A stretch of DNA of 64,000 nt, taken from positions 55,225-119,224 of the forward strand of contig CAZGJD010000003.1 of the NCBI GenBank assembly GCA_964526385.1, written 5' to 3'. Source of the DNA: an uncultured Candidatus Poseidoniales archaeon (GTDB lineage: Archaea > Thermoplasmatota > Poseidoniia > Poseidoniales > Poseidoniaceae). Numbering within the stretch: position 1 is the first letter of the stretch; each line of letters opens with the position of its first letter. This document shows, one piece after another, positions 1-64,000 of the stretch. Position numbers and translations under genes: made by a program. The notes beneath the pieces are model-generated. The model was not told where the DNA came from. It did no database searches and was given only the letters and a program-made list of their open reading frames with translations.

Positions 1-3000
1 TCTCCAAGCTGAGATGAAGAGATCTCCATTTCCCATGTTCCATCAGGTTTTACCGTGGTTGCATTAAGATAGATTTCGCCTTTTACCTTCTTTGCAGTAA
101 CTTGAGATCCTGGCAAACCAGTTCCTCTGAATTCAGCAGAGTCTTCGAAGACAACAATTCCCGAATCTACTCTTTGAGCACTAAATTGTACTCCCTTGAC
201 CATAAAGCTCACTGGGTACGAAACAGCAAGAGAATCATGGATATCTCTTGCCTCGATTATTACGTTGACCAAAGACCAATCAGAAATTTCTGAAGATATC
301 AAATATTTCGAGTTCATTGGATTATAGGTTAGTACTCCATCTGGAGATATTAGAATATGATCGAAGTAATCATCGTCTTCAACTGTTGCTGGGCTATCAT
401 AAACATTCCATGTGAAGTGCTGGGAAGAAGGACCTATTCCGTCTGAATCATTGAAGAAATCAAGTAAATTGATACTTGCACTCTCACACCTTTCGAAACT
501 TGAGGATTTTTCGTCACAAAATATTGTCATTGTATCTGGCCAATTATCTTCGTTAACAAATACAGGCGCAATATTGTCTGCTGCTGTCGGGTTATCGATA
601 ATTATTCGAACGCTTTCGATGTTTGAATAATCAATACCATCGTATGCCTTTACCCTTAGTTCGTATTGTTGATCATGAACTAGATCGCTAGTATCCCAGT
701 AGGTCGCCCAAGCACCATTTGACGCAAATGATGTAATAGGGTCAGGACCGTTGTTTAACTCAATACCGCTTGCTAGGTCGATTACACTAATCTCGAGACG
801 AGTTACTTGCCCATCGTTATCTCTTGCAACACCGCTAACCAATGTCTCTTCATCAGCTCTAATGACGTCCATAGGAAGTGGGTCACTAATTTGAACGATA
901 GGTATTCTGTTGTCGTTGTCGATGGTAATAGTAACTACATCTGGAGTGCATACATCGATTACCTCGCGACAGTAATTTGAATCACTTGCCCAAACAGTGA
1001 ATGTATAATCACCGCTTGGAAGGGCTGAGAAATTCCAAGAGTCGGCCCAGGTTGGTGCACCTCCACTTTCAGCGGCGTAGTTCGCCGAGTAGTTATTTGG
1101 CCCTACAACCGAAAACCAAATGTCTGCTATATCGCTACCCTGAACCCCTTGGTAACTATCAGATGCAGTGCCACTAAACAGAACTTCTTGCCCATCATGA
1201 GTTGATCCGTCAATAGGAGTTTCCAGATTAATTGTTGGAGGATTGATGTTTAATTTGAAAACTCTAGTAACTACTGTTGATTCATCTATACCATCTGTGG
1301 ACCTTACTCTGAAAGTAACATCATCCTCGAAGTGGTTTGCCATATCCCATTCAAAACTCCAGGACTTAAATGGCCAATTTGTCATTGTAACTTCTCCATT
1401 TGCACCTGAAGTGTCAGTAGCTTGATACCAATCTTGGCTACCATGTGGCTGAATTTCAACCTTCTTTACCTCTCCAAATTGACTAGAATAGGAGTCATAA
1501 TCACTGAAGTATGGTCCAGAATAGCCATCGTGTGCAGAGCCGGACAGGACTACGTTTCTTGCAAAGGATGTACCATCATGTTGAGAAACCATTACTGAAG
1601 GAGCCATGTTTGAGAGATGAACAACTTCATCCACCATACCGGTTAGATCGAAATCATGGGTCGATGTACCTTTTCCAAATTTAGATGCCTCGACAGAATA
1701 GCTTGGCATTTCCCTTCCACCAGATTGACAATCTGAGTCTTGGCCATCTTTGAGTGTGTCTCCATCATTATCGATGTAATCGCCACAGGAATTTTCTCCT
1801 GGGTCTGTCACGTCATGGTCCCAATTGGTGTCTATGTGGAAGTCTGACGGCAATGAAATCCACGGAGTATAACCATATGCGTCGGTTGTCAAATTGTAAA
1901 GCGAGCGACCTGTGGCATCTTTGATTTTGACTAGCGCTTCTCCCACTTGTGAGTTATCTGCCTTCACTTGATACCTTACTAATTCCGCTTGCTCTACTTG
2001 TACACCCCATGCTGTATTCTGGTTCTGAACATGTACCTTAGATCGGTCAAAATTCTGTACATCAGCAAACGTGAATGTGGTTGCATTAGCCTTCAATTCC
2101 ATTGAGAGTGGCATTCCTCTAGGAGGCCAATCAGCGGTTAATGGAACTGCAAGACACTCTGAAATATCTGTGTCACATTCTGCACCTTGCCATGAAAGTT
2201 GGACAGGATACAATGTGTTGTTTCCTGGGTCAGGAACTACTTCGCTTTGAATCGAAACACGCGATTCGGTTACGTTGTAAATCTGCGTTGCTCCTGAATA
2301 TGTATTGTCATTAAAGTAAGCGATTGAGCCATACTTGTTACCGTAGTTGTCATCATAATGAGAAATGTTAGCCGCAAAAGCATTTGCAGTCACTATATCG
2401 TTACCCTGTGCATTAACGATACCGCCTTTAATTCTAAATCCATCACCAATGCTATTTGTTACTATGTTGTTGATGAAAGTTGCAGATGACATATAGACAT
2501 GGAACGCAGGACAAGGGAAATCTCCGCCGTACATTGCTTGGGAACTACATGTACCTGAATTGTTAGAAATCTGGTTGTTTGCAAAATAAAGCCTTGATTT
2601 CGTTGGACTTGGAACATTCCAACCCTGATCTTTGTGATGGTATTCTCCAATCAAAACCGGTTCCTTTCCTGTATCAAGTATAGTATTATTTTCAGCAGAA
2701 ACATCTGATTCACCATATATCCAAAATCCGTTCCAACCGCCTATTGGTCCAATCGTATTGTGATTTGCGGTGACGTACGACGACCTAATTCCAAACCCTG
2801 AACCTTCAGCTGCACCAGATATTGTATTTCTGTTAGCAACTACAATCGCTTCATCGTACGCTGTAATTCCCGCACCTTCTGCGGTTGTAATCGAATTATC
2901 TTCTATGTAGAAAGTGTATTTTGTTGTACCAGTTGTTAGGTGAGAGTTTGTGTCGATTGCGTTACATTTTATGTCCATTGAGGAATTTGTTAGGTATCCG

Positions 3001-3875
3001 CTTGAAGATCGCAAAAATGCTCCATATGAGTTCTGAGATACTGTAATTGTATCCATTCTAACGAATGAATCCTCAAGGTAAATTGCAGACCTTCCACCGC
3101 CTTGGGAGCCACAGTCAGTTTCGGCACCTGTAAATGCGGAATTCAATATTTGCATCACAACAAGTCCTGCACCAGCTCCGTATGCTTGGATTGCAGCTCC
3201 TTGGAAACCTTCCTCATCAACGCCAACTTCGAAGGTGCCACCATCCAATGTAGGAGATGCGCCGTTAATTGCTAGAACGTTTGTTGTATTGATGTCAGTA
3301 AAACTTGGATTACTGACAGATAGCGATGCGCCATCGAAAACCAATGCGCCATACTTTACATTGCCCTGTCCTGTTATGTCTACTGGTATACCATATGCTC
3401 CATCGATTACGATGTGGTTCATTCTAGTAGCCGCTTGATCTATTGTTGAATCTATGTATATTCCTGAACCACAGGACAGATCTGGATTCCAAAGTCCCGT
3501 AACATAGCATCGAGATGTTAGGTTTCCACCTGGAGCATCGCCCCAAATGAACCTAATCGGAGAACCTGTACTTGCTTGCGTAGCACCGCAAGAGGAGTCT
3601 CCAGCGCAAATTGAACCTTGGATGTTGATGTTCTTATCGTAAGGAACGTTGATTGTAGTTCCCGCATTGATAATTAGTTTCGAGCCCCCAGAGATTAGCA
3701 AATCCCCGTCTAAATTGTGAACACCCATCCAAGTTTCTGTACCAGTTAAGGTGCCAGAACTTGTTTCATTTATCGCCGTTACAGGTGGAATCGTTGTTGC
3801 CATTGCCACAAATAGTGATAACATAAAAATGCTAACAATCCCAATGCTCTTTGTCCTCTGTGCTAAATCCGACAT
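1..3875 (-). CDS. large secreted cell-surface protein with right-handed parallel beta-helix (PbH1-like) repeats and Ig-like modules; start codon lies in the window, C-terminal end runs off the window edge
   Basis: A continuous minus-strand frame runs from ATG at about 3875 down to nt 1 with no stop, which is why it is absent from the ORF track. N-terminus MSDLAQRTKSIGIVSIFMLSLFVAMATTIPPVTA is a signal/anchor. Recurrent motifs NRNTISG, NHNTIGP, ENNTILD, ANNQISNN, INNIVTNS are typical of parallel beta-helix coils. Many N-x-S/T sequons. Confidence 0.6.
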   Translation of the reverse strand, partial: MSDLAQRTKSIGIVSIFMLSLFVAMATTIPPVTAINETSSGTLTGTETWMGVHNLDGDLLISGGSKLIINAGTTINVPYDKNINIQGSICAGDSSCGATQASTGSPIRFIWGDAPGGNLTSRCYVTGLWNPDLSCGSGIYIDSTIDQAATRMNHIVIDGAYGIPVDITGQGNVKYGALVFDGASLSVSNPSFTDINTTNVLAINGASPTLDGGTFEVGVDEEGFQGAAIQAYGAGAGLVVMQILNSAFTGAETDCGSQGGGRSAIYLEDSFVRMDTITVSQNSYGAFLRSSSGYLTNSSMDIKCNAIDTNSHLTTGTTKYTFYIEDNSITTAEGAGITAYDEAIVVANRNTISGAAEGSGFGIRSSYVTANHNTIGPIGGWNGFWIYGESDVSAENNTILDTGKEPVLIGEYHHKDQGWNVPSPTKSRLYFANNQISNNSGTCSSQAMYGGDFPCPAFHVYMSSATFINNIVTNSIGDGFRIKGGIVNAQGNDIVTANAFAANISHYDDNYGNKYGSIAYFNDNTYSGATQIYNVTESRVSIQSEVVPDPGNNTLYPVQLSWQGAECDTDISECLAVPLTADWPPRGMPLSMELKANATTFTFADVQNFDRSKVHVQNQNTAWGVQVEQAELVRYQVKADNSQVGEALVKIKDATGRSLYNLTTDAYGYTPWISLPSDFHIDTNWDHDVTDPGENSCGDYIDNDGDTLKDGQDSDCQSGGREMPSYSVEASKFGKGTSTHDFDLTGMVDEVVHLSNMAPSVMVSQHDGTSFARNVVLSGSAHDGYSGPYFSDYDSYSSQFGEVKKVEIQPHGSQDWYQATDTSGANGEVTMTNWPFKSWSFEWDMANHFEDDVTFRVRSTDGIDESTVVTRVFKLNINPPTINLETPIDGSTHDGQEVLFSGTASDSYQGVQGSDIADIWFSVVGPNNYSANYAAESGGAPTWADSWNFSALPSGDYTFTVWASDSNYCREVIDVCTPDVVTITIDNDNRIPIVQISDPLPMDVIRADEETLVSGVARDNDGQVTRLEISVIDLASGIELNNGPDPITSFASNGAWATYWDTSDLVHDQQYELRVKAYDGIDYSNIESVRIIIDNPTAADNIAPVFVNEDNWPDTMTIFCDEKSSSFERCESASINLLDFFNDSDGIGPSSQHFTWNVYDSPATVEDDDYFDHILISPDGVLTYNPMNSKYLISSEISDWSLVNVIIEARDIHDSLAVSYPVSFMVKGVQFSAQRVDSGIVVFEDSAEFRGTGLPGSQVTAKKVKGEIYLNATTVKPDGTWEMEISSSQLG

Positions 3876-4057
3876 AACATCGCCTCTAATCTCCGGATTC
3901 ACAACACCAACTTAACACATTGGTACAGATTTCAATTGGAAAGTATCAAAATTACTTTATAATATCATATATTTTTCTTCCAAAAATTAACATTGTATCA
4001 TATTCGAAATAAAATATCATTTTTAAATTCCTTTGATATTTGCACGCAGTAATACGT
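3876..4057 (-). promoter_or_regulatory. AT-rich intergenic spacer upstream of the beta-helix surface protein gene; candidate archaeal promoter
   Basis: About 180 nt of roughly 75% A+T between the subtilase stop and the start at ~3875. TATA-like elements on the minus strand (TATTATAAAG, TTTAAAAATG). No experimental support. Confidence 0.25.
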
Positions 4058-5287
4058 TTAACCAGATTGACAGGTCACATTCTCCTGTATTTCAGTTAGC
4101 CATCCCATTCCATTTATCACGCCATATCCTGATTTTGAATTGTGAGAAATTAGTCCATCATCAGTGATTGTGGAATTCATCAAGGCATATTTTACTTCAT
4201 CAATACAATCAATATTTTTATTCTTAAGATGTGGTTCTGATTCAAGAATTAATGCCAAAATTCCACCGACTAAAGCTGTCGAATCACTCGTTCCTGTCGA
4301 GGTATAATACTGATTATTATCTCCAGTAGATATTAAATCTACACCAGGTGCGATTATCTCAGGCTTCAAATTGGGATGCTCTCTTTCTTGACCATCAGAA
4401 TTAACGCTTTCACCCAAAGAGGAGCCTTCCCAAACCTTTCCATCCTTTTGTGAAGCCCCTACAGTGATTACTCCAGGGACATTAGACGGTGTAGTGACCC
4501 TTCCATCATCACCGTCACCACCATCATTACCAGCGGCTGCAACGACAAATATTCCCTTGCTTAATGCAACATTTACGGCGTTAACAGTTGGTCCATTCCT
4601 TGGAGAATTAGGATCGTTGACACCTCCTAACGATAATGAAATAATATCTGCCTCAAATGATTCCCAGCACCATTCTATTGCATTGGCCACAACTTCTTCA
4701 TTACCCGTGTTTCCACCTTCACCATCATCCCCGAGAGCAGCTGCCATTCCGAGTACGACATTTGGTGCCGCCCCCACCATGTAACCATCAGCGGCCACGA
4801 TTCCTGCCATCATTGTGCCATGTGCCAAAGAACCTCGGTCTACGGGTTCTTGGGAACCTGTTGTAAAATCTCTGAAAATTAATTCCAAATTTTCAAAATC
4901 GGAATGACTAGCATCAATCCCTGTATCAACCATACATAATCTAACTCCATCACCTGTTAGTCCAATGTCTTGTAAGTCTCTTGCCCCAGAATCTTCGTAT
5001 GCCCATTCCGACGTTGGAGGTGGGATCTCAAGCCAAAAAAACTCCGACTTTAGAAGTGCCCAAAAAAGAATTGTCAGAATAACAAAAATACCAGCATTAG
5101 CAATCCTCCGTGTATTACGTCGCCTAGCAGGTACTGTATGAACGGGTAATGGAGCCCATCCAACTACTTCAGACCTCCACCCGTCTTGATGCCCATTTGT
5201 GGAGGGGTCAACAGCAGAAACTATTCGGAAATCGGTAGGTTCCGGCATGAAATCAACGTTGTCAAGTTGATTGTCATCCCCCCACAT
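4058..5287 (-). CDS. membrane-anchored subtilisin-like serine protease (peptidase S8 family)
   Basis: Catalytic triad motifs in canonical order: MVDTGIDASHSDF (Asp), HGTMMAGIVAA (His), GTSDSTALVGGILAL (Ser). One N-terminal TM helix (GIFVILTILFWALL) after a 70-aa cytoplasmic leader. ATG start and TAA stop verified. Confidence 0.85.
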   Translation of the reverse strand: MWGDDNQLDNVDFMPEPTDFRIVSAVDPSTNGHQDGWRSEVVGWAPLPVHTVPARRRNTRRIANAGIFVILTILFWALLKSEFFWLEIPPPTSEWAYEDSGARDLQDIGLTGDGVRLCMVDTGIDASHSDFENLELIFRDFTTGSQEPVDRGSLAHGTMMAGIVAADGYMVGAAPNVVLGMAAALGDDGEGGNTGNEEVVANAIEWCWESFEADIISLSLGGVNDPNSPRNGPTVNAVNVALSKGIFVVAAAGNDGGDGDDGRVTTPSNVPGVITVGASQKDGKVWEGSSLGESVNSDGQEREHPNLKPEIIAPGVDLISTGDNNQYYTSTGTSDSTALVGGILALILESEPHLKNKNIDCIDEVKYALMNSTITDDGLISHNSKSGYGVINGMGWLTEIQENVTCQSG

Positions 5288-5369
5288 AGATGAACATACA
5301 TCGTATATCTATTGAAGATATGTCTCTAACTACATGGTAGTCAAAGCATATTTTAACAGAAATTTACAA

Positions 5370-8300
5370 TCAGAATCTACTAGAAGATCCCTTTCTGGCA
5401 ACCTTATATCCACCATACAATGCTAAGATTGTGAGCATGAATATAACTACAGTAATCCACGGGGATTCTTCGCCATCAGCTACGTTAGAGAATTTTCTCG
5501 AGAAGTCGACTGGCTCAACTGTTGAATCAAGTGGTGTATCGATGACATCCAATCGAACCCTTAGGTGTGCAGTTCCCGGAGGTAGGTCTGAGTATGAGAA
5601 TTCAGCCCACTCCACATCTTGTGCAGCGATTCTAATCGTGGTTTGCTGTGTTGGGTAATCGGTGCCTTCTTGAGATGCTTCGAGGTACACGATTACATCT
5701 CCTGTAGACAAGAATCCTGTGTTTTCAATTGGTACTCTAAAGATTCCATCCTGATTAGCAAACGCATCTGCATTTCTTGGCTCAATGCTCTCAGTCAAGA
5801 TAGTCAAATCTGCCACAGCAATTACAACCTCAGTTGAGGCGGTCTGGACTTCAAAGTCACCTTCACTTGTAGCCTCAAACGCTACATTACAATCATCCAA
5901 TGTCGAATTTGTTGGTGCAAATACTGTGAATGACTGACTCCTGTCATTGTTAGCAGCGATGGTGAGATTAGACAATTTAGGTGTGACATCCCATCCTGCA
6001 TCTACACATACTTGGGGTATTGATGAAGTAACCGAAACTGTATCATCACCGTTACCAAGGTTATCGACTCTTAAAGTAACAAGAACAGTTCCACCATCGG
6101 CAATACCGATAGATTCTGGTGCGTCTTCAAGGCTAATGTTGTAGATTTGGGGTACTCTCACAACTACTGTTTCTTCACTTAATCCACCTTCGGCTGTAAA
6201 TCTCATCTTGACTGTGTGACCATCATCATAGGTTATTGACTGGTTCTGCAATGGTAGAGTAATTCTAACATCAACCTGGTTTGTTAATACCTGATTTTCA
6301 TCTGAATTATTCTGGCCAATACCCATTGTAACATTGATGCTATCTACCCAGTTTCCGTCTTTATCCTTGAATTCAACAGACCAGAATTCTGAATCTTGGG
6401 TTAGGTCAAGTGAGCCAGATGTGCTGAAAACATCTTCAATTTCTGTACCATTGTAGATTAAGTTTAGAGTTAACTCGATGACCTCATAGCCATTAGAATC
6501 AGTTTCTGTAGCGGTTAAGTCGCCCAAGTCATCTACGGAATATGTGGCACCAGAGTTGACTGATTCGATGCTTACAGTAAGGTCTGAATCAACCTTCTTT
6601 GTAAATTGCATTTCCTTGTCTATCGCTGTGTCTTGGTCGATATCAACCACGATACCGGAAGAATAAGGCATGGTCAATTGTAGATCGTGTTGTATTGTTT
6701 CGAATTCACTTTCAAGGTCGACACAAGATTGACTTCCTTCACATGAAGGTAGAATTATGTTCAATTCTCCGTTAGTATCAAACGCTATGTCCCATTCAAC
6801 TTCATCTCCTAGAGAAATCGTAACGAATACATCTTCACCAACATCGCCTGCTGTTAGAACAGTGTTTTCTATGTCAGTCCACGAGCTTGTTAATGTCAAT
6901 CTTCCACCCTTTCGCATTTCAAGGTCAAGGGAAGCGCCTTCCTGAACTGATGCCTCGAGTAATCCAACAGCGATTCCTCCACCGTTGTCGTCTGTGTCAG
7001 TTCCTTCAACGTACACAATCCAGTTGCCCGGCATTATATCGTCAGACCAGGATAAGATGTCGTTTTCATAAACTAAGTTAGTAATCACAACAGGGTCTCT
7101 AACGATTCCAGATGCAGGGTATAGTGTGACGGTTGCGCCCTCCAATCTCATGGCTGTAGGAACGCTGTCAGTTACATTACCTGATACAGAAACTAGACCT
7201 GCAGTTAATTCAAGATCTCTGCTTTCATGCGTGTCATTAACAACATAAGCATATGTTGAGGAAGTTTCGTTCGTGTATGTTGCTGAATCAAATCCGGGTT
7301 TTTCAGCTTGCACATCGTAATCATCTCTGATTGGAACGAAGACTGACCAAACACCGTCTGCGTCTGTCTGCAATGTCCACTCCCATCCTCTTTCGGCTGT
7401 GACGTTAACGGTAGCATTTTCAACACCCTCCCCAGGTGATGGTAAGTCATCATCATTCAAATCCCAGAATATCTTTCCACCGATCAAAACGTGTTTGTTA
7501 ACTTCAACAACGCCAACATTCCAAATACCGTTTTCGAGATTGTCCGAGAGGTAAACTCCCTCTTCCAAAATCCACTGTTCGAGAGTTTCTGTTCTGTTGA
7601 GGTGTAGTGTCCAATCACCTGGCATTAGAACCTCTGAAATGTTTCCAAAGTTATCCGACGGGCCAAGACTTACATTACCTAAGCCTTCGTTGCTCACAGC
7701 GGTAATTCGGGTTGCTGTTACATTAACACCTGTAAACATCTCTTGTAATTGCATAGTAACCGGCATTGCAGTTTGTGTTTGCCAAACGATATCTCTCTCA
7801 GCTCCATTGAGGTCTAATACTCCTCTGAAGATTTCGGTTTCACCGCTATCGTCAGCGGTGAAATCCGCCACCTCAACATACCAGAATCCACCAGGCACAT
7901 ATTTTGCAAATGAACCATTTTCATCAGTATTGAGAGGATGGAAATCGTCACCGGCTTCATTCCTTAACCATACAGTTGAGTTCGAAAGTGCCATTCCACT
8001 TTCAGTAGTAACATTCCCTGTAACGAGATATTCAGGAATTATTGGTACTGATAGAGGTTCACCAGATGGACCCAATCCTAAATTCAGGTTTGGTATGAAG
8101 TCTGATTGCAGATAATAGTCAGTTGCATTTTCATCTGTTGGAAGAGTTGGTGACAACTCAATTGTATATTGACCGACAGACAATTCCAAAGTGACTTCTC
8201 CAGTTACTAAATCATAATCGTCTGGTGTAACCGTAGCATTGATTCCGATGCCACTCATTGTAACAATGTCAAATGCTGGCATTATCGCGCTTCCATTTTC

Positions 8301-11300
8301 CCATGTTCCGTCAGTAGTATCCAAGAATATTCTGAAAGTTACAGATACATTGTCTGGATTTGCAATCAAATCAACTGGTTCCATTTCATATCCAGAATTA
8401 TTTTTCACTACCGGTTCGACATTCATCAATTCATTAGAAACTGTATAAGTCCAGTTGCCTTTGTTCAAATTGAACGTAAACATGCCAGAGTTATCAAGTT
8501 GTGACCTCCACTCTAATCCATCGTCGTTTGTTGCTATGATTTCTATCGATTGGGAACCTGGTATTTCATTACTCCAAACAGCACCTGAGCCATTTGTCAA
8601 AGATTCCCTGATGTACACTGTTCCTTCTACATTTCCAGTATTTAGTAGGTATATGTTACCACTTTCGAGGTCTGGTGCATTTTCTACAAGTATTCCACCG
8701 GCATATGTTGAAGATCCGGAGAATCTGTCAGCTGTGACGTGGAAAACCATGTTCTCTGGTAATCGCATCGAGTAATTACCATTGAAATCAGATATTGTAT
8801 CGATGACAATTGAACCTGAACGAGCTTCTATCTTGACATTGCTTGCAGGCTCTATTGTTGCGTTAGATGGGTCATCCAGATAGACGTTGGTTAGATTCTC
8901 TAATGTTTCTCCATTATCCAATAACGTTTCGCCTTCTGCTCTGACGCTGTACAGCGTAGCATTAATCCAAACGCTTACAGAGTATGTTAAGTCGAACTCC
9001 ATATCCTCTGATTCTAAATCGAATTCATTCCACAAAACATATTCCTCGTCATTCTCATCGGAAACTATCCAACTTCCAGTGAATAATTCAACCGTCACAA
9101 TTCCATTCTCGTCAGAAACTGCAGTTTCGATAATTGGTAGTAAATCAGTGCTTTCTGTATTAGTAAAAGTCAATGTTCTATTGGATAAATCTAGGCCAGA
9201 ATCTCCTGCAAGCAGGTTAATTGTTACATCCTGTTTCAGTGGGATGAATGCTGCGAGTGAAATATTTTCTGAATCTTGGCCGACTGTGAAGTTCATCAGC
9301 ATTTCATACCAACCATCTCCATCAACATCAACTCTCCATTGGTATTCACCAGCAGCTATAGGACCATAACTGAAGTTACCTTCTTCATCAGTGATGATTT
9401 CTGCAATTGGTACATCTTCATCGATGTCTAAATCAAGAAGTTCAATCGTTTGATTTGGCAGTGGTTCTGGTGCTCCCGTATCGGTTGATTGAGTGAGTAG
9501 AGTATCCGCAAAGATAGAACCAGGTAGTACCATTTCTAGGTTGTTTGTTGGAGTCAGTCCAACTTCAACCGGGTCAGGTAGCAATACTTCTTTTCCATTT
9601 GGCATGATAGCTATCATGTTGTAAGTACCGGGTAATATTCCAGTCTTGTAGAACGAACCCGGGGCAACCATGTCACCCGAGAAAGTTCCCTCTCCGATGA
9701 ATAAACCAGTACCGTTTGCAGTTCCTATTCCTTCAAACAGACCTGTACCTTCGAAGGTTTCTCCGTCTAGATACTTAACTACCGTAACTGGCCCTTCAGC
9801 GGTCATCCTTCCAGTTGCATTTATTTCTCCCATGAAGTAATATGTGTCCGCTTCTTCTGTTAGACAAATTACGTGAGTAGAAGTTACTGTTTCGTTTTCT
9901 ACTGTTTCGTTGAATCTTGGTAGTTCAGGGCTAGAGGATTCGTTTGAATACTCACAAGATGGAATTGTATGTTCATAATCAACTGATGTTGCAACAATTG
10001 TTCCAGCACCACTGAATGTAGCACTAGCCGTGTACGACCTTCCATCGTCGACTATTCTTGTGAAATTACCTGTGAAACCTCTAACGATAGCAGGGTTACC
10101 TTGTGTGTCGAAAGAACCATTGTTGGTAAACAATACTTCACCGCTTCCTTGGATTATTCTCGAATCGCCGTCTTCAGTGGTGAATGAACCACTTGATGTT
10201 GATAGCGTGTAGTTCGAGGTCATACTCCAAATGTTCTTCAGGATGAAATCAATTCCATCTAATGCTTGTCCTTCGAATGATTCGTTGCCTGTCCAAGTAA
10301 CTGTTCCAGATATTCCACTTGAATCAACCGCAATATCGAAGGTTTCGTCGAAAGATGCTAATCTATCAGCTTGCTGACCTGTGATGTTGTAAGTTATTTC
10401 ACCCATCCAAGTCATGTTCGATACCTTTCCAAGAAGAGCGGTTATGGCGTTAGTTTCACGGTCTTCGTTAACATCAACCGTCAAATCACCTAGGCCACTT
10501 GAGTATTCGTTTGCTTGGAAGCTATCCTTAGCAACTGCATCGTCAAACTCACCTGCATATGCAGATGCTCTGATTTTACCAGCAGGCGCTATGAAACACC
10601 AATTTCCGTTCTCATCTGTGTCGGTATTACCGATTGGAATCCAGTATGTATCACTGTCAAGATCAGTTTCATCTTCTCCAGAGAATGCGTCTCTCTCTAA
10701 CAGTATCCTAACATCAGATAGTGGCAAACCATTGTCTGACATTGTTACTTGTCCGCAAATTTCAGCACCGGCATAATACTTCATTACTTTGACAAGGGTG
10801 TTTGAAGAACCAAGGCCGTCATTAGGGTCTTCAGCATTGTACCAGTTTGCAATCACCAAGTGGTTCATCATAGCACCAGGCATTGGTAATGCGTTGGTTA
10901 ATATTGAATTTGGAGTACCTGATTGTCCCCAGTGCTGTCCAGGTTGTTCAGTTGTTGCAAATCCAAGGTTCGGAGAACCATATCCAACGTAGGTTCTGGC
11001 AAGCATTGTATCAAAGAATGCTGGCTTGTGGTCAACTCTGACATCTACCAACTGTAGCGGGTCGAAGTCTTGACCTGCTTGTTGATTCAGGATATCCTTT
11101 GTCATTTCTTCATCGAACTCCTCTCGGGTCATTTCGTCATTGAATTGACCCCTTGAAGTCATGTAAACTTCATCCATGAAGGTTGAGAAGTCCTGACCTG
11201 ATAGAATTGAAACAGGTGCGAAAATACCTGTGGGGTTTCCGCCACTGTATTCAGAGTTGTAACTTCCACCACGAGGGTAAAGTTTTGTATCAACTGCCAA

Positions 11301-14300
11301 ATATCTAATTTCGTGGTCTCTGGTAATCAAATCACCTGGAGCTCCTTCGTAATCTTGAACAGAATAGACCGCATTGTTAGATAGGTCAGCGAACATTGTG
11401 TGGAGTGTGTCTGGATCCAATGATGAGGTTAACAATTGAGTGATTAGAGCGATTTTTGAATTTGTTCGGTGGATACCGGTACTTACAGAGTTAAATTCCT
11501 CGATTAGGTCTGAGGTATACCAATAATCTCCAACGATGTAGTGAGATGCTTCCATCTTCGTGTCAGCAGGTGACCTTACATTATTGTTGAATACAGATTC
11601 AGCATTAGCGAAATTCAAGTACGCGTCTCCCACACAGATGTCTACTTGCCCTTCATCAGGTATACACGGAATAATTTCTCCATCTTCGTAGACTTTGTAG
11701 ATCATTGGCCCATTGGTGTCAACAATTCCATCGACGATGTTGTAGCCTTGAGCAAGAACGACATCTCCATTGGTGTGGGTTACTTCGAATAGTCTTTCAA
11801 TGACATCATCTGACTCAAGATTTGTTTGAATCTTCACGAATTCAGCTACCTGCTCATCTGAGAGGTATTTACCGATTGTTTGAACAAACGATTTCGTGTG
11901 AACTCTGTTATCGTCACTTCCCACGTTGTAGATCATGTCTGCTTCTGACAATCTCCAGATGAACATCGAAACGAGGTCATCTTGGTTTCTTGACAAAAGC
12001 ATGTTACCTGCCGCAGGAATACCAGACTGGAAGTTGTCTGCTACTGATGGGTGGTCTCCAGTTTCAAGAGCTTGGAAACCATAATCCCACCACGATACGA
12101 ATGCAGGCTTATCGGAGTACTTCATCAAACACATATTTTCTGATGAGTCCCAATTTCCTGAGACATCATCACAAGCAGATTCCGATGTTACTCCAACGTG
12201 ATATACGTCCTGATTGGCTAACCATTCATAAGCCAAATTCCAACCTCTATCGTTGAATCCCGAACCAAACGAGCCTAGATACCATCTCGAATTGTCATCG
12301 TATGTTGAATCATCGAGTATTGAAAAACCAAAATCGTTCCACCTTAGGATGTCTGGAACTATGTTGTAAATTGTTTCATCCATGTTTGACTCATGAACTG
12401 TTGACGACGGCATTGCAGCGTCTAATCCATAACTTGCATGCTGAGAGAAAATAAGCATCAATACAAGACCAATTGCACTGAATTGTGGAGTTCTCCAAAC
12501 TGCTTTTCTTGCGTTGGTGATTCTCTCTCCAGGGGTTCTGATGCCCATTCTTCTCCATTTCTTTGCCATTTCACCGGCACCGCTTGCTCTCCAGAGTCCC
12601 GTGATACCCCACGCACCCATAACAGCCATTGCAGGTGCAGCGTTGAAGAGGAATCTTCCAGCTGACCAAGCCATGTATGATGCGATGAGAACCCACATAC
12701 CCAAAATTAGGTGAGGCTGATTTTTCTTTACTACTCCGTCCCACAAAGCAATGAATCCCATTACAATTGCAATAACGAAGACGATTGGTCCGAATGAAGC
12801 GAATAACTGGCCTCTACTCGGGGCACTCGCTTCCGCAATTGTTCCGAAAATCTTGTTCTTAGTAAAGTAACCTGAACCAGTGGTAAGCACTTCCCATGCG
12901 TTGGACATATCTGCTAATTGCAGTAAGTAAAGTACCAAACCAAAGACGAAACCACCAGTGAATAGAGAACCAAGGACCAGTAGCCATGGCTTGTCTCTAA
13001 ATCCAGTTGTAATCCAAGCTATCGCTAGTGTGAAAACAGCTATGAATAATAGCGGTTGTAATCCTGTTGAATTCCAAACCAGATCCAGCTGTGGGTGAGC
13101 ATAGAACGGGATTATCATGACGAAGATTGTTCCCAGCAATAGTAAATTGATTGTAGAGATTGTGGTGCTATCCTTCTTTCTCAACATGTTCATTGCAACC
13201 TGAACTACGTATGCAAGGAAGATAATTGCAGGTCCGTATACGAATCCTTTCCAACCCAATGCTACGATACCAAAACAGACACCTGCGGCTATGGCGTTCA
13301 TGGATGCAGTTCTCTTCTCCTTCATTACAACGCCAAGTGCGTTGTATATTCCGGAAGGCCAAGCATTTGTTGTTCGAGATAGTCTTTCATCTCCACCGTG
13401 TTTAATGGCACGCAGATAAAACATGAATGCTGCAGTCAAGAACAGCAAAACAAACGAATCGTGGTCAGCCATAGCCCAAGTTGATTTTTGAACGTGGGTC
13501 GGCATGAATGCAATTAACCAAGCCGCAATAACGCCAGCACCTTTACCGAAGTGGTCTTTTGCGATACCAGCCATTGGGAACACAATTAATGCACCGAAAA
13601 TTGCCGGTAGAGCAAGCATTGAATACCAAACAGCCTCGTCAGAGGACAAACCTAGGTTGGTCAATAGCATTGCAGCCATTGCCATAGACCATGAGAATAG
13701 AGGTGGTCTTGGATTGATACCTCCAACTGGATAGTTTCTGTCAGCATCCCATATCAAGTGTGCATTTTCTGCAATTACGTAGTCTACTACTCTCTTCATG
13801 TACCATGGGTCAGAACCTCCAGTTAAGTCCCATGATTCCAAACCGGAAGAATTCATTGAGGGCACGAGATACCACTGAATTCTGATTGCTAAGCCCGTGA
13901 TGAAAGCCATGAAAACCATGATTCCTGCCCAGTGATTGGACCAGAATACCTTAGCCTGACTTGGTTCGTGCGACTCACGATTTTTCCATCCACCGTATTG
14001 CTCGTGGGTTGCAAACCAATAGATCAAAACGCCGATGAAGAAGGTTATTCCAAACCAAATCCATACGGCCCAGGTTCCTTCAAGTCTGTCGCTTTCCCAG
14101 TGACTCGATTCATACAATGATGAAACGATGTATAGTAACCACATCGAACCTATAAACAAGGTCCTTGTGTACCATTTTTCAGCAGCCATCCAAGCACAGA
14201 CCAATGCTACAACACCAGTAAGTGCAGCAGGCCAGAATCCAATATATCCGTGATAATTGTCCAAGCCTGAGATTCCAAGAATATTTAGATCACCCAGTGT

Positions 14301-15029
14301 ACCGAAATAGTACAAAGTCAGAATGTGGGTTAAAGCCCATACTCCAAGTGCAATTTGCAGAGGAAGAGTAGCTTTGTTCCATTTTCCATCAAATGATTTG
14401 ATGTAGCCAAACCATCCTACATCGGTCGCAGGTGTTAGTACTCCTCGCAGTAGAACTGCAGCAAGTAATCCGAGTACTGTGAATATACTCCATGTACTGA
14501 AGAAGACATACCCCACAGCCTCTTGCCATGCTCCATTTCTTACATACTCTTCACCTTCGATTACCAACAAATTGGTTTGTGTATCCGCAAAGTTTGCTGC
14601 TGAAACAACAGCAGTCCACAGTCCGACCATGCTGAATACAAGGACGGTATTCCACTCATGTCTGCCACTGTTATCAAGAAGATATCCACCAAACATAGTC
14701 ACCAAGAAAATCGTGGCCACAAAGTTGGAATCTGCAACGCTTGCAACAACATTGGAGAGTATCAATGAAACAATCAATACAGCGAGGGAAACAGATGCTG
14801 TAGGGAATGTTATGATTTTTTTCTCACGCAGGTAGCGTGGTGTCATTGCCAATATTGCGCCTAAGGCAATCATAGCAAATGGTGTCATTTCATTCATATC
14901 CAGAACTAAACCAAAATCTAGTCCATAATCCGCTAACAGAGCCAACAAAATCGCTATGGGGGCTAATAGCCAACCAAGCATAGGTTCTGGGGCTCCAATT
15001 TTACTGTCGTTTTCTGTCGACATATTCAT
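5370..15029 (-). CDS. aglB: giant 3,219-aa membrane protein: extra N-terminal polytopic domain, then an AglB/STT3 oligosaccharyltransferase core, then ~2,100 aa of tandem carboxypeptidase-regulatory-like/Ig-like modules, then a C-terminal TM anchor
   Basis: Translation shows the STT3 EL1 signature DPWYMKR...IWDADRNYPVGG after a TM helix (about aa 420-455) and the catalytic FVSWWDYGFQ...VADNFQ motif (about aa 978, nt ~12081-12095). More than 20 predicted TM helices lie in the first ~1000 aa. The C-terminal two thirds carry repeats such as DEEGNFSYGPIAAGEYQWRV, TDENGSFAKYVPGGFWYVEV, SDFNGNYSMRLPENMVFHV. The chain ends in the TM helix VVIFMLTILALYGGYKVARKGSSSRF. Confidence 0.8.
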   Translation of the reverse strand: MNMSTENDSKIGAPEPMLGWLLAPIAILLALLADYGLDFGLVLDMNEMTPFAMIALGAILAMTPRYLREKKIITFPTASVSLAVLIVSLILSNVVASVADSNFVATIFLVTMFGGYLLDNSGRHEWNTVLVFSMVGLWTAVVSAANFADTQTNLLVIEGEEYVRNGAWQEAVGYVFFSTWSIFTVLGLLAAVLLRGVLTPATDVGWFGYIKSFDGKWNKATLPLQIALGVWALTHILTLYYFGTLGDLNILGISGLDNYHGYIGFWPAALTGVVALVCAWMAAEKWYTRTLFIGSMWLLYIVSSLYESSHWESDRLEGTWAVWIWFGITFFIGVLIYWFATHEQYGGWKNRESHEPSQAKVFWSNHWAGIMVFMAFITGLAIRIQWYLVPSMNSSGLESWDLTGGSDPWYMKRVVDYVIAENAHLIWDADRNYPVGGINPRPPLFSWSMAMAAMLLTNLGLSSDEAVWYSMLALPAIFGALIVFPMAGIAKDHFGKGAGVIAAWLIAFMPTHVQKSTWAMADHDSFVLLFLTAAFMFYLRAIKHGGDERLSRTTNAWPSGIYNALGVVMKEKRTASMNAIAAGVCFGIVALGWKGFVYGPAIIFLAYVVQVAMNMLRKKDSTTISTINLLLLGTIFVMIIPFYAHPQLDLVWNSTGLQPLLFIAVFTLAIAWITTGFRDKPWLLVLGSLFTGGFVFGLVLYLLQLADMSNAWEVLTTGSGYFTKNKIFGTIAEASAPSRGQLFASFGPIVFVIAIVMGFIALWDGVVKKNQPHLILGMWVLIASYMAWSAGRFLFNAAPAMAVMGAWGITGLWRASGAGEMAKKWRRMGIRTPGERITNARKAVWRTPQFSAIGLVLMLIFSQHASYGLDAAMPSSTVHESNMDETIYNIVPDILRWNDFGFSILDDSTYDDNSRWYLGSFGSGFNDRGWNLAYEWLANQDVYHVGVTSESACDDVSGNWDSSENMCLMKYSDKPAFVSWWDYGFQALETGDHPSVADNFQSGIPAAGNMLLSRNQDDLVSMFIWRLSEADMIYNVGSDDNRVHTKSFVQTIGKYLSDEQVAEFVKIQTNLESDDVIERLFEVTHTNGDVVLAQGYNIVDGIVDTNGPMIYKVYEDGEIIPCIPDEGQVDICVGDAYLNFANAESVFNNNVRSPADTKMEASHYIVGDYWYTSDLIEEFNSVSTGIHRTNSKIALITQLLTSSLDPDTLHTMFADLSNNAVYSVQDYEGAPGDLITRDHEIRYLAVDTKLYPRGGSYNSEYSGGNPTGIFAPVSILSGQDFSTFMDEVYMTSRGQFNDEMTREEFDEEMTKDILNQQAGQDFDPLQLVDVRVDHKPAFFDTMLARTYVGYGSPNLGFATTEQPGQHWGQSGTPNSILTNALPMPGAMMNHLVIANWYNAEDPNDGLGSSNTLVKVMKYYAGAEICGQVTMSDNGLPLSDVRILLERDAFSGEDETDLDSDTYWIPIGNTDTDENGNWCFIAPAGKIRASAYAGEFDDAVAKDSFQANEYSSGLGDLTVDVNEDRETNAITALLGKVSNMTWMGEITYNITGQQADRLASFDETFDIAVDSSGISGTVTWTGNESFEGQALDGIDFILKNIWSMTSNYTLSTSSGSFTTEDGDSRIIQGSGEVLFTNNGSFDTQGNPAIVRGFTGNFTRIVDDGRSYTASATFSGAGTIVATSVDYEHTIPSCEYSNESSSPELPRFNETVENETVTSTHVICLTEEADTYYFMGEINATGRMTAEGPVTVVKYLDGETFEGTGLFEGIGTANGTGLFIGEGTFSGDMVAPGSFYKTGILPGTYNMIAIMPNGKEVLLPDPVEVGLTPTNNLEMVLPGSIFADTLLTQSTDTGAPEPLPNQTIELLDLDIDEDVPIAEIITDEEGNFSYGPIAAGEYQWRVDVDGDGWYEMLMNFTVGQDSENISLAAFIPLKQDVTINLLAGDSGLDLSNRTLTFTNTESTDLLPIIETAVSDENGIVTVELFTGSWIVSDENDEEYVLWNEFDLESEDMEFDLTYSVSVWINATLYSVRAEGETLLDNGETLENLTNVYLDDPSNATIEPASNVKIEARSGSIVIDTISDFNGNYSMRLPENMVFHVTADRFSGSSTYAGGILVENAPDLESGNIYLLNTGNVEGTVYIRESLTNGSGAVWSNEIPGSQSIEIIATNDDGLEWRSQLDNSGMFTFNLNKGNWTYTVSNELMNVEPVVKNNSGYEMEPVDLIANPDNVSVTFRIFLDTTDGTWENGSAIMPAFDIVTMSGIGINATVTPDDYDLVTGEVTLELSVGQYTIELSPTLPTDENATDYYLQSDFIPNLNLGLGPSGEPLSVPIIPEYLVTGNVTTESGMALSNSTVWLRNEAGDDFHPLNTDENGSFAKYVPGGFWYVEVADFTADDSGETEIFRGVLDLNGAERDIVWQTQTAMPVTMQLQEMFTGVNVTATRITAVSNEGLGNVSLGPSDNFGNISEVLMPGDWTLHLNRTETLEQWILEEGVYLSDNLENGIWNVGVVEVNKHVLIGGKIFWDLNDDDLPSPGEGVENATVNVTAERGWEWTLQTDADGVWSVFVPIRDDYDVQAEKPGFDSATYTNETSSTYAYVVNDTHESRDLELTAGLVSVSGNVTDSVPTAMRLEGATVTLYPASGIVRDPVVITNLVYENDILSWSDDIMPGNWIVYVEGTDTDDNGGGIAVGLLEASVQEGASLDLEMRKGGRLTLTSSWTDIENTVLTAGDVGEDVFVTISLGDEVEWDIAFDTNGELNIILPSCEGSQSCVDLESEFETIQHDLQLTMPYSSGIVVDIDQDTAIDKEMQFTKKVDSDLTVSIESVNSGATYSVDDLGDLTATETDSNGYEVIELTLNLIYNGTEIEDVFSTSGSLDLTQDSEFWSVEFKDKDGNWVDSINVTMGIGQNNSDENQVLTNQVDVRITLPLQNQSITYDDGHTVKMRFTAEGGLSEETVVVRVPQIYNISLEDAPESIGIADGGTVLVTLRVDNLGNGDDTVSVTSSIPQVCVDAGWDVTPKLSNLTIAANNDRSQSFTVFAPTNSTLDDCNVAFEATSEGDFEVQTASTEVVIAVADLTILTESIEPRNADAFANQDGIFRVPIENTGFLSTGDVIVYLEASQEGTDYPTQQTTIRIAAQDVEWAEFSYSDLPPGTAHLRVRLDVIDTPLDSTVEPVDFSRKFSNVADGEESPWITVVIFMLTILALYGGYKVARKGSSSRF

Positions 15030-15166
15030 TTCCCTCTGTTTTTTTGTCCAGCCTTATGGCTGTAGCGTTGTGGCGACCAAAGGGCCCTTTTTATGCGTTC
15101 CCTACGGGTATTTCCACTGCAACCTGTAGGCCTTAATTTAAAACGTGTTACTGCGAGGTTGTTTTC

Positions 15167-16426
15167 TCAATTTTTATTTAGGGCCCTGTGACCGATATCT
15201 CGCCGATAATGTGAGCCGGATAACTCAATTTGCTCGATTAAAGAATAGGCCATGTTTGCTGCTTCTTGTAAATTTGAGCCAATTCCTGTACAGGAAAGAA
15301 CTCTTCCCCCGTTGGAAACCAATACACCACTCTCGTATTTTGTACCTGCATGGTTGACCCAACCTCTATCTGAATTCTTAGGAAGATTTCCAATTATTCT
15401 CCCTTTTTCAACCGAACCTGGATAATTTTCAGCCGCAAGAACAACAGTCATTGCATGATTGTTAGAAAATTGGACATTTAATTCCGACAAGGAATCTGTT
15501 GAAGCCGCTTTAAACATCTCACCCAAATCTGAATCAATCAGTGGTAGTGTTATTTGGCATTCAGGGTCTCCAAATCTTACGTTGAATTCTACGACATAGG
15601 GGTCTCCGTGAGAATCTATCATCAATCCACAGTAAAGTACGCCTCTGTAAGGAACTCTTTGTTTTGAAAGATAAGAGTGCATTGGTTTAACAACTCTTTC
15701 AACCGTTTTCATATGCACTTCTTCAGTGTATATTGGTGCCGGAGCGTAAGCTCCCATTCCTCCAGTATTACGACCTTTATCGCCTTCGAACTCTCTTTTG
15801 TGGTCTTGACTAGCGGGAAGGCAAACAAATCCACTCCTATCCATAACAACCAGCATACTTGCTTCCTCACCTGGCAAGAAATCCTCTAACAGAACTTGCC
15901 CGTCAGAATCAATTGATTGTTCAATAAATTCCTTTGCTTCATTTCGATTTTCAGTTACAACTACACCTTTACCTCCGGCGAGTACGTCTCTTTTGATGAC
16001 CCAAGGGTTTGACGAAAACTCATCAAGAGCACTTTCAATATCAGAATCCCTCTCGAGTACGTGGAATTTTGCAGTTGGGACCCCGTTCAATTCCATCACT
16101 TGCTTTGCGTGTAATTTGCTACCTTCCAATCTTGCTAAATTGGCAACTGGACCAAAACAAGGAATATCCATTTTTGCGAGCAGATCGGCTAAACCCTCAC
16201 ACAAAGGCGCCTCCGGACCAGCGATTACAAAATCAACATCTAACTGAAAGGCAAGATGTATTAGGTCTGAAACCTCTGAAAAATTATGGTTTGTCGCAAT
16301 GTCTGCCGTACCAGCATTTCCTGGAGCGCAATGAATCTCAGATACTGATTCACTTGCAGAAAGACCGAGACAAATGGCGTGTTCTCTGCCTCCGCCACCC
16401 ACCACTAATACCGACAATCCTGACAT
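15167..16426 (-). CDS. purD: phosphoribosylamine--glycine ligase (GAR synthetase)
   Basis: N-terminal MSGLSVLVVGGGGREHAICLGL is the classic PurD P-loop and the ATP-grasp body follows (about 420 aa). The track start at 16483 is an upstream alternative codon that would overlap the divergent neighbour, so the start was moved to the ATG giving MSGLSV. Confidence 0.9.
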   Translation of the reverse strand: MSGLSVLVVGGGGREHAICLGLSASESVSEIHCAPGNAGTADIATNHNFSEVSDLIHLAFQLDVDFVIAGPEAPLCEGLADLLAKMDIPCFGPVANLARLEGSKLHAKQVMELNGVPTAKFHVLERDSDIESALDEFSSNPWVIKRDVLAGGKGVVVTENRNEAKEFIEQSIDSDGQVLLEDFLPGEEASMLVVMDRSGFVCLPASQDHKREFEGDKGRNTGGMGAYAPAPIYTEEVHMKTVERVVKPMHSYLSKQRVPYRGVLYCGLMIDSHGDPYVVEFNVRFGDPECQITLPLIDSDLGEMFKAASTDSLSELNVQFSNNHAMTVVLAAENYPGSVEKGRIIGNLPKNSDRGWVNHAGTKYESGVLVSNGGRVLSCTGIGSNLQEAANMAYSLIEQIELSGSHYRRDIGHRALNKN

Positions 16427-16512
16427 ATCGCTTCCATCTATACGAGGCAAATAAGTCCATCTGAACGAATTTGTTCCATTCAATTCAAAGGCTTAGTTGT
16501 GCCCAAGCAATC

Positions 16513-17121
16513 ATGGGCGACTTCAATACCTTCGAGATGATGTTATTCACATTGTGGATTTATCTCCCAGGATTTTTGGTTAACACCTTTGCAATGATGT
16601 GGGGCAAGTGGCTGCCAAAAACTGGATATGGACCATGGCCAATAGATGGTGGTAAATTTCACAAAGATGGAAATCGTATTTTAGGAGACGGAAAAACTTG
16701 GAACGGACTTGTTGGTGGGTCATTAACCAGCGGATTGCTTTGTGTCTTGATGGTAAGCATACCAGAAAATTGGATATTCATTTCACCCGTTAATGGTTCA
16801 ACTGGCTGGGCTGCTAATGCATTTTTGCTGGGAACCTTCTTAGGATTTACAAGCCTAATCGGCGACTCAACTGGATCTTATTTAAAAAGGAGAAGAGGAA
16901 TGAAAAGAGAAGGGGATGTGTCGAGCAAAGCACCGTTATTAGATACTCTTCCTTTTGCAGTTTCAGTATTCATATTCGGTCAGATATTCTTAACCGAATC
17001 TGCTCACGGTAGTAGGGAATTAATCGTACCAATGATTCTACTGGTCGTAATCACTCCATTATTGCATAGGTCATTCAATCTGATTGGATACAAAATCGGC
17101 TGGAAAGATGTGCCTTACTGA
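16513..17121 (+). CDS. carS: candidate CDP-archaeol synthase (CarS, DUF46 family) membrane protein
   Basis: About 200 aa with 5 predicted TM helices and the motif GPWPIDGGKFHKDGNRILGDGKTWNGLVGG, which matches my recollection of the DUF46/CarS PIDGG...DGRRILGDGKTW signature. The track start at 16471 is TTG; the first ATG (MGDFNTF) is at 16513. Confidence 0.55.
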   Translation: MGDFNTFEMMLFTLWIYLPGFLVNTFAMMWGKWLPKTGYGPWPIDGGKFHKDGNRILGDGKTWNGLVGGSLTSGLLCVLMVSIPENWIFISPVNGSTGWAANAFLLGTFLGFTSLIGDSTGSYLKRRRGMKREGDVSSKAPLLDTLPFAVSVFIFGQIFLTESAHGSRELIVPMILLVVITPLLHRSFNLIGYKIGWKDVPY

Positions 17122-17166
17122 ACTTAACAGCGTTTCATTCATTTGCTATGAGTAAATCCCGTAACC

Positions 17167-18819
17167 ATGCGAAGAGCAGTTCTAATGTCTATATTGATAT
17201 TATTTAGCCTGAATTCGGTTTCTGCGACCGAATATGATTCTAATCAGAATCTAAGTACAAATGGTAACCTTTCAGGCAATCACACAGTAACAAACGAGGC
17301 TACTCTTGAAATTAGTGGGGATTATAATATTGAAGATGGGTCTAATTTTGTTGTCGAAGAGGGCTCAACAATGATAATTAGTGGAGAGATGAGTGCTAAC
17401 GCTCCACCTCAGTTGAATATTGACCCGCAGACAGAAATGGTTGTGCCAATCGGAAACTTAGGCTCTGAGGGAATTATGAGAATTATCTTCGCTGAGGAGG
17501 TATATTACAACATCACAATCGAAATCAATAACGATTCATATGAATGGAAAGGTGAGACTTTCAATTATACAATGGATATGGATGTTGATAATGTAGTAGT
17601 TAATTTCACGCACACTGGGTTTTGGTTGATTGCCATATCCGAAATCCAATTATCACCATCTGGAAGTACTCCAGAGATTAGAACACCAGATGTACTAACT
17701 GGGAACGGCACTTCTTACGTTATTCCTGACCGAAATAAAGCTTGGACAATTGACGTACACGGAGATTTAGAAGTTACAGGTAGCATCTATGGCGCAGAAA
17801 TAAATTGTTTTGGCAATTGTACATTTACAAATGCAGATTTAACGAGTACTGGTCCAATCAATGCATACGGTTCGTTGATTATTACCGACTCATCCCTTTC
17901 AGGAGGAATTTCTGACGAAGACATCATTGTCTGGGATGATGCAGAAATTTCGTGGGAGAATAGTATCGGCACAGGCGGGACAACTGACAATTGGATAAGA
18001 TTACTCAGCAGTAGAACAATTGGAGTTCAAAATAGCCATGTCTCTTTCAGAGGGTATGGATTAGGCTATGATGGGGTTAACTCTTCTCAGATAACTGATA
18101 ACTCCACAGGTGATTTCGAAAAATATGGAGACCATGTGATTGATATCGGTTACAATGAGCGAGTAAGAATCATCGAATGGCAGGATGGAAATGGCGACAT
18201 TCACCAAGAAAGTGCTACTGGTGAATTAGTTCTATCCACCCCTTGGGGGATTTACACAAAAACAATTGATGATTTGCCACGTGTTAACCACTTTGATTTG
18301 GACATAGATCTCCCATTGTTAAGTTTTGACAGCCTTGTTGAATCCGATGATGAAAACAGTGTCAATAGCAGGTTAGGAGTCATGGCTACTGTTTCAAATC
18401 AAGGTGATGTATCGGCTACTTTCCTCGTTGACTGCTTCTCTAATGGTGTTGAAGCTAATGTTGGAGTAAATGTTCCTTACACAGTTGATGCTGGTGACAC
18501 TATTGAAATCCCCTTGAATTGGGACTCAGCCGTAGAAGGAGAGTTAACTCTCGAGTGCAGTATATTTGTTCCATATCAGCTATACTCAATCGAAGTATTG
18601 GACTCATCAGCAAGTTCTGCAAGCAGTGGCGTTGTTACTTGGGAAGAAGCCGACGAAGATAGTTCAAGCATGATTATGCCTCTAGCAATGGGCATTGTTT
18701 TAGCCGTAGTGTGCTATGTGGGATTCATGATATATTCTCGAGCGAAAAATGAAATTGACTTCGAAACTGACTCAGATGATGTATCTGAATCTGATGATGA
18801 TGTGGGAACTATTGAATGA
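17167..18819 (+). CDS. secreted surface protein of unknown function with a C-terminal TM anchor and acidic tail
   Basis: Signal peptide MRRAVLMSILILFSLNSVSA. Threonine/asparagine-rich body with many sequons. C-terminal TM MIMPLAMGIVLAVVCYVGFMIY followed by SRAKNE and a D/E-rich tail. Confidence 0.5.
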   Translation: MRRAVLMSILILFSLNSVSATEYDSNQNLSTNGNLSGNHTVTNEATLEISGDYNIEDGSNFVVEEGSTMIISGEMSANAPPQLNIDPQTEMVVPIGNLGSEGIMRIIFAEEVYYNITIEINNDSYEWKGETFNYTMDMDVDNVVVNFTHTGFWLIAISEIQLSPSGSTPEIRTPDVLTGNGTSYVIPDRNKAWTIDVHGDLEVTGSIYGAEINCFGNCTFTNADLTSTGPINAYGSLIITDSSLSGGISDEDIIVWDDAEISWENSIGTGGTTDNWIRLLSSRTIGVQNSHVSFRGYGLGYDGVNSSQITDNSTGDFEKYGDHVIDIGYNERVRIIEWQDGNGDIHQESATGELVLSTPWGIYTKTIDDLPRVNHFDLDIDLPLLSFDSLVESDDENSVNSRLGVMATVSNQGDVSATFLVDCFSNGVEANVGVNVPYTVDAGDTIEIPLNWDSAVEGELTLECSIFVPYQLYSIEVLDSSASSASSGVVTWEEADEDSSSMIMPLAMGIVLAVVCYVGFMIYSRAKNEIDFETDSDDVSESDDDVGTIE

Positions 18820-18820
18820 A

Positions 18821-20164
18821 TCAGCATTCAGATGCTGGCTCACTATCTTGGCTTCCTTCGTTAGAATCCCAAAAGAATTCAATTCGTGAATCAGAGTTGG
18901 TATAGGTCTCTCCTAAATCATTGATTATCTTCACTTCAAAGATGTAGCAACCATCTCCACTGTAGAAATCATCTCTGTCAAGGATTGAAATATCGTTTGA
19001 ATAAGTCCCTGGCATTTGTACCCAACTGTAAGAAAACTCTCCCAATCCTGGAACTATTCCTTCTTCAGCTGTGATAGTGTCATAACTATATGTCTCTGAA
19101 CTACCTTTGAGGACTTTCAAACCAACTGTCCAATCTGATTCAACAGGTTTTGGTTCTACTCCTGTGAACATATTGTTATCAAAACCAAAGGAAGCATCAG
19201 GGTCTCCCATTCCGATGATCAACTCAACGTTGATTCCCGTGTAGGTTTTCTCTCCAGTTTCCGTATCTGTCGTAAACTTTTCATTGATTCTTACGAATCC
19301 AGTGTCAACCTCCCTGTTCATTAGGTGACTAAAATCAAAAGATGCTACTCCACCTTCGGACGTAACTACGACTTCATAAGTTAGGAGTTTATCCTCAGCC
19401 ATATCTTCTGAGTTTCCAATCCAAAAATCAACAAGTGGAACTGAATGGCTCCCTCTGTCAACATTTATTGTAGATTCATGATTTGCACTAACAGTACCAT
19501 CAACAACAATTTCTACTGTATACTCCATTCCAGTAGGTCCGAAGAATTTGAGATCGAGTTCATTGTTAGATCCGTCTAACTCTACGCTTGCTATTGTAAC
19601 ACCCCCGCCTGCTACAATAAACATTGTTCCAATCGATGCAGCGATGTATACCACAACTAACGCAATAGCGGAAAAACCAGCTTTTAGAGTGGTAAAATTA
19701 TCTGATAATTTATTGGAACCTGCATACAATCCCCAGCCTATTGCAATAATCAGGAAAGACAGGAATCTGTCGGTAATGGTAGCGTATATCCAGCCATCTT
19801 GTAGTACTTTGAAAAGGCTAAACAAGACGAAGATTACTGCTGCGATTTGCATTCCAATGATTATTTTCTTGTCATTATCTCTCCATTTGACAGCATCGTC
19901 TACAGTTCCACCTCCACCTGTTGCTACATTATTATCTGGTTTCGGGGATGGAGTTTTTTTATTCTCCACAGGTTTCTTTTCTGGCTCTGCTTTTTTCACT
20001 GGTTTTGGAGCTGGTTGAACCTTGGTTTCCTTTTCCGCAGATTTCTTGCCCATTTCGTACGCACTGATAATTGCAGATGGGTCATTTACAACCTTAGAAC
20101 CAACGTTGTCGCCTTGATGTACAGAATCTTTGTATTCGTTTGCTTTATCCAAAAGTCCACTCAT
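18821..20164 (-). CDS. polytopic membrane protein of unknown function with a K/P-rich N-terminal region and an extracytoplasmic C-terminal beta-rich domain
   Basis: ATG verified. N-terminal about 110 aa is lysine/proline-rich (KPVKKAEPEKKPVENKKTPSPKP). Four predicted TM helices. A C-terminal domain of about 230 aa has no recognisable motifs. Confidence 0.45.
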   Translation of the reverse strand: MSGLLDKANEYKDSVHQGDNVGSKVVNDPSAIISAYEMGKKSAEKETKVQPAPKPVKKAEPEKKPVENKKTPSPKPDNNVATGGGGTVDDAVKWRDNDKKIIIGMQIAAVIFVLFSLFKVLQDGWIYATITDRFLSFLIIAIGWGLYAGSNKLSDNFTTLKAGFSAIALVVVYIAASIGTMFIVAGGGVTIASVELDGSNNELDLKFFGPTGMEYTVEIVVDGTVSANHESTINVDRGSHSVPLVDFWIGNSEDMAEDKLLTYEVVVTSEGGVASFDFSHLMNREVDTGFVRINEKFTTDTETGEKTYTGINVELIIGMGDPDASFGFDNNMFTGVEPKPVESDWTVGLKVLKGSSETYSYDTITAEEGIVPGLGEFSYSWVQMPGTYSNDISILDRDDFYSGDGCYIFEVKIINDLGETYTNSDSRIEFFWDSNEGSQDSEPASEC

Positions 20165-20256
20165 AACCTCACCACTGCTAAATCATTACGATAACTTATG
20201 CGTTATCAATACAACCCTTTTACGGGGCAGTTTAAGTGATATTTGGTATGTTGATT

Positions 20257-21210
20257 TTACAATCCGGGTGCAGACTCGAGCCATTCGGCTTCGTCATCAT
20301 CATCATCTTCGTCAGACCTACGTTTTGCAATAACTGCCGCTGCGAATCCAAGCATTGCTAACGAAGGAATCAATTCGAAACCTGGAAGATATACACCACG
20401 AACGTAGATAGTGATCATTTGGGACATGGAATTACATCCACCTGTTTCATATCTACAAGAGAATTCTGAAATTGCTTCGAATTCTAGAGTGTAATATTCG
20501 TCAGTCCAACCTTGGTTCTTAGGAGTTCTTACCATGACTCTAACCTTCTGAGGTGCTGCCATTCCGTCGATTTCAACAGCAACCATTGGTATTGAAATTT
20601 GGAATCCACTTTCTTCGAGTTTGTCCCTGGAAGCATCTGTAACTCCGACCTTGAACTTATCAGCCCAGTTTCCTTGGTTGTAAACCTTAAACTCAAAGTT
20701 GTGATCGGTCTTAGGAGATAGTTGCAAGAATGGCTCAGTAGCTTCTACCTGAAGTCTACTAAATTGAAGGATGTTGATAATCATCTGAACTTGTGATTCA
20801 GCGATGTTTGGTGGTGGTGCACCGTTTGCTTCAACCACTGTAGCAGTTACGATTAGATTTCTACCTGACATTGTCATTCTCTGGTCTGCTCTAACCGTAG
20901 TCTGGAATTCAGATTCTGCGTTTGGTCCAAGAGAGATAGTACCTGGGGCAGCAACAACAAGTCCGTCAGCCGAAACTTGAATTTGTATTCTTTCAGCGTA
21001 TGTGTTTGGATTTGTAACCTTACAGTTTGCGAATCCAGTCAGGGTTGCTCCTGGGTAAACAGGTACGTCTACCGCACCACTTGGATTCGGAGATAGACAC
21101 TGCAAATCGACTGCAGGAACAGATAACTGGGCCTGTGCAGGAGTAGCCATCACGAGAATGCTAGCCATGTATACCGCAAGTAAGAACAAAGAACGTCTCA
21201 AAGCCTTCAT
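20257..21210 (-). CDS. secreted surface protein with a signal peptide and a PGF-CTERM-like C-terminal anchor
   Basis: The ATG at 21210 gives the signal peptide MKALRRSLFLLAVYMASILVMATPAQAQ (the track start at 21375 is further upstream). C-terminus PGFELIPSLAMLGFAAAVIAKRR followed by the acidic tail SDEDDDDDEAEWLESAPGL. Confidence 0.5.
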   Translation of the reverse strand: MKALRRSLFLLAVYMASILVMATPAQAQLSVPAVDLQCLSPNPSGAVDVPVYPGATLTGFANCKVTNPNTYAERIQIQVSADGLVVAAPGTISLGPNAESEFQTTVRADQRMTMSGRNLIVTATVVEANGAPPPNIAESQVQMIINILQFSRLQVEATEPFLQLSPKTDHNFEFKVYNQGNWADKFKVGVTDASRDKLEESGFQISIPMVAVEIDGMAAPQKVRVMVRTPKNQGWTDEYYTLEFEAISEFSCRYETGGCNSMSQMITIYVRGVYLPGFELIPSLAMLGFAAAVIAKRRSDEDDDDDEAEWLESAPGL

Positions 21211-21355
21211 ACCTTCACCTATATCCAAGCCACAATCTCGACCCTCATAACCATTTTGGGGACTTGCCTTTACGAAATGGACATCAGTGAGTCTTTCGAT
21301 TAAACCACATATTGATATGATATCTCTATTTCGGTAGGGTTGAGAGGAATAAAAT

Positions 21356-21802
21356 ATGGATGATAAAAATCTCATTATCGCAGAAGCACACTGTGACGGA
21401 CCGTGTGGTGTCTACGACCCATCAAGCGCACGAATCGCTGGAGAAGCAGTCCAGTCGATGACGAACAAAATGTTGGCACTAACCTGCCCGTCCACAGAGG
21501 ATGGCCCAGCAATGGCAGCATACCTAAACACAATGTCAAGATACGCAGCTATCAAGGAAGAAGAAGCACAGAAGTGTAAGGATGAAATTCTTGTTCTATG
21601 GACAGACTTTTTCAAGCCCCAGCACCTTGAGGCAAATCCAAACTTGCACGACACATTTTGGAAAGCAGCCAAACTATGTTCAGCCTGCAAGGTTGAGGTT
21701 TCCGCTGAACACGCACAGGAACTCATGGACGCAATCGAAGAAATTCACGGAATGTTTTGGGCTGCCAAGGGACGTGAAGTTACTTGGATAAGAGCATCAT
21801 AG
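21356..21802 (+). CDS. sodN: nickel-containing superoxide dismutase precursor (NiSOD)
   Basis: An 11-aa propeptide MDDKNLIIAEA is followed by the Ni-hook HCDGPCGVYDPSSARIA (Streptomyces NiSOD mature N-terminus is HCDLPCGVYDPA). Downstream LWTDFFKPQHLEANPNLH...FWAAK parallels the Streptomyces LWSDYFKPPHFEKYPELH...FWETK. Confidence 0.9.
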   Translation: MDDKNLIIAEAHCDGPCGVYDPSSARIAGEAVQSMTNKMLALTCPSTEDGPAMAAYLNTMSRYAAIKEEEAQKCKDEILVLWTDFFKPQHLEANPNLHDTFWKAAKLCSACKVEVSAEHAQELMDAIEEIHGMFWAAKGREVTWIRAS

Positions 21803-22080
21803 ACGTCAAGATATCTGGCGATTCAATGTGGCCGTCATTCGTAGACGGCGACGTAGTAGAATTTGAAAGTATGAAAGATCAAATTGTAAATCTAGAAGAT
21901 ATTATTGTATTTAATCACCCTCTGAAACGTGATGTTATCTGTATTAAAAGAGTAAAAAGAATCTCTGACAACAGGTATTTCGTTGAAGGGGATAATCCTG
22001 ACCCTACTTCCTCAGAAGATTCTCATAATTTTGGTCTAATCGACAGAAAAAACATTCTTGCAATTTTGCAAAATGAATAG
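21784..22080 (+). CDS. sodX: NiSOD maturation peptidase (SodX, truncated signal-peptidase I / S26 family)
   Basis: GDSMWPSF (Ser nucleophile box), ICIKRVKRI (Lys box) and VEGDNPD (GDN box) in 98 aa. Starts with TTG at 21784, overlapping the sodN 3' end by 19 nt. It lies immediately downstream of sodN, as in bacterial sodN-sodX pairs. Confidence 0.75.
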   Translation: MDKSIIDVKISGDSMWPSFVDGDVVEFESMKDQIVNLEDIIVFNHPLKRDVICIKRVKRISDNRYFVEGDNPDPTSSEDSHNFGLIDRKNILAILQNE

Positions 22081-22089
22081 TGAAAAAGG

Positions 22090-22162
22090 TGGACCCGGAG
22101 GGACTTGAACCCACGACCGCCCGGTTATGAGCCGGGTGCTCCACCAACTAAGCTACAGGTCC
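22090..22162 (-). tRNA. tRNA-Met (anticodon CAT), elongator type or possibly tRNA-Ile2; CCA not encoded
   Basis: Minus-strand sequence GGACCTGTAGCTTAGTTGGTGGAGCACCCGGCTCATAACCGGGCGGTCGTGGGTTCAAGTCCCTCCGGGTCCA folds as a cloverleaf. Acceptor 7 bp with one U-G; D-stem GCTT/GAGC; anticodon stem CCCGG/CCGGG with loop CTCATAA; T-loop TTCAAGT; discriminator A. The T-stem has one U-U mismatch. G1-C72, so not an initiator. Confidence 0.85.
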
Positions 22163-22173
22163 GACTTGCCGAC

Positions 22174-23463
22174 TCAACAGGTTGGTAGTCTTGACTGTGA
22201 CGGTTTGATTACCTCTCTCGCTACATGCTCACATTCATCTCTGACATCTTCTGGAATGAAAATCAGAGCAAGTTCAGATGAGAGGACTAGACTTTGAATT
22301 AAAGGAGAATGTTCGACAACATCTCTGCCATCTTCCAAAATTATGCCTTGGCTATATGGCTTGTATCCCTTCTTTCTAATACTCGAAATAATTATTTCTT
22401 CTTCGCTATATCCTGAATTTTTCACAATTGGTTTGATTTTCTCAATTACAATAGAACTCATTTCTTCGGTCAAATCTGAAATTCTTATCGATTTATGGTA
22501 ATCTTTCCGTGAGACGAGCTTGTCGGCATATTTAGCTAATTCATCATCATTTGATTCAGACCAATCCATCAATACTGAGTTGATATCTGCATCAGTCAAT
22601 TTTACGTAATCTTTGACAGATAATTCATCATTACATAACATATTCCATAGCGAATTTGTGAGTTTTAATTTTCCATCGATTGCGAGTTTTCTCGCTCTGG
22701 ACAATACACGTATCAGGTATTCTTGTGTTAACTGATTCACCTTGTGAAAATAAACCTGATTGTACATGTGATATCTTGTTACCAAATAGGCCTCAATTGC
22801 AGGAAGACCCCACTTTTTTGCATATAATCGTCCATCCTCGTTGACCCTTAGTGCTCTAATTACTCGAGATGAGTCAAAACCACCTATTTGAGCGCCAGTA
22901 TTTGCCTGGTCCCTAATCATGTAGTCCATCCGATCAACATCTAATTGACTACTGATTATTTCTTTTAGGAATGGAGGGATTTCTTGGCCATTACACTCAG
23001 ATTTTCCCGAATACAAAGCGAACAATCTTTCTGTCCTGTCATCCCCCAAAATTTCTCTCAAAGCCTTACCGATATCTGTTTCTGTGGACTCAAGTATCTT
23101 TTTTCCCCAATCCTCATGAGAATGAAATGTTGCAAATACCTTATCCGACTCCAATAAATGTGAAAATGGTGGATGACCAATATCGTGAAGTAAGGCGCCG
23201 ATAGATACTAATTCCGCATCTTCATTAGAAATTATGCCGGGTTGAACTTCGGATAAGTGCTCGCATAATTTCACAGCTAAATGGTATGCACCTAGACTGT
23301 GAGAGAACCGGTTGTGAGTTGCTGCTGGAAATACATAATGACAAGTAGCTAACTGCTGTATATTTCTCAATCTTTGGAATTCCTTGGTATCTATCAGTTT
23401 AGAGATGTGACTTGGAATGAGGATGTCGCGATGGATTTCATCTCTAATCACCCTGTCCCTCAT
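22174..23463 (-). CDS. HD-domain phosphohydrolase, SAMHD1/dGTPase-like dNTP triphosphohydrolase family (COG1078)
   Basis: HD motifs HNRFSHSLGAYHLAVKL and ALLHDIGHPPFSHLLE. Length about 430 aa. The N-terminal MRDRVIRDEIHRDI resembles COG1078 starts. The track start at 23490 is TTG; the ATG at 23463 is preferred. Confidence 0.7.
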   Translation of the reverse strand: MRDRVIRDEIHRDILIPSHISKLIDTKEFQRLRNIQQLATCHYVFPAATHNRFSHSLGAYHLAVKLCEHLSEVQPGIISNEDAELVSIGALLHDIGHPPFSHLLESDKVFATFHSHEDWGKKILESTETDIGKALREILGDDRTERLFALYSGKSECNGQEIPPFLKEIISSQLDVDRMDYMIRDQANTGAQIGGFDSSRVIRALRVNEDGRLYAKKWGLPAIEAYLVTRYHMYNQVYFHKVNQLTQEYLIRVLSRARKLAIDGKLKLTNSLWNMLCNDELSVKDYVKLTDADINSVLMDWSESNDDELAKYADKLVSRKDYHKSIRISDLTEEMSSIVIEKIKPIVKNSGYSEEEIIISSIRKKGYKPYSQGIILEDGRDVVEHSPLIQSLVLSSELALIFIPEDVRDECEHVAREVIKPSQSRLPTC

Positions 23464-23538
23464 GGACTTCCGTTTCGTCTCTAATATCAAGTCCTTTCCC
23501 TACCAAAGTGATATTGATTTAGAGGATTTGGAGGTGGC

Positions 23539-25350
23539 ATGAGCGAAGCCACTGGGCCGAAGGATACGGCCGAGGAGAGCATTACTAAAACAGACCAAAC
23601 ACAAATGGATATTGACAGTGTTTTCAACAAATATGACGAAAATTCTGATGGTAAAATCCAGCATAGTGAGTATGTAGAAGTTCACGGTTCCGGCACTGGT
23701 GGAGGAGTTTCTGGCATTCTTGACCGACTGCTTGATGACAGTCCGGAACTCCGAGGGCAGAGGCTTTGGGTGATGTTTTCGATATCAATTGTATTAGTAG
23801 CAGCCCTAAATGCATATGCAATGGTCCGTGAACCTGAACTGGTTGCCATTGAGGACTTAGTTCAACATTCAAATGAAGTAGTATCCATTAAAGGAAGTGT
23901 AGTTTCTTGGGTTGAAGACCCTTATTCATCTGGAGAAGATAGAGTGAATATTTTGGTCGAAGACTCAACCGGAGTCGCTCAATTAAGGTGGTATAATTTT
24001 GCTGAAATTCCGATGCTTGGAACAGAAATAAAAGTAACGGGTGACGTGATTGTTTACAATGGTAAAATATGGATACAAGCCATCGGAAGTGGAGCTGTAT
24101 CTTGGGATGAAGCCGATGTTCCAGAAGCGCCTGAACTCACAATTTCAGCAATTGCAAAGGCGCCGGAGGATTATATGGGTGATACGGTAACCGTTTCCGG
24201 ATACATTTCGAAACCTGTTAATCCTGATTCTACTTTCACATCACTCACTTTGAGGGACCACCCCTCCTATGGTATGCAAGAATATCAAATGAACATGATT
24301 ATTCATTCAGCACCCGGCCAATGGTTAGAATCCGGACAAAAAGTTGAGGTCACCGCAACATTAGATTACTCAGAAAAATATCTTCAGTGGTCAATGCATG
24401 TTCAAGGTCCTGAAATCAGAGTTGTTCGAACTCATGAACCGGTTCCGACAAAAATTGGTTGGTCTAATTATCAAACATGGTCATACAATTCTGGTGCTTT
24501 GATTATTATTGAGGGGATGATTGATGATGATGAAATAATAGAGCCAAATGGAGATCTAAGAGCATGTTTATTGAATACTCCTGACCTTACTGATTATCAA
24601 GGAGAAGTTGTGACTTATGGTGGAAGACTTGTTTGGTCCACATCCTATGCCGGTTGGTGCGTAGATTCTACCAGTTCATCATCTATTCAACTCCTTGACA
24701 TAACGGATGCTGAAAACATCCTAGGATATCTTTCAATGAATCCAAAATCAACTTTTGACGAGGTTGAAAATAGTACTAGGTACCTGATTTCAGGTGTAGT
24801 TTCTGGCTCATACTTAATGAGCGAAAATGGAGATACAAAAATATCCATTGCTGATGCTGTGTATCCTAACACACTCACGAAAATGGATGCCTATGTCCCA
24901 GTTGGACAACATTCAGGATGGCTAGAAGACGGACAAGAAATAGTTGCAAATGTTTCAATTTCTTGGAATAGTAACTCTAACGAATTCCAACTTATTGTAT
25001 ATGATTTGGTGCTAACTGGAGATACTCCAGAACCCAATCCATATGATTTAGCAGATGGTGCTCCACAATTTTATGACCTGAATAAGATAACTAGTATCGT
25101 AGGTAATGTTGTCGAAATTGATGGTGCAACATACCTGCAAAAAGAAGGCGGTGAGCAAAAAATTGTGATTGATATAGACCCAACGTCTATTGGATTGAAT
25201 TCATATCACGAAGGTCTGACATTGAAGTGGATTGGTCGATTGATTGAAATGCCGGATGATGTAACTCTATCCCACTATTACGTGCTTAGTGATGCGGATG
25301 TAGTGGACATGGACGGCAATGGGATTGCCGACGACGCTGAAGATTTGTGA
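23539..25350 (+). CDS. single-pass membrane protein with an N-terminal cytoplasmic EF-hand Ca-binding loop and a large extracytoplasmic beta-rich domain
   Basis: A canonical EF-hand loop DENSDGKIQHSE has D1, N3, D5, G6, I8 and E12 all in place. TM helix LWVMFSISIVLVAALNAYAMV. About 500 aa extracellular. An SD-like GGAGGTGGC precedes the ATG. Confidence 0.5.
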   Translation: MSEATGPKDTAEESITKTDQTQMDIDSVFNKYDENSDGKIQHSEYVEVHGSGTGGGVSGILDRLLDDSPELRGQRLWVMFSISIVLVAALNAYAMVREPELVAIEDLVQHSNEVVSIKGSVVSWVEDPYSSGEDRVNILVEDSTGVAQLRWYNFAEIPMLGTEIKVTGDVIVYNGKIWIQAIGSGAVSWDEADVPEAPELTISAIAKAPEDYMGDTVTVSGYISKPVNPDSTFTSLTLRDHPSYGMQEYQMNMIIHSAPGQWLESGQKVEVTATLDYSEKYLQWSMHVQGPEIRVVRTHEPVPTKIGWSNYQTWSYNSGALIIIEGMIDDDEIIEPNGDLRACLLNTPDLTDYQGEVVTYGGRLVWSTSYAGWCVDSTSSSSIQLLDITDAENILGYLSMNPKSTFDEVENSTRYLISGVVSGSYLMSENGDTKISIADAVYPNTLTKMDAYVPVGQHSGWLEDGQEIVANVSISWNSNSNEFQLIVYDLVLTGDTPEPNPYDLADGAPQFYDLNKITSIVGNVVEIDGATYLQKEGGEQKIVIDIDPTSIGLNSYHEGLTLKWIGRLIEMPDDVTLSHYYVLSDADVVDMDGNGIADDAEDL

Positions 25351-26861
25351 GAGTGTTTGTTATGGATGCCTTTTTCGCTGAAATGGGATGGATGCTTTTT
25401 GCACTATTCCTCGGCGTATGCATTGGCTCTCTTACTGGTTTAATTCCAGGTTTCCACGTAAACAACGTAGCATTAATCCTTCTTGGAATATCACCTGCCC
25501 TACTCGCAATAGGAATCCCACTTTCGGCCGCAGCGGGAATCATCGTTTCAACAGGAATAGTCCACACATTCTTGAACTACATACCCTCTGCATTGATTGG
25601 AGCGCCCGGCGCAGATACAGCACTGTCGCTACTACCCGGCCATAGGATGCTATTATCTGGTAATGCTCCTCGAGGTGTTGCATATTCAGCTAGGGGTAGC
25701 CAACTTGGATTATTCCTGTCACTACCACTTATCGTTGCTGCAAGAATAGCCTTTGGACCTGAACTTGGTTTTTACGACCATCTGCGTAGTGCTCTTCCAT
25801 TCGTTTTATTGTCGATTTCAATTCTACTTATTGCAACAGAAACCACCAGACTAGATTTTCCGGATTGGATTCAAAAAGCATCAGGTGGTAAGTTAGGTAA
25901 TGATTCTAGATTTGCAGGATACATTGCTGCCACATCTTTCTTCCTTCTTACTGGATTGTATGGCTGGGGAATCTTCAACCTTCCAGTAACCTCACCAGTT
26001 GGAATGCCAGGCGCAGGATTACTACTTCCAGCACTAGGCGGATTATTTGGTATTGCAAATTTGCTTGACATTTACGCTACGACTTCTGAAATACCGCCTC
26101 AAAAGGAAGATTGGGAGCTGCCTGCTTCTGGGCCACTAGTGGTTCCATGTTTCCTATCTTCTTGCGCTGGTGCTGCAATGGGTGTTCTACCGGGGATGAC
26201 TGCTGCTCAAGCGACTGTTTTAGTTATGGGAGGACGAAATGTCGCTGCTAAAATTCAGGGTAAAGAAGGATATGGTCTTGATTGGGAGACTAGAAAACTC
26301 ACGGAAATGACCGATGAAGAATTACTTGCTTTGGCAAGAGCGGAAGCCGCAGGAGAAGGGGAGAGCCCTCACACTAAGCAAGACCTCGAAATTATTGCCC
26401 TGTTGTCTGCCACTAACACCGCTGTTACGGTTATGGTACTCGGATTCCTGTACATCATAGGAAGGTCAAGGTCAGGAGCAACTCTCGCTTTGAAGCAAAT
26501 GTACCCAATTGATACGTGGAGTGGACTACACCCCACAACCGATTTTATCAGGCTAATAGCAATTACAATCGCGGCAGGAATCATCGCAGTTCCACTCATG
26601 AAACACGTAGGCAAAGGTATTTTGCAACTTCATGAAGCGGTACCGCTACAGTCAATGGTCCTTGGCGTGGTTATTTTCATTGTAGTATTGGTCTGGCTCT
26701 CGTGTGGTTGGGTTGGCATGATTGTCTTAATCGTTGGAACAATACTTGGGCTAATCCCCCCAAGAATCGGGATTAGGCGTTCTCATGCTATGGGTATAAT
26801 CATCGTACCAATCATGATCTACACCTTTGCTCAAAAATACGATGCATTTGGATTCCTTTGA
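25347..26861 (+). CDS. polytopic membrane protein, TctA-family (DUF112) candidate transporter
   Basis: About 16 predicted TM helices. The N-terminal pattern GSLTGLIPGFHV...GAPGADTALSLLPGHRMLLSGNAPRGVAYSARGSQLG resembles the TctA GxLxGxLPGIG...NLPGEAASAVTCLDGYPLARQGRAGxALG signature. GTG start overlaps the upstream stop (GTGA); the first ATG is at 25362. Confidence 0.5.
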   Translation: MRVFVMDAFFAEMGWMLFALFLGVCIGSLTGLIPGFHVNNVALILLGISPALLAIGIPLSAAAGIIVSTGIVHTFLNYIPSALIGAPGADTALSLLPGHRMLLSGNAPRGVAYSARGSQLGLFLSLPLIVAARIAFGPELGFYDHLRSALPFVLLSISILLIATETTRLDFPDWIQKASGGKLGNDSRFAGYIAATSFFLLTGLYGWGIFNLPVTSPVGMPGAGLLLPALGGLFGIANLLDIYATTSEIPPQKEDWELPASGPLVVPCFLSSCAGAAMGVLPGMTAAQATVLVMGGRNVAAKIQGKEGYGLDWETRKLTEMTDEELLALARAEAAGEGESPHTKQDLEIIALLSATNTAVTVMVLGFLYIIGRSRSGATLALKQMYPIDTWSGLHPTTDFIRLIAITIAAGIIAVPLMKHVGKGILQLHEAVPLQSMVLGVVIFIVVLVWLSCGWVGMIVLIVGTILGLIPPRIGIRRSHAMGIIIVPIMIYTFAQKYDAFGFL

Positions 26862-26917
26862 TTACAAATTTAATTTTCAACACAATATTTGCAGGAACTA
26901 AAATCATAGAAATGACA

Positions 26918-27970
26918 TCATGATTTATTCTTTGAAATAATCTCATCATGTAATTTCAGATTCAGCAAAACTTCTCCGAAATCTCTTGCATATGCGCACA
27001 ATCTTCTAACAGATTCGGATAGTCTGAATAACAAAAGGTCATGCTTTGTCATCTTTCTACCTTCAATTAATTCATCTTCGTATTGGCTAATTTGAATTTG
27101 GGCCTTTTTCAATTCATGACGTGCTTCTTCGATTTCAAATGAGTTTCTGGTTCTGATGTTTATCATTAATTTCTTGATTGCTTCTTGCCATACTATTAGC
27201 TGAGTTATTGGAGATTTTCCCCTATCTAATTTTACATTATTTGCTGTTGTTATCAACTTAGCCATGTGGGTAGCATGGTCCATCATTCTCTCCAATGAAG
27301 TTGCAAGGTTAGAGTGCTCAACTGCTTGATTTCTAGCCAATTTTAGTGCTGAAGCTACTAAATGAGAATTTAGCGCAATGCTAACTTGTCTTTCTACTAG
27401 GTAAAGTAAAGCATCAACTTCTGATTCCTTATCATCCACATCATTGAGTACTTCAATTTCAAGACCATCAGATATCGAAATAATATCTCTTGTTACTGAT
27501 GTTAGTAATGAATACATTCTGTTTATGCTCGAGATTAGAGGCATTTCAGCAGCACTGATCAAACTAATCAAATCAATCCGCCGGTCTGTTTCATTCATCA
27601 TTTCAAAACCACGAGTGTTCTTCAAGAACCTTCTAATCTGTTTATGGAGCAAACGATCAATATCACTTTTGTATACGACTCTAATATTGTTTACTCCAGC
27701 AAGATAGGCGCCCATCAAATGGTCATGAAGAGATTCGTCCGGTATATTTTCTAGGTTAATTGTCACAACTTTTTCGGTATTTTGGAGAAGTTGTAATGGA
27801 GTTAATCTCAACGCACCACTGGGTCTCCAATCGATTCTAATTCCATCACGAGGTTTTAGTTTCATCTGGTCAACCCAGGTTTTTGGAAGACTAACTGTAT
27901 ATGTTGCTCCACCAGTAAGTTGCACCTTGCGGACTTCTATATCACCAGGCCCGTAATCCATTGTACTCAT
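26918..27970 (-). CDS. phosphate-uptake regulator: N-terminal AbrB/SpoVT swapped-hairpin DNA-binding domain fused to PhoU domains
   Basis: N-terminal IEVRKVQLTGGATYTVSLPKTWVDQMKLKPRDGIRIDW is typical of archaeal AbrB-PhoU regulators. The C-terminal helical PhoU-like repeats are divergent from the PiT gene. The track start at 27988 is TTG (checked); the ATG at 27970 is preferred. Confidence 0.7.
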   Translation of the reverse strand: MSTMDYGPGDIEVRKVQLTGGATYTVSLPKTWVDQMKLKPRDGIRIDWRPSGALRLTPLQLLQNTEKVVTINLENIPDESLHDHLMGAYLAGVNNIRVVYKSDIDRLLHKQIRRFLKNTRGFEMMNETDRRIDLISLISAAEMPLISSINRMYSLLTSVTRDIISISDGLEIEVLNDVDDKESEVDALLYLVERQVSIALNSHLVASALKLARNQAVEHSNLATSLERMMDHATHMAKLITTANNVKLDRGKSPITQLIVWQEAIKKLMINIRTRNSFEIEEARHELKKAQIQISQYEDELIEGRKMTKHDLLLFRLSESVRRLCAYARDFGEVLLNLKLHDEIISKNKS

Positions 27971-28043
27971 ATCTTCTAATATTGACAACTATATAGATTA
28001 CATGGGCTTTAGGTGATATACTGTTTTCTTTTGAGGAAACAAT

Positions 28044-30161
28044 ATGGAACCAGTAACAATGGTTGTTATCGGCTTGGCTTTGATTGTTTGTGCTTATATG
28101 GCATGGAACATAGGGGCAAATGATGTTGCAAACGCAATGGGAACTTCGGTTGGTTCGAAAGCACTAACGCTTAAGCAAGCGGTGATTATTGCCGCTGTTT
28201 TCGAATTCGCTGGAGCATTTTTTGCCGGTGATGCTGTCACTAAAACAGTTAGGAAGGGCATCTTAACGGTTGATTTCTCAACTGTAACTCAAGAGATTTC
28301 CCAAGATATTGCGTTTGGATTTATTGCTGCTATGATGGCGGCTGCAGTTTGGCTAACTATCGCCACAAGAATGGGTCTTCCAGTATCTACCACACACTCG
28401 ATTATCGGAGGAATAATTGGTGTTGGATTGGTATTAGAAGTCGATCACAATGCAGAATATATCGATTGGGAAGTAGTGCAAAAAGTGGTCATGAGTTGGG
28501 TCGCTAGCCCACTTATGGGTGGACTTCTCGCCTTCTTTTCTTATTGGATTATCAAAAAGACCATCCTCGACGCAGAAAATCCCGAACAAAGGTCGATGTG
28601 GTTAGCTCCTATTCTTGCATTCCCAACTTTCTTTGTTCTAGGCCTAGCACTGCAATTCAAGGCATTGAAAGGATTCTTTGCAAGAGCTGAATCAAATGGC
28701 TGGATAGAAGACAAGACTTCGTGGCTTCCCGCTAAAGAAAATGGAGTATGGGATCCATTTGCAGAGGCAGCTTGGCTCCCAATTAATTCCCTAATTCTAG
28801 CTGCAGTTATTGGCGCATTAGGTTCATTGAGCCTTTACATGGTTTTGAAGAAAATTGACATCAATGAAGAAAGCAAAGGATTCAAAGGCGTGGAGAGAAT
28901 TTTCGTATGGCTACAGATTATTACCGCAGCGTATGTGGCATTTGCACACGGAGCTAACGACCGTTCGAATGCTATTGGACCTATGGCTGCAGTTTGGCAA
29001 GTATTGTCAAATGATTCAGGCATGCTAATGGAACAAGCCGATATCCCTCTCTGGTTAGTTCTGCTTGGTTCAGCAGGTATTGCAATTGGTGTGATGACTT
29101 GGGGATGGAGAGTTATGGAGACTGTTGGAAAGAAGATTACAGAAATCACACCAACACGTGGATTCGCTGCCGAATTTGGTGCTGCAACGACAATCTTGGT
29201 TTTCTCAATGCCTTTCTTGGCAGTACCTGTTTCAACAACCCACACACTAGTTGGTGCTGTTGTCGGCGTAGGTTTAGCTGGTGGAGCAAAGGCAGTAGAT
29301 TTCAGAGTATTTGGAAAGATTGCAGCATCCTGGGTCGCAAGCGTCCCTGTAGCGGCATTCGGTGCAGCAACAATCTACATCGCTTCAGGCGGAGATAATC
29401 TCAAAATGATTATCCTGCTACCGATTGCTTTCGCAGCAGTAGGAATTGCCATGTGGAGAACACGAGGTGGGGAAATCCATGTCGAGGAAGCATTATCGGA
29501 TGCTGGAAGTTCTGAAAAAGGAGAAACACCATTTGAGTTATTCCATAAACACGCTGTTGCGGTCGAAGCAACTGTTTCCCACATGTTAGATGCGGTCAAC
29601 AAAACCGCCAGTGGTGAAGATGCAAGTGATGAAATCAAGGCTACAGTAGAAGCGGAGTTAGATGCAGACAATATCAAAACTGAACTGAGAGATATGATGC
29701 AGGATACCGACATAAGATTGATTGTTTCAATGGATGATTTCTTGAGAATGCTGTCGAGGCAGGATAGAATTGCTGACTATGCTCAGAATGTTGCTGAACA
29801 ATTGAGTTTCAGAAAATTATACGATAACAAAGAAGCAAGAGAAATGCTGGTTGAGATGGCAGAAGCTGTTTCTGCGACAGTCGCAATATACGAAGACACC
29901 GTTGAGTCTTTGAGAGACTTATCTCTTGGTGGAGAAACCAGAATTGCAAAGCGCAAGATAATGGAATTGATCAAGGAAGTCAACCTGAAGGAGCACGAAG
30001 CAGATGAAGTTGAAGCAAAGGCCGCTGCTCATGTATTTTCTACAGGCGATGATGATGCTTTGGCTGCAATGCACATGTACAGAGTTCTTCAGAGAATGGA
30101 TGACGTGGCGAATGCATGTGAAAAGGCGGCTAACGCATTAATTCCTCTATTGACCAAATAA
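28044..30161 (+). CDS. inorganic phosphate (or sulfate) permease of the PiT family fused to a C-terminal PhoU-like domain
   Basis: The PiT signature GANDVANAMGTSVGS appears near the N-terminus and the repeat GANDRSNAIGPMAA in the second half. About 10 TM helices. A C-terminal soluble helical region of about 200 aa resembles PhoU. A TATA-like CTATATAGA sits about 50 nt upstream and a GAGGA SD-like element lies just before the ATG. Confidence 0.85.
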   Translation: MEPVTMVVIGLALIVCAYMAWNIGANDVANAMGTSVGSKALTLKQAVIIAAVFEFAGAFFAGDAVTKTVRKGILTVDFSTVTQEISQDIAFGFIAAMMAAAVWLTIATRMGLPVSTTHSIIGGIIGVGLVLEVDHNAEYIDWEVVQKVVMSWVASPLMGGLLAFFSYWIIKKTILDAENPEQRSMWLAPILAFPTFFVLGLALQFKALKGFFARAESNGWIEDKTSWLPAKENGVWDPFAEAAWLPINSLILAAVIGALGSLSLYMVLKKIDINEESKGFKGVERIFVWLQIITAAYVAFAHGANDRSNAIGPMAAVWQVLSNDSGMLMEQADIPLWLVLLGSAGIAIGVMTWGWRVMETVGKKITEITPTRGFAAEFGAATTILVFSMPFLAVPVSTTHTLVGAVVGVGLAGGAKAVDFRVFGKIAASWVASVPVAAFGAATIYIASGGDNLKMIILLPIAFAAVGIAMWRTRGGEIHVEEALSDAGSSEKGETPFELFHKHAVAVEATVSHMLDAVNKTASGEDASDEIKATVEAELDADNIKTELRDMMQDTDIRLIVSMDDFLRMLSRQDRIADYAQNVAEQLSFRKLYDNKEAREMLVEMAEAVSATVAIYEDTVESLRDLSLGGETRIAKRKIMELIKEVNLKEHEADEVEAKAAAHVFSTGDDDALAAMHMYRVLQRMDDVANACEKAANALIPLLTK

Positions 30162-30255
30162 GGATGAATGCATTGATTTGATTCAGTAAGTTGTTTCTGG
30201 GTTTTATAGAAGAAAGCATCAAAACCCTACACTTATCCGACATAGTGATGCTAAT

Positions 30256-33200
30256 ATGACTGCAAGGGCTATTTCACTAATTGTCATACTCTTATTGGCA
30301 CCTGTTTCAATCTTGATTGAGCCAATAGAAGCAGGCGTTTCTGGGAGGGCATTGGCTTGCTCAGGCTCGGTATGCCTAAACGAGGCTTTACCGAATCCAA
30401 GTGGATATGATGATGCAACATGGCCTAATGGAGAATGGATGGAGATTCATAATTCAGGGTCTACAGCAATTGATATTCTAAATTGGGAACTCGAAAATAA
30501 AGCAGGAAAGATTCTACAATTCAATTCGACGACAATAGTCGGCTTTGAAAGTGGCAATTCATCGACCTGGACAATTTCACCTGGTGAGTATATGGTAATT
30601 GCAAGAAATGGATATGGTAATTTCTACTTGACAAATTCATTCGATTACATAACTATGACAGACGCATCTGGCAACTTCAAAGACCAAGCCTCTTGGAATT
30701 CAACATCGTCTGGCGTCAGCTTAGAAGAGGATTCAGCAAACTCGATGAACGATTGGATTCCAACCAACACACCAACCCCAGGATCGGCAAATAGTCAAGC
30801 AACTGGACCTGTTTACACTGGAGTATTGTTCAATGAAGTTATGGCAAACCCATTCTTTTCTGAGGATAATTCTTCATGGCCGGGCGGTGAGTGGATTGAA
30901 CTGCACAACGAAGGCACATCAGATGTAGATTTGACAGGATGGACAATCGTTGATAATGCTGGAAATAATATCCCCCTAAATGAATCACACTTAATAGGAA
31001 ATTCCAATATCATAGTAGCTGGAGGATACAGGGTTATTGCAGTCAATTCATCCAATGCATGGGGTGTTTTGAATAACGGAGCAGAAAGTTTGCGATTGAC
31101 CATTGCAAATGGTTCCACCACAGACCAAATTTCTTGGACTGATACCGTTGCTGGATTTTCATCAGAAGAACTCGCAGATGGTTCTTGGTTCGTAACTTCT
31201 TATCCATCACCCGGAACTGAAAACCCTAACCTTTGGACAAATATTGTTGACATGCAATCTGACGTTGTAATTACCGAGGTATTGGCTAATTCATCTAGAG
31301 ATGGATTCGCATATCCGGAAGGAGAATGGGTGGAATTGCACAACACAGGAAATACAGACTGGGACCTAGCTGACTGGAAAATAAGAGACGGAATGGGAAA
31401 TTTGACTCATATCAATATTGGAAATCTGGTAATGAATAATTCGCAACCAGGGACAATTATTGCAGCAGATTCTAGAAGACTCGTTCAATTTTCAGAATTG
31501 GTGACATTATGGAACCAGTATAACCATTTAATGCTGGAAGACCCTACTGGGAATGTCGTTTACAAAGCATGGTGGGATTCTGACCCTGGATTAAACAACT
31601 CTTTGATTGAGGCCCAAAATCCAGATCTTCCTTGGGTTATAGCGAGTTGGCCAACACCCGAAAATCCAGAACCAGGCACTACTTCGATTGTTGGAGATAT
31701 AGCATTCAATGAAATATTCCCCGACGCAATAGGAAACGATACCGATGTTTGGCCAAATGGTGAATGGATTGAATTGATTAACACAGGTACTCAATCAGTA
31801 GATATCGCAAATTGGTACTTTTCATCAGGTTCGAGAAATTTCAATATTAACGTAATTCAACTACCTGAAAAAGATAGTACGACAATAAACCCGGGTGAAA
31901 TTTTCGTTGTCGCCATAAATGGAACACAGAGTTTCTACCTAAAGAACACCGCACCTGATACAATTGAACTAAGGAATTCTGCAAATCAAATTGTTTCAAC
32001 AATAACTTACAACAAAACAACAGAAGGAGAATCGCTTTGGTATTGGAATAACGACTGGACTCAAGCACCTTATCCAACCCCTAATCAGCCGAACCCGCAA
32101 ACTTCTCCTTACGCTGGAGATGTTAGCATAGAAATTACCGAGGTGCTAGCCCACTGTTCTTCCGACACTATCACGCCGTTAGACGATTGGATTGAAGTCA
32201 ATAATACTGGAGGCCAAGCGATTGATTTGAATGCGTGGAGATTAATTTCTGGAGACGGTGATCTAATTCATGCAAGGTCTGACCGATTGTACAATTCAAT
32301 CAACACTCTAATCCAGCCTGCAGACAGAAAAATAATCACTGCTCCGAACTGGTTTATCAGTGGCCTCGGCGATTCAGTAACCCTCGAGGACCCTGATGGA
32401 AACGTCGTTGATTCTGTTGTTTGGACGACTGTCACTGATTGTAAAACAATGGACTCAGATGGCGAGGTATTACCTTGGCCAACGCCCGGTTATGAGGAAC
32501 CTGATATTTCCTCATACGCAGGTCCAGAAGACCTCGTTTTTAGTAGATTCATGTTCCAAGAATCAAGTGCTTCAACCAATGATGAATTCTTTGAGATAAC
32601 AAACATCGGAAATCGAACCGCCGTAATGACCGGCTGGACCGTAACAAAAACAACAACTAGTGGACAATCATTCAATGGTACATTCAATTCCTTATTCATA
32701 GATTCAGGGAATTCAGTTATCATCAGCCCAGATGCAAGTGCTGTTAAGGCAATGGAACAATCAACAATTGTTAATGCAGAGGATGTAATGGATTTCCCAG
32801 TTTGGCTTCCTGACAGTGGTTCTACAATACAATTGATTTCTCCACTTGGGGTAGTTGCTGACACTTTCGTATATGGCAACGGACCAACTGACCTTGTTGG
32901 ATGGTCCGGTCCAGCGATTAGTGAACCTGTAACAACTGTGGATAGAATTCTGTATATTCGTGGCGATGGTTGTGGAAACTTGGTTGACACAAACCAATCC
33001 GCTGATTGGGAGATTAGGTGGTCGGTTGCAGGGGCTTCACACTTCTGTGGTATTAACTCATTTTCAGACAACGCAAACGTTACGCCGTTGATTGCACCAG
33101 AAGCAGGTTTAGACAATGTTGTTTCGATGATTAATGATGCTCAACAAAGCATACACGTACACATTTACCAACTGCATCATGTTAACCTCGCTTATGCATT

Positions 33201-35013
33201 AATTCAAGCACAGACTAGAGGGGTCGAAGTGACGGTAGTTATTCACGAGCCTGAAAATTGGTGGTCTCAAAGCGAGATTTCTCAAAGTAGAGGCATAGCA
33301 TATGAATTAGAAAATTCCGGTGTAGATGTCCTGCAATTCTCATCATCTTCATCCTCACCATACCAGTACCTTCACTCCAAAGTATCAGTAGTGGACGATG
33401 AAGTCGTTTGGTTCGGTTCTGGTAATTGGAAATCTTCCAGTATGCCAGCAGATAATCGTGGCAATCGAGACTGGGGTATAATCATCGAGAGTTCTGATTT
33501 AGCGCAAATCGTCCTTGAAAGGATAACATTTGATGAAGACCCAAGCCAACTCCATGTTGAAGATTCCACATTTACACAACCCGCATCGGGTTCATATGAA
33601 TCTCCAATTGAATACGTACCAACAAACATCAAACAACCTATGCTTGAATCTGTAAATGGGGAATTGTTGACCTGTCCAGATGATTGTGTACAAGGACTTG
33701 CGGAATTGATTCAATCCGCAGAATCCGAAATCTTGCTATCCTTGCAATATTTCGAAATGGACTGGTATTGGGGTTGGCAAACAAACCCCCTCCTCGAATC
33801 CTTGGAGGATGCTGCTGAGAGAGGTATAACAATACGCATGGCAATCAATCAACACTACGTAAATGAAAATCCTGGGATAAGAGAAGCAGTGAATGAGTTA
33901 AACAGTTGGCAAGGTGATGTTGAAGCAGTCCTCATGTCTGAAAACGAAACTGTCCGAAAACTTCACAACAAAGGTATGATTATCGATGGAGAAATTGTCT
34001 TAGTTTCCAGTATCAACTGGGGTGATAACTCAATTCTAAGAAATAGGGAGATGGGAATCGCAATTGAGAACGCAAACATCGCTGCCGTTTACGAACAGTC
34101 ATTCTGGGAAGACTGGAATAGAATGGATACCTACACAGATACGGATATTGATGGAATTCCAGATTATTGGGAGCTAGAAAATGGGTTGGACAGAACCATG
34201 GATGACAGTGGGCTCGACAATGATAATGACGGAATTACTAACCATGGAGAATTTACATATGGTTCAGATCCAAACTCGAACGATAGCGATGGAGATTGTA
34301 TTCTTGATGGGGATGAGGTAATTTGGGCGTCACAAACAACAGGAGTTACAGCAAGCAATGCTCTCTTGCTTGAGGATGCAGATCTAGATGGGTTAAAGGA
34401 TAGTGAAACACTTGGTTGCAAACCTGAAATTCAAGGAGAAATCATGGATGAAGATGACGACGGAGTGGTTGATTCTGAAGATGATTGCCCCAATACTGCA
34501 ACTGGCGACCAAGTTAATTCAGATGGCTGTTCACCTGAACAGATTACTCAACCTGTAAACAATAATGATGCAGATGAGGACGGGATTCCAGATGATGAAG
34601 ATGAATGTCCGAACACACCCCCAGAAACGGCTACAGATACACAAGGATGTTCCAGTGAGCAAAATAAGGAACAATCTTCAGATGATTCCCAAGGTAGTAA
34701 TGATTCCAGTGGGTTAAACTTCATGATAGTTTTAATCGTAATTGGCACAATCATTTGTGGAGGTGCACTGTTCGTTCTATTGAGGAATCCAACACCACAG
34801 GTTGACGTTTTGGAAGGTATAGATGATGATTCTAAGTCGTATGAAATGCCAGTTTTGGACGGCACTAACGAAGTAGAAAATCAAGGAGGAATAGATATGA
34901 GTAAATTCCCAGGATGGGACACTAGTCAAGTTGAGCGTTACCTAGAATCTGGGTGGACCGAGGAACAACTATCTGAATGGTATCAGCAACAAATTGAGGA
35001 AAATTCCGCATAA
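30256..35013 (+). CDS. 1,585-aa secreted surface protein: signal peptide, at least 5 lamin-tail-domain (LTD) repeats, a phospholipase-D-family (two HKD motifs) phosphodiesterase/nuclease domain, thrombospondin-type-3-like Ca-binding repeats, and a C-terminal TM anchor
   Basis: Signal peptide MTARAISLIVILLLAPVSILIEPIEAG. LTD-like repeats EVMANP...WPGGEWIELHNEGTSDVDLTGWTIVDNAGN, EVLANS...EGEWVELHNTGNTDWDLADWKIRDGMGN and three more. HKD motifs HSKVSVVDDEVVWFGSGNW (nt ~33361-33430) and HNKGMIIDGEIVLVSSINW (~33961-34020). D-rich repeats DTDIDGIPD, DNDNDGITNHGE, DSDGDCILDGDE, DEDDDGVVDSEDDCPNT. TM helix MIVLIVIGTIICGGALFVLL. Confidence 0.75.
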   Translation: MTARAISLIVILLLAPVSILIEPIEAGVSGRALACSGSVCLNEALPNPSGYDDATWPNGEWMEIHNSGSTAIDILNWELENKAGKILQFNSTTIVGFESGNSSTWTISPGEYMVIARNGYGNFYLTNSFDYITMTDASGNFKDQASWNSTSSGVSLEEDSANSMNDWIPTNTPTPGSANSQATGPVYTGVLFNEVMANPFFSEDNSSWPGGEWIELHNEGTSDVDLTGWTIVDNAGNNIPLNESHLIGNSNIIVAGGYRVIAVNSSNAWGVLNNGAESLRLTIANGSTTDQISWTDTVAGFSSEELADGSWFVTSYPSPGTENPNLWTNIVDMQSDVVITEVLANSSRDGFAYPEGEWVELHNTGNTDWDLADWKIRDGMGNLTHINIGNLVMNNSQPGTIIAADSRRLVQFSELVTLWNQYNHLMLEDPTGNVVYKAWWDSDPGLNNSLIEAQNPDLPWVIASWPTPENPEPGTTSIVGDIAFNEIFPDAIGNDTDVWPNGEWIELINTGTQSVDIANWYFSSGSRNFNINVIQLPEKDSTTINPGEIFVVAINGTQSFYLKNTAPDTIELRNSANQIVSTITYNKTTEGESLWYWNNDWTQAPYPTPNQPNPQTSPYAGDVSIEITEVLAHCSSDTITPLDDWIEVNNTGGQAIDLNAWRLISGDGDLIHARSDRLYNSINTLIQPADRKIITAPNWFISGLGDSVTLEDPDGNVVDSVVWTTVTDCKTMDSDGEVLPWPTPGYEEPDISSYAGPEDLVFSRFMFQESSASTNDEFFEITNIGNRTAVMTGWTVTKTTTSGQSFNGTFNSLFIDSGNSVIISPDASAVKAMEQSTIVNAEDVMDFPVWLPDSGSTIQLISPLGVVADTFVYGNGPTDLVGWSGPAISEPVTTVDRILYIRGDGCGNLVDTNQSADWEIRWSVAGASHFCGINSFSDNANVTPLIAPEAGLDNVVSMINDAQQSIHVHIYQLHHVNLAYALIQAQTRGVEVTVVIHEPENWWSQSEISQSRGIAYELENSGVDVLQFSSSSSSPYQYLHSKVSVVDDEVVWFGSGNWKSSSMPADNRGNRDWGIIIESSDLAQIVLERITFDEDPSQLHVEDSTFTQPASGSYESPIEYVPTNIKQPMLESVNGELLTCPDDCVQGLAELIQSAESEILLSLQYFEMDWYWGWQTNPLLESLEDAAERGITIRMAINQHYVNENPGIREAVNELNSWQGDVEAVLMSENETVRKLHNKGMIIDGEIVLVSSINWGDNSILRNREMGIAIENANIAAVYEQSFWEDWNRMDTYTDTDIDGIPDYWELENGLDRTMDDSGLDNDNDGITNHGEFTYGSDPNSNDSDGDCILDGDEVIWASQTTGVTASNALLLEDADLDGLKDSETLGCKPEIQGEIMDEDDDGVVDSEDDCPNTATGDQVNSDGCSPEQITQPVNNNDADEDGIPDDEDECPNTPPETATDTQGCSSEQNKEQSSDDSQGSNDSSGLNFMIVLIVIGTIICGGALFVLLRNPTPQVDVLEGIDDDSKSYEMPVLDGTNEVENQGGIDMSKFPGWDTSQVERYLESGWTEEQLSEWYQQQIEENSA

Positions 35014-35051
35014 GATTCACAAAGGAGTGCTGTTATCCCTGTCTGAGTCAC

Positions 35052-35801
35052 ATGGTGTTTAGACAAAGCAACCCCGCCCTGAATCCAAATTATTTCCGTG
35101 GAGAAATGGGCACAGAAACGATGTCAATTGAAGGAACGATTAGTAAAACCTTGACACTACTTAGCCTTGTAGGTATATCGGCATTAGTCGCATATTCTCT
35201 ATGTCTACAAAATCCCGCATACGGTGGGATGATGATAATCGGTGGCGGTGTAGGTGGATTTATACTCGCTCTCATTATCATCCTAACACGCCCATCTCAA
35301 CCACAGGTTTTGATGAGTATGTATGCCCTACTGGAAGGATTATTTGTTGGTGCATTCTCATTTATGGTTGAGCATTACTATTTGGGTGGCAGTGACGGTG
35401 TCGTTCTACAAGCATTAGCTGGAACAATCGGTGTTTTCATTACTATGCTGACTCTTTACAGAATGAGAATAATTCAGCCAACTGAGAAATTCACTTTGGC
35501 GGTTGTCTCTGTTGGTTTTGCAATCATGATGATTTACATGTTCAACTTCATGTTGAGTTTCATGGGTGCAAGCATTCCTTTCATCCACAGTAATGGTGCT
35601 ATCGGAATCGGAATTAGCGTAGTTTTTACCGGAGTTGCAGCCCTATTCCTTATCCTCGATTTCGGTGTAATCGAAAACGGAGTAAAGCACGGTGCTCCCA
35701 AAAATATGGAATGGTACGGCGCTTTTGGCTTAGTGATAACCCTTATCTGGCTTTACATTGAGATGTTGAAATTAATCGCTAAACTAAATTCTCGTGATTA
35801 A
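35052..35801 (+). CDS. 7-TM membrane protein, possibly of the Bax-inhibitor-1/YccA family
   Basis: About 249 aa with 7 predicted TM helices. The C-terminal YGAFGLVITLIWLYIEMLKLIAKL resembles the BI-1 C-terminal motif. Assignment is by overall architecture only. Confidence 0.4.
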   Translation: MVFRQSNPALNPNYFRGEMGTETMSIEGTISKTLTLLSLVGISALVAYSLCLQNPAYGGMMIIGGGVGGFILALIIILTRPSQPQVLMSMYALLEGLFVGAFSFMVEHYYLGGSDGVVLQALAGTIGVFITMLTLYRMRIIQPTEKFTLAVVSVGFAIMMIYMFNFMLSFMGASIPFIHSNGAIGIGISVVFTGVAALFLILDFGVIENGVKHGAPKNMEWYGAFGLVITLIWLYIEMLKLIAKLNSRD

Positions 35802-35802
35802 A

Positions 35803-36735
35803 ATGACAAGATCACTTACCGTTTGTAATCTATCCGATTACAGAGCTGGAGGAAAAAGACGTGACGACTTCATAAATTCTCTAGGGGAGGCTTTACAGGA
35901 CATTGGATTTTTCGCATTGACAGGCCACGGGATAAGCACTGAAGCAATACAGAAATCCTACAATGTGGCTGAGGAATTCTTCAGTCTGCCTCAAGAAACC
36001 AAATCAAAATATGAACAATCCACAATCTCAAGACAGAGGGGTTACACTCCTTTCGGTGTTGAGCATGCTAAAGATAATCCAGCGCCCGACCTGAAAGAGT
36101 TTTGGCAAACTGGAAGAACAGTTGATGACGAAAATTTCCCAAAAAATATTTGGCCAGAGGAAGCAGTTGGATTTGAGGATTCGATTGATGGACTTTACCA
36201 AGCCATGGAGTCGATGAGCCTCGAATTACTATCAGCCGCTTCTGTATTTCTCGGTAAAGATGCTAATTGGCTACCTTCCATGGCGGAAAACGGTAACACA
36301 ATTCTGCGAGTAATCCACTATCCAGCTCTAGGCGATAATGCACCAGAAGGTGCAGTAAGAAGCGCAAAACACGAAGATATCAACCTCATAACCCTCTTGG
36401 TAGGTGCTACAGCCGACGGATTACAAGTTATGGACCACGATGGGACCTGGATTGAAGTTGAAGGGAATCACGACCATATCATCGTAGATAGTGGAGACAT
36501 GTTACAAAACTTGACTAATGGATTGTTCAAATCTACAACTCATAGAGTAATAAATCCTCCAGACAATCACACAGATAGATACTCGATGCCGATGTTTGTT
36601 CATCCAAGAAACGAAATTGACCTAACTCCACTTCCAGAATTTGTCGCTCAAACGGGTGGAGAAGTGCTTTACGATTCGATTAATGCTGGAGACTATCTTC
36701 ACCAGAGACTCGTTGAGATAGGTTTGGCTTCTTAG
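35803..36735 (+). CDS. 2-oxoglutarate/Fe(II)-dependent dioxygenase (isopenicillin-N-synthase-like, DIOX_N plus 2OG-FeII_Oxy)
   Basis: HxD...H facial triad context HYPALGDNAPEGAVRSAKHEDINLITLL ... LFKSTTHRVINP with R-x-S. Track start at 35794 is GTG; the ATG at 35803 follows the upstream stop directly. Confidence 0.75.
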   Translation: MTRSLTVCNLSDYRAGGKRRDDFINSLGEALQDIGFFALTGHGISTEAIQKSYNVAEEFFSLPQETKSKYEQSTISRQRGYTPFGVEHAKDNPAPDLKEFWQTGRTVDDENFPKNIWPEEAVGFEDSIDGLYQAMESMSLELLSAASVFLGKDANWLPSMAENGNTILRVIHYPALGDNAPEGAVRSAKHEDINLITLLVGATADGLQVMDHDGTWIEVEGNHDHIIVDSGDMLQNLTNGLFKSTTHRVINPPDNHTDRYSMPMFVHPRNEIDLTPLPEFVAQTGGEVLYDSINAGDYLHQRLVEIGLAS

Positions 36736-36743
36736 GTGTGAAT

Positions 36744-37997
36744 ATGCTTTCGATGCCTTCCATAATAGAGAAGAAAAGAGATGGTATTGAACTTTCAAAT
36801 GAGGATTTCATATTTATTTGTGAAAAAATAGAAACTATTCCAAGAGAACAACTTGGCGCCTTTTTGATGGCTTGTCAAATTAATGGATTAACAAATAAAG
36901 AAACTACAAATTTGACTTTGGCTATGCTTAACTCAGGTGAAAAATTTCCAACAGAGACAAACCGTGTAGACAAGCATTCAACGGGCGGAGTAGGTGACAA
37001 GATGAGCATCATACTTGCACCCGCACTAAGAGCTTGTGGAGCAGTAGTTCCAATGTTAGCGGGAAGAGGTTTAGCACACACAGGAGGGACTATCGATAAG
37101 TTAGAATCAATCCCGGGATTCAACACGGGTCTCTTACTTGAAGAAATGGCAACAAATCCATGCTTCATTTCCAGACAAACTGAAGAGATTGCTCCAGCAG
37201 ACAAGATACTATATTCGATTCGGGATATAACGGGAACTGTACCTCAAATAGGTTTGATAACGGCTTCTATTATCTCAAAAAAAGCGGCTGAAGGGCTGGA
37301 AAATTTGGTCCTCGACGTTAAATGTGGCAAAGCCGCATTCATGAAAAACCATAATGACGCAAAAGCGCTTGCTAAATCTATGGTTGCTACCGGCAACTCT
37401 CTTGGAATGAAAGTGACTGCTCAAATCACTGAAATGAACAATCCAATTGGGAAAATGTTGGGAAATAGCCACGAAATTGTAGAGTGTATTCAATGCTTGA
37501 AAAATGAGGGACCTAATGACACGATGGAATTGGTTTATTCACAAGCCAACAGCCTAGGATACGACATCAGGGAGGTTATCAAAAATGGAAAGGCACTTGA
37601 TGAATTTAAATCAATGTGCATCCGACAAGGAGTTACACATGATACGGTTGAAAAATTGGTTTCTGATCCTTGGTCGGTTCTGAAAAGAAGCCCAATAAAA
37701 TCCGAGATTGTATCTAGCACCTCTGGTTTTTTGACCTCAATCGATGCTTATGAGGTAGGTATGATTCTTTGTGAATTAGGTGCGGGAAGGACCGGGTCCT
37801 CCCAGAAGATTAACCACGGGGTTGGGTGTAAACTCACCAAAAATATTGGAGATTTTGTTGAGCAGGGGGAAATACTGTTGGAACTTGATTCGGAATATGA
37901 AATTTCTGAGGATTTCCTCGAATCAATCCGTAGTGCCGTGATTATTTCTGATAAGGTTCCTGAAATCAAAAGCAGAATTATAGAAATTATATCCTAA
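36744..37997 (+). CDS. deoA: thymidine / pyrimidine-nucleoside phosphorylase
   Basis: N-terminus MLSMPSIIEKKRDGIELSNEDFIFI aligns with E. coli TP [25 protein letters not shown]. Signature DKHSTGGVGDKMSIILAPALRACGAVVPMLAGRGLAHTGGTIDKLESIPGF. About 418 aa, so the short TP/PyNP form rather than archaeal AMP phosphorylase. Track start at 36738 is GTG. Confidence 0.85.
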   Translation: MLSMPSIIEKKRDGIELSNEDFIFICEKIETIPREQLGAFLMACQINGLTNKETTNLTLAMLNSGEKFPTETNRVDKHSTGGVGDKMSIILAPALRACGAVVPMLAGRGLAHTGGTIDKLESIPGFNTGLLLEEMATNPCFISRQTEEIAPADKILYSIRDITGTVPQIGLITASIISKKAAEGLENLVLDVKCGKAAFMKNHNDAKALAKSMVATGNSLGMKVTAQITEMNNPIGKMLGNSHEIVECIQCLKNEGPNDTMELVYSQANSLGYDIREVIKNGKALDEFKSMCIRQGVTHDTVEKLVSDPWSVLKRSPIKSEIVSSTSGFLTSIDAYEVGMILCELGAGRTGSSQKINHGVGCKLTKNIGDFVEQGEILLELDSEYEISEDFLESIRSAVIISDKVPEIKSRIIEIIS

Positions 37998-38051
37998 TAA
38001 ATCCTTTTTACAATGGATGGTATCATATAGGAATTGCTTTTCGGGTGTCTT

Positions 38052-38124
38052 GCCGATTTAGCTTAGTTGGTGGAGCGTGGGACTGTTAATCCCAAGGTCA
38101 TGGGTTCGAGCCCCATAATCGGCG
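38052..38124 (+). tRNA. tRNA-Asn (anticodon GTT)
   Basis: GCCGATTTAGCTTAGTTGGTGGAGCGTGGGACTGTTAATCCCAAGGTCATGGGTTCGAGCCCCATAATCGGCG. Perfect 7-bp acceptor stem; anticodon stem TGGGA/TCCCA with loop CTGTTAA; T-arm ATGGG-TTCGAGC-CCCAT; discriminator G. Its D-arm is identical to that of the tRNA-Met gene. Confidence 0.9.
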
Positions 38125-38216
38125 TAATATATTACACCCAACTTGGAATCAATTGATATAATCTAGATTTTTTAATATAGAATGGTGTTAAATATTACCG
38201 TAATTTACTATAATAC

Positions 38217-38714
38217 ATGGACATTGCAATCGAGGCGGCAGTTCTTGCGGCTAAGACTTTGTTTAGCGCATATGGAGGATATTCCACTAAGAGTGCTATA
38301 GAAGATGACCAAAGTTTCAGAAACGAAATTGAACGTAGACTAAAGACAATCAAAAGGCATGTTGAGAATATCCAAACGACTGCACATGAAGAAAAAATGC
38401 GAGACGCTCGTGACATTAGCGAGAGTTTACTAAGCATAATCCACCAATCTATTGACGATACAAAAATGTCAATCAGCAAACAAGCACTTCACTCTATCAA
38501 TTCAAACCTCAATCGCAAGGCAAAAAAGAAGCTTGTTGAGCACGACCTCGAGACCCTTGAAAGATTGGTCAAGGTAACAAATCAGGTAAACGAAGTTCAG
38601 GAATTGATGTTTGATTCAGATGAGGGTGAAGTAAAGAAAAATCTTCGTTCTTTGAAACAAAATTTAACTGGAGCGAGAAATCATTTCTCGCATAGAAATG
38701 TGATACTGGAGTGA
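38217..38714 (+). CDS. small all-helical/coiled-coil protein of unknown function; first gene of a three-gene coupled operon
   Basis: 165 aa, no TM. Heptad-like charged sequence. AT-rich upstream region with TATA-like TTTAATATA / TTACTATAATA. Its stop lies 6 nt before the next start. Confidence 0.4.
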   Translation: MDIAIEAAVLAAKTLFSAYGGYSTKSAIEDDQSFRNEIERRLKTIKRHVENIQTTAHEEKMRDARDISESLLSIIHQSIDDTKMSISKQALHSINSNLNRKAKKKLVEHDLETLERLVKVTNQVNEVQELMFDSDEGEVKKNLRSLKQNLTGARNHFSHRNVILE

Positions 38715-38719
38715 GAAAA

Positions 38720-40060
38720 ATGAACTATAAATGGCGAACAAACCCGGCGGTAATTGCACAATATGTGATGGACAAACACGTACCCAATGGTAGCAAAATT
38801 GTTCTGAAACCAAATGAAGCATGTGTTGTACTTGAAGGAGGAAGAGTAGCAGGAATTGCTACACAAACAGAAATGGAAATCAACCCAAGATTAGGAGCAA
38901 TTTCAAGATTCTTTGGCAAACAGAATCCTTCACGCTCTTTCTTGTTTGTATTCCTTGGACCTCATGATGTCATGCTACCCCTAAATGGGAAGACAAGTGA
39001 TGGACAGCAAGTACAAGGAATGGGATTCATTCGAATCATGTTCGACCGTGAATCTTGCCCAAAGTTACTTCAAATGGCTGCTAAAGGAACAACTACTGTT
39101 ACATTGGCAGATATTTCTCGTAGTTTAATCCAAGAGGCGACAACCAAAATCAATCAGGACATTCTAAATTCTGTAACTTTGGAACAACTTAGATCCGATG
39201 TGAATGTTAGCAAGGATATCTCTTCCACATTGCAAATAGCATTGAGAAATACTGCGGCATCTTATGGATTTAGCATTTCATCCGCTTGGTCTAACTGGAT
39301 GGATACTGAAACTGAGAGGTTGGATAAAATGCAGGTTGACCTAGAAAATCTTGCTCGTAAGAACCACCTTATGGGAGAAAACGAGCAAGAGCACGCTGAC
39401 AAAGTTCTCTCCAGTCAAATTCGTAAATTCGAATTACTGCATAATCTACACGTTGCTGAACTAACTGCGGACGCAAAGAAAAATGCGGCCGCTGAGTTAG
39501 CGCAGATTGAAGCAAATATCGAAGTTGACAGGGCCAAGTGGAACCAAATTCGTGACCAAGAAGTAAGACAAGCAAATCACTCCGCAGAACTTCATGCGAT
39601 TAGAAGAGACGAGCAACTGGCTGAATCTTTGCACGCTATTGAACTTGCAAGAAATCAACTCGATGTAAAACAAATGGAAATCGACCAAAATTTTGCTAAT
39701 CAGGAACGACAACAACAAATGGCACAAGATAATGTCAAATTTGCACATGATCTTGAACAAGACAAACTTGATTCCAAGACAAATAGAGCAATGGACATGT
39801 TTGCTCAGGTGCAGGAAAACAAGCGAAAGAGAATGGAAATGGATGCAAACCGAGAGCAAGATAGACTGCAAACCCAATCTGATATGAGCAACAAAATGTT
39901 GGACACCTTAGCAAATATCGCTAGTTCAACTAACGATAGTCAAGTTGCAATCGAGGCGCTAAAACAACTTTCTGAACTGAGAAAATCAGACGTAAAAGCT
40001 TCATCTGATGCATATACAACTGAATCAGAAAAAAGTGGTGATGAAGACCCAAAAGTGTGA
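38720..40060 (+). CDS. SPFH/band-7 (flotillin-like) domain protein with a long C-terminal coiled coil, no TM segment
   Basis: N-terminal KIVLKPNEACVVLEGGRVAGI...TEMEINPRLGAI...NGKTSDGQQVQGMGFIRIMFDR parallels the flotillin/SPFH PNEALVVSGG...QRISLEIMTLQP...TKDN...VAQVKI pattern. The C-terminal ~250 aa have flotillin-like charged coiled-coil repeats (AELAQIEANIEVDRAKWNQIRDQE...). Track start 38711 is GTG; the ATG at 38720 is preceded by GGAGTGAG. Confidence 0.5.
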   Translation: MNYKWRTNPAVIAQYVMDKHVPNGSKIVLKPNEACVVLEGGRVAGIATQTEMEINPRLGAISRFFGKQNPSRSFLFVFLGPHDVMLPLNGKTSDGQQVQGMGFIRIMFDRESCPKLLQMAAKGTTTVTLADISRSLIQEATTKINQDILNSVTLEQLRSDVNVSKDISSTLQIALRNTAASYGFSISSAWSNWMDTETERLDKMQVDLENLARKNHLMGENEQEHADKVLSSQIRKFELLHNLHVAELTADAKKNAAAELAQIEANIEVDRAKWNQIRDQEVRQANHSAELHAIRRDEQLAESLHAIELARNQLDVKQMEIDQNFANQERQQQMAQDNVKFAHDLEQDKLDSKTNRAMDMFAQVQENKRKRMEMDANREQDRLQTQSDMSNKMLDTLANIASSTNDSQVAIEALKQLSELRKSDVKASSDAYTTESEKSGDEDPKV

Positions 40061-40686
40061 ACGAAAGTGAGGCTGCTGGTTCAGTCTCTCTTTCTGATAA
40101 CGTGATTAACGATAGCGTAATCAATATTTATTACGGGTCAAAAGAAGAGAATTTGACCGAAGAGGAAAAAATCAATGATTTCCGAAGAAGAATCAAAAAT
40201 TCTACTAAATCAAACAACATTGCTAGAGAATTGGATTCAATAGCTGTCGAGTTAAAAAAGCAAATTGCCGATTTATCACCCGATGGCTTGAACTCATCTT
40301 GCGTCCCATATCTCTCTCTTCTGGGATTGTGTAACTCTAGACGTGGAAAACTTAACGAAATGAAAGAAAATATCGAACAGGCTTTGAAAATTGACCCACA
40401 CGATGAACAAGCAAACTTGGTTTTTGGTGAACATTATTTCGACTTATATCAGCGCTTGACGAGTAAATCAGACCAGCAGGGCGCGATGAATATGGGTATT
40501 TTCCACTACAGGGATGTTTGGAATAATGCAGTCAATTTGGGGGCGAAAAACAATGCTGGCTATCATTTGTGTATCTTATTAGTAGAACGAGGCGACTTGA
40601 ATGAAGCCAGACAAATCAAAGAAGAAATATTAGCAAATATTTCAAATCCCGAAGGAAGAAAACGAATTGAATCAATAGACATTTGA
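40057..40686 (+). CDS. TPR-like helical repeat protein of unknown function
   Basis: GTG start overlapping the upstream TGA (GTGTGA). 209 aa. The C-terminal half has TPR-like helix pairs (ALKIDPHDEQANLVFGEHYFDLYQRL; GYHLCILLVERGDLNEARQIKEEIL). Confidence 0.4.
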   Translation: MNESEAAGSVSLSDNVINDSVINIYYGSKEENLTEEEKINDFRRRIKNSTKSNNIARELDSIAVELKKQIADLSPDGLNSSCVPYLSLLGLCNSRRGKLNEMKENIEQALKIDPHDEQANLVFGEHYFDLYQRLTSKSDQQGAMNMGIFHYRDVWNNAVNLGAKNNAGYHLCILLVERGDLNEARQIKEEILANISNPEGRKRIESIDI

Positions 40687-41490
40687 TCATAATTTTGCAA
40701 TCAACAAACTGCAATTATCTGTGCTCCCTCTATCCAGAGCATTCTGAACCATCAAGACTGGGATATTGTTGATACCTTCTACTAAAGAAGGAACTTCAAG
40801 GCCGTTTTCGGTGTGCAGTGGGCCCCAAACTCCATCACAACAAATTATGACGATACAATCCTTAGTTAGAGAAATTTCTTGGATTTGAGGTTTGCATTCA
40901 TTTTCACTTCCTAGGGACATTGTTAATACATTACTTCCGTGAGTTGATTCAACTTCGTGCAGTTTGATATATCCTGCTCTTACCATTTCTCCCGTCATCG
41001 AGTGGTCTTCACTTAACAAGTTCCATCCGTTTGCAGTAGAGTAATACATCCTTGAATCTCCAACGTGAACTAAATCAGACCACGCCACAGTACCATCTTT
41101 ACTCTTGAAAACTATTAGCGATGTTAGAGTTGAACCACTTTTTCCACCCTCGACTATGCCAACATATTCGACTGATTTGTTGGCTAATTGCACACATAAA
41201 TCCCAGGATTGTTTTCTTTGTTCAAAAATTGTACCTTGGGTGAAACCTCTTGAGATGTATTCCACAACGTCAGTAAAGGCGAGTCCTGCGTTTTCGCTGG
41301 CCTTTTCTCCGCTTGTCCCACCTCCCATTCCATCGAGAAGGCTATAGCAAAACAATACCCCGTCTTCTCTTTCAAAAGAGGTTGAAATTATGAAATCTTC
41401 ATCTTTTGGGCGTAGTCCGGTTACTGATTCAGCAAAGGTATTTGCCGTTGTGACCTTAACTCTATTATCCAAAATATCACCTATTGCCAA
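40687..41490 (-). CDS. PP2C-family (PPM) Ser/Thr protein phosphatase
   Basis: Metal-binding motifs LLDGMGGGTSGEKAS, CCDGVWGPL and the C-terminal GSTDNCSLLI. The TTG start at 41490 overlaps the 3' end of the upstream kinase gene by 10 nt. Confidence 0.8.
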   Translation of the reverse strand: MAIGDILDNRVKVTTANTFAESVTGLRPKDEDFIISTSFEREDGVLFCYSLLDGMGGGTSGEKASENAGLAFTDVVEYISRGFTQGTIFEQRKQSWDLCVQLANKSVEYVGIVEGGKSGSTLTSLIVFKSKDGTVAWSDLVHVGDSRMYYSTANGWNLLSEDHSMTGEMVRAGYIKLHEVESTHGSNVLTMSLGSENECKPQIQEISLTKDCIVIICCDGVWGPLHTENGLEVPSLVEGINNIPVLMVQNALDRGSTDNCSLLIAKL

Positions 41491-43820
41491 GTTGTATAGT
41501 CACTTGATGCTGAAGACTGGTTTGTCTGAATTTGACCACCTTGATTTCTTAAAATCTGCTGGAATTCTGAGACCGTTTGAATTCGTTGTTCGTTTCTTGG
41601 CCAAGCGGACCTAATCATCAAATCGGCTAACCAAACCGGAGAGCCTAAACTTATCATCTCATTCTTTTCCATTTCAGTAATTATAGTAGGAGGAACTTTG
41701 TACGTCATAAGGTAATACAAACACTTACCCAAACTGTAAACATCTGTGAAAGGACCTGAAACCCCAGAATCTCTTTCTGGAGCGGTCCAGGTTCCGCTTC
41801 CACCTCTTGTTACGCTGATGTCACTTCCAGTAGCAACTATTTTTGCAAGGCCGAAGTCGATTACAATCGGTCCTCGTTCAGGATGTACAATTATGTTATG
41901 AGGTTTCAAGTCTCTGTGATAAATTGGTTCTGGCAACGATGCCATGTAGATTAATGGCTCACAGGATTGATCTAACAATTCAATAATTCTCTCAAGTGGT
42001 ATAGTCGCATTCATCTTCTTACATTGTTCAACCGTTTCTTGTAATGAACCACCGGGAATGAATTCCTGAATCAAAACGGTTGTTTGTGCACCTTCTGGAC
42101 TATTCGAATATCCATGAGTGATGTATTTCGGTAGCCTCTCATGTGCCAACTGCGTTAGTAATTCGCATTCACCCAACATTTTCTGATTCGATACGCTGAA
42201 CGGATTAAATCGGTTGTGAGATTCCTTCCATGCAACTACCTGTCTAGTCGTAGTGTGCGTTGCTCTGTAAACGTCCGCCATACCTCCTTGAGCAATTAAT
42301 TCATGTCTGGTATATACAACCAAATTTGGGTCTGCATTAGCGCCAATTTTACTGCCTGAATTTGTTTGAGTGTTAGCGTATTGTGCAGTATTTGCTGCTG
42401 AGTAATTCGATGTGCTTGATATAGCGCCCTCCGATTGTAATAAACTGTAGGCATCATTCATGTCTTGCTGTGCACTTGCCGTCAAAGAACGACTCGGCTG
42501 ACCGGTTTGGAAATTAGTTGGCGTTTGTTGTTGATAGGCAGTCGATGGAGTACTTGCTACAGACTGTGTTTGGTTAACATAACTTGGGTAGGATACTGAA
42601 CCATAATCTTGCTGAGTATACTGATATTGCTGAGCTATGGGCTGTCCTTGTGTTGTAATAACTTGATTAGATTGGAATAAATTAGGCCTAGTTAGGTCTT
42701 GATGATTTTTTAATTTCTTAATTTCCGTGTAAAAATTATTATGATTTACAATAAATAAAATCCAAGTAAAGAACAATACACCAAACCCTATTACAATATT
42801 TGTAATATAATATTCATCATCACCATATAGACTATACCAACTACACCTCTCGTTTTCAGACCCGTAAGGAGTGTAATAATGTTCACAATCTACCCAAAGG
42901 TTCTCTATGAAAATAATATCCATAGATACACTTGCTATCATAATGATCAATATTAAACGTTGACCAAAGTTACCATATTCTACGGCCTTTAATTGATTTT
43001 TAGTGGTAATAAAAGGATAACAAGATACTGCTAAGAGTGCGACCAAGACGAATACTAATAAAATTTCATCGCCAAACAAAAGAGAAATCGGGAAAATACA
43101 TAAACAGTAAACGATCAACATTTTCCATCCTTGTAATAATCCCTTGAATGTGTTGTTTTCTTTGCTGTGAACAAGTCTAGTAAAAATCTGTTTTGTTATT
43201 ATATGTCTAATGATTAAAACAAACGCAACAATAAAAGCAAAAATTCCTAGCGTGATAAAACCAAACACAAAATTCGGATAGTAGTAAGCATATTCATACG
43301 CATTATAATCAGTAGAACTGAGTGTGAAAAAGGTAAAATTTAACCACCATATGAAAATCCATAATATAGCAACATTCAGGATTTTAATGGAAGTTGAATT
43401 GAAGTGAAATTCGATACCTTCTACTGAAGCATGCAGTAAAAGAAGCCTGCGGTGCTCTTCCATTGCAAACGGGATTATCATTAAATTGATTAGAGGAATA
43501 AAAGCCATTGCAAAGAGAAATTTTTGAAAATCCCCCCTCACACCTAATTTTACGAGATAATTCATCTTGTTTGAAAGTGAAATACAATACGCCATACCAA
43601 ACAAGTAGGATGGTATCATCCACCATCCGAAATTTCCTATAACCCAGAAGGTGATAAAAGCAAAAATTACAGTGTTAACCGGTAAGTGTACAATTCTTAA
43701 ACTATCCTTGATGTATGATGTTTCTCCCTGCTGAAACTGTTGAAGAGGGTAAGGCTTGATAACTTGGTTATTTGTCAAAATGGTCTGATGAGAGAACATT
43801 TGTTGACCTGCTGGAATCAT
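41481..43820 (-). CDS. Hanks-type Ser/Thr protein kinase with a ~370-aa N-terminal polytopic membrane domain and a Q/Y/T-rich linker
   Basis: Kinase subdomains LIAQGGMADVYRATH...VAWKE (G-loop/VAIK), HRDLKPHNIIV (catalytic loop), DFGLAKI, GTWTAPE. The N-terminal half has at least 9 TM helices. The track start at 43829 is TTG (checked); the ATG at 43820 is preferred. Confidence 0.85.
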   Translation of the reverse strand: MIPAGQQMFSHQTILTNNQVIKPYPLQQFQQGETSYIKDSLRIVHLPVNTVIFAFITFWVIGNFGWWMIPSYLFGMAYCISLSNKMNYLVKLGVRGDFQKFLFAMAFIPLINLMIIPFAMEEHRRLLLLHASVEGIEFHFNSTSIKILNVAILWIFIWWLNFTFFTLSSTDYNAYEYAYYYPNFVFGFITLGIFAFIVAFVLIIRHIITKQIFTRLVHSKENNTFKGLLQGWKMLIVYCLCIFPISLLFGDEILLVFVLVALLAVSCYPFITTKNQLKAVEYGNFGQRLILIIMIASVSMDIIFIENLWVDCEHYYTPYGSENERCSWYSLYGDDEYYITNIVIGFGVLFFTWILFIVNHNNFYTEIKKLKNHQDLTRPNLFQSNQVITTQGQPIAQQYQYTQQDYGSVSYPSYVNQTQSVASTPSTAYQQQTPTNFQTGQPSRSLTASAQQDMNDAYSLLQSEGAISSTSNYSAANTAQYANTQTNSGSKIGANADPNLVVYTRHELIAQGGMADVYRATHTTTRQVVAWKESHNRFNPFSVSNQKMLGECELLTQLAHERLPKYITHGYSNSPEGAQTTVLIQEFIPGGSLQETVEQCKKMNATIPLERIIELLDQSCEPLIYMASLPEPIYHRDLKPHNIIVHPERGPIVIDFGLAKIVATGSDISVTRGGSGTWTAPERDSGVSGPFTDVYSLGKCLYYLMTYKVPPTIITEMEKNEMISLGSPVWLADLMIRSAWPRNEQRIQTVSEFQQILRNQGGQIQTNQSSASSDYTTWQ
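41700..41935 (-). repeat. near-identical nucleotide segment shared by the two kinase paralogs (copy 1)
   Basis: 41701-41935 and 44101-44335 align at about 90% nucleotide identity, including a perfect 46-mer (TACAAACACTTACCCAAACTGTAAACATCTGTGAAAGGACCTGAAA). Confidence 0.7.
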
Positions 43821-43877
43821 GTCCCTCAATCTATGCTAACCCTCTATCACATAAATTGATTTCCGACATTATGCCTA

Positions 43878-46007
43878 TCAAGACCAAGTGGTAAAGTCAC
43901 CTGAAGATATACTTTGACTCCTGTCAAATGAAAGATTACCCTTCGAATGCAATATTTCATTGAAATGACGCACGGTCTGTATTCTTTGGTCATGAACTGG
44001 CCAAGCTGCGTTCAGCATCAAATCAGCTAACCAATCTGGTGCGCCATTTTGAATCATTTCTTGTTTTTCTCTATCGGTTACAATCGTTGGAGGAACTTTG
44101 TATGTTATCAGGTAATACAAACACTTACCCAAACTGTAAACATCTGTGAAAGGACCTGAAATTCCTGAATCCCTTTCTGGAGCGGTCCAGGTTCCACTTC
44201 CTCCTCTTGTTACGCTGATGTCACTTCCAGTAGAAACTATTTTTGCCAATCCGAAATCGATCAGTACCGGGCCTCTGTCAGGATGAACGATTATGTTATG
44301 AGGTTTCAAGTCTCTGTGGTAAATTGGTTCATCCAGGGTGGCCATGTAAATTAGTGGCTCACAGGTTTTACCTAGCAGATCTATAATCCTGTCTTGTGGG
44401 ATTATAGCACCCATTTTTCTACACTGTTCGATTGTTTCTTGAAGGGAACCTCCTTCGATGAACTCCTCAATGAGTACGAACTTTTCTTGACCAAAGTCTG
44501 CTGAAACAGAACCCCTTGCTATGTATTTTGGAAGCCGTGGATGTTCTAAAAATTCGAGAAGTTCACATTCTCCGTCGATTTTCATATTCGATACATTAAG
44601 TGGATTAAAATCACCATGGGCTTCTTTCCATACAACTTGATTTCTCGTTGTTTTATTTATTGCCGCATAGACATTAGCCATTCCGCCTTTTGCAATAAGT
44701 TCCTGCTTCTCATACACCGATAAACCATCTGTCAAATCTTTGATGGGATTGGTGTTTGTGTTATCGTTTCTTGTAGGATTTAAATCCTTCAATTCCGGCG
44801 CCTCAATGCGTGGTGTGGAAATAGAGTTGACGGCCGAATTGATTAGGCTGTTAGATTCTGTTTGGATATTATTTGACTCGTCTTTTGTATCCATGCCATT
44901 TGCTACTAGCAACTTCTGATGTTGTAAGTCTAAATTTCTATGAGTATTTGCAATTGCGATTAAAACACACAATAGCAAAGCACTGTGAATTAAAATTATT
45001 ATCAGTTCAAGATCTGAAATTTGAAAATCAAGTTCTGAACTTGCCTGATATGTATAGTAGCCCTTCCATTCATAAACATATAATGGCGTAAAAAATAGAA
45101 TAATTACCAAAAACAATAACTTGAGACTAAAATCCATTAAATTGCTATTTGAATAAACTCTGGAGAAATTTTTTGTGAAGTACAAGTAAATTAAAACCGA
45201 TGTCTCAGAGAGGAAATATGCATATACAATACTGGTTAATTGTGATTGCATCATATTTTCGATATTAAATAAATCTGGCATAATTATGTAGTAAAATGTA
45301 AACAATGCAGTAAACAATGTAAAAACAAACAAGTCAATTGAAGAACTAACCTCCTCACCATGTTCAAACCATGATGCTGTCTGCTGTTGAATAACAAAAT
45401 GAATAAGTATTGAAAAAGATATTAATAAAATCCCAAAAATGGTCGAAAGGTTGGATTCTCCAATCTCTTCTTGATACCAATCTAAATTTACAGATAAAAT
45501 TAAAGCAATAAAAGTAGACAAAACTAGAACGTAATTTAATGCTGTAATCCAATTCCTACCGAAATTGAAATCCAATTCTTCAGCAGAGCAATGCAGATGA
45601 ATTAGCCTTCTATACTCGTCATAAGCAAATGGTATAATTAATAAATTCATTAGGGGTATGAATGCTATCCACTTCAAAGAATCTTTGAGATACCGTCTAT
45701 CAGGCATTATAGCTAATTTATCAAATCTGTAATATATTGATAATGCCAAAACCAATCCAAAAATATACGCTGATATGTAAAAAAACCAAAAAAATCCAAC
45801 CAAAATCGTTGATAGAAATACAAAGGTAGGCGTATCAATGAACTTATCTTGTTGCTTAAATGAGTTTTTGATAGACGTAATTTCCAATTCTGTGAATTGA
45901 GCTAGGTCATAATTTGTAAAAACAGAAGATTTGGAATCCGATAACGATTCCCCTCTCCCTTCGATGTAGGAAAAACGATTTGCTTCCATGTAAATTCCTC
46001 TAATCAT
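43878..46007 (-). CDS. paralogous Hanks-type Ser/Thr protein kinase with an N-terminal polytopic membrane domain
   Basis: The kinase domain is about 85-90% identical to the upstream kinase at the protein level (HRDLKPHNIIVHPDRGPVLIDFGLAKIVSTGSDISVTRGGSGTWTAPERDSG). The membrane domain shares the motif IAFIPLMNLLIIPFAYDEYRRLIHLHCSAEELDFNF (kinase 1: AFIPLINLMIIPFAMEEHRRLLLLHASVEGIEFHF). Confidence 0.85.
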   Translation of the reverse strand: MIRGIYMEANRFSYIEGRGESLSDSKSSVFTNYDLAQFTELEITSIKNSFKQQDKFIDTPTFVFLSTILVGFFWFFYISAYIFGLVLALSIYYRFDKLAIMPDRRYLKDSLKWIAFIPLMNLLIIPFAYDEYRRLIHLHCSAEELDFNFGRNWITALNYVLVLSTFIALILSVNLDWYQEEIGESNLSTIFGILLISFSILIHFVIQQQTASWFEHGEEVSSSIDLFVFTLFTALFTFYYIIMPDLFNIENMMQSQLTSIVYAYFLSETSVLIYLYFTKNFSRVYSNSNLMDFSLKLLFLVIILFFTPLYVYEWKGYYTYQASSELDFQISDLELIIILIHSALLLCVLIAIANTHRNLDLQHQKLLVANGMDTKDESNNIQTESNSLINSAVNSISTPRIEAPELKDLNPTRNDNTNTNPIKDLTDGLSVYEKQELIAKGGMANVYAAINKTTRNQVVWKEAHGDFNPLNVSNMKIDGECELLEFLEHPRLPKYIARGSVSADFGQEKFVLIEEFIEGGSLQETIEQCRKMGAIIPQDRIIDLLGKTCEPLIYMATLDEPIYHRDLKPHNIIVHPDRGPVLIDFGLAKIVSTGSDISVTRGGSGTWTAPERDSGISGPFTDVYSLGKCLYYLITYKVPPTIVTDREKQEMIQNGAPDWLADLMLNAAWPVHDQRIQTVRHFNEILHSKGNLSFDRSQSISSGDFTTWS
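44100..44335 (-). repeat. near-identical nucleotide segment shared by the two kinase paralogs (copy 2)
   Basis: See copy 1. This is the catalytic-loop to activation-loop coding region of the second kinase. Confidence 0.7.
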
Positions 46008-46057
46008 AACCTATACATCATCCATTTAAAAGAATAGAAGATAAAATCATGTTTCGA

Positions 46058-46075
46058 TTTTTTTTATATAGGATA
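46058..46075 (+). promoter_or_regulatory. candidate archaeal TATA box (TTTTTTTATATAGG) in the divergent intergenic region
   Basis: TTTATATA lies about 33-40 nt upstream of the ATG at 46103, consistent with a near-leaderless transcript. AT-rich divergent spacer between kinase 2 (minus) and the 46103 gene (plus). Confidence 0.35.
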
Positions 46076-46102
46076 TAAATAATAGAATTTGATAATTATA
46101 AT

Positions 46103-46879
46103 ATGGGCGATGATGATAACGACATCATTAGCCCTGATGGGCACTACCGCTGGAATGGAGAAGAATGGGAATTAATCGACATTGTTAAAACACTTGAAAA
46201 AATTTCTCAGGAAACATCAGAAACTTTGAATGAAGAATTTCAAACTAATGAACCAAATCAAGAAACTGAAACGATAACTCAAGAATCAATTTCGTTAAGC
46301 GAAAGTGAATCAAGTCATGGTATTTTGGGTGATTTCTTCAATAAGTTACTTTCTAAAGAAAAAACCGCTCTGAAATTCATCCTTCTAAACTGGTGGGGAT
46401 GCTTAGTTTTAATTCTGATATGTTTCAATGTAATTTCAATTGGTTCTGTTTACGTAGATCCATGGGACCCGTTTGAAGCAGTATTTTATTTCGGCTCAGA
46501 GAGATGTGCTTGGGATTCTACACCCTGTTTTGAAAATCTTGATATTTTCTCGATGAATTATACTTTCCGAATTTTTGTCTTTATTTCGTTGTTCATGTAC
46601 CTAATTAGTTTCTACTTGAATGTCTATTCACTTGCGGAAGGTTCACACCCATCAAAAGTAAATCTGAATTTTTCCATTGCTGGTAATCTCATGTTGATAT
46701 TTTCTGCACTTTACTACTACAATTCTAACATTTTAGATAGAATTGAAATTACTACAGGATGGTCGTCTTTCAATTTTAGACCCATGATTGGCATTCATCT
46801 TTTGCTACTAACGGGAATTTACTCTTTAGTTTACAATCTAATATTTTGGAAACATACTAAAGAAAATCCAATCATTTGA
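46103..46879 (+). CDS. membrane protein of unknown function with an acidic N-terminal cytoplasmic region
   Basis: 258 aa. The N-terminal 90 aa are E/T/Q-rich, followed by about 5 TM helices. No recognisable motifs. Confidence 0.4.
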   Translation: MGDDDNDIISPDGHYRWNGEEWELIDIVKTLEKISQETSETLNEEFQTNEPNQETETITQESISLSESESSHGILGDFFNKLLSKEKTALKFILLNWWGCLVLILICFNVISIGSVYVDPWDPFEAVFYFGSERCAWDSTPCFENLDIFSMNYTFRIFVFISLFMYLISFYLNVYSLAEGSHPSKVNLNFSIAGNLMLIFSALYYYNSNILDRIEITTGWSSFNFRPMIGIHLLLLTGIYSLVYNLIFWKHTKENPII

Positions 46880-46886
46880 TTCGGAT

Positions 46887-48275
46887 TTATTTTTTCTTAC
46901 CTAGACAATTCCGCAAGCAAGATTCAAGATCACTGAATGTGAATTCAAATCCAGATTCAATTAGCCTATTAGGACGTACATCCTGTCCATCTAAAACGAG
47001 TTTTTGACCCATTTCACCAAATAAAATTTTGATGACGAAACCAGGCAGGGGAGCGAAAGCTGGTCTTCTTAGAACTTTACCCAAGGTCTTAGCAAATGTC
47101 TTTTGATTAACTGGAGTTGGTGCACACAAATTGTAAGGTCCAGACGAATTCTCATCCATCATCAGGTGATGTATTGCATAAATTTCGTCGTCGAGTGAAA
47201 TCCAGGATTGCATCTGCTTACCTCCGCCTACCGGACCACCAGCACCGAATTTCGCAGGAAGCAATAGTTTTGCAAGGGCACCACCAAGAGGGGATATTAC
47301 GATTCCCGTCCGCAATAGTGAAACTCTGATACCAGCAGAACTTGCTGGTTTGGTTGAATCCTCCCATTCTCTACAGATTTCAGCAAGTATGTCATCTCCA
47401 GTTTTGGAATTTTCATCTAAAACTTCAGTTCCTCTATTCCCATAAAAGCCAACAGCAGAACCACATAAAAACGACTTTGGAGGATTTTTTAATCCGGCCA
47501 AGATCTTCGATAGGTTTGTAGTTGGTATTACTCTACTGTCTCGAATTAACTTCTTTCTTTTAGTGGACCATCTCTTGTCTCCAATTCCAGCACCTGCTAG
47601 GTGAATTATAGCGTCAAAATCTTCAAATGTTCCCTCGATGATTTCACCTGTTAAATCGTTCCAAACTACAGTCTTGTCCTTGTTGACATCCTTCGGTAAT
47701 TTTGTTGTTGGTCGAACTAAACGATGAACATTGTGACCTGCCGCCTCGAGAAAGGCACACAGTTGGAGTCCAATCATGCCTGTTGATCCAGAAACTAATA
47801 CTCTCTGTCTTGGTAGGTGACTTGTCTTTTTGATTTGGTTAAGGTCGTTAAGCACTATATCTGTTCGATACTTAAACATCTGAATCATTCGCGGTTTAAC
47901 GCTAAATGGTGCTGACCATCCAGTCAAGAAATGTAAAGGCAATTTATATTCGACATTATCATTTACAATGGTTGAATCGCCATCTTTTTCAAAAGTGTGT
48001 CGATGGTTCCATGCTCCAAATGGGCCTTTCACCATTCTATCAGAAAAACCGATACCGTGTTTTACAGAATGATGACGTGCAAGCCAGGTACGCTTGATAG
48101 GGCCTATGCTCACCTTGAAGATCGTTTCTTCGCCATCTTTTAGTCCACCAGCTTGGATGGGGTCGATTCCTTCCCACTCAGGCATGATTCTACGGAATGC
48201 ACCTGGACTGTCGTACCAGTTCCAAATTTCTTCAATGTTGGCGTTAAACTTAGCCTTGTGATTGAAAACTGCCAT
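46887..48275 (-). CDS. fusion of an N-terminal SRPBCC (polyketide-cyclase/START-like) domain and a C-terminal YfcH-type NAD-dependent epimerase/dehydratase (TIGR01777-like, with DUF1731-like tail)
   Basis: First ~150 aa MAVFNHKAKFNANIEEIWNWYDSPGAFRRIMPEW... are SRPBCC-like. Rossmann motif VLVSGSTGMIGLQLCAFLEAAGHNVHRLVR follows, then a C-terminal region typical of YfcH proteins. Confidence 0.65.
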   Translation of the reverse strand: MAVFNHKAKFNANIEEIWNWYDSPGAFRRIMPEWEGIDPIQAGGLKDGEETIFKVSIGPIKRTWLARHHSVKHGIGFSDRMVKGPFGAWNHRHTFEKDGDSTIVNDNVEYKLPLHFLTGWSAPFSVKPRMIQMFKYRTDIVLNDLNQIKKTSHLPRQRVLVSGSTGMIGLQLCAFLEAAGHNVHRLVRPTTKLPKDVNKDKTVVWNDLTGEIIEGTFEDFDAIIHLAGAGIGDKRWSTKRKKLIRDSRVIPTTNLSKILAGLKNPPKSFLCGSAVGFYGNRGTEVLDENSKTGDDILAEICREWEDSTKPASSAGIRVSLLRTGIVISPLGGALAKLLLPAKFGAGGPVGGGKQMQSWISLDDEIYAIHHLMMDENSSGPYNLCAPTPVNQKTFAKTLGKVLRRPAFAPLPGFVIKILFGEMGQKLVLDGQDVRPNRLIESGFEFTFSDLESCLRNCLGKKK

Positions 48276-48279
48276 TTTT

Positions 48280-49839
48280 TCACCTCTTCTCGTAATTTAT
48301 TTTCACAGAATTTGCTAGTTGAGATTGGAATAAAGTAGATTGTCTTGATGATGGGTTTGAATATGTTTCAACATACTTTCTAGTTTTGAATTTTCGTTTC
48401 GTAGAATCTGTCGTCATACACCTAATTTTTCCATAAACTGGTCTTTCCGTCCATCCCCTGTCGAATTTACCTAAGACCCAGCCTATCCCAGTGTAGGTAT
48501 TGGGATCCCTTCCGTCAAGGCCCCATTTATCATTTAGTTCAATCATGTAATCCATAGCAATTTGCGCATTAGGAGTCCACTCGAGTATTTTCTTACCCCA
48601 CAGCATTCTTAGATAATTGTGAATGATTCCGTCATTTTTTAATTGGCACTGTGCAGCATTCCACAATTCATCATGAGTCTCACCATTCTCAAATTCTTCA
48701 AGGGTATACAAATATGGCCTCTCGTCATGTTCATGTTCCTTCAGAGTGGTTTTTGCCCAGTCAGGAAGTGATTCATATGAATCATGATTTTCGTTTTGAG
48801 CACAATGTAAGAATCCTAAATCTCTCCATGTGATAACCTGATCTAAGAATGATTCCACGTCCTTGGGTAGCCCCCACCATCCACTTCTTCTACCATCATT
48901 TGGCGGAGTAATGTGCATTATGTCCCAATTGTATTTCTCAAAAATTTCTCTCAAAATTTGGTGAGCGCTGATGTGTCCAAAGTGGAGGTAGGGCGAAAGA
49001 CCACTAGACCCGTTTAATTCTGGTTCATTTCTATTATCTCCATATCTCTCTAATCGATTGTGGAGGAAATCATTCCATTTCTTTACGGCCTCTGTAGTGC
49101 CTCCTTTGACATGATTAACTGGGTAAACGGAGTGATCTATGGAAAGTACAGAAAGTGCATTTTCTCCAATTTTATCTGGCTCACATACTCTCCAAAGGAA
49201 TTCATAAGGTGTAATAGGAGTATCACTGGCCTCGAATATTTTCTGGACTATTCCATAGTCCAATTTTTCTAGATTAGAAGCTTTCTCAAGTGGTTTGGGT
49301 TCTGGGAATTCCGCCAGGTGGTCGGTAATGGTTTTGTGGAGGTGCCTGCGAAGTGAATATGCGGTCGTAAAACTCTTTTCAGTGTGGTTATGAGCCATGA
49401 ATCCGTTGCTATCAACGACGTGAACTTCACAACCGGCCATTTTGATTGCGAGTTCCTTAACTTTTCTAGGATAGTATGACGGATAGTCATCAATCACCAG
49501 ACATTCGGCGAATTCCATCCATTTAGAAAGTAGACCCTTTGCTTCATTCGGTTTAGTTTCCACATAAGGAACGTAGGTGACGTTAGAATCTTCGAATATT
49601 TTCTTGTTCGATAACATACCCTGAATCACGAAAGTGTGTATTCTATCATTTGCATACTTGTGACCAATAGCTAAGGGCTCTACTACAACAAGCGGTAGTT
49701 TCTTCTTTTTGGCAAGGGATATAGCATGCTCTAGACTGTGGTTGTAGAAGGCCCTCCTGGAGGAAATCATCCAGTAAACTACACAGTCTCCAGGAGTTTT
49801 GGTCTCCCCAAAAGTTTCCAGTCTTGATCCAGGTATCAT
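48280..49839 (-). CDS. phr: class II CPD deoxyribodipyrimidine photolyase
   Basis: N-terminal CVVYWMISSRRAFYNHSLEHAISLA resembles the class II (V)VYWM(S)RDQR(V/A)xDNWAL start. The C-terminal FAD-binding WNAAQCQLKNDGIIHNYLRMLWGKKILEW matches the class II WNAAQ...MHxYxRMYWAKKILEW signature. Confidence 0.85.
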   Translation of the reverse strand: MIPGSRLETFGETKTPGDCVVYWMISSRRAFYNHSLEHAISLAKKKKLPLVVVEPLAIGHKYANDRIHTFVIQGMLSNKKIFEDSNVTYVPYVETKPNEAKGLLSKWMEFAECLVIDDYPSYYPRKVKELAIKMAGCEVHVVDSNGFMAHNHTEKSFTTAYSLRRHLHKTITDHLAEFPEPKPLEKASNLEKLDYGIVQKIFEASDTPITPYEFLWRVCEPDKIGENALSVLSIDHSVYPVNHVKGGTTEAVKKWNDFLHNRLERYGDNRNEPELNGSSGLSPYLHFGHISAHQILREIFEKYNWDIMHITPPNDGRRSGWWGLPKDVESFLDQVITWRDLGFLHCAQNENHDSYESLPDWAKTTLKEHEHDERPYLYTLEEFENGETHDELWNAAQCQLKNDGIIHNYLRMLWGKKILEWTPNAQIAMDYMIELNDKWGLDGRDPNTYTGIGWVLGKFDRGWTERPVYGKIRCMTTDSTKRKFKTRKYVETYSNPSSRQSTLFQSQLANSVKINYEKR

Positions 49840-49847
49840 CCAAACAC

Positions 49848-50361
49848 CTATGTAACTAACTTTGAGTGTCTATTCATGCTGTAAACGTAGTAGGATTGGC
49901 CAGATTTCGAAAGTGGCTTTCTTGGCTGAATCGACATTCTAAATCCACTAAGCCCTTCGATTGCGAGGTTGTGCATGGTTTCAGATATCCATTCTAATGA
50001 TTGGAGTTGATTTAGAGAGAACCAATCGTATTCGGTTATTTCATTGCTCTCATGTCCGTCTTTTTTAGTTTCGATGTTAACATCGTAGCACAAGAAAACC
50101 GCAGGTATTCCATTGTTAGTAGTGGACCTCACTGCGGCTAAACCAATAATCGAGCCAGTCGAGCCGGTTTCCTCAATCAACTCCCTGAGGACAGCCGCCT
50201 CGGGGCTTTCATCGGCTTCGACATAACCCTTGGGAAGTCCCCACTTTCCGGCATAGTTTCCTGATGCTTCTTTCACGAGTAGGATTCTTGATTCATCAAT
50301 TACCCTTGCAGCGACTCCCAAATCGCAAGATTTACTGTCCATGTAGGAACGTGAATTCATT
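49848..50361 (-). CDS. Nudix hydrolase
   Basis: Nudix box GKWGLPKGYVEADESPEAAVLRELIEETG (GX5EX7REUXEEXGU). The track start at 50423 would sit 3 nt from the divergent ribA start, so an internal ATG (50361 MNSRSY or 50343 MDSKSC) is more likely. Confidence 0.8.
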
Positions 50362-50373
50362 GATATATATACC
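50362..50373. promoter_or_regulatory. palindromic TATATATA element between the divergent Nudix and ribA genes; candidate shared or bidirectional TATA box
   Basis: TGATATATATAC lies about 27 nt from the ATG at 50343 (leaderless Nudix transcript) and about 55-60 nt upstream of the ribA ATG at 50427. Confidence 0.35.
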
Positions 50374-50426
50374 ACCGTTTTTTTCCGTTCAGCAAAATAA
50401 CGAGATATTATAACCTCCGTCAATTA

Positions 50427-51041
50427 ATGCTGCTCATGCTCAGCAGAAGCAACAGCAGGAAGAAAGTAGAGGCGGACGCAGAATTGCCAACCAAGTTTGG
50501 CAACTTCAGGATCAAGGCGTTCATTGACCCGATTACATCAAAAGAACACGCGCTACTTTACACCGGAAAAGACCTAGATGCAACACCGTTGGTTAGGATT
50601 CACTCAGAATGTTTAACTGGAGACGCATTTGGGAGTCTCAAATGCGATTGTGGGCCACAGTTGGAGGCTGCAATGATGGAAATCCAAGATAGAGGTTGTG
50701 GGGCCATAGTTTACCTCCGACAAGAAGGAAGAGGAATCGGACTCTATGCAAAAATGCAAGCATACGCACTTCAGGACGAAGGACTCGACACTCTCGACGC
50801 AAATTTAGAATTGGGGCTACCCGCTGATGCAAGAACATATGAGTTCGCTGCCGAGATGTTAAAATCGATAGGTTTCAACAAGGTTAACCTGATGACAAAC
50901 AACCCAGAGAAAAGAAGCCAACTCGAAGCAAACGGCATAGAAATCACTTCAAGAATCCCTATCATTGTTGGGACGTGCGAGTACAATATTCAATATCTCA
51001 AGACAAAAGCCAATAGAATGGGTCATATCTTAAGAGTTTAA
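50427..51041 (+). CDS. ribA: GTP cyclohydrolase II (bacterial-type RibA)
   Basis: RIHSECLTGDAFGSLKCDCGPQL (zinc Cys triad) and YLRQEGRGIGLYAKMQAYALQD match E. coli RibA RVHSECLTGD / CDCG / YLRQEGRGIGL almost verbatim. The N-terminus aligns with the E. coli KLPTPWGDF region. Confidence 0.9.
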   Translation: MLLMLSRSNSRKKVEADAELPTKFGNFRIKAFIDPITSKEHALLYTGKDLDATPLVRIHSECLTGDAFGSLKCDCGPQLEAAMMEIQDRGCGAIVYLRQEGRGIGLYAKMQAYALQDEGLDTLDANLELGLPADARTYEFAAEMLKSIGFNKVNLMTNNPEKRSQLEANGIEITSRIPIIVGTCEYNIQYLKTKANRMGHILRV

Positions 51042-51050
51042 GGAGATATT

Positions 51051-51518
51051 ATGTCCACCTCAATACTTGGCCAAATTGCACCTGATTTTACACTGCAAGC
51101 AGACGATGGTTCAATGTTTGATAGCACAACGCTACACGGTAAATGGAGAGTGATTTTTTTCTACTCTCGACACAATTCTCCAACGTGCAAAAGAGGATGC
51201 CTCAACTTTAAAGAACAATATGATCTCTTCAAATCCTCAGGATGTGAAATTATCGGTGTAGGGCCTGGTTCCTTTGAAAAATTGAAAGATTTCAAGAAAT
51301 CGATAGGAGACCTCCCGTTCCCTCTTGTAGCAGATGTTGACAGAGCGGTTGGTGAGTCTTACAATATTCCCCTTCACCTTGGTAAATTTCCGTCAAAATC
51401 ATCTTTCGTTATTGGCCCAGATAACAAGGTCCACTACGTATATGACTGGCTTTTCAGACCAAGAAGGCACGTAGCTAAGATACTTGCAGAGTTATCATCG
51501 GTTTCAGGAGGAAAATGA
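51051..51518 (+). CDS. thioredoxin-fold thiol peroxidase / redoxin (AhpC-TSA/Bcp-like)
   Basis: 155 aa. FFYSRHNSPTCKRGC has a Cys pair in the position of the peroxidatic/resolving cysteines of Bcp-type peroxiredoxins. GGAG SD-like element before the ATG. Confidence 0.5.
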   Translation: MSTSILGQIAPDFTLQADDGSMFDSTTLHGKWRVIFFYSRHNSPTCKRGCLNFKEQYDLFKSSGCEIIGVGPGSFEKLKDFKKSIGDLPFPLVADVDRAVGESYNIPLHLGKFPSKSSFVIGPDNKVHYVYDWLFRPRRHVAKILAELSSVSGGK

Positions 51519-52919
51519 ATGTGGGAAGATTTGTTGTATGAATCCGGACTTAACGAACGTGAAGTCAATTCAATTATGATACTTGGAAATAATCCAAAGA
51601 TGAAAGCATCAGAATTGGCAAAAGAACTGAAGACAACAAGATTAGATGCCTACAATAGTTTGTCCAGACTACAAGAAATGGGAATAGTTACAGTCACGGC
51701 AGATCGGCCAATGCTGTTTTCCAGTATGAACGTCTTAGAAGCAATCAAACACATAATAGAAATGCGAAAACAACAGTTGGCACGACTCACTGAAGGCTAT
51801 GAAGATTTGTCAAAGAATGTCAAGAGCAAATCTCCAGTAAGTAGCAGACCCCAATCCAGCGCAAACGACCCTCGTTTCGCTGTCTTGAAAGAACGCTCTC
51901 ACATCTATAACCGATTGAAAAAAATGGCTGATGAATGTGAAGAGAGGTTAGTACTAATGCTTGGCCAATACGGAATCTTACATTTGTGTAGGAATCCTAA
52001 TGCTCTCGAAGCGGTTAATACAGCTGCAACTAGGGGTTCAGTGGTTCAGATAATTACCCAACTCGATAGCAAAACTGTAAGGTTTTTCCGAGAGTTAAAC
52101 GACAGTGTTGAAGTCAAGCATTCAAATGATTTAGAATCGCTTGGATTTGTCAAAGATAAATCCGAGGTCGTTCAATATCTGAACATCGAAGACAATCCTG
52201 TTGGACGAGGAAAGGATGATGCTGCCTTAGTGATTGAATCTGCTGCATTTGCAGAATCTCACATGAATCTTATCGACACCATCTGGGAGAATGCCGTTGC
52301 ATTTGAAACAGCTGTAGTTCGATTTACTGAAAATAAAATCAACGACCCTCTTAAGTTAACAATTGGTGAAGGGTCTTTCTTGAAAAATGTCACATCGGCT
52401 TTGGGAATAACAGATGAACTTCCAGAAGATGACACTCCATTCGACCCTGAAGCATTTTTCGCAGCTGGCCAACAGGTCAATGACGCAAGGAAGAGTTTAT
52501 CCGAGGGTAAATTGTCAAATTTGAAAATATTAGGCATCGACATGGCTCTAATGCTCAGACAAATTGGCAATAGAGTTGGTCATGAGATATCATTTTCACT
52601 TAGAAAAATCGAGAACGACATAGAATTTCTCGATGAAATAATGGATTGGTGGGAATATGCCGGGTTGGGTAACTTGCAGTACGATGTCGACCCAACCTTC
52701 CACGTAAAAGTCGGATTAAACCACCCGCCAGTAGAAGATCCGGATGCGCTCCCTATGTGGGAAATGGATGACGGAATTATCGAGGGCGCTTTAAGACACA
52801 GGTTCTCAAAAGACGAGGACATCGTCATTAATCGAACCAAGGGTTCCGGTGACTCACATGATTTATGGAACTATATGATAGTTAAACAAGATCAAGAATC
52901 AACTGAATTGGAAGATTAA
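51519..52919 (+). CDS. transcriptional regulator with an N-terminal TrmB-like winged-helix domain and a large C-terminal domain of unknown function
   Basis: The N-terminal GLNEREVNSIMILGNNPKMKASELAKELKTTRLDAYNSLSRLQEMGIVTV is TrmB-type wHTH. The ATG follows the upstream stop directly. Confidence 0.45.
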   Translation: MWEDLLYESGLNEREVNSIMILGNNPKMKASELAKELKTTRLDAYNSLSRLQEMGIVTVTADRPMLFSSMNVLEAIKHIIEMRKQQLARLTEGYEDLSKNVKSKSPVSSRPQSSANDPRFAVLKERSHIYNRLKKMADECEERLVLMLGQYGILHLCRNPNALEAVNTAATRGSVVQIITQLDSKTVRFFRELNDSVEVKHSNDLESLGFVKDKSEVVQYLNIEDNPVGRGKDDAALVIESAAFAESHMNLIDTIWENAVAFETAVVRFTENKINDPLKLTIGEGSFLKNVTSALGITDELPEDDTPFDPEAFFAAGQQVNDARKSLSEGKLSNLKILGIDMALMLRQIGNRVGHEISFSLRKIENDIEFLDEIMDWWEYAGLGNLQYDVDPTFHVKVGLNHPPVEDPDALPMWEMDDGIIEGALRHRFSKDEDIVINRTKGSGDSHDLWNYMIVKQDQESTELED

Positions 52920-52929
52920 GTCTGAAACG

Positions 52930-52942
52930 CTACTATATATAT
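52930..52942 (+). promoter_or_regulatory. candidate archaeal TATA box (CTATATATAT) for a leaderless transcript of the UbiB-like gene
   Basis: The TATA-like element is centred about 27 nt upstream of the ATG at 52964. Confidence 0.4.
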
Positions 52943-52963
52943 CAACTCACCAACCTTAGTGCC

Positions 52964-54259
52964 ATGCGTCTGTTGACATTATACAAGTTTAGCAAGGAAC
53001 TAAGGGGGAACAGACCTGTCGACATTGACAAGATCCAATCCATGGGTCTGCTAGCGGTTAAGTTAGGACAAATTTGCGCTTTGCGACCTGATTTAATTGA
53101 CCCTGATAGGTGTATACAACTACAGCAATTGTACAGTAGAGCCCCGTCTGTGCCAGCGGAAGACTTTGACAATCTTCTTCGAAAACATACTTCACCTGAT
53201 TTTAGAGATAACTTCAACAAAATCGAGAACAAGCCATTTGCTGCCGCAAGCATAGGCCAAATCCACAGGGCTGAGTTGAAGGACGGAACTAAAGTTGTAA
53301 TCAAAATCATAAAATCAGATTTCCGAAAAACATTCATCCGTGATGTTAAGAAAATGAAGCGTTGGGTAAGAATGGGCCTATTCTTTAATCCAAAATTGAA
53401 GAAGGTTGGCAATCCTATCGGTCTATTGTCTCACATTGAAGATTACACCTTGAGAGAGTTAGATTTAATGAATGAGATAAACGGAAAAGAAAGATTGGAA
53501 CAACTTGCGGAGGATTACTCAGCATCATTCCCAATGCCAAAACTCCGCTTTCCAAAGATATGGAAAGATTTGTCGAATAGTAATGTTTTGGTGATGGAGG
53601 AAATTACATATCCAACCCTAGAATCACACCTCAACAAATCCTCCATGGAATGGGATGACATGTTGCAATTGTTCAGAATACACGGCGCCTACATGTTTGG
53701 GTTGGGTGTTTTCCATGGAGACCTTCATCCAGGAAACGCAATGATGGATTCAAAAGGAAACTTCACATTCATCGACACAGGAGCAATATGTGAAGCACCA
53801 GAACACGTAAGAAAAGCACTGTTTGGATTTTTCTTTTTCTTAGCCAAAGGTGAATTGAAGAACGCTTTCGACGCAATGTTAACAATGGCAGACGTTGAAC
53901 CAGTGGGTGAAACTCTACAAACCTATTACGACTCTATGAATGAATTATATGACGGATTTGTCGGTACTTCAGTAAGCGAAGTATCCTTAACTCAACAGAT
54001 GATGAAGACAGTAAAAGCAGCGGTCTTAGCTGGATGTTCTTTTGGAGATGAAGCGTTTCCTATCATCAGGTCATTGATGTACATGGATGGTATGGTTTTG
54101 AAAGGTTTCCCTGATGTTGATTTAATTTCAGCGATGGGTCCGTACTTGGATGAATTTGCTACACTAATAGACATTAACACCCTTCTAGAAAGGTCAAATC
54201 CAAATTCAAAATTACTGTTGAATAAAAACCGAACTTTAAATGCTAACACGGCACCGTGA
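52964..54259 (+). CDS. UbiB/ABC1-family atypical protein kinase (aarF domain)
   Basis: FNKIENKPFAAASIGQIHRAELKDGTKVVIKI (ABC1 lysine motif) and HGDLHPGNAMMD (catalytic motif). Confidence 0.8.
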   Translation: MRLLTLYKFSKELRGNRPVDIDKIQSMGLLAVKLGQICALRPDLIDPDRCIQLQQLYSRAPSVPAEDFDNLLRKHTSPDFRDNFNKIENKPFAAASIGQIHRAELKDGTKVVIKIIKSDFRKTFIRDVKKMKRWVRMGLFFNPKLKKVGNPIGLLSHIEDYTLRELDLMNEINGKERLEQLAEDYSASFPMPKLRFPKIWKDLSNSNVLVMEEITYPTLESHLNKSSMEWDDMLQLFRIHGAYMFGLGVFHGDLHPGNAMMDSKGNFTFIDTGAICEAPEHVRKALFGFFFFLAKGELKNAFDAMLTMADVEPVGETLQTYYDSMNELYDGFVGTSVSEVSLTQQMMKTVKAAVLAGCSFGDEAFPIIRSLMYMDGMVLKGFPDVDLISAMGPYLDEFATLIDINTLLERSNPNSKLLLNKNRTLNANTAP

Positions 54260-54264
54260 TTCTC

Positions 54265-55878
54265 ATGTCCACCGAAAAACAACCTTCAGTCGCTATTATT
54301 GGAGCAGGGCCCGGTGGGCTAGCATCAGCACTTCTACTCGCAAAATCGGGTGTCAGAGTCACCGTTTTCGAACGCTCAGCAAGCGTTGGAGGCAGGAACA
54401 AAGTTTTCGAGAGAGATGGTTACAAATTCGACCTCGGCCCAACATTTTTCCACTATCCAGAAGTAATCGAAGACATATTCCAAGCAATCGGAAGGGATGC
54501 GCACGAAGAATTGAAACTAAAGAAACTTGACATCAATTACAGACTGATCTTTGGACAAGGGGGAAGTCTAGACTGCACTAGTAACACTGAACAAATGTGC
54601 GAAAGAATTGAAGCACTATCAGGAAAGAAAAATGCTGACGCATTCTTGAAATATCTCCAAGATAACCTAAACAAACTCAACAAATCAAAGCAATGTTTGC
54701 AAGAGCCATGGTTTGGCCCTACAGACTTACTTTCCAAGAGGGCTATGAGAGTTGCTGGAGTCTTGAGGCCTACTCGCTCAGTAGCTAAGGATTTGATGAA
54801 ATTATTCGACGATGATAGGTTGATGTTGGCAATGTCTTTCCAAACAAAATACCTTGGGATGTCACCATTCAACTGCCCAAGTTTATTCACCATGCTTGCC
54901 TTTTTAGAATACGAATACGGCATATTCCATCCAATGGGCGGTTTAGGTAGCGTCTCGGAAAGGATGGGCCAGATTGCAAGAGACATGGGTGTAGAATTCA
55001 GAATGAACGAAGAAGTCAAGAGCGTCATTATGGATAAAAAAACCATTAAAGGAATTGTTACTGACAACGGTTCCTTTTACGCTGACAAGGTAGTAATGAA
55101 TGCAGATTTTGCTCAAGGAATGACTAAGTTGTTCCCGGACAATCTTAGAAAGAAGTGGTCAAACAAGAAACTGGATAACAAGAAATATTCCTGTTCAACA
55201 TTCATGCTTTATCTCGGTGTTAACAAGACATTCGACGACCTCCCTCACCACCAAATTTACGCCTCAAAGGATTATGTTTCCAACCTTGAGGATATAGAAG
55301 TACATCACAGATTAACTTGGGACGACCCTTCTGTTTACGTCCAAAACGCATGTGTAACTGACCCTCAACTCGCTCCAGAAGGTTGCTCAACAGTGTACGC
55401 CCTGGTACCTGTATCACACATACATGACAATATTGACTGGTCTAAAGAGAAAGATTCATTCAGAGACAGAATCGTAGACCAAATCGAAGAGAAATTAGGT
55501 TTCGAAGGGCTTCGTGAAAATATCGCATCGGAACTAGTCATCACTCCAGAAGACTGGGGAGAGCACTGTTATCGTGGCGCTGTGTTCAACTTAGCACACG
55601 GACTTGACCAGATGTTATGGAAGAGACCCAAGAATGAATTTGACGAGATAAAGAACCTGTACCTGGTTGGTGGAGGAACCCACCCAGGTAGTGGATTACC
55701 GGTCATATACGAATCAGCAAGAATCAGTTCCAAACTCCTGCTTGACAGTCTAGGCATAATACCAGATTGGAACGGAGTCGATACGTGGTTTGACAGCAGA
55801 AAGCGAAGAACAAAATCCAACAAATCAGCAATTGCTTCGGCTAACGAACTCAACAAGGGTAACCCAACCCAATCATAG
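54265..55878 (+). CDS. crtI: phytoene-desaturase-family FAD-dependent oxidoreductase (CrtI-like)
   Basis: N-terminal VAIIGAGPGGLASALLLAKSGVRVTVFERSASVGGRNKVFERDGYKFDLGPTFFHYPEVIEDIFQAIG parallels CrtI VVIGAGFGGLALAIRL...[31 protein letters not shown]. Track start at 54256 is GTG overlapping the upstream TGA. Confidence 0.75.
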   Translation: MSTEKQPSVAIIGAGPGGLASALLLAKSGVRVTVFERSASVGGRNKVFERDGYKFDLGPTFFHYPEVIEDIFQAIGRDAHEELKLKKLDINYRLIFGQGGSLDCTSNTEQMCERIEALSGKKNADAFLKYLQDNLNKLNKSKQCLQEPWFGPTDLLSKRAMRVAGVLRPTRSVAKDLMKLFDDDRLMLAMSFQTKYLGMSPFNCPSLFTMLAFLEYEYGIFHPMGGLGSVSERMGQIARDMGVEFRMNEEVKSVIMDKKTIKGIVTDNGSFYADKVVMNADFAQGMTKLFPDNLRKKWSNKKLDNKKYSCSTFMLYLGVNKTFDDLPHHQIYASKDYVSNLEDIEVHHRLTWDDPSVYVQNACVTDPQLAPEGCSTVYALVPVSHIHDNIDWSKEKDSFRDRIVDQIEEKLGFEGLRENIASELVITPEDWGEHCYRGAVFNLAHGLDQMLWKRPKNEFDEIKNLYLVGGGTHPGSGLPVIYESARISSKLLLDSLGIIPDWNGVDTWFDSRKRRTKSNKSAIASANELNKGNPTQS

Positions 55879-55886
55879 GTGATATC

Positions 55887-56882
55887 ATGAATAACCAATT
55901 GATTGATGATTCCTACGCACATTGCAAACAGATTTGTAAGAGTGCTTCAACAACATTCTACAGTTCATTCTCAGCACTTGACCATGAAAGGAGAAAAGCA
56001 GTTCATTGTGTATATGCATTGTGCAGATGGATCGATGATATAGTCGACGGAGATGACGAACCCATTGTGCAAATTACAGAGGATTTGAAAAACCAAACAG
56101 CACTACGCAATCAAGCTTTGAAAGAAATACACTCTGGAAGAGAACTCTCAAATCCTGAAGACGTACATGAACAACGGTTGATGGCTTTAGTTGACATTAG
56201 AAATAATCTTTACAAAGCATCCAAGGGTGAGATTATCTCAACAGACCATCCTATTTTCATTGCGCTACAGGATGTCTTCACTCGATATCCAATCAGGGTT
56301 CAAGATTTTGAAACCGTCATTGAAGGAATGGAAGATGATTTATTCTCAGTTCAATGTAATACGTGGGACGAATTGAGAGCTTACTGCTACAAAGTAGCAT
56401 CTGCAGTAGGTCTAATTCTAATCGAAATTTACGGTTATGAAGATAGAGCAGCAAGATTACACGCAATAGATTTGGGAATTCAAATGCAACTTATCAATGT
56501 ACTAAGGGATATTTCTGAAGACCTTGAAAGAGGACGTGTCTATCTCCCGATTGAAGTTCTTGCACAACACAATATCGAAATCTCAGATTTGTCTAACGCA
56601 AACTTAGCTCAAAATCCGTCTTGGAAGTCATTCATGAGAGAATACCTCGAAGTGGTAAGACAACACCAAACATCAGCAATGCACTTGTTTGAATTCCTCG
56701 ACTCTAAATCAAGGGTCCAACCCAAAATAATGCAAGACGCTTACTCAAAGATATTCGATGACATAATTCGAAGATCAGGAGACATATTTTCCACTCCTAT
56801 CGACTTATCTAAAATGTCAAAGATGTCTCTATGGATGAAGATTAACTATTTGAAAATCAGATCTAAGATAACAACAGATTAG
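55887..56882 (+). CDS. crtB: phytoene synthase (squalene/phytoene synthase family)
   Basis: SYAHCKQICKSASTTFYSSFSALDHERRKAVHCVYALCRWIDDIVD includes the first Asp-rich motif. The second region is YCYKVASAVGLILIEIYG...LGIQMQLINVLRDISEDLERGRVYLP. Confidence 0.85.
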   Translation: MNNQLIDDSYAHCKQICKSASTTFYSSFSALDHERRKAVHCVYALCRWIDDIVDGDDEPIVQITEDLKNQTALRNQALKEIHSGRELSNPEDVHEQRLMALVDIRNNLYKASKGEIISTDHPIFIALQDVFTRYPIRVQDFETVIEGMEDDLFSVQCNTWDELRAYCYKVASAVGLILIEIYGYEDRAARLHAIDLGIQMQLINVLRDISEDLERGRVYLPIEVLAQHNIEISDLSNANLAQNPSWKSFMREYLEVVRQHQTSAMHLFEFLDSKSRVQPKIMQDAYSKIFDDIIRRSGDIFSTPIDLSKMSKMSLWMKINYLKIRSKITTD

Positions 56883-56890
56883 GTGATATT

Positions 56891-57118
56891 ATGCAGTGTA
56901 ACATAGACGCAAAAGGAAAAGCAGCACGACTCAAATTAGGAATTCTTACATTGATTGGCGCATTAGCGCTAACGGTTATTACCGCAGCAGGTATTGTTGA
57001 AGGAAGCATCTGGTGGTTAATGGCTGGAGGTGCGGCATTCGGTGGTGCTTTCGCAATATTTGAAGCTAGAGCAGGCTGGTGCGTAATTAGAGCAATGGGA
57101 ATTAAAACACCGTTGTGA
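56891..57118 (+). CDS. small membrane protein, DUF2892 (YgaP-like) family
   Basis: 75 aa with two TM helices and a C-terminal RAGWCVIRAMGI resembling the DUF2892 GWCP motif. Confidence 0.45.
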   Translation: MQCNIDAKGKAARLKLGILTLIGALALTVITAAGIVEGSIWWLMAGGAAFGGAFAIFEARAGWCVIRAMGIKTPL

Positions 57119-58066
57119 TTATTCCCACTCTATTGTACCTGGTGGCTTGTGAGTGATATCATAAACTACTCTGTTCACTGAGCCTTTTACAGCATTGGTA
57201 ATTCTCGTGCTTATCTTTGCAAGAATATCATGAGGAATTACAGAATATCTTGCAGACATTCCATCGAGAGACTGAACTGCTCTCACAACAACGGTTTCTC
57301 CGTATGCTCTGACATCGCCATGTACTCCAACAGATCTAACTGGAAGTAGCGCTGCAAAGTATTGCCAGGGCAATTCTATCTTACCTTCTGCGGCGGCTAA
57401 TTCTAATTCTTCTTCGACGATTGCACATGCCTCACGAACAATCTGTACTCTTTCGGGAGTAAGTTCACCAAGACACCTAACTGCTAATCCAGGACCAGGG
57501 AATGGTTGTCTTTCTGCTACTTTTATCTCAAGCGTCCTTGCAAGTTCTCTAACCTCGTCTTTGTACAAATCACGAAGTGGCTCGACTACTTCCAAAGTCA
57601 TGTCTTCGGGAAGGCCACCCACATTGTGATGGCTTTTGATGGTGTCACGGACTCCTCCACCCGATTCAATCCAATCTGGAGCAATTGTCCCCTGAACGAG
57701 ATACTTGGCGCCAACCTTTGCCTGTTCATCTTCAAAAATTCTAATGAATAATTCCCCGATAATCTTTCGCTTTTGTTCAGGGTCTGTTATTCCTTTCAAT
57801 GCTTCGAAATACCTGTCTTCAGCAAAGACTGTTGTGAGATTCAATCCGTGAGCTGCAAGCATTTCTTGGATTTCCTCAGTCTCATTTTTCCTCATTAATC
57901 CAGTATCGACATATACACAATGCAATTTATCACCAATCGCTTGATTAGCGATCACTGCTGCGACAGTAGAATCAACTCCACCACTGCAAGCAATAATTGC
58001 GATATCATCTATTTCATTACGCATTTTTTCTGCTGATTCTTCGATGAATGCAGAAGCATCGAACAT
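57119..58066 (-). CDS. guaA: GMP synthase (glutamine-hydrolysing) subunit B, ATP-pyrophosphatase subunit of the archaeal split enzyme
   Basis: PP-loop IIACSGGVDSTVAAV and the full GMPS C-terminal dimerisation region (VVYDITHKPPGTIEWE). About 315 aa with no glutamine amidotransferase domain, as in the archaeal two-subunit GuaA. Confidence 0.9.
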   Translation of the reverse strand: MFDASAFIEESAEKMRNEIDDIAIIACSGGVDSTVAAVIANQAIGDKLHCVYVDTGLMRKNETEEIQEMLAAHGLNLTTVFAEDRYFEALKGITDPEQKRKIIGELFIRIFEDEQAKVGAKYLVQGTIAPDWIESGGGVRDTIKSHHNVGGLPEDMTLEVVEPLRDLYKDEVRELARTLEIKVAERQPFPGPGLAVRCLGELTPERVQIVREACAIVEEELELAAAEGKIELPWQYFAALLPVRSVGVHGDVRAYGETVVVRAVQSLDGMSARYSVIPHDILAKISTRITNAVKGSVNRVVYDITHKPPGTIEWE

Positions 58067-58067
58067 C

Positions 58068-58574
58068 TCAAGCCCTACCGTTTACTTCAGCATCCATTTG
58101 CTTAACCTTCTCAATTTGATCAAGCTTGTTTTGTTTTAGTGCATCAGCATACCGTGGGAATTTTAGGGCTAAAATCTGTGTTGCGAGATATCCTGCGTTA
58201 TCACCCCTGTCGACACCAACGGTTGCAGAAGGTACGCCTGGTGGAAGTTGGGCTATGGACAGTAAACTGTCAAATGGTACCTTTCCACCACAGGGAACAC
58301 CAATTACTGGCTTTGTTGTTAGTGATGCGACAGCACCGGGAAGCGCTGCTGCTAATCCCGCCATAGCGATAAATACCGAACAACCGTCAGCCTCTGCGTC
58401 TTTTACGATTTGTTCAACAAAGGCAGGAGACCTGTGAGCGCTTGCGACCCTTAATTGATATGGGACATCAAACATCTCCAAAATTTTCGTACATTTTTCA
58501 GCTATTGGCAAGTCAGACTTTGAACCGAGTAGTATAGTTACGTCCATGCCCATTGTCGGAAATCGGTAGTTCAT
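58068..58574 (-). CDS. purE: N5-carboxyaminoimidazole ribonucleotide mutase
   Basis: VTILLGSKSDLPIAEKC...VASAHRSPAFV...IAMAGLAAALPGAVASLTTKPVIGVPCGG matches the PurE consensus. The stop is 1 nt from the guaA-B start. The track start at 58577 is TTG; an ATG at 58574 or 58553 is more likely. Confidence 0.9.
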   Translation of the reverse strand: MNYRFPTMGMDVTILLGSKSDLPIAEKCTKILEMFDVPYQLRVASAHRSPAFVEQIVKDAEADGCSVFIAMAGLAAALPGAVASLTTKPVIGVPCGGKVPFDSLLSIAQLPPGVPSATVGVDRGDNAGYLATQILALKFPRYADALKQNKLDQIEKVKQMDAEVNGRA

Positions 58575-58652
58575 CAACGTGCCGAATGGGGATTTTCAAA
58601 TTTGGAACCATAAAGGGTGAAAATGGAACACAAATCAAAAAATCAAAGAAAT

Positions 58653-59192
58653 TTACTCTTCGTCAGAAAAAACAGACAGGGGTTCATCGGATTCAATGTA
58701 AATTTTGTCACCTTCTTTGACTCCTCTAACAATATTTTTACCAATCCTGAATAGTGGCCTTGCCGCCCATTTGGTGTGGAAAAACCTTGCAGATTCTATC
58801 ATTGGAATTGGCTTTTTAGGGTCCCATTCTAATCGATAAGCCTTCCCAGATATTGCGGATAACATTGCAGCGGTTCTGTAATTTATTGTCCAAACAGATA
58901 TGGCTACTATCACTTGAACAATCTCAGGAGGTTGGAAGAATAAACCGAATGCAGCAAATGGTGAAATTAGTAATATTGCGAAATCGACTCTACCAGGAGA
59001 TATTGTAGCTCCAATCCACACAGCAATTAATGAAATCATAATTCCACTTGCCAACATAGCAGGTACGAGCAGGCCTCTGCCTTGGTAAATAAGAAGACAG
59101 CCTCCAACAAGGGGTAGGAGTGACCACGCCATAGGGAAGAGCATCTTCGGACCTGGGCCATCGAGCTTTACCTCATGCCAGTCCATGTACAT
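58653..59192 (-). CDS. small membrane protein of unknown function
   Basis: About 3 TM helices and a C-terminal soluble region (RIGKNIVRGVKEGDKIYIESDEPL). No recognisable motifs. Confidence 0.35.
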   Translation of the reverse strand: MYMDWHEVKLDGPGPKMLFPMAWSLLPLVGGCLLIYQGRGLLVPAMLASGIMISLIAVWIGATISPGRVDFAILLISPFAAFGLFFQPPEIVQVIVAISVWTINYRTAAMLSAISGKAYRLEWDPKKPIPMIESARFFHTKWAARPLFRIGKNIVRGVKEGDKIYIESDEPLSVFSDEE

Positions 59193-59226
59193 CCTAGCGA
59201 GTAGCCGATTTCAATAATTTGTAAGA

Positions 59227-60729
59227 TTACTCTTCGTCAAATGGATAAGAAAGAGTAAGATTTCTCGCAGCATACACCTCATCCACTCTTCTAACTTTAG
59301 TCGTCACAGGAGCCTCATGAAGTACTTCAGCATCCATTTGAATTACTTCAACAAATTTCTCTGCAAACTCATCTAAGGTCTCTTTTGATTCAGTTTCTGT
59401 TGGCTCAACCATCATACACTCTGGAACTACTAGAGGGAAATATACCGTTGGAGCCATATATCCTTGGTCAAGAAGGCCTTTCGCAACATCCATTGCTCCT
59501 ACGCCGTTTTTCTCTTTGAGTGGAGCCATGGATATCGTAAACTCGTGTTTGACGACTTCTATTGGAGCCCCATCACAGAATAAATCGGAGACTCCTTGGG
59601 CCTCTGCGACATCAATTATTCTCTTACGAAGATAATTAGCATTCAAAACTGCATGGTCGGACATTGTTCTCAAATCTTTGCCGTATCTTCTGTAATATGC
59701 CCAACATCGAATAACAGCACCACTATTACCATGCCATTGTTGTACTTTTCCGATGCTATTTTCAGGGGTTCTCCAATAGTACCACCAAATATCATTGATT
59801 AGTGTAACTTTGTCACCCTCAGATACCTTCCTTCTATCGGCGACCGGGCCAGGAAGGAATTCCGCAAGGTGAGATTTAACACCGATTGGGCCAGAACCTG
59901 GACCTCCGCCTCCATGGGGTTGACTGAATGTTTTGTGTAGGTTGTAATGAACAGCATCGAAGCCCATAAGGCCGGGTGAAGTCCTTCCTAGGATAGCATT
60001 GAAATTCGCTCCATCATAGTACATTTGTCCACCTACTGAATGAACAATTTCAGACGCTTGTGCGATGTCCGCCTCAAAAATCCCGAGTGTGTTAGGATTT
60101 GTGATCATCATAGCAGCAGTATCTTCACCGACTACGGCTTTTAATGCGTCAAGGTCTATTCTTCCATCATCACGACTAGGGATTTCGATTATTTCGAAAC
60201 CACACATGTTGGCGCTTGCGGGGTTGGTTCCGTGTGCTGAGTCTGGAACAATCACCTTTGTTCTTTGCGACTCGCCACGTTTCCTGAAATATTCCTGTAT
60301 ACACCTAATTGCAGTAAATTCACCCTGCGCTCCAGCCACAGGCTGTAAGGTGACTGCATCCATTCCTGCACAGATTGCTAACATATCCTGCATTTCATAG
60401 AAAATAGCCAACGTTCCCTGAACATGGTGATCTGGTTGTAATGGATGGATATCTGCAATTCCGGGTAATTGGGCTATCACCTCATTGATTCTTGGATTAT
60501 GCTTCATTGTGCAAGACCCTAAAGGATAAAATCCAGTGTCAATTCCAAAGTTTCTACTCGATAGCCATGTATAATGGCGGACCATTTCTGGTTCTGATAA
60601 TCTTGGCCATCTTGGCAACTTCTTTCTTTTGAGCCCGCTTGAGATTTTTATTGAATCTGCAGGAGCTATAGGAGCGGGTTGGGAATATCCTTGGCCCTCG
60701 GCACCGAAATGTTCGAAGAGATGACTCAT
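59227..60729 (-). CDS. gcvPB: glycine dehydrogenase (decarboxylating) subunit 2, P-protein C-terminal half
   Basis: The LGSCTMKHNPRINE motif and the PLP-dependent fold are present. The ATG overlaps the gcvPA stop (ATGA). Confidence 0.9.
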   Translation of the reverse strand: MSHLFEHFGAEGQGYSQPAPIAPADSIKISSGLKRKKLPRWPRLSEPEMVRHYTWLSSRNFGIDTGFYPLGSCTMKHNPRINEVIAQLPGIADIHPLQPDHHVQGTLAIFYEMQDMLAICAGMDAVTLQPVAGAQGEFTAIRCIQEYFRKRGESQRTKVIVPDSAHGTNPASANMCGFEIIEIPSRDDGRIDLDALKAVVGEDTAAMMITNPNTLGIFEADIAQASEIVHSVGGQMYYDGANFNAILGRTSPGLMGFDAVHYNLHKTFSQPHGGGGPGSGPIGVKSHLAEFLPGPVADRRKVSEGDKVTLINDIWWYYWRTPENSIGKVQQWHGNSGAVIRCWAYYRRYGKDLRTMSDHAVLNANYLRKRIIDVAEAQGVSDLFCDGAPIEVVKHEFTISMAPLKEKNGVGAMDVAKGLLDQGYMAPTVYFPLVVPECMMVEPTETESKETLDEFAEKFVEVIQMDAEVLHEAPVTTKVRRVDEVYAARNLTLSYPFDEE

Positions 60730-62108
60730 ACAGTCACCTCCTTTGATGGAGATTCACACCATATCGAAATTTGGGCGCACAGCATGTCGATATCCTTTGC
60801 AGAAGTCTGGTCACTTACGGATACAAGCATCCAATTTTCTTTATCGGGATACCAATTTGAGAGGTCAAATCCACCGATAACCCCTCTATTGTCAAGATAA
60901 TCTAGACAATCAGAGGCACTTCCGGGTAATTCAATAACAAATTCATTGTAGTGGTCCACTGAATGATGTGGAAGATTGATTCCATCAATTTGACTAATCT
61001 TCTCAATTGCCAATTGACATGCAGCCATATTCCTTTCCGCAAGTAATTCTAAACCCTCAGGACCAAGTAAAGACATGTGCATTGCGCCCATTAGTGCAAT
61101 CAGTGTTTCATTTGTACAGATATTAGATGTGGCTCGATGCCTTCTAATATGCTGTTCTCTTGTTGAAAGTGTTAAACAAAATGCTTCATTTCCATCTACA
61201 TCTATTGATTTACCAACAATTCTACCGGGCATTTGGCGCAAGTAATCTTTGGAACAGGCGAAAATGCCGTAGAGTGGCCCACCGTAGGTAATAGGTGAAC
61301 CGAGTGCTTGTCCTTCCCCCACTACAATATCCGCATCATAATTTCCAGGGGCTTCCACTAATCCAAGACTTACCGGAGCCACACCTACAATGAATGCTGT
61401 ATTAGGTCCAATTATTTCTTTCACTTTTGTTAATCCCTCGTCAAGAATTCCCAAAGGATTTGGCTGTTCTAAGTATACACCGCAAGAACCTTCGGCTTCA
61501 GCAAGGGAATCTAGGTTTAGAGTTCCATCTTCGTTGTGTTTTATCTTCTTGATTATAACTCCGCCACCTTGACTGTAATTTTCGATTACTGATACTCTTG
61601 AAGGTGGGATTAACTCACTGATATAGACAGTGTCTTTTTGAGTAGCCTTCTTATTATGAATACGAATTGAACATGTTAATGCTTCTGCAGCCGCTGTAGA
61701 GGCGTCATAAACTGAAAGATTTGAAACTTCGAGCCCGACTAATTCTGAAATTAGGGTTTGGAATTCCCACATAGCCTGTAACATACCCTGACTTACCTCT
61801 GGCTGATATGGAGTGTAAGAGGTCAGGAATTCCCCCCTCGTAACGAGTTGGAATATGCTTGCAGGGACATAATTACGATTTAAGCCAGCACCAAGGAAGC
61901 TAACTCGGTCCCCAAGTGCGATATTTGCACCAAGCAATCTTCTCGCATCAGCAATTATTTCTTCTTCTGTTTGAGGAGGTGGAAGGGGTAGTTCGGTGTT
62001 CATCCTCACTGCTTCCGGAATGTCCGAAAACAAATCATCCATCGAGTTCATTCCAAGTGATTCTAGCATTGCTTTTTCGCGCCCAAGGTTAGGTAATTGG
62101 TCGACCAT
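60726..62108 (-). CDS. gcvPA: glycine dehydrogenase (decarboxylating) subunit 1, P-protein N-terminal half
   Basis: MVDQLPNLGREKAMLESLGMNSMDDLFSDIPE is a typical GcvPA N-terminus. The track start at 62144 is TTG (checked); the first ATG is at 62108. Confidence 0.9.
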   Translation of the reverse strand: MVDQLPNLGREKAMLESLGMNSMDDLFSDIPEAVRMNTELPLPPPQTEEEIIADARRLLGANIALGDRVSFLGAGLNRNYVPASIFQLVTRGEFLTSYTPYQPEVSQGMLQAMWEFQTLISELVGLEVSNLSVYDASTAAAEALTCSIRIHNKKATQKDTVYISELIPPSRVSVIENYSQGGGVIIKKIKHNEDGTLNLDSLAEAEGSCGVYLEQPNPLGILDEGLTKVKEIIGPNTAFIVGVAPVSLGLVEAPGNYDADIVVGEGQALGSPITYGGPLYGIFACSKDYLRQMPGRIVGKSIDVDGNEAFCLTLSTREQHIRRHRATSNICTNETLIALMGAMHMSLLGPEGLELLAERNMAACQLAIEKISQIDGINLPHHSVDHYNEFVIELPGSASDCLDYLDNRGVIGGFDLSNWYPDKENWMLVSVSDQTSAKDIDMLCAQISIWCESPSKEVTV

Positions 62109-62226
62109 ACACTCCCCGCCAACCCTTGCGTATCGCGTACCCAAAATGAATGTTGGTTTGTCAATACTTATTTTGCGTCAGAACTAAGCCAGTAATTTTC
62201 TGCCCCTTAAATGTAGCAAATAGCCT

Positions 62227-64000
62227 TCAGTCTTGCCATTTTGTCCAAGAACCATCAGCGTTTTGATACCAATTTGTGCCGTCATTCGCTCTGAACCAAT
62301 TTGTACCGCTTTCATCTGGATCTAAATAATCTCCACCGGGTAAGTCTTCCCAAGATTCTACAGTATTTGCATCATTAATTCCAGGTTCATCTTCTGAATC
62401 TTGGCTCTCTGGGGAAGAAGACCCTTCCTCAGGAGGTGGAATTCCGGTTTTGGCAGGACCCTTCTTTTTCAGTGGTGGTTTTGATCCCTTTTTCATTAAT
62501 ACAACAATAGTACCCGCAAGTGCGGCTACGATAACTCCACCAATGGCCCCAAAGATTACCACGTTATCGATTCCACCTGATGCGTCATCAATATTCGTAT
62601 TCGAAGTATCATCGGTCTTTCCACCATCGCTAGGTTCGGTCAATAGACAACCTGGATAATTCACTTCGTCGTCGAATCTGCCATCAGGTACTTGGTCTGG
62701 GCACATGTCAGCATTTGTAGCGCCTTCTATGAATACACCAGGCCATGATTCATCCCTTGATTCATTCCAATCAGAATTACCCCAATTATCTCCAAAGCCA
62801 TCTTCATCAGAATCAAACCATTGAGTTGCATCAAATATGAACATATCAGGACCATAACCAAGGGAATCCCACTTGCTCACACTCCAATATGGGTCGGGGT
62901 CTGAATATCCGTCTCCGTCGAAGTCAGGACAACCAAATCTATCGATTGTTGAGGTTCCCTCATCATCACCACAGAAATCGAACTGGTATCCGACATTATT
63001 ATCTCCAAAGCCGTCCCCATCAATATCTGACCATTGTGTTATATCGTCGCTGAAGGCATCTGCACCCATTTCAACCGTCCATGAAATCTCTGGGTCTGAA
63101 TAACCATCACCATCAGAGTCGATACATCCTACCCTATCTGTGGAAGAGTTACCATAGAATAGTGGACATTCGTCTGGATTATTCCCTAATGGATTGTCAC
63201 CAAAGCCGTCCCCGTCACCATCATTCCATTGTGTTTCATCCTGGAAGAATGCGTCCTCTGCGTCAGCTACGCCATCTTCATCGAAATCAGGGCATCCCTT
63301 CATTCCAATAGTGGCTGAACCTTCCTCCAATGGACAGAAATCGATTAAATCGCTGAATCCGTCATTGTCATCGTCAGTGTCTTCTCTGTCATCTAAACAA
63401 CCATCAGCATCGTTATCATTGGTCGTGTTTCTTGTCCAGTTTATGATTCCTTTTTCGCATCCATCTGCTTCATTCGTGACCCCATCATTGTCGTTGTCAT
63501 TGTCTTCTAAGTCATTCTTGCAACCATCAAAATCCCAATCCGTATTTTGTGTTGAATTCCAATCTATTTCACCTCTTGGACACAAATCTAACGTATCGTT
63601 TACACCGTCATTATCGTCATCAGCATCCTCTTCAGCATCATCGTAACATCCATCACTATCCCTGTCAGTTTGGGATTCCGAAGTCCAATTTAATTCACCC
63701 ATTGGACATGAATCCGCCGAGTCACTAATTCCATCAGAGTCATCATCCCCATCACAAAGGTCACCCACGTTGTCTAAGTCATAATCCTCCTGGTTTGGAT
63801 TGACTAAGTACTGGCAATTGTCTTCTAGGTCAGGAACGGTGTCACCGTCATCGTCAAGGTCTTCATCTTCGTCTCTACAGCCATCTCCGTCCAAGTCGGT
63901 TGAATTTACATCTCCAGACCAGCCCAATACACCTGTCTGGCAGTTATCGTCTAGGTCACTCACTCCATCGTTGTCATCGTCAGTATCTTCATCAGCGTCC
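62227..64000 (-). CDS. acidic surface protein with tandem thrombospondin-type-3-like Ca-binding repeats and a C-terminal TM anchor; N-terminus lies beyond the window end
   Basis: Repeats of the form DSDGDGYSDPE, DFDGDGYSDPD, DIDGDGFGDN, DGDGDGFGDNP, DDDNDGVNDTLDLCP. TM helix VVIFGAIGGVIVAALAGTIVVLM followed by KKGSKPPLKKKGPAK. The frame is still open at nt 64000. Confidence 0.6.
   Translation of the reverse strand, partial: DADEDTDDDNDGVSDLDDNCQTGVLGWSGDVNSTDLDGDGCRDEDEDLDDDGDTVPDLEDNCQYLVNPNQEDYDLDNVGDLCDGDDDSDGISDSADSCPMGELNWTSESQTDRDSDGCYDDAEEDADDDNDGVNDTLDLCPRGEIDWNSTQNTDWDFDGCKNDLEDNDNDNDGVTNEADGCEKGIINWTRNTTNDNDADGCLDDREDTDDDNDGFSDLIDFCPLEEGSATIGMKGCPDFDEDGVADAEDAFFQDETQWNDGDGDGFGDNPLGNNPDECPLFYGNSSTDRVGCIDSDGDGYSDPEISWTVEMGADAFSDDITQWSDIDGDGFGDNNVGYQFDFCGDDEGTSTIDRFGCPDFDGDGYSDPDPYWSVSKWDSLGYGPDMFIFDATQWFDSDEDGFGDNWGNSDWNESRDESWPGVFIEGATNADMCPDQVPDGRFDDEVNYPGCLLTEPSDGGKTDDTSNTNIDDASGGIDNVVIFGAIGGVIVAALAGTIVVLMKKGSKPPLKKKGPAKTGIPPPEEGSSSPESQDSEDEPGINDANTVESWEDLPGGDYLDPDESGTNWFRANDGTNWYQNADGSWTKWQD

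Follow-up and report, generated by a model that had tools for sequence, protein, structure and literature searches.

A conserved gene pair of marine group II archaea encodes a predicted anchorless SPFH protein and an orphan helical partner

Results

Gene organisation downstream of tRNA-Asn

The window, that is, the whole 64,000-nucleotide stretch of DNA analysed here from an uncultured Candidatus Poseidoniales archaeon, carries a tRNA-Asn (GTT) gene on its + strand (38051-38125; ARAGORN, and 71.8 bits in Rfam) and, downstream of it, three open reading frames on the same strand. Gene A (38217-38714, + strand), which starts with ATG 91 nt past the end of the tRNA gene, encodes 165 aa; structure prediction and locus comparison identify its product as an orphan four-helix bundle that accompanies the SPFH protein B as a conserved partner. 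Gene B (38720-40060, + strand), also with an ATG start, encodes an SPFH/flotillin-like protein of 446 aa without a transmembrane (TM) segment; an alternative GTG start at 38711 would give 449 aa. Gene C (40057-40686, + strand), with a GTG start, encodes a lineage-specific TPR-like protein of 209 aa. A possible archaeal TATA box, TTTAATATA, can be read 38 nt upstream of the ATG of A (38171-38179, + strand), while a scan with a sigma-70 promoter model, which is irrelevant for archaea, gave matches at chance level.

The three genes lie very close together. A ends with a TGA stop codon at 38712-38714, leaving 5 nt before the ATG of B at 38720, and a Shine-Dalgarno-like sequence, GGAGTGAG (38708-38715, + strand, read from the sequence), spans this stop codon and ends 4 nt before the ATG. 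B terminates in GTG-TGA at 40055-40060, and the GTG start of C at 40057 overlaps the stop by 4 nt (GTGA). In 56 of 64 related loci, 4-6 nt separate the stop of A from the start of B, and the 4-nt B/C overlap is also seen in the loci L001, L002 and L018. The tight coupling described in an earlier note on this DNA is thus borne out, and the peptide strings quoted there are found in the sequence; the close A/B spacing holds as well, but its exact value is 5 nt and not 6.

Beyond C lie convergent genes on the - strand. The nearest, at 40687-41490, encodes a PP2C-type Ser/Thr phosphatase (NCBIfam Stp1/IreP, E 3e-30; Pfam PP2C) and meets C with zero intergenic bases (TGATCA). It is followed by two polytopic Ser/Thr kinases: K1 (41481-43829, - strand; Pfam Pkinase, E 5.9e-27), with several N-terminal TM segments and a C-terminal Hanks-type kinase domain, and its tandem paralogue K2 (43878-46007, - strand; Pkinase, E 5.4e-26). 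A 300-nt stretch is 85% identical between the two at a 2400-nt register, and catalytic-domain profiles are matched by the phosphatase and both kinases (Pfam, NCBIfam).

Protein B is a predicted SPFH protein without a membrane anchor

Structures were predicted for A and B as monomers. In the model of B, an SPFH domain at approximately residues 10-195 (38747-39304, + strand), delimited by its secondary structure, by invariant columns and by Pfam Band_7 matches in relatives, is followed by a helical/coiled-coil region at approximately residues 195-426 (39302-39997, + strand). This region is predicted to comprise helices at 195-213, 220-245, 250-403 and 407-426, the third being a single continuous helix of about 150 residues, and it carries a conserved C-terminal motif, RAMDMFAQVQENKRKRM, which has a counterpart in two distant relatives, P0223 and P0328. 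In the alignment, the invariant motifs W5-R6..P9 and L29-K-P-N-E-A-C35 fall immediately before and at the start of the SPFH domain.

The model has the SPFH alpha/beta fold. All 50 Foldseek matches listed are SPFH proteins or major vault protein, each with probability 1.00; alignments with flotillin extend over 437-455 columns and those with major vault protein have E values of 5e-6 to 9e-5. Profile evidence comes from relatives. Pfam Band_7 (PF01145) does not match the window's B; it is found weakly in six of 36 close relatives (best E 4.5e-5) and in 30 of the 88 distant relatives gathered at a profile E below 1e-8 (best E 3.6e-9, 37.4 bits against a cut-off of 23.6). Band_7_1 (PF13421), which we take to be the family to which the Bacillus subtilis protein YdjI is assigned, is matched by only 3 of the 36 B members (best E 0.053) and is not in the top families of the distant relatives. 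Since the window's B has no Band_7 match and hhalign comparisons with single E. coli SPFH sequences were insignificant, its assignment rests on the predicted structure and on transitive matches via relatives.

A, B and C all lack predicted TM segments, the highest Kyte-Doolittle mean over 19 residues staying below 1.3. B in particular has neither a hydrophobic hairpin nor a TM segment (highest mean 0.84) and begins with a conserved motif of polar and aromatic character, M..(F/Y)(R/K)WR.NP. On the strength of the model, we conclude that B is a cytoplasmic SPFH protein, with an SPFH domain, about 230 helical residues and no TM anchor. This agrees with the earlier reading of the middle protein as SPFH-like, similar to flotillins in its long helical region and devoid of both a membrane hairpin and an NfeD partner: the predicted structure places it within the SPFH fold, and neither of its neighbours is NfeD-like (A and C have no NfeD Pfam match).

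Anchorless proteins of the SPFH-coiled-coil-(zinc-ribbon) type make up a small clade that includes B, and a zinc ribbon is the usual C-terminal end of the clade's other members. MGIIa homologues (P0062-65) carry the ribbon, as do 34 of the 88 distant relatives, but the window's B has lost it. One distant relative (P0255) has a hydrophobic segment, read from its sequence as a candidate TM helix, right before the SPFH domain.

The conserved unit is the A-B pair

A adjoins B in 73 of 78 Poseidoniales loci drawn from both families of marine group II (MGII) archaea, and even in a diverged metagenomic relative (L092) an A homologue lies 5 nt upstream of the B-like gene (hhalign probability 95%, E 2.6e-8). 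Elsewhere the pair sits among housekeeping genes, for instance those for an ABC transporter, ribosomal protein L15e and the glycine-cleavage T protein; the conserved MGII neighbours scanned comprise ABC transporter, PAP2_3, SSF, L15e, GcvT, ThiN and similar genes. C, the phosphatase and the kinases are missing from about 70 of the 78 loci. The conserved unit of the Poseidoniales is therefore the translationally coupled A-B pair and not the three-gene triad proposed earlier; C, the convergent PP2C and the pair of membrane Ser/Thr kinases are additions of the sublineage containing this genome, to whose three species-level genomes they are confined. The phosphatase adjoins C in L001 and L002, and K1 homologues flank the module in L002 and L018.

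Protein A is all-helical, as had been noted from its sequence. Its model is a confident four-helix bundle (pTM 0.85), compact, with helices of about 22-32 residues each, and no relative was found in Pfam or the PDB. Polybasic C-terminal tails are a feature of MGIIa A proteins; the A of the window's lineage is without the basic tail that is present in other lineages.

The reading of C as a TPR protein stands in part. There is one clear TPR-like motif, at approximately residues 85-125 (40309-40431, + strand; ...ALKIDPHDEQANLVFGE), delimited by Pfam TPR_8, a PDB profile search and the alignment, in which this region is conserved. The profile matches, however, all stay under their cut-offs (Pfam TPR_8 at residues 86-115, E 0.0019; TPR_19 at 167-194, E 0.0014; PilW, E 3.6e-4), and the divergent homologues in L002 and L018 have no Pfam match. 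The C family profile matches consensus TPR designs in the PDB through a single motif, with an E of 6.7e-12 that is summed over a many-repeat target and an E of 0.0035 against a short synthetic consensus TPR; the best stretch covers profile positions 103-145. Homologues of C occur only in L001/L081 (the same species), L002 and L018, which make up the three species-level genomes mentioned above.

Variable modules and links to kinases

Several further modules accompany A-B or B-type genes. A Tudor+EF-hand protein is fused to B in five loci and encoded by a separate divergent gene in at least ten, and in 39 of 78 loci a PAP2_3 protein is encoded no more than two genes away, its gene being placed in two different ways; this association could reflect inherited gene order. 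Among the more distant relatives, an unrelated metagenomic protein (P0273) fuses Band_7 to Pkinase, L088 has a kinase two genes upstream of its SPFH-coiled-coil-zinc-ribbon gene and an M48 protease in the same neighbourhood, and L087 lies beside two classical single-domain AAA ATPases, the only ones seen near a B-type gene, and two proteins of about 200 aa.

A link of the module to Ser/Thr kinases, suggested in the earlier note, is plausible given the presence of a convergent kinase in all three species-level genomes with C, the P0273 fusion and the kinase neighbour in L088. Within MGII, this link could also be plain synteny, as it concerns three species-level genomes and genes that are convergent rather than co-directional. 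C comes with a convergent kinase in three of three genomes, but A-B is usually found without C or kinases.

Discussion

A proposed peripheral scaffold with exchangeable adaptors

As an overall explanation we favour, with a probability of about 0.5, a peripheral SPFH scaffold with exchangeable adaptors. By analogy with the solved SPFH proteins HflK/C, flotillin, prohibitin, stomatin and erlin, B would probably self-assemble, its SPFH domains and long helices building a scaffold in the form of a ring or cage on the cytoplasmic side of the membrane. Lacking an anchor, B would probably depend on its partners for contact with the membrane or with clients. A would be the constant, stoichiometric adaptor, its invariant residues being predicted to gather at a single end of the four-helix bundle, and a second, variable module would take the same position in different lineages: a zinc ribbon at the C-terminus, a Tudor+EF-hand protein that is either fused or adjacent, a membrane protein of the PAP2 lipid-phosphatase-like kind encoded nearby or, in the window, the TPR-like C. 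Here C would link the scaffold with the phospho-signalling operon K2-K1-PP2C, and the scaffold would act as a kinase substrate or as an organiser of membrane kinases.

Two other readings place the pair in a different cellular context. The first, a soluble cytoplasmic assembly away from membranes in which B forms a vault-like shell or coiled-coil filament and A is an assembly cofactor, we consider unlikely. It would account for the lack of TM segments and of any clear amphipathic helix in A, B and C, for the long predicted helix of B and for the place of major vault protein, with its SPFH-like shoulder and long cap helix, among the Foldseek matches. That protein excepted, however, all solved SPFH assemblies among the matches are membrane-associated, and membrane proteins are common neighbours (PAP2_3 in half of the loci, the polytopic kinases in the window, the M48 protease of L088); the candidate TM helix of P0255 and the polybasic tails of MGIIa A proteins, which would typically bind anionic lipids, point the same way. 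Still less probable is a role in membrane repair of the PspA/ESCRT-III type, with A as a divergent ESCRT-III/PspA-like polymer and B as a YdjI-like recruiter to damaged membrane. B does share the architecture of YdjI/SamI (no TM anchor, an SPFH domain, a helical region and, in relatives, a zinc ribbon; PMC8581546), similar proteins occur in archaeal ESCRT-like loci (PMC10936438), and the neighbours of L087 would fit. Against this role, hhalign of the A family with E. coli PspA gives a probability of 0.14%, the PspA_IM30 and Snf7 Pfam profiles match no A member, and the compact bundle is not the long ESCRT-III/PspA hairpin, matches to ESCRT-III ranking below many generic and designed bundles. 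We thus reject the identification of A as PspA; moreover, no Vps4 or ESCRT-III gene is found among the conserved MGII neighbours scanned, and Band_7_1 is matched weakly and by few B members.

The remaining two readings are both very improbable. B has the SPFH fold and flotillin-length helical region expected of a canonical flotillin/stomatin microdomain scaffold, which would anchor itself and work with an NfeD-type partner or a protease. Yet its N-terminus is polar/aromatic where a hairpin or TM segment would be needed, the adjacent A and C are helical proteins without TM segments and are not NfeD-like, and no protease gene adjoins the module in MGII loci; at the sequence level, this refutes both the anchor and the NfeD partner. 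The other reading takes the module for a horizontally acquired island or an anti-virus defence system that was inserted at tRNA-Asn; the SPFH triad would be its effector, and the kinases and PP2C would serve as sensor or regulator. The proximity of the tRNA gene to the start of A would fit this reading. Combinations of kinase, phosphatase and scaffold are known in defence loci, and PADLOC does report matches of the kinases to its kinase models, mad6 and PD-T4-6 among them, but these matches reflect the generic domain; PADLOC finds nothing for B or C and for A only E 0.0028 or worse. No ORF between the tRNA and 46.9 kb encodes an integrase, the direct repeat that might have marked an island boundary is missing (the 23-nt tRNA 3' end is single in the window, even with 3 mismatches allowed), and the GC content of A-B-C (0.39-0.40) is near the window mean of 0.41. 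Comparison of the flank in 47 related loci found no tRNA-Asn next to A, the pair lies beside housekeeping genes in at least 73 loci of both MGII families, and searches of IMG/VR and of phage and plasmid collections turned up no homologue. This reading is largely refuted: the tRNA-Asn is a neighbour and not part of the functional module, and its adjacency to A is unique to this genome.

Significance for archaeal cell biology

Marine group II archaea count among the most abundant archaea of the plankton. They are uncultured, and their cell biology is therefore inferred from genomes alone. What is new here is a gene pair, widely conserved in the order, that combines a predicted anchorless SPFH scaffold with an orphan four-helix-bundle partner; the A-B family has no Pfam model, and a full-text literature search returned no paper mentioning both Poseidoniales and SPFH. 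Our findings bring archaeal members, which have another obligate partner, into the class of cytosolic SPFH proteins that was recognised recently with YdjI/SamI. The modules that are exchanged, namely zinc ribbon, Tudor/EF-hand, PAP2 neighbour, TPR with kinases and, in one case, a fused kinase, suggest ways in which such scaffolds may plug into different clients. Nothing known is overturned and the function of A-B is one that we infer, but, given that the pair is small and soluble, the proposal is directly testable.

Comparison with known systems

The likeness of B to major vault protein is restricted to the shoulder and helix region: both have an SPFH-like domain followed by a very long helix, and the vault protein forms cages without a membrane anchor, but it is eukaryotic, has nine N-terminal repeat domains and lacks a small obligate partner. 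Unlike B, the SPFH cage formers (HflK/C, flotillin-1/2, prohibitin, erlin, stomatin and QmcA) all have an N-terminal TM segment or hairpin, and several of them pair with a protease or NfeD, neither of which accompanies B. Stomatin-NfeD operons (Pyrococcus PH1511/PH1510, E. coli QmcA-YbbJ) resemble A-B in that a small partner gene is tightly coupled to the SPFH gene. There, however, the SPFH protein is membrane-anchored, and so is NfeD, which has an OB fold or a protease domain, whereas A lies upstream and is all-helical and soluble.

SPFH-coiled-coil-zinc-ribbon proteins have also been noted in archaeal ESCRT-like 'Meth_adaptin' loci (Makarova et al. 2024, PMC10936438). Their likeness to the wider B clade is one of domain architecture; genes for Vps4, ESCRT-III or adaptin-appendage proteins are missing among the conserved neighbours scanned in MGII. 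YdjI/SamI of B. subtilis, encoded in the pspA-ydjGHI / samGHI operon, differs in several ways: A-B comes without PspA and without YdjG/H-like membrane proteins, the operon encodes no TM protein, the partner is A, an orphan and unrelated four-helix bundle, matches to Band_7_1 are marginal, and the window's B has no zinc ribbon. The SPFH proteins themselves are alike in being cytosolic, with no TM anchor and with a low-complexity or helical region after the SPFH domain, and YdjI/SamI shares its C-terminal zinc finger with most relatives of B. As a precedent for a scaffold with partner-supplied membrane contact, YdjI/SamI is an anchorless SPFH protein that needs separately encoded partner proteins to bring it to the membrane (PMC8581546; bioRxiv 10.64898/2026.02.06.704340).

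Gene layout and coupling

The earlier note described a tRNA-Asn gene followed by three tightly coupled ORFs, and this description is accurate by ARAGORN, Rfam, the ORFs and our reading of the junctions. The tRNA-Asn(GTT) gene, found by both ARAGORN and Rfam (38051-38125, + strand), precedes three genes on the same strand that we call A (38217-38714, 165 aa), B (38720-40060, 446 aa from its ATG, with an alternative GTG start at 38711) and C (40057-40686, 209 aa, GTG start). A stops with the TGA at 38712-38714, and GGAGTGAG occupies 38708-38715 (+). The tight A-B coupling stands, with a spacing to the ATG of B of 5 nt and not 6 nt as had been claimed. B ends in ...GTG TGA (40055-40060), its stop overlapped over 4 nt by the GTG start of C. 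Given that 56 of 64 related loci have 4-6 nt between the stop of A and the start of B, and that the 4-nt B/C overlap recurs in three other C-carrying contigs, the A-B and B-C coupling is not due to chance.

On the - strand, a PP2C phosphatase gene (40687-41490) is convergent on C, the two stops abutting in TGATCA (40684-40689), and is accompanied by the tandem polytopic Ser/Thr kinases K1 (41481-43829) and K2 (43878-46007). With zero intergenic bases between C and PP2C in the window, and an overlap of 9 nt between their counterparts in a related locus (L002, 5999-6007), the two transcripts must overlap at their 3' ends.

B as an SPFH protein without an anchor

Scans of window B itself against Pfam, NCBIfam and PADLOC returned nothing, and its family profile drew nothing from the PDB sequences beyond designed helical repeats and further low-complexity helical matches. 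Its identity comes from an AlphaFold2 prediction based on 36 sequences (mean pLDDT 78.8), in which a beta-rich and then an alpha/beta domain (residues ~10-195) are followed by helices at 195-213, 220-245, 250-403 (one continuous helix) and 407-426. All 50 of the 50 Foldseek matches listed were SPFH proteins or the major vault protein, each with probability 1.00, including stomatin (E 6.5e-9) and flotillin (E 2e-8 over 437-455 alignment columns). We are highly confident that B has the SPFH fold. Since no transmembrane segment or hairpin is predicted (top KD19 mean 0.84), B is an SPFH protein that resembles flotillin in length and lacks a membrane anchor, as the earlier note proposed. Alignment of the N-terminal profile of B to single E. 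coli sequences with hhalign was insignificant (E 0.034 for YqiK and 0.61 for HflC), such single-sequence templates being too weak.

A search of 5.8 billion proteins returned 66 homologues of B, a few of them with precomputed Band_7 matches; those named by organism all belong to marine group II archaea (MGII; Poseidoniales, Thalassarchaeaceae or 'Euryarchaeota archaeon'). When a profile covering the first 210 residues was run against 1.84 billion representative proteins, only 333 matched at E <= 1e-3; the clade of B is small and stands apart from the bulk of Band_7. Among 88 distant relatives, 30 match Pfam Band_7 (best E 3.6e-9) and about 34 carry single or double C-terminal zinc ribbons, and the B homologues of the MGIIa side also end in CxxC...CPxCG; the clade thus has a predicted architecture of SPFH - coiled coil - zinc ribbon, with no transmembrane segment in most members. 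The zinc ribbon is lost in window B and its close relatives.

A separate observation concerns the motif SPDG-x-[FYW]-x-W-[ND]-G-x-[DE]-W, present at the N-terminus (MGDDDNDIISPDGHYRWNGEEWELI) of a 3-TM protein of the window (46103-46879, +) that is divergent from K2. The same motif lies at the C-termini of the B homologues P0041 and P0043-P0049 and of a B fusion protein (L022), exactly where other B homologues have CxxC..CPxCG, and it may be a cysteine-less relic of the zinc ribbon.

A as the conserved partner

To follow conservation, one genome per GTDB species was taken, giving 80 loci whose ORFs were all clustered. Nearly all are Poseidoniales MAGs, from both families; two with an MGII-type B (L041 and L044) sit in MAGs labelled Salinimicrobium sp. 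and Enterobacteriaceae bacterium and are most likely mis-binned archaeal contigs. B is found in 78 loci, with A immediately upstream in 73 of them, and the two most probably form a functional pair.

No significant match to A was found in Pfam, NCBIfam or PDB sequences, either singly or as a family profile, the latter returning just designed helical repeats and other low-complexity helical matches from the PDB. In a confident model built on a 44-sequence alignment (pLDDT 87.9, pTM 0.85), a short N-terminal helix (3-15) and a conserved Y-x-G-Y loop lead into a bundle of four helices of ~22-32 residues and a short fifth. Listed for A are IncA (11.7), the Rx coiled-coil domain (10.3), CHMP3 (8.9) and MLKL (8.6). 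With no sequence relative in these databases, and an hhalign probability of 0.14% against E. coli PspA, A is predicted to be an orphan four-helix-bundle family; its assignment to PspA or ESCRT-III was rejected. Judging from helix boundaries rather than coordinates, most of its invariant residues (Y19, G21, Y22, D31, E37, R40, H48, K104, L106, H109, D110 and N125) would lie toward one end of the bundle. Its C-terminal tail is polybasic in MGIIa (GLKQKKVKK) and reads GLVKR in most of MGIIb, and in the window lineage the protein ends in ...RNVILE with no tail.

The pairing reaches beyond the core family: in a diverged relative (L092, GC 0.37), a 212-aa protein that hhalign identifies as an A homologue (probability 95%, E 2.6e-8, 156 columns) is encoded 5 nt ahead of the B-like gene. 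This homologue (237-875, +) has a moderately hydrophobic, glycine-rich C-terminal stretch (YLGTAIGIVLTTGGLYLY) that could be a tail anchor but is too weak to be called one (KD mean ~1.4, calculated by hand); window A has neither such an end nor the polybasic MGIIa-type tail. Comparison with the small proteins beside distant SPFH relatives in four other loci (L086, L087, L088, L091) showed A to be unrelated to them.

Modules that vary by lineage

The A-B pair is conserved and translationally coupled, and its C-terminal or adjacent modules vary by lineage. After A, the gene most often met nearby encodes a membrane protein of the PAP2_3 type (lipid-phosphatase-like), which 39 of 78 loci have no more than two genes away from A-B. 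In 28 of these, which all fall on the MGIIa side of the B tree, it is directly downstream in the same orientation; in about 10, mostly MGIIb, it is upstream and divergent. Examples of this lipid phosphate phosphatase / sphingolipid-synthase-like protein are L069 9201-9956 (+) and L004 6550-7347 (-), with 37 other loci; no PAP2_3 homologue was found in the 64-kb window. At least 10 loci have a separate gene for a zinc-ribbon-Tudor-EF-hand protein, upstream of A and divergent from it (e.g., L010 1442-2488, - strand), and in five (L022, L026, L034, L035 and L046; B ~7980-10570) Tudor and EF-hand domains are fused to the C-terminus of B, making an 861-aa protein. Fusion and separate gene together constitute a Rosetta-stone link, which suggests a Ca2+-responsive adaptor for the scaffold. 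An N-terminal 'DS..SGDI..TVINN' handle that by eye seemed common to the Tudor/EF-hand proteins and C was discarded, the motif HMM missing the C family. Other conserved neighbours are housekeeping genes (ABC transporter, SSF symporter, ribosomal protein L15e, GcvT, ThiN, aminotransferases and a radical-SAM enzyme).

The third gene, C, had been called a TPR protein. Pfam TPR_8 (86-115), TPR_19 (167-194) and NCBIfam PilW (94-147) all match it below their cut-offs, and two divergent homologues have no Pfam match. A four-sequence profile of C matches a long engineered TPR protein in the PDB at E 6.7e-12 and a short synthetic consensus TPR at E 0.0035, through a single motif, ...ALxxDPHxEQAxLxxGE, and C is therefore best called TPR-like. 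A metagenome scan with C returned solely a 100%-identical copy of this locus and so added no member to the C family. Unlike A-B, C, PP2C and the kinases are limited to the window species (also L001 and L081) and two further loci (L002 and L018). In a rough neighbour-joining tree of B, the C-bearing loci fall in one MGIIb subclade, which is also home to the Tudor fusions.

A kinase is convergent on C in every such case, with PP2C between them in the window species and L002, so that within MGII the kinase link is based on three species-level genomes. In the wider SPFH clade, one protein (P0273) fuses Band_7 (30-235, E 2.8e-7) to a protein kinase N-lobe (276-365, E 2.9e-14), the kinase being cut by the contig end, and in L088 an SPFH-CC-zinc-ribbon gene is preceded, two genes upstream on its own strand, by a Ser/Thr kinase and is followed by an M48 membrane protease. 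Taken together, these make a functional tie of the SPFH clade to Hanks-type kinases plausible but unproven, and coupling of the present module to kinases is a tentative proposal, possible but less likely than not. K1 and K2 are themselves tandem paralogues: a stretch of 300 nt recurs with 85% identity at a 2400-nt register. The multi-TM N-terminal half of each has no Pfam match and is AT-rich (GC 0.31-0.35 vs 0.41).

Interpretation and alternatives

Our main reading, to which we give a probability of about 0.5, is a composite one. B would assemble, as solved SPFH proteins do, into a ring or cage on the cytoplasmic side of the membrane; A would be its constant adaptor and may aid membrane or client contact; the client would be selected by a variable module, which is a zinc ribbon, a Tudor/EF-hand module, a PAP2 neighbour or, in the present case, the TPR-like C; and the K2-K1-PP2C phospho-signalling operon would serve as client or regulator in this genome. 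That the assembly is a membrane-associated oligomer is possible, at somewhat less than even odds. A soluble vault-like or cytoskeletal assembly would accord with the major vault protein among the Foldseek matches and with the missing anchor, and we hold it to be unlikely. A repair module of the PspA/ESCRT-III type is very unlikely: the PspA comparison speaks against it. PspA, ESCRT-III, Vps4, NfeD and proteases were all absent from the conserved neighbours scanned. The same scan upholds the remark that B has no NfeD partner; flotillin and HflK/C have fold and length in common with B, but their anchor is absent from it, and a canonical anchored flotillin-NfeD system is hardly credible.

An acquired island or defence system linked to the tRNA, which the earlier note had raised, is likewise extremely improbable. 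The 23-nt 3' end of the tRNA occurs once in the window with 3 mismatches allowed, leaving no direct repeat to mark a boundary, and the direct repeats within 37.9-47 kb reflect kinase paralogy or chance. The GC content of A-B-C (0.39-0.40) is near the window mean of 0.41, and AT-rich stretches coincide with the TM-rich kinase halves. No integrase is encoded among the ORFs from the tRNA to 46.9 kb; A, B and C have no PADLOC match; B relatives were sought in viral contigs (IMG/VR), phage records and plasmids, with none found; and none of the 47 other loci scanned has tRNA-Asn next to A. A few kb upstream, the window encodes a PHO4-PhoU_div phosphate transporter (28044-30161, +) and a 1585-aa secreted or anchored giant protein (30256-35013, +), homologues of which are also encoded no more than 8 kb from A-B in several loci of MGIIb; synteny over such a distance speaks for a vertically inherited region.

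Comparison with known systems

An SPFH component has been described in Methanobacteriales ESCRT-like loci (PMC10936438); such ESCRT-linked archaeal SPFH-CC-zinc-ribbon proteins share the architecture of B's clade but not its neighbourhood. Among the distant relatives, L085 has nothing notable in its context, L090 has KaiC/GvpD-like ATPases and L087 has two classical single-domain AAA ATPases nearby. In the last (metagenomic contig Ga0526692_0005403, 274-8667), a co-directional cluster encodes a 629-aa protein, a 199-aa protein, an AAA ATPase, a 198-aa protein, a second AAA ATPase, the SPFH-CC-zinc-ribbon protein and a zinc-ribbon/DUF4268 protein. Of the two ATPases the first was checked, and its best match is the Cdc48/p97 D2 domain; the two ~200-aa proteins have no Pfam or PDB match. 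This cluster may belong with the ESCRT-like or adaptin-type systems described in PMC10936438.

A full-text literature search found no paper naming both Poseidoniales and SPFH, and two things appear to be new here: the orphan A as an obligate partner, and how widely A-B is conserved across Poseidoniales. The annotation result is solid and the hypothesis testable, with nothing that would greatly surprise a specialist. The closest parallel is B. subtilis YdjI/SamI, a cytosolic SPFH protein brought to the membrane by partners (PMC8581546; bioRxiv 10.64898/2026.02.06.704340). It has in common with B's clade the SPFH - coiled coil - zinc ribbon architecture, and the B module departs from it with respect to the PspA partner, YdjG/H and Band_7_1. 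Of these, Pfam Band_7_1, which we take to be the family holding YdjI, is matched by just 3 of 36 B members (best E 0.053), and by sequence B falls outside it. Overall, by analogy, the module would seem closest in its working to anchorless SPFH proteins of the YdjI/SamI class.
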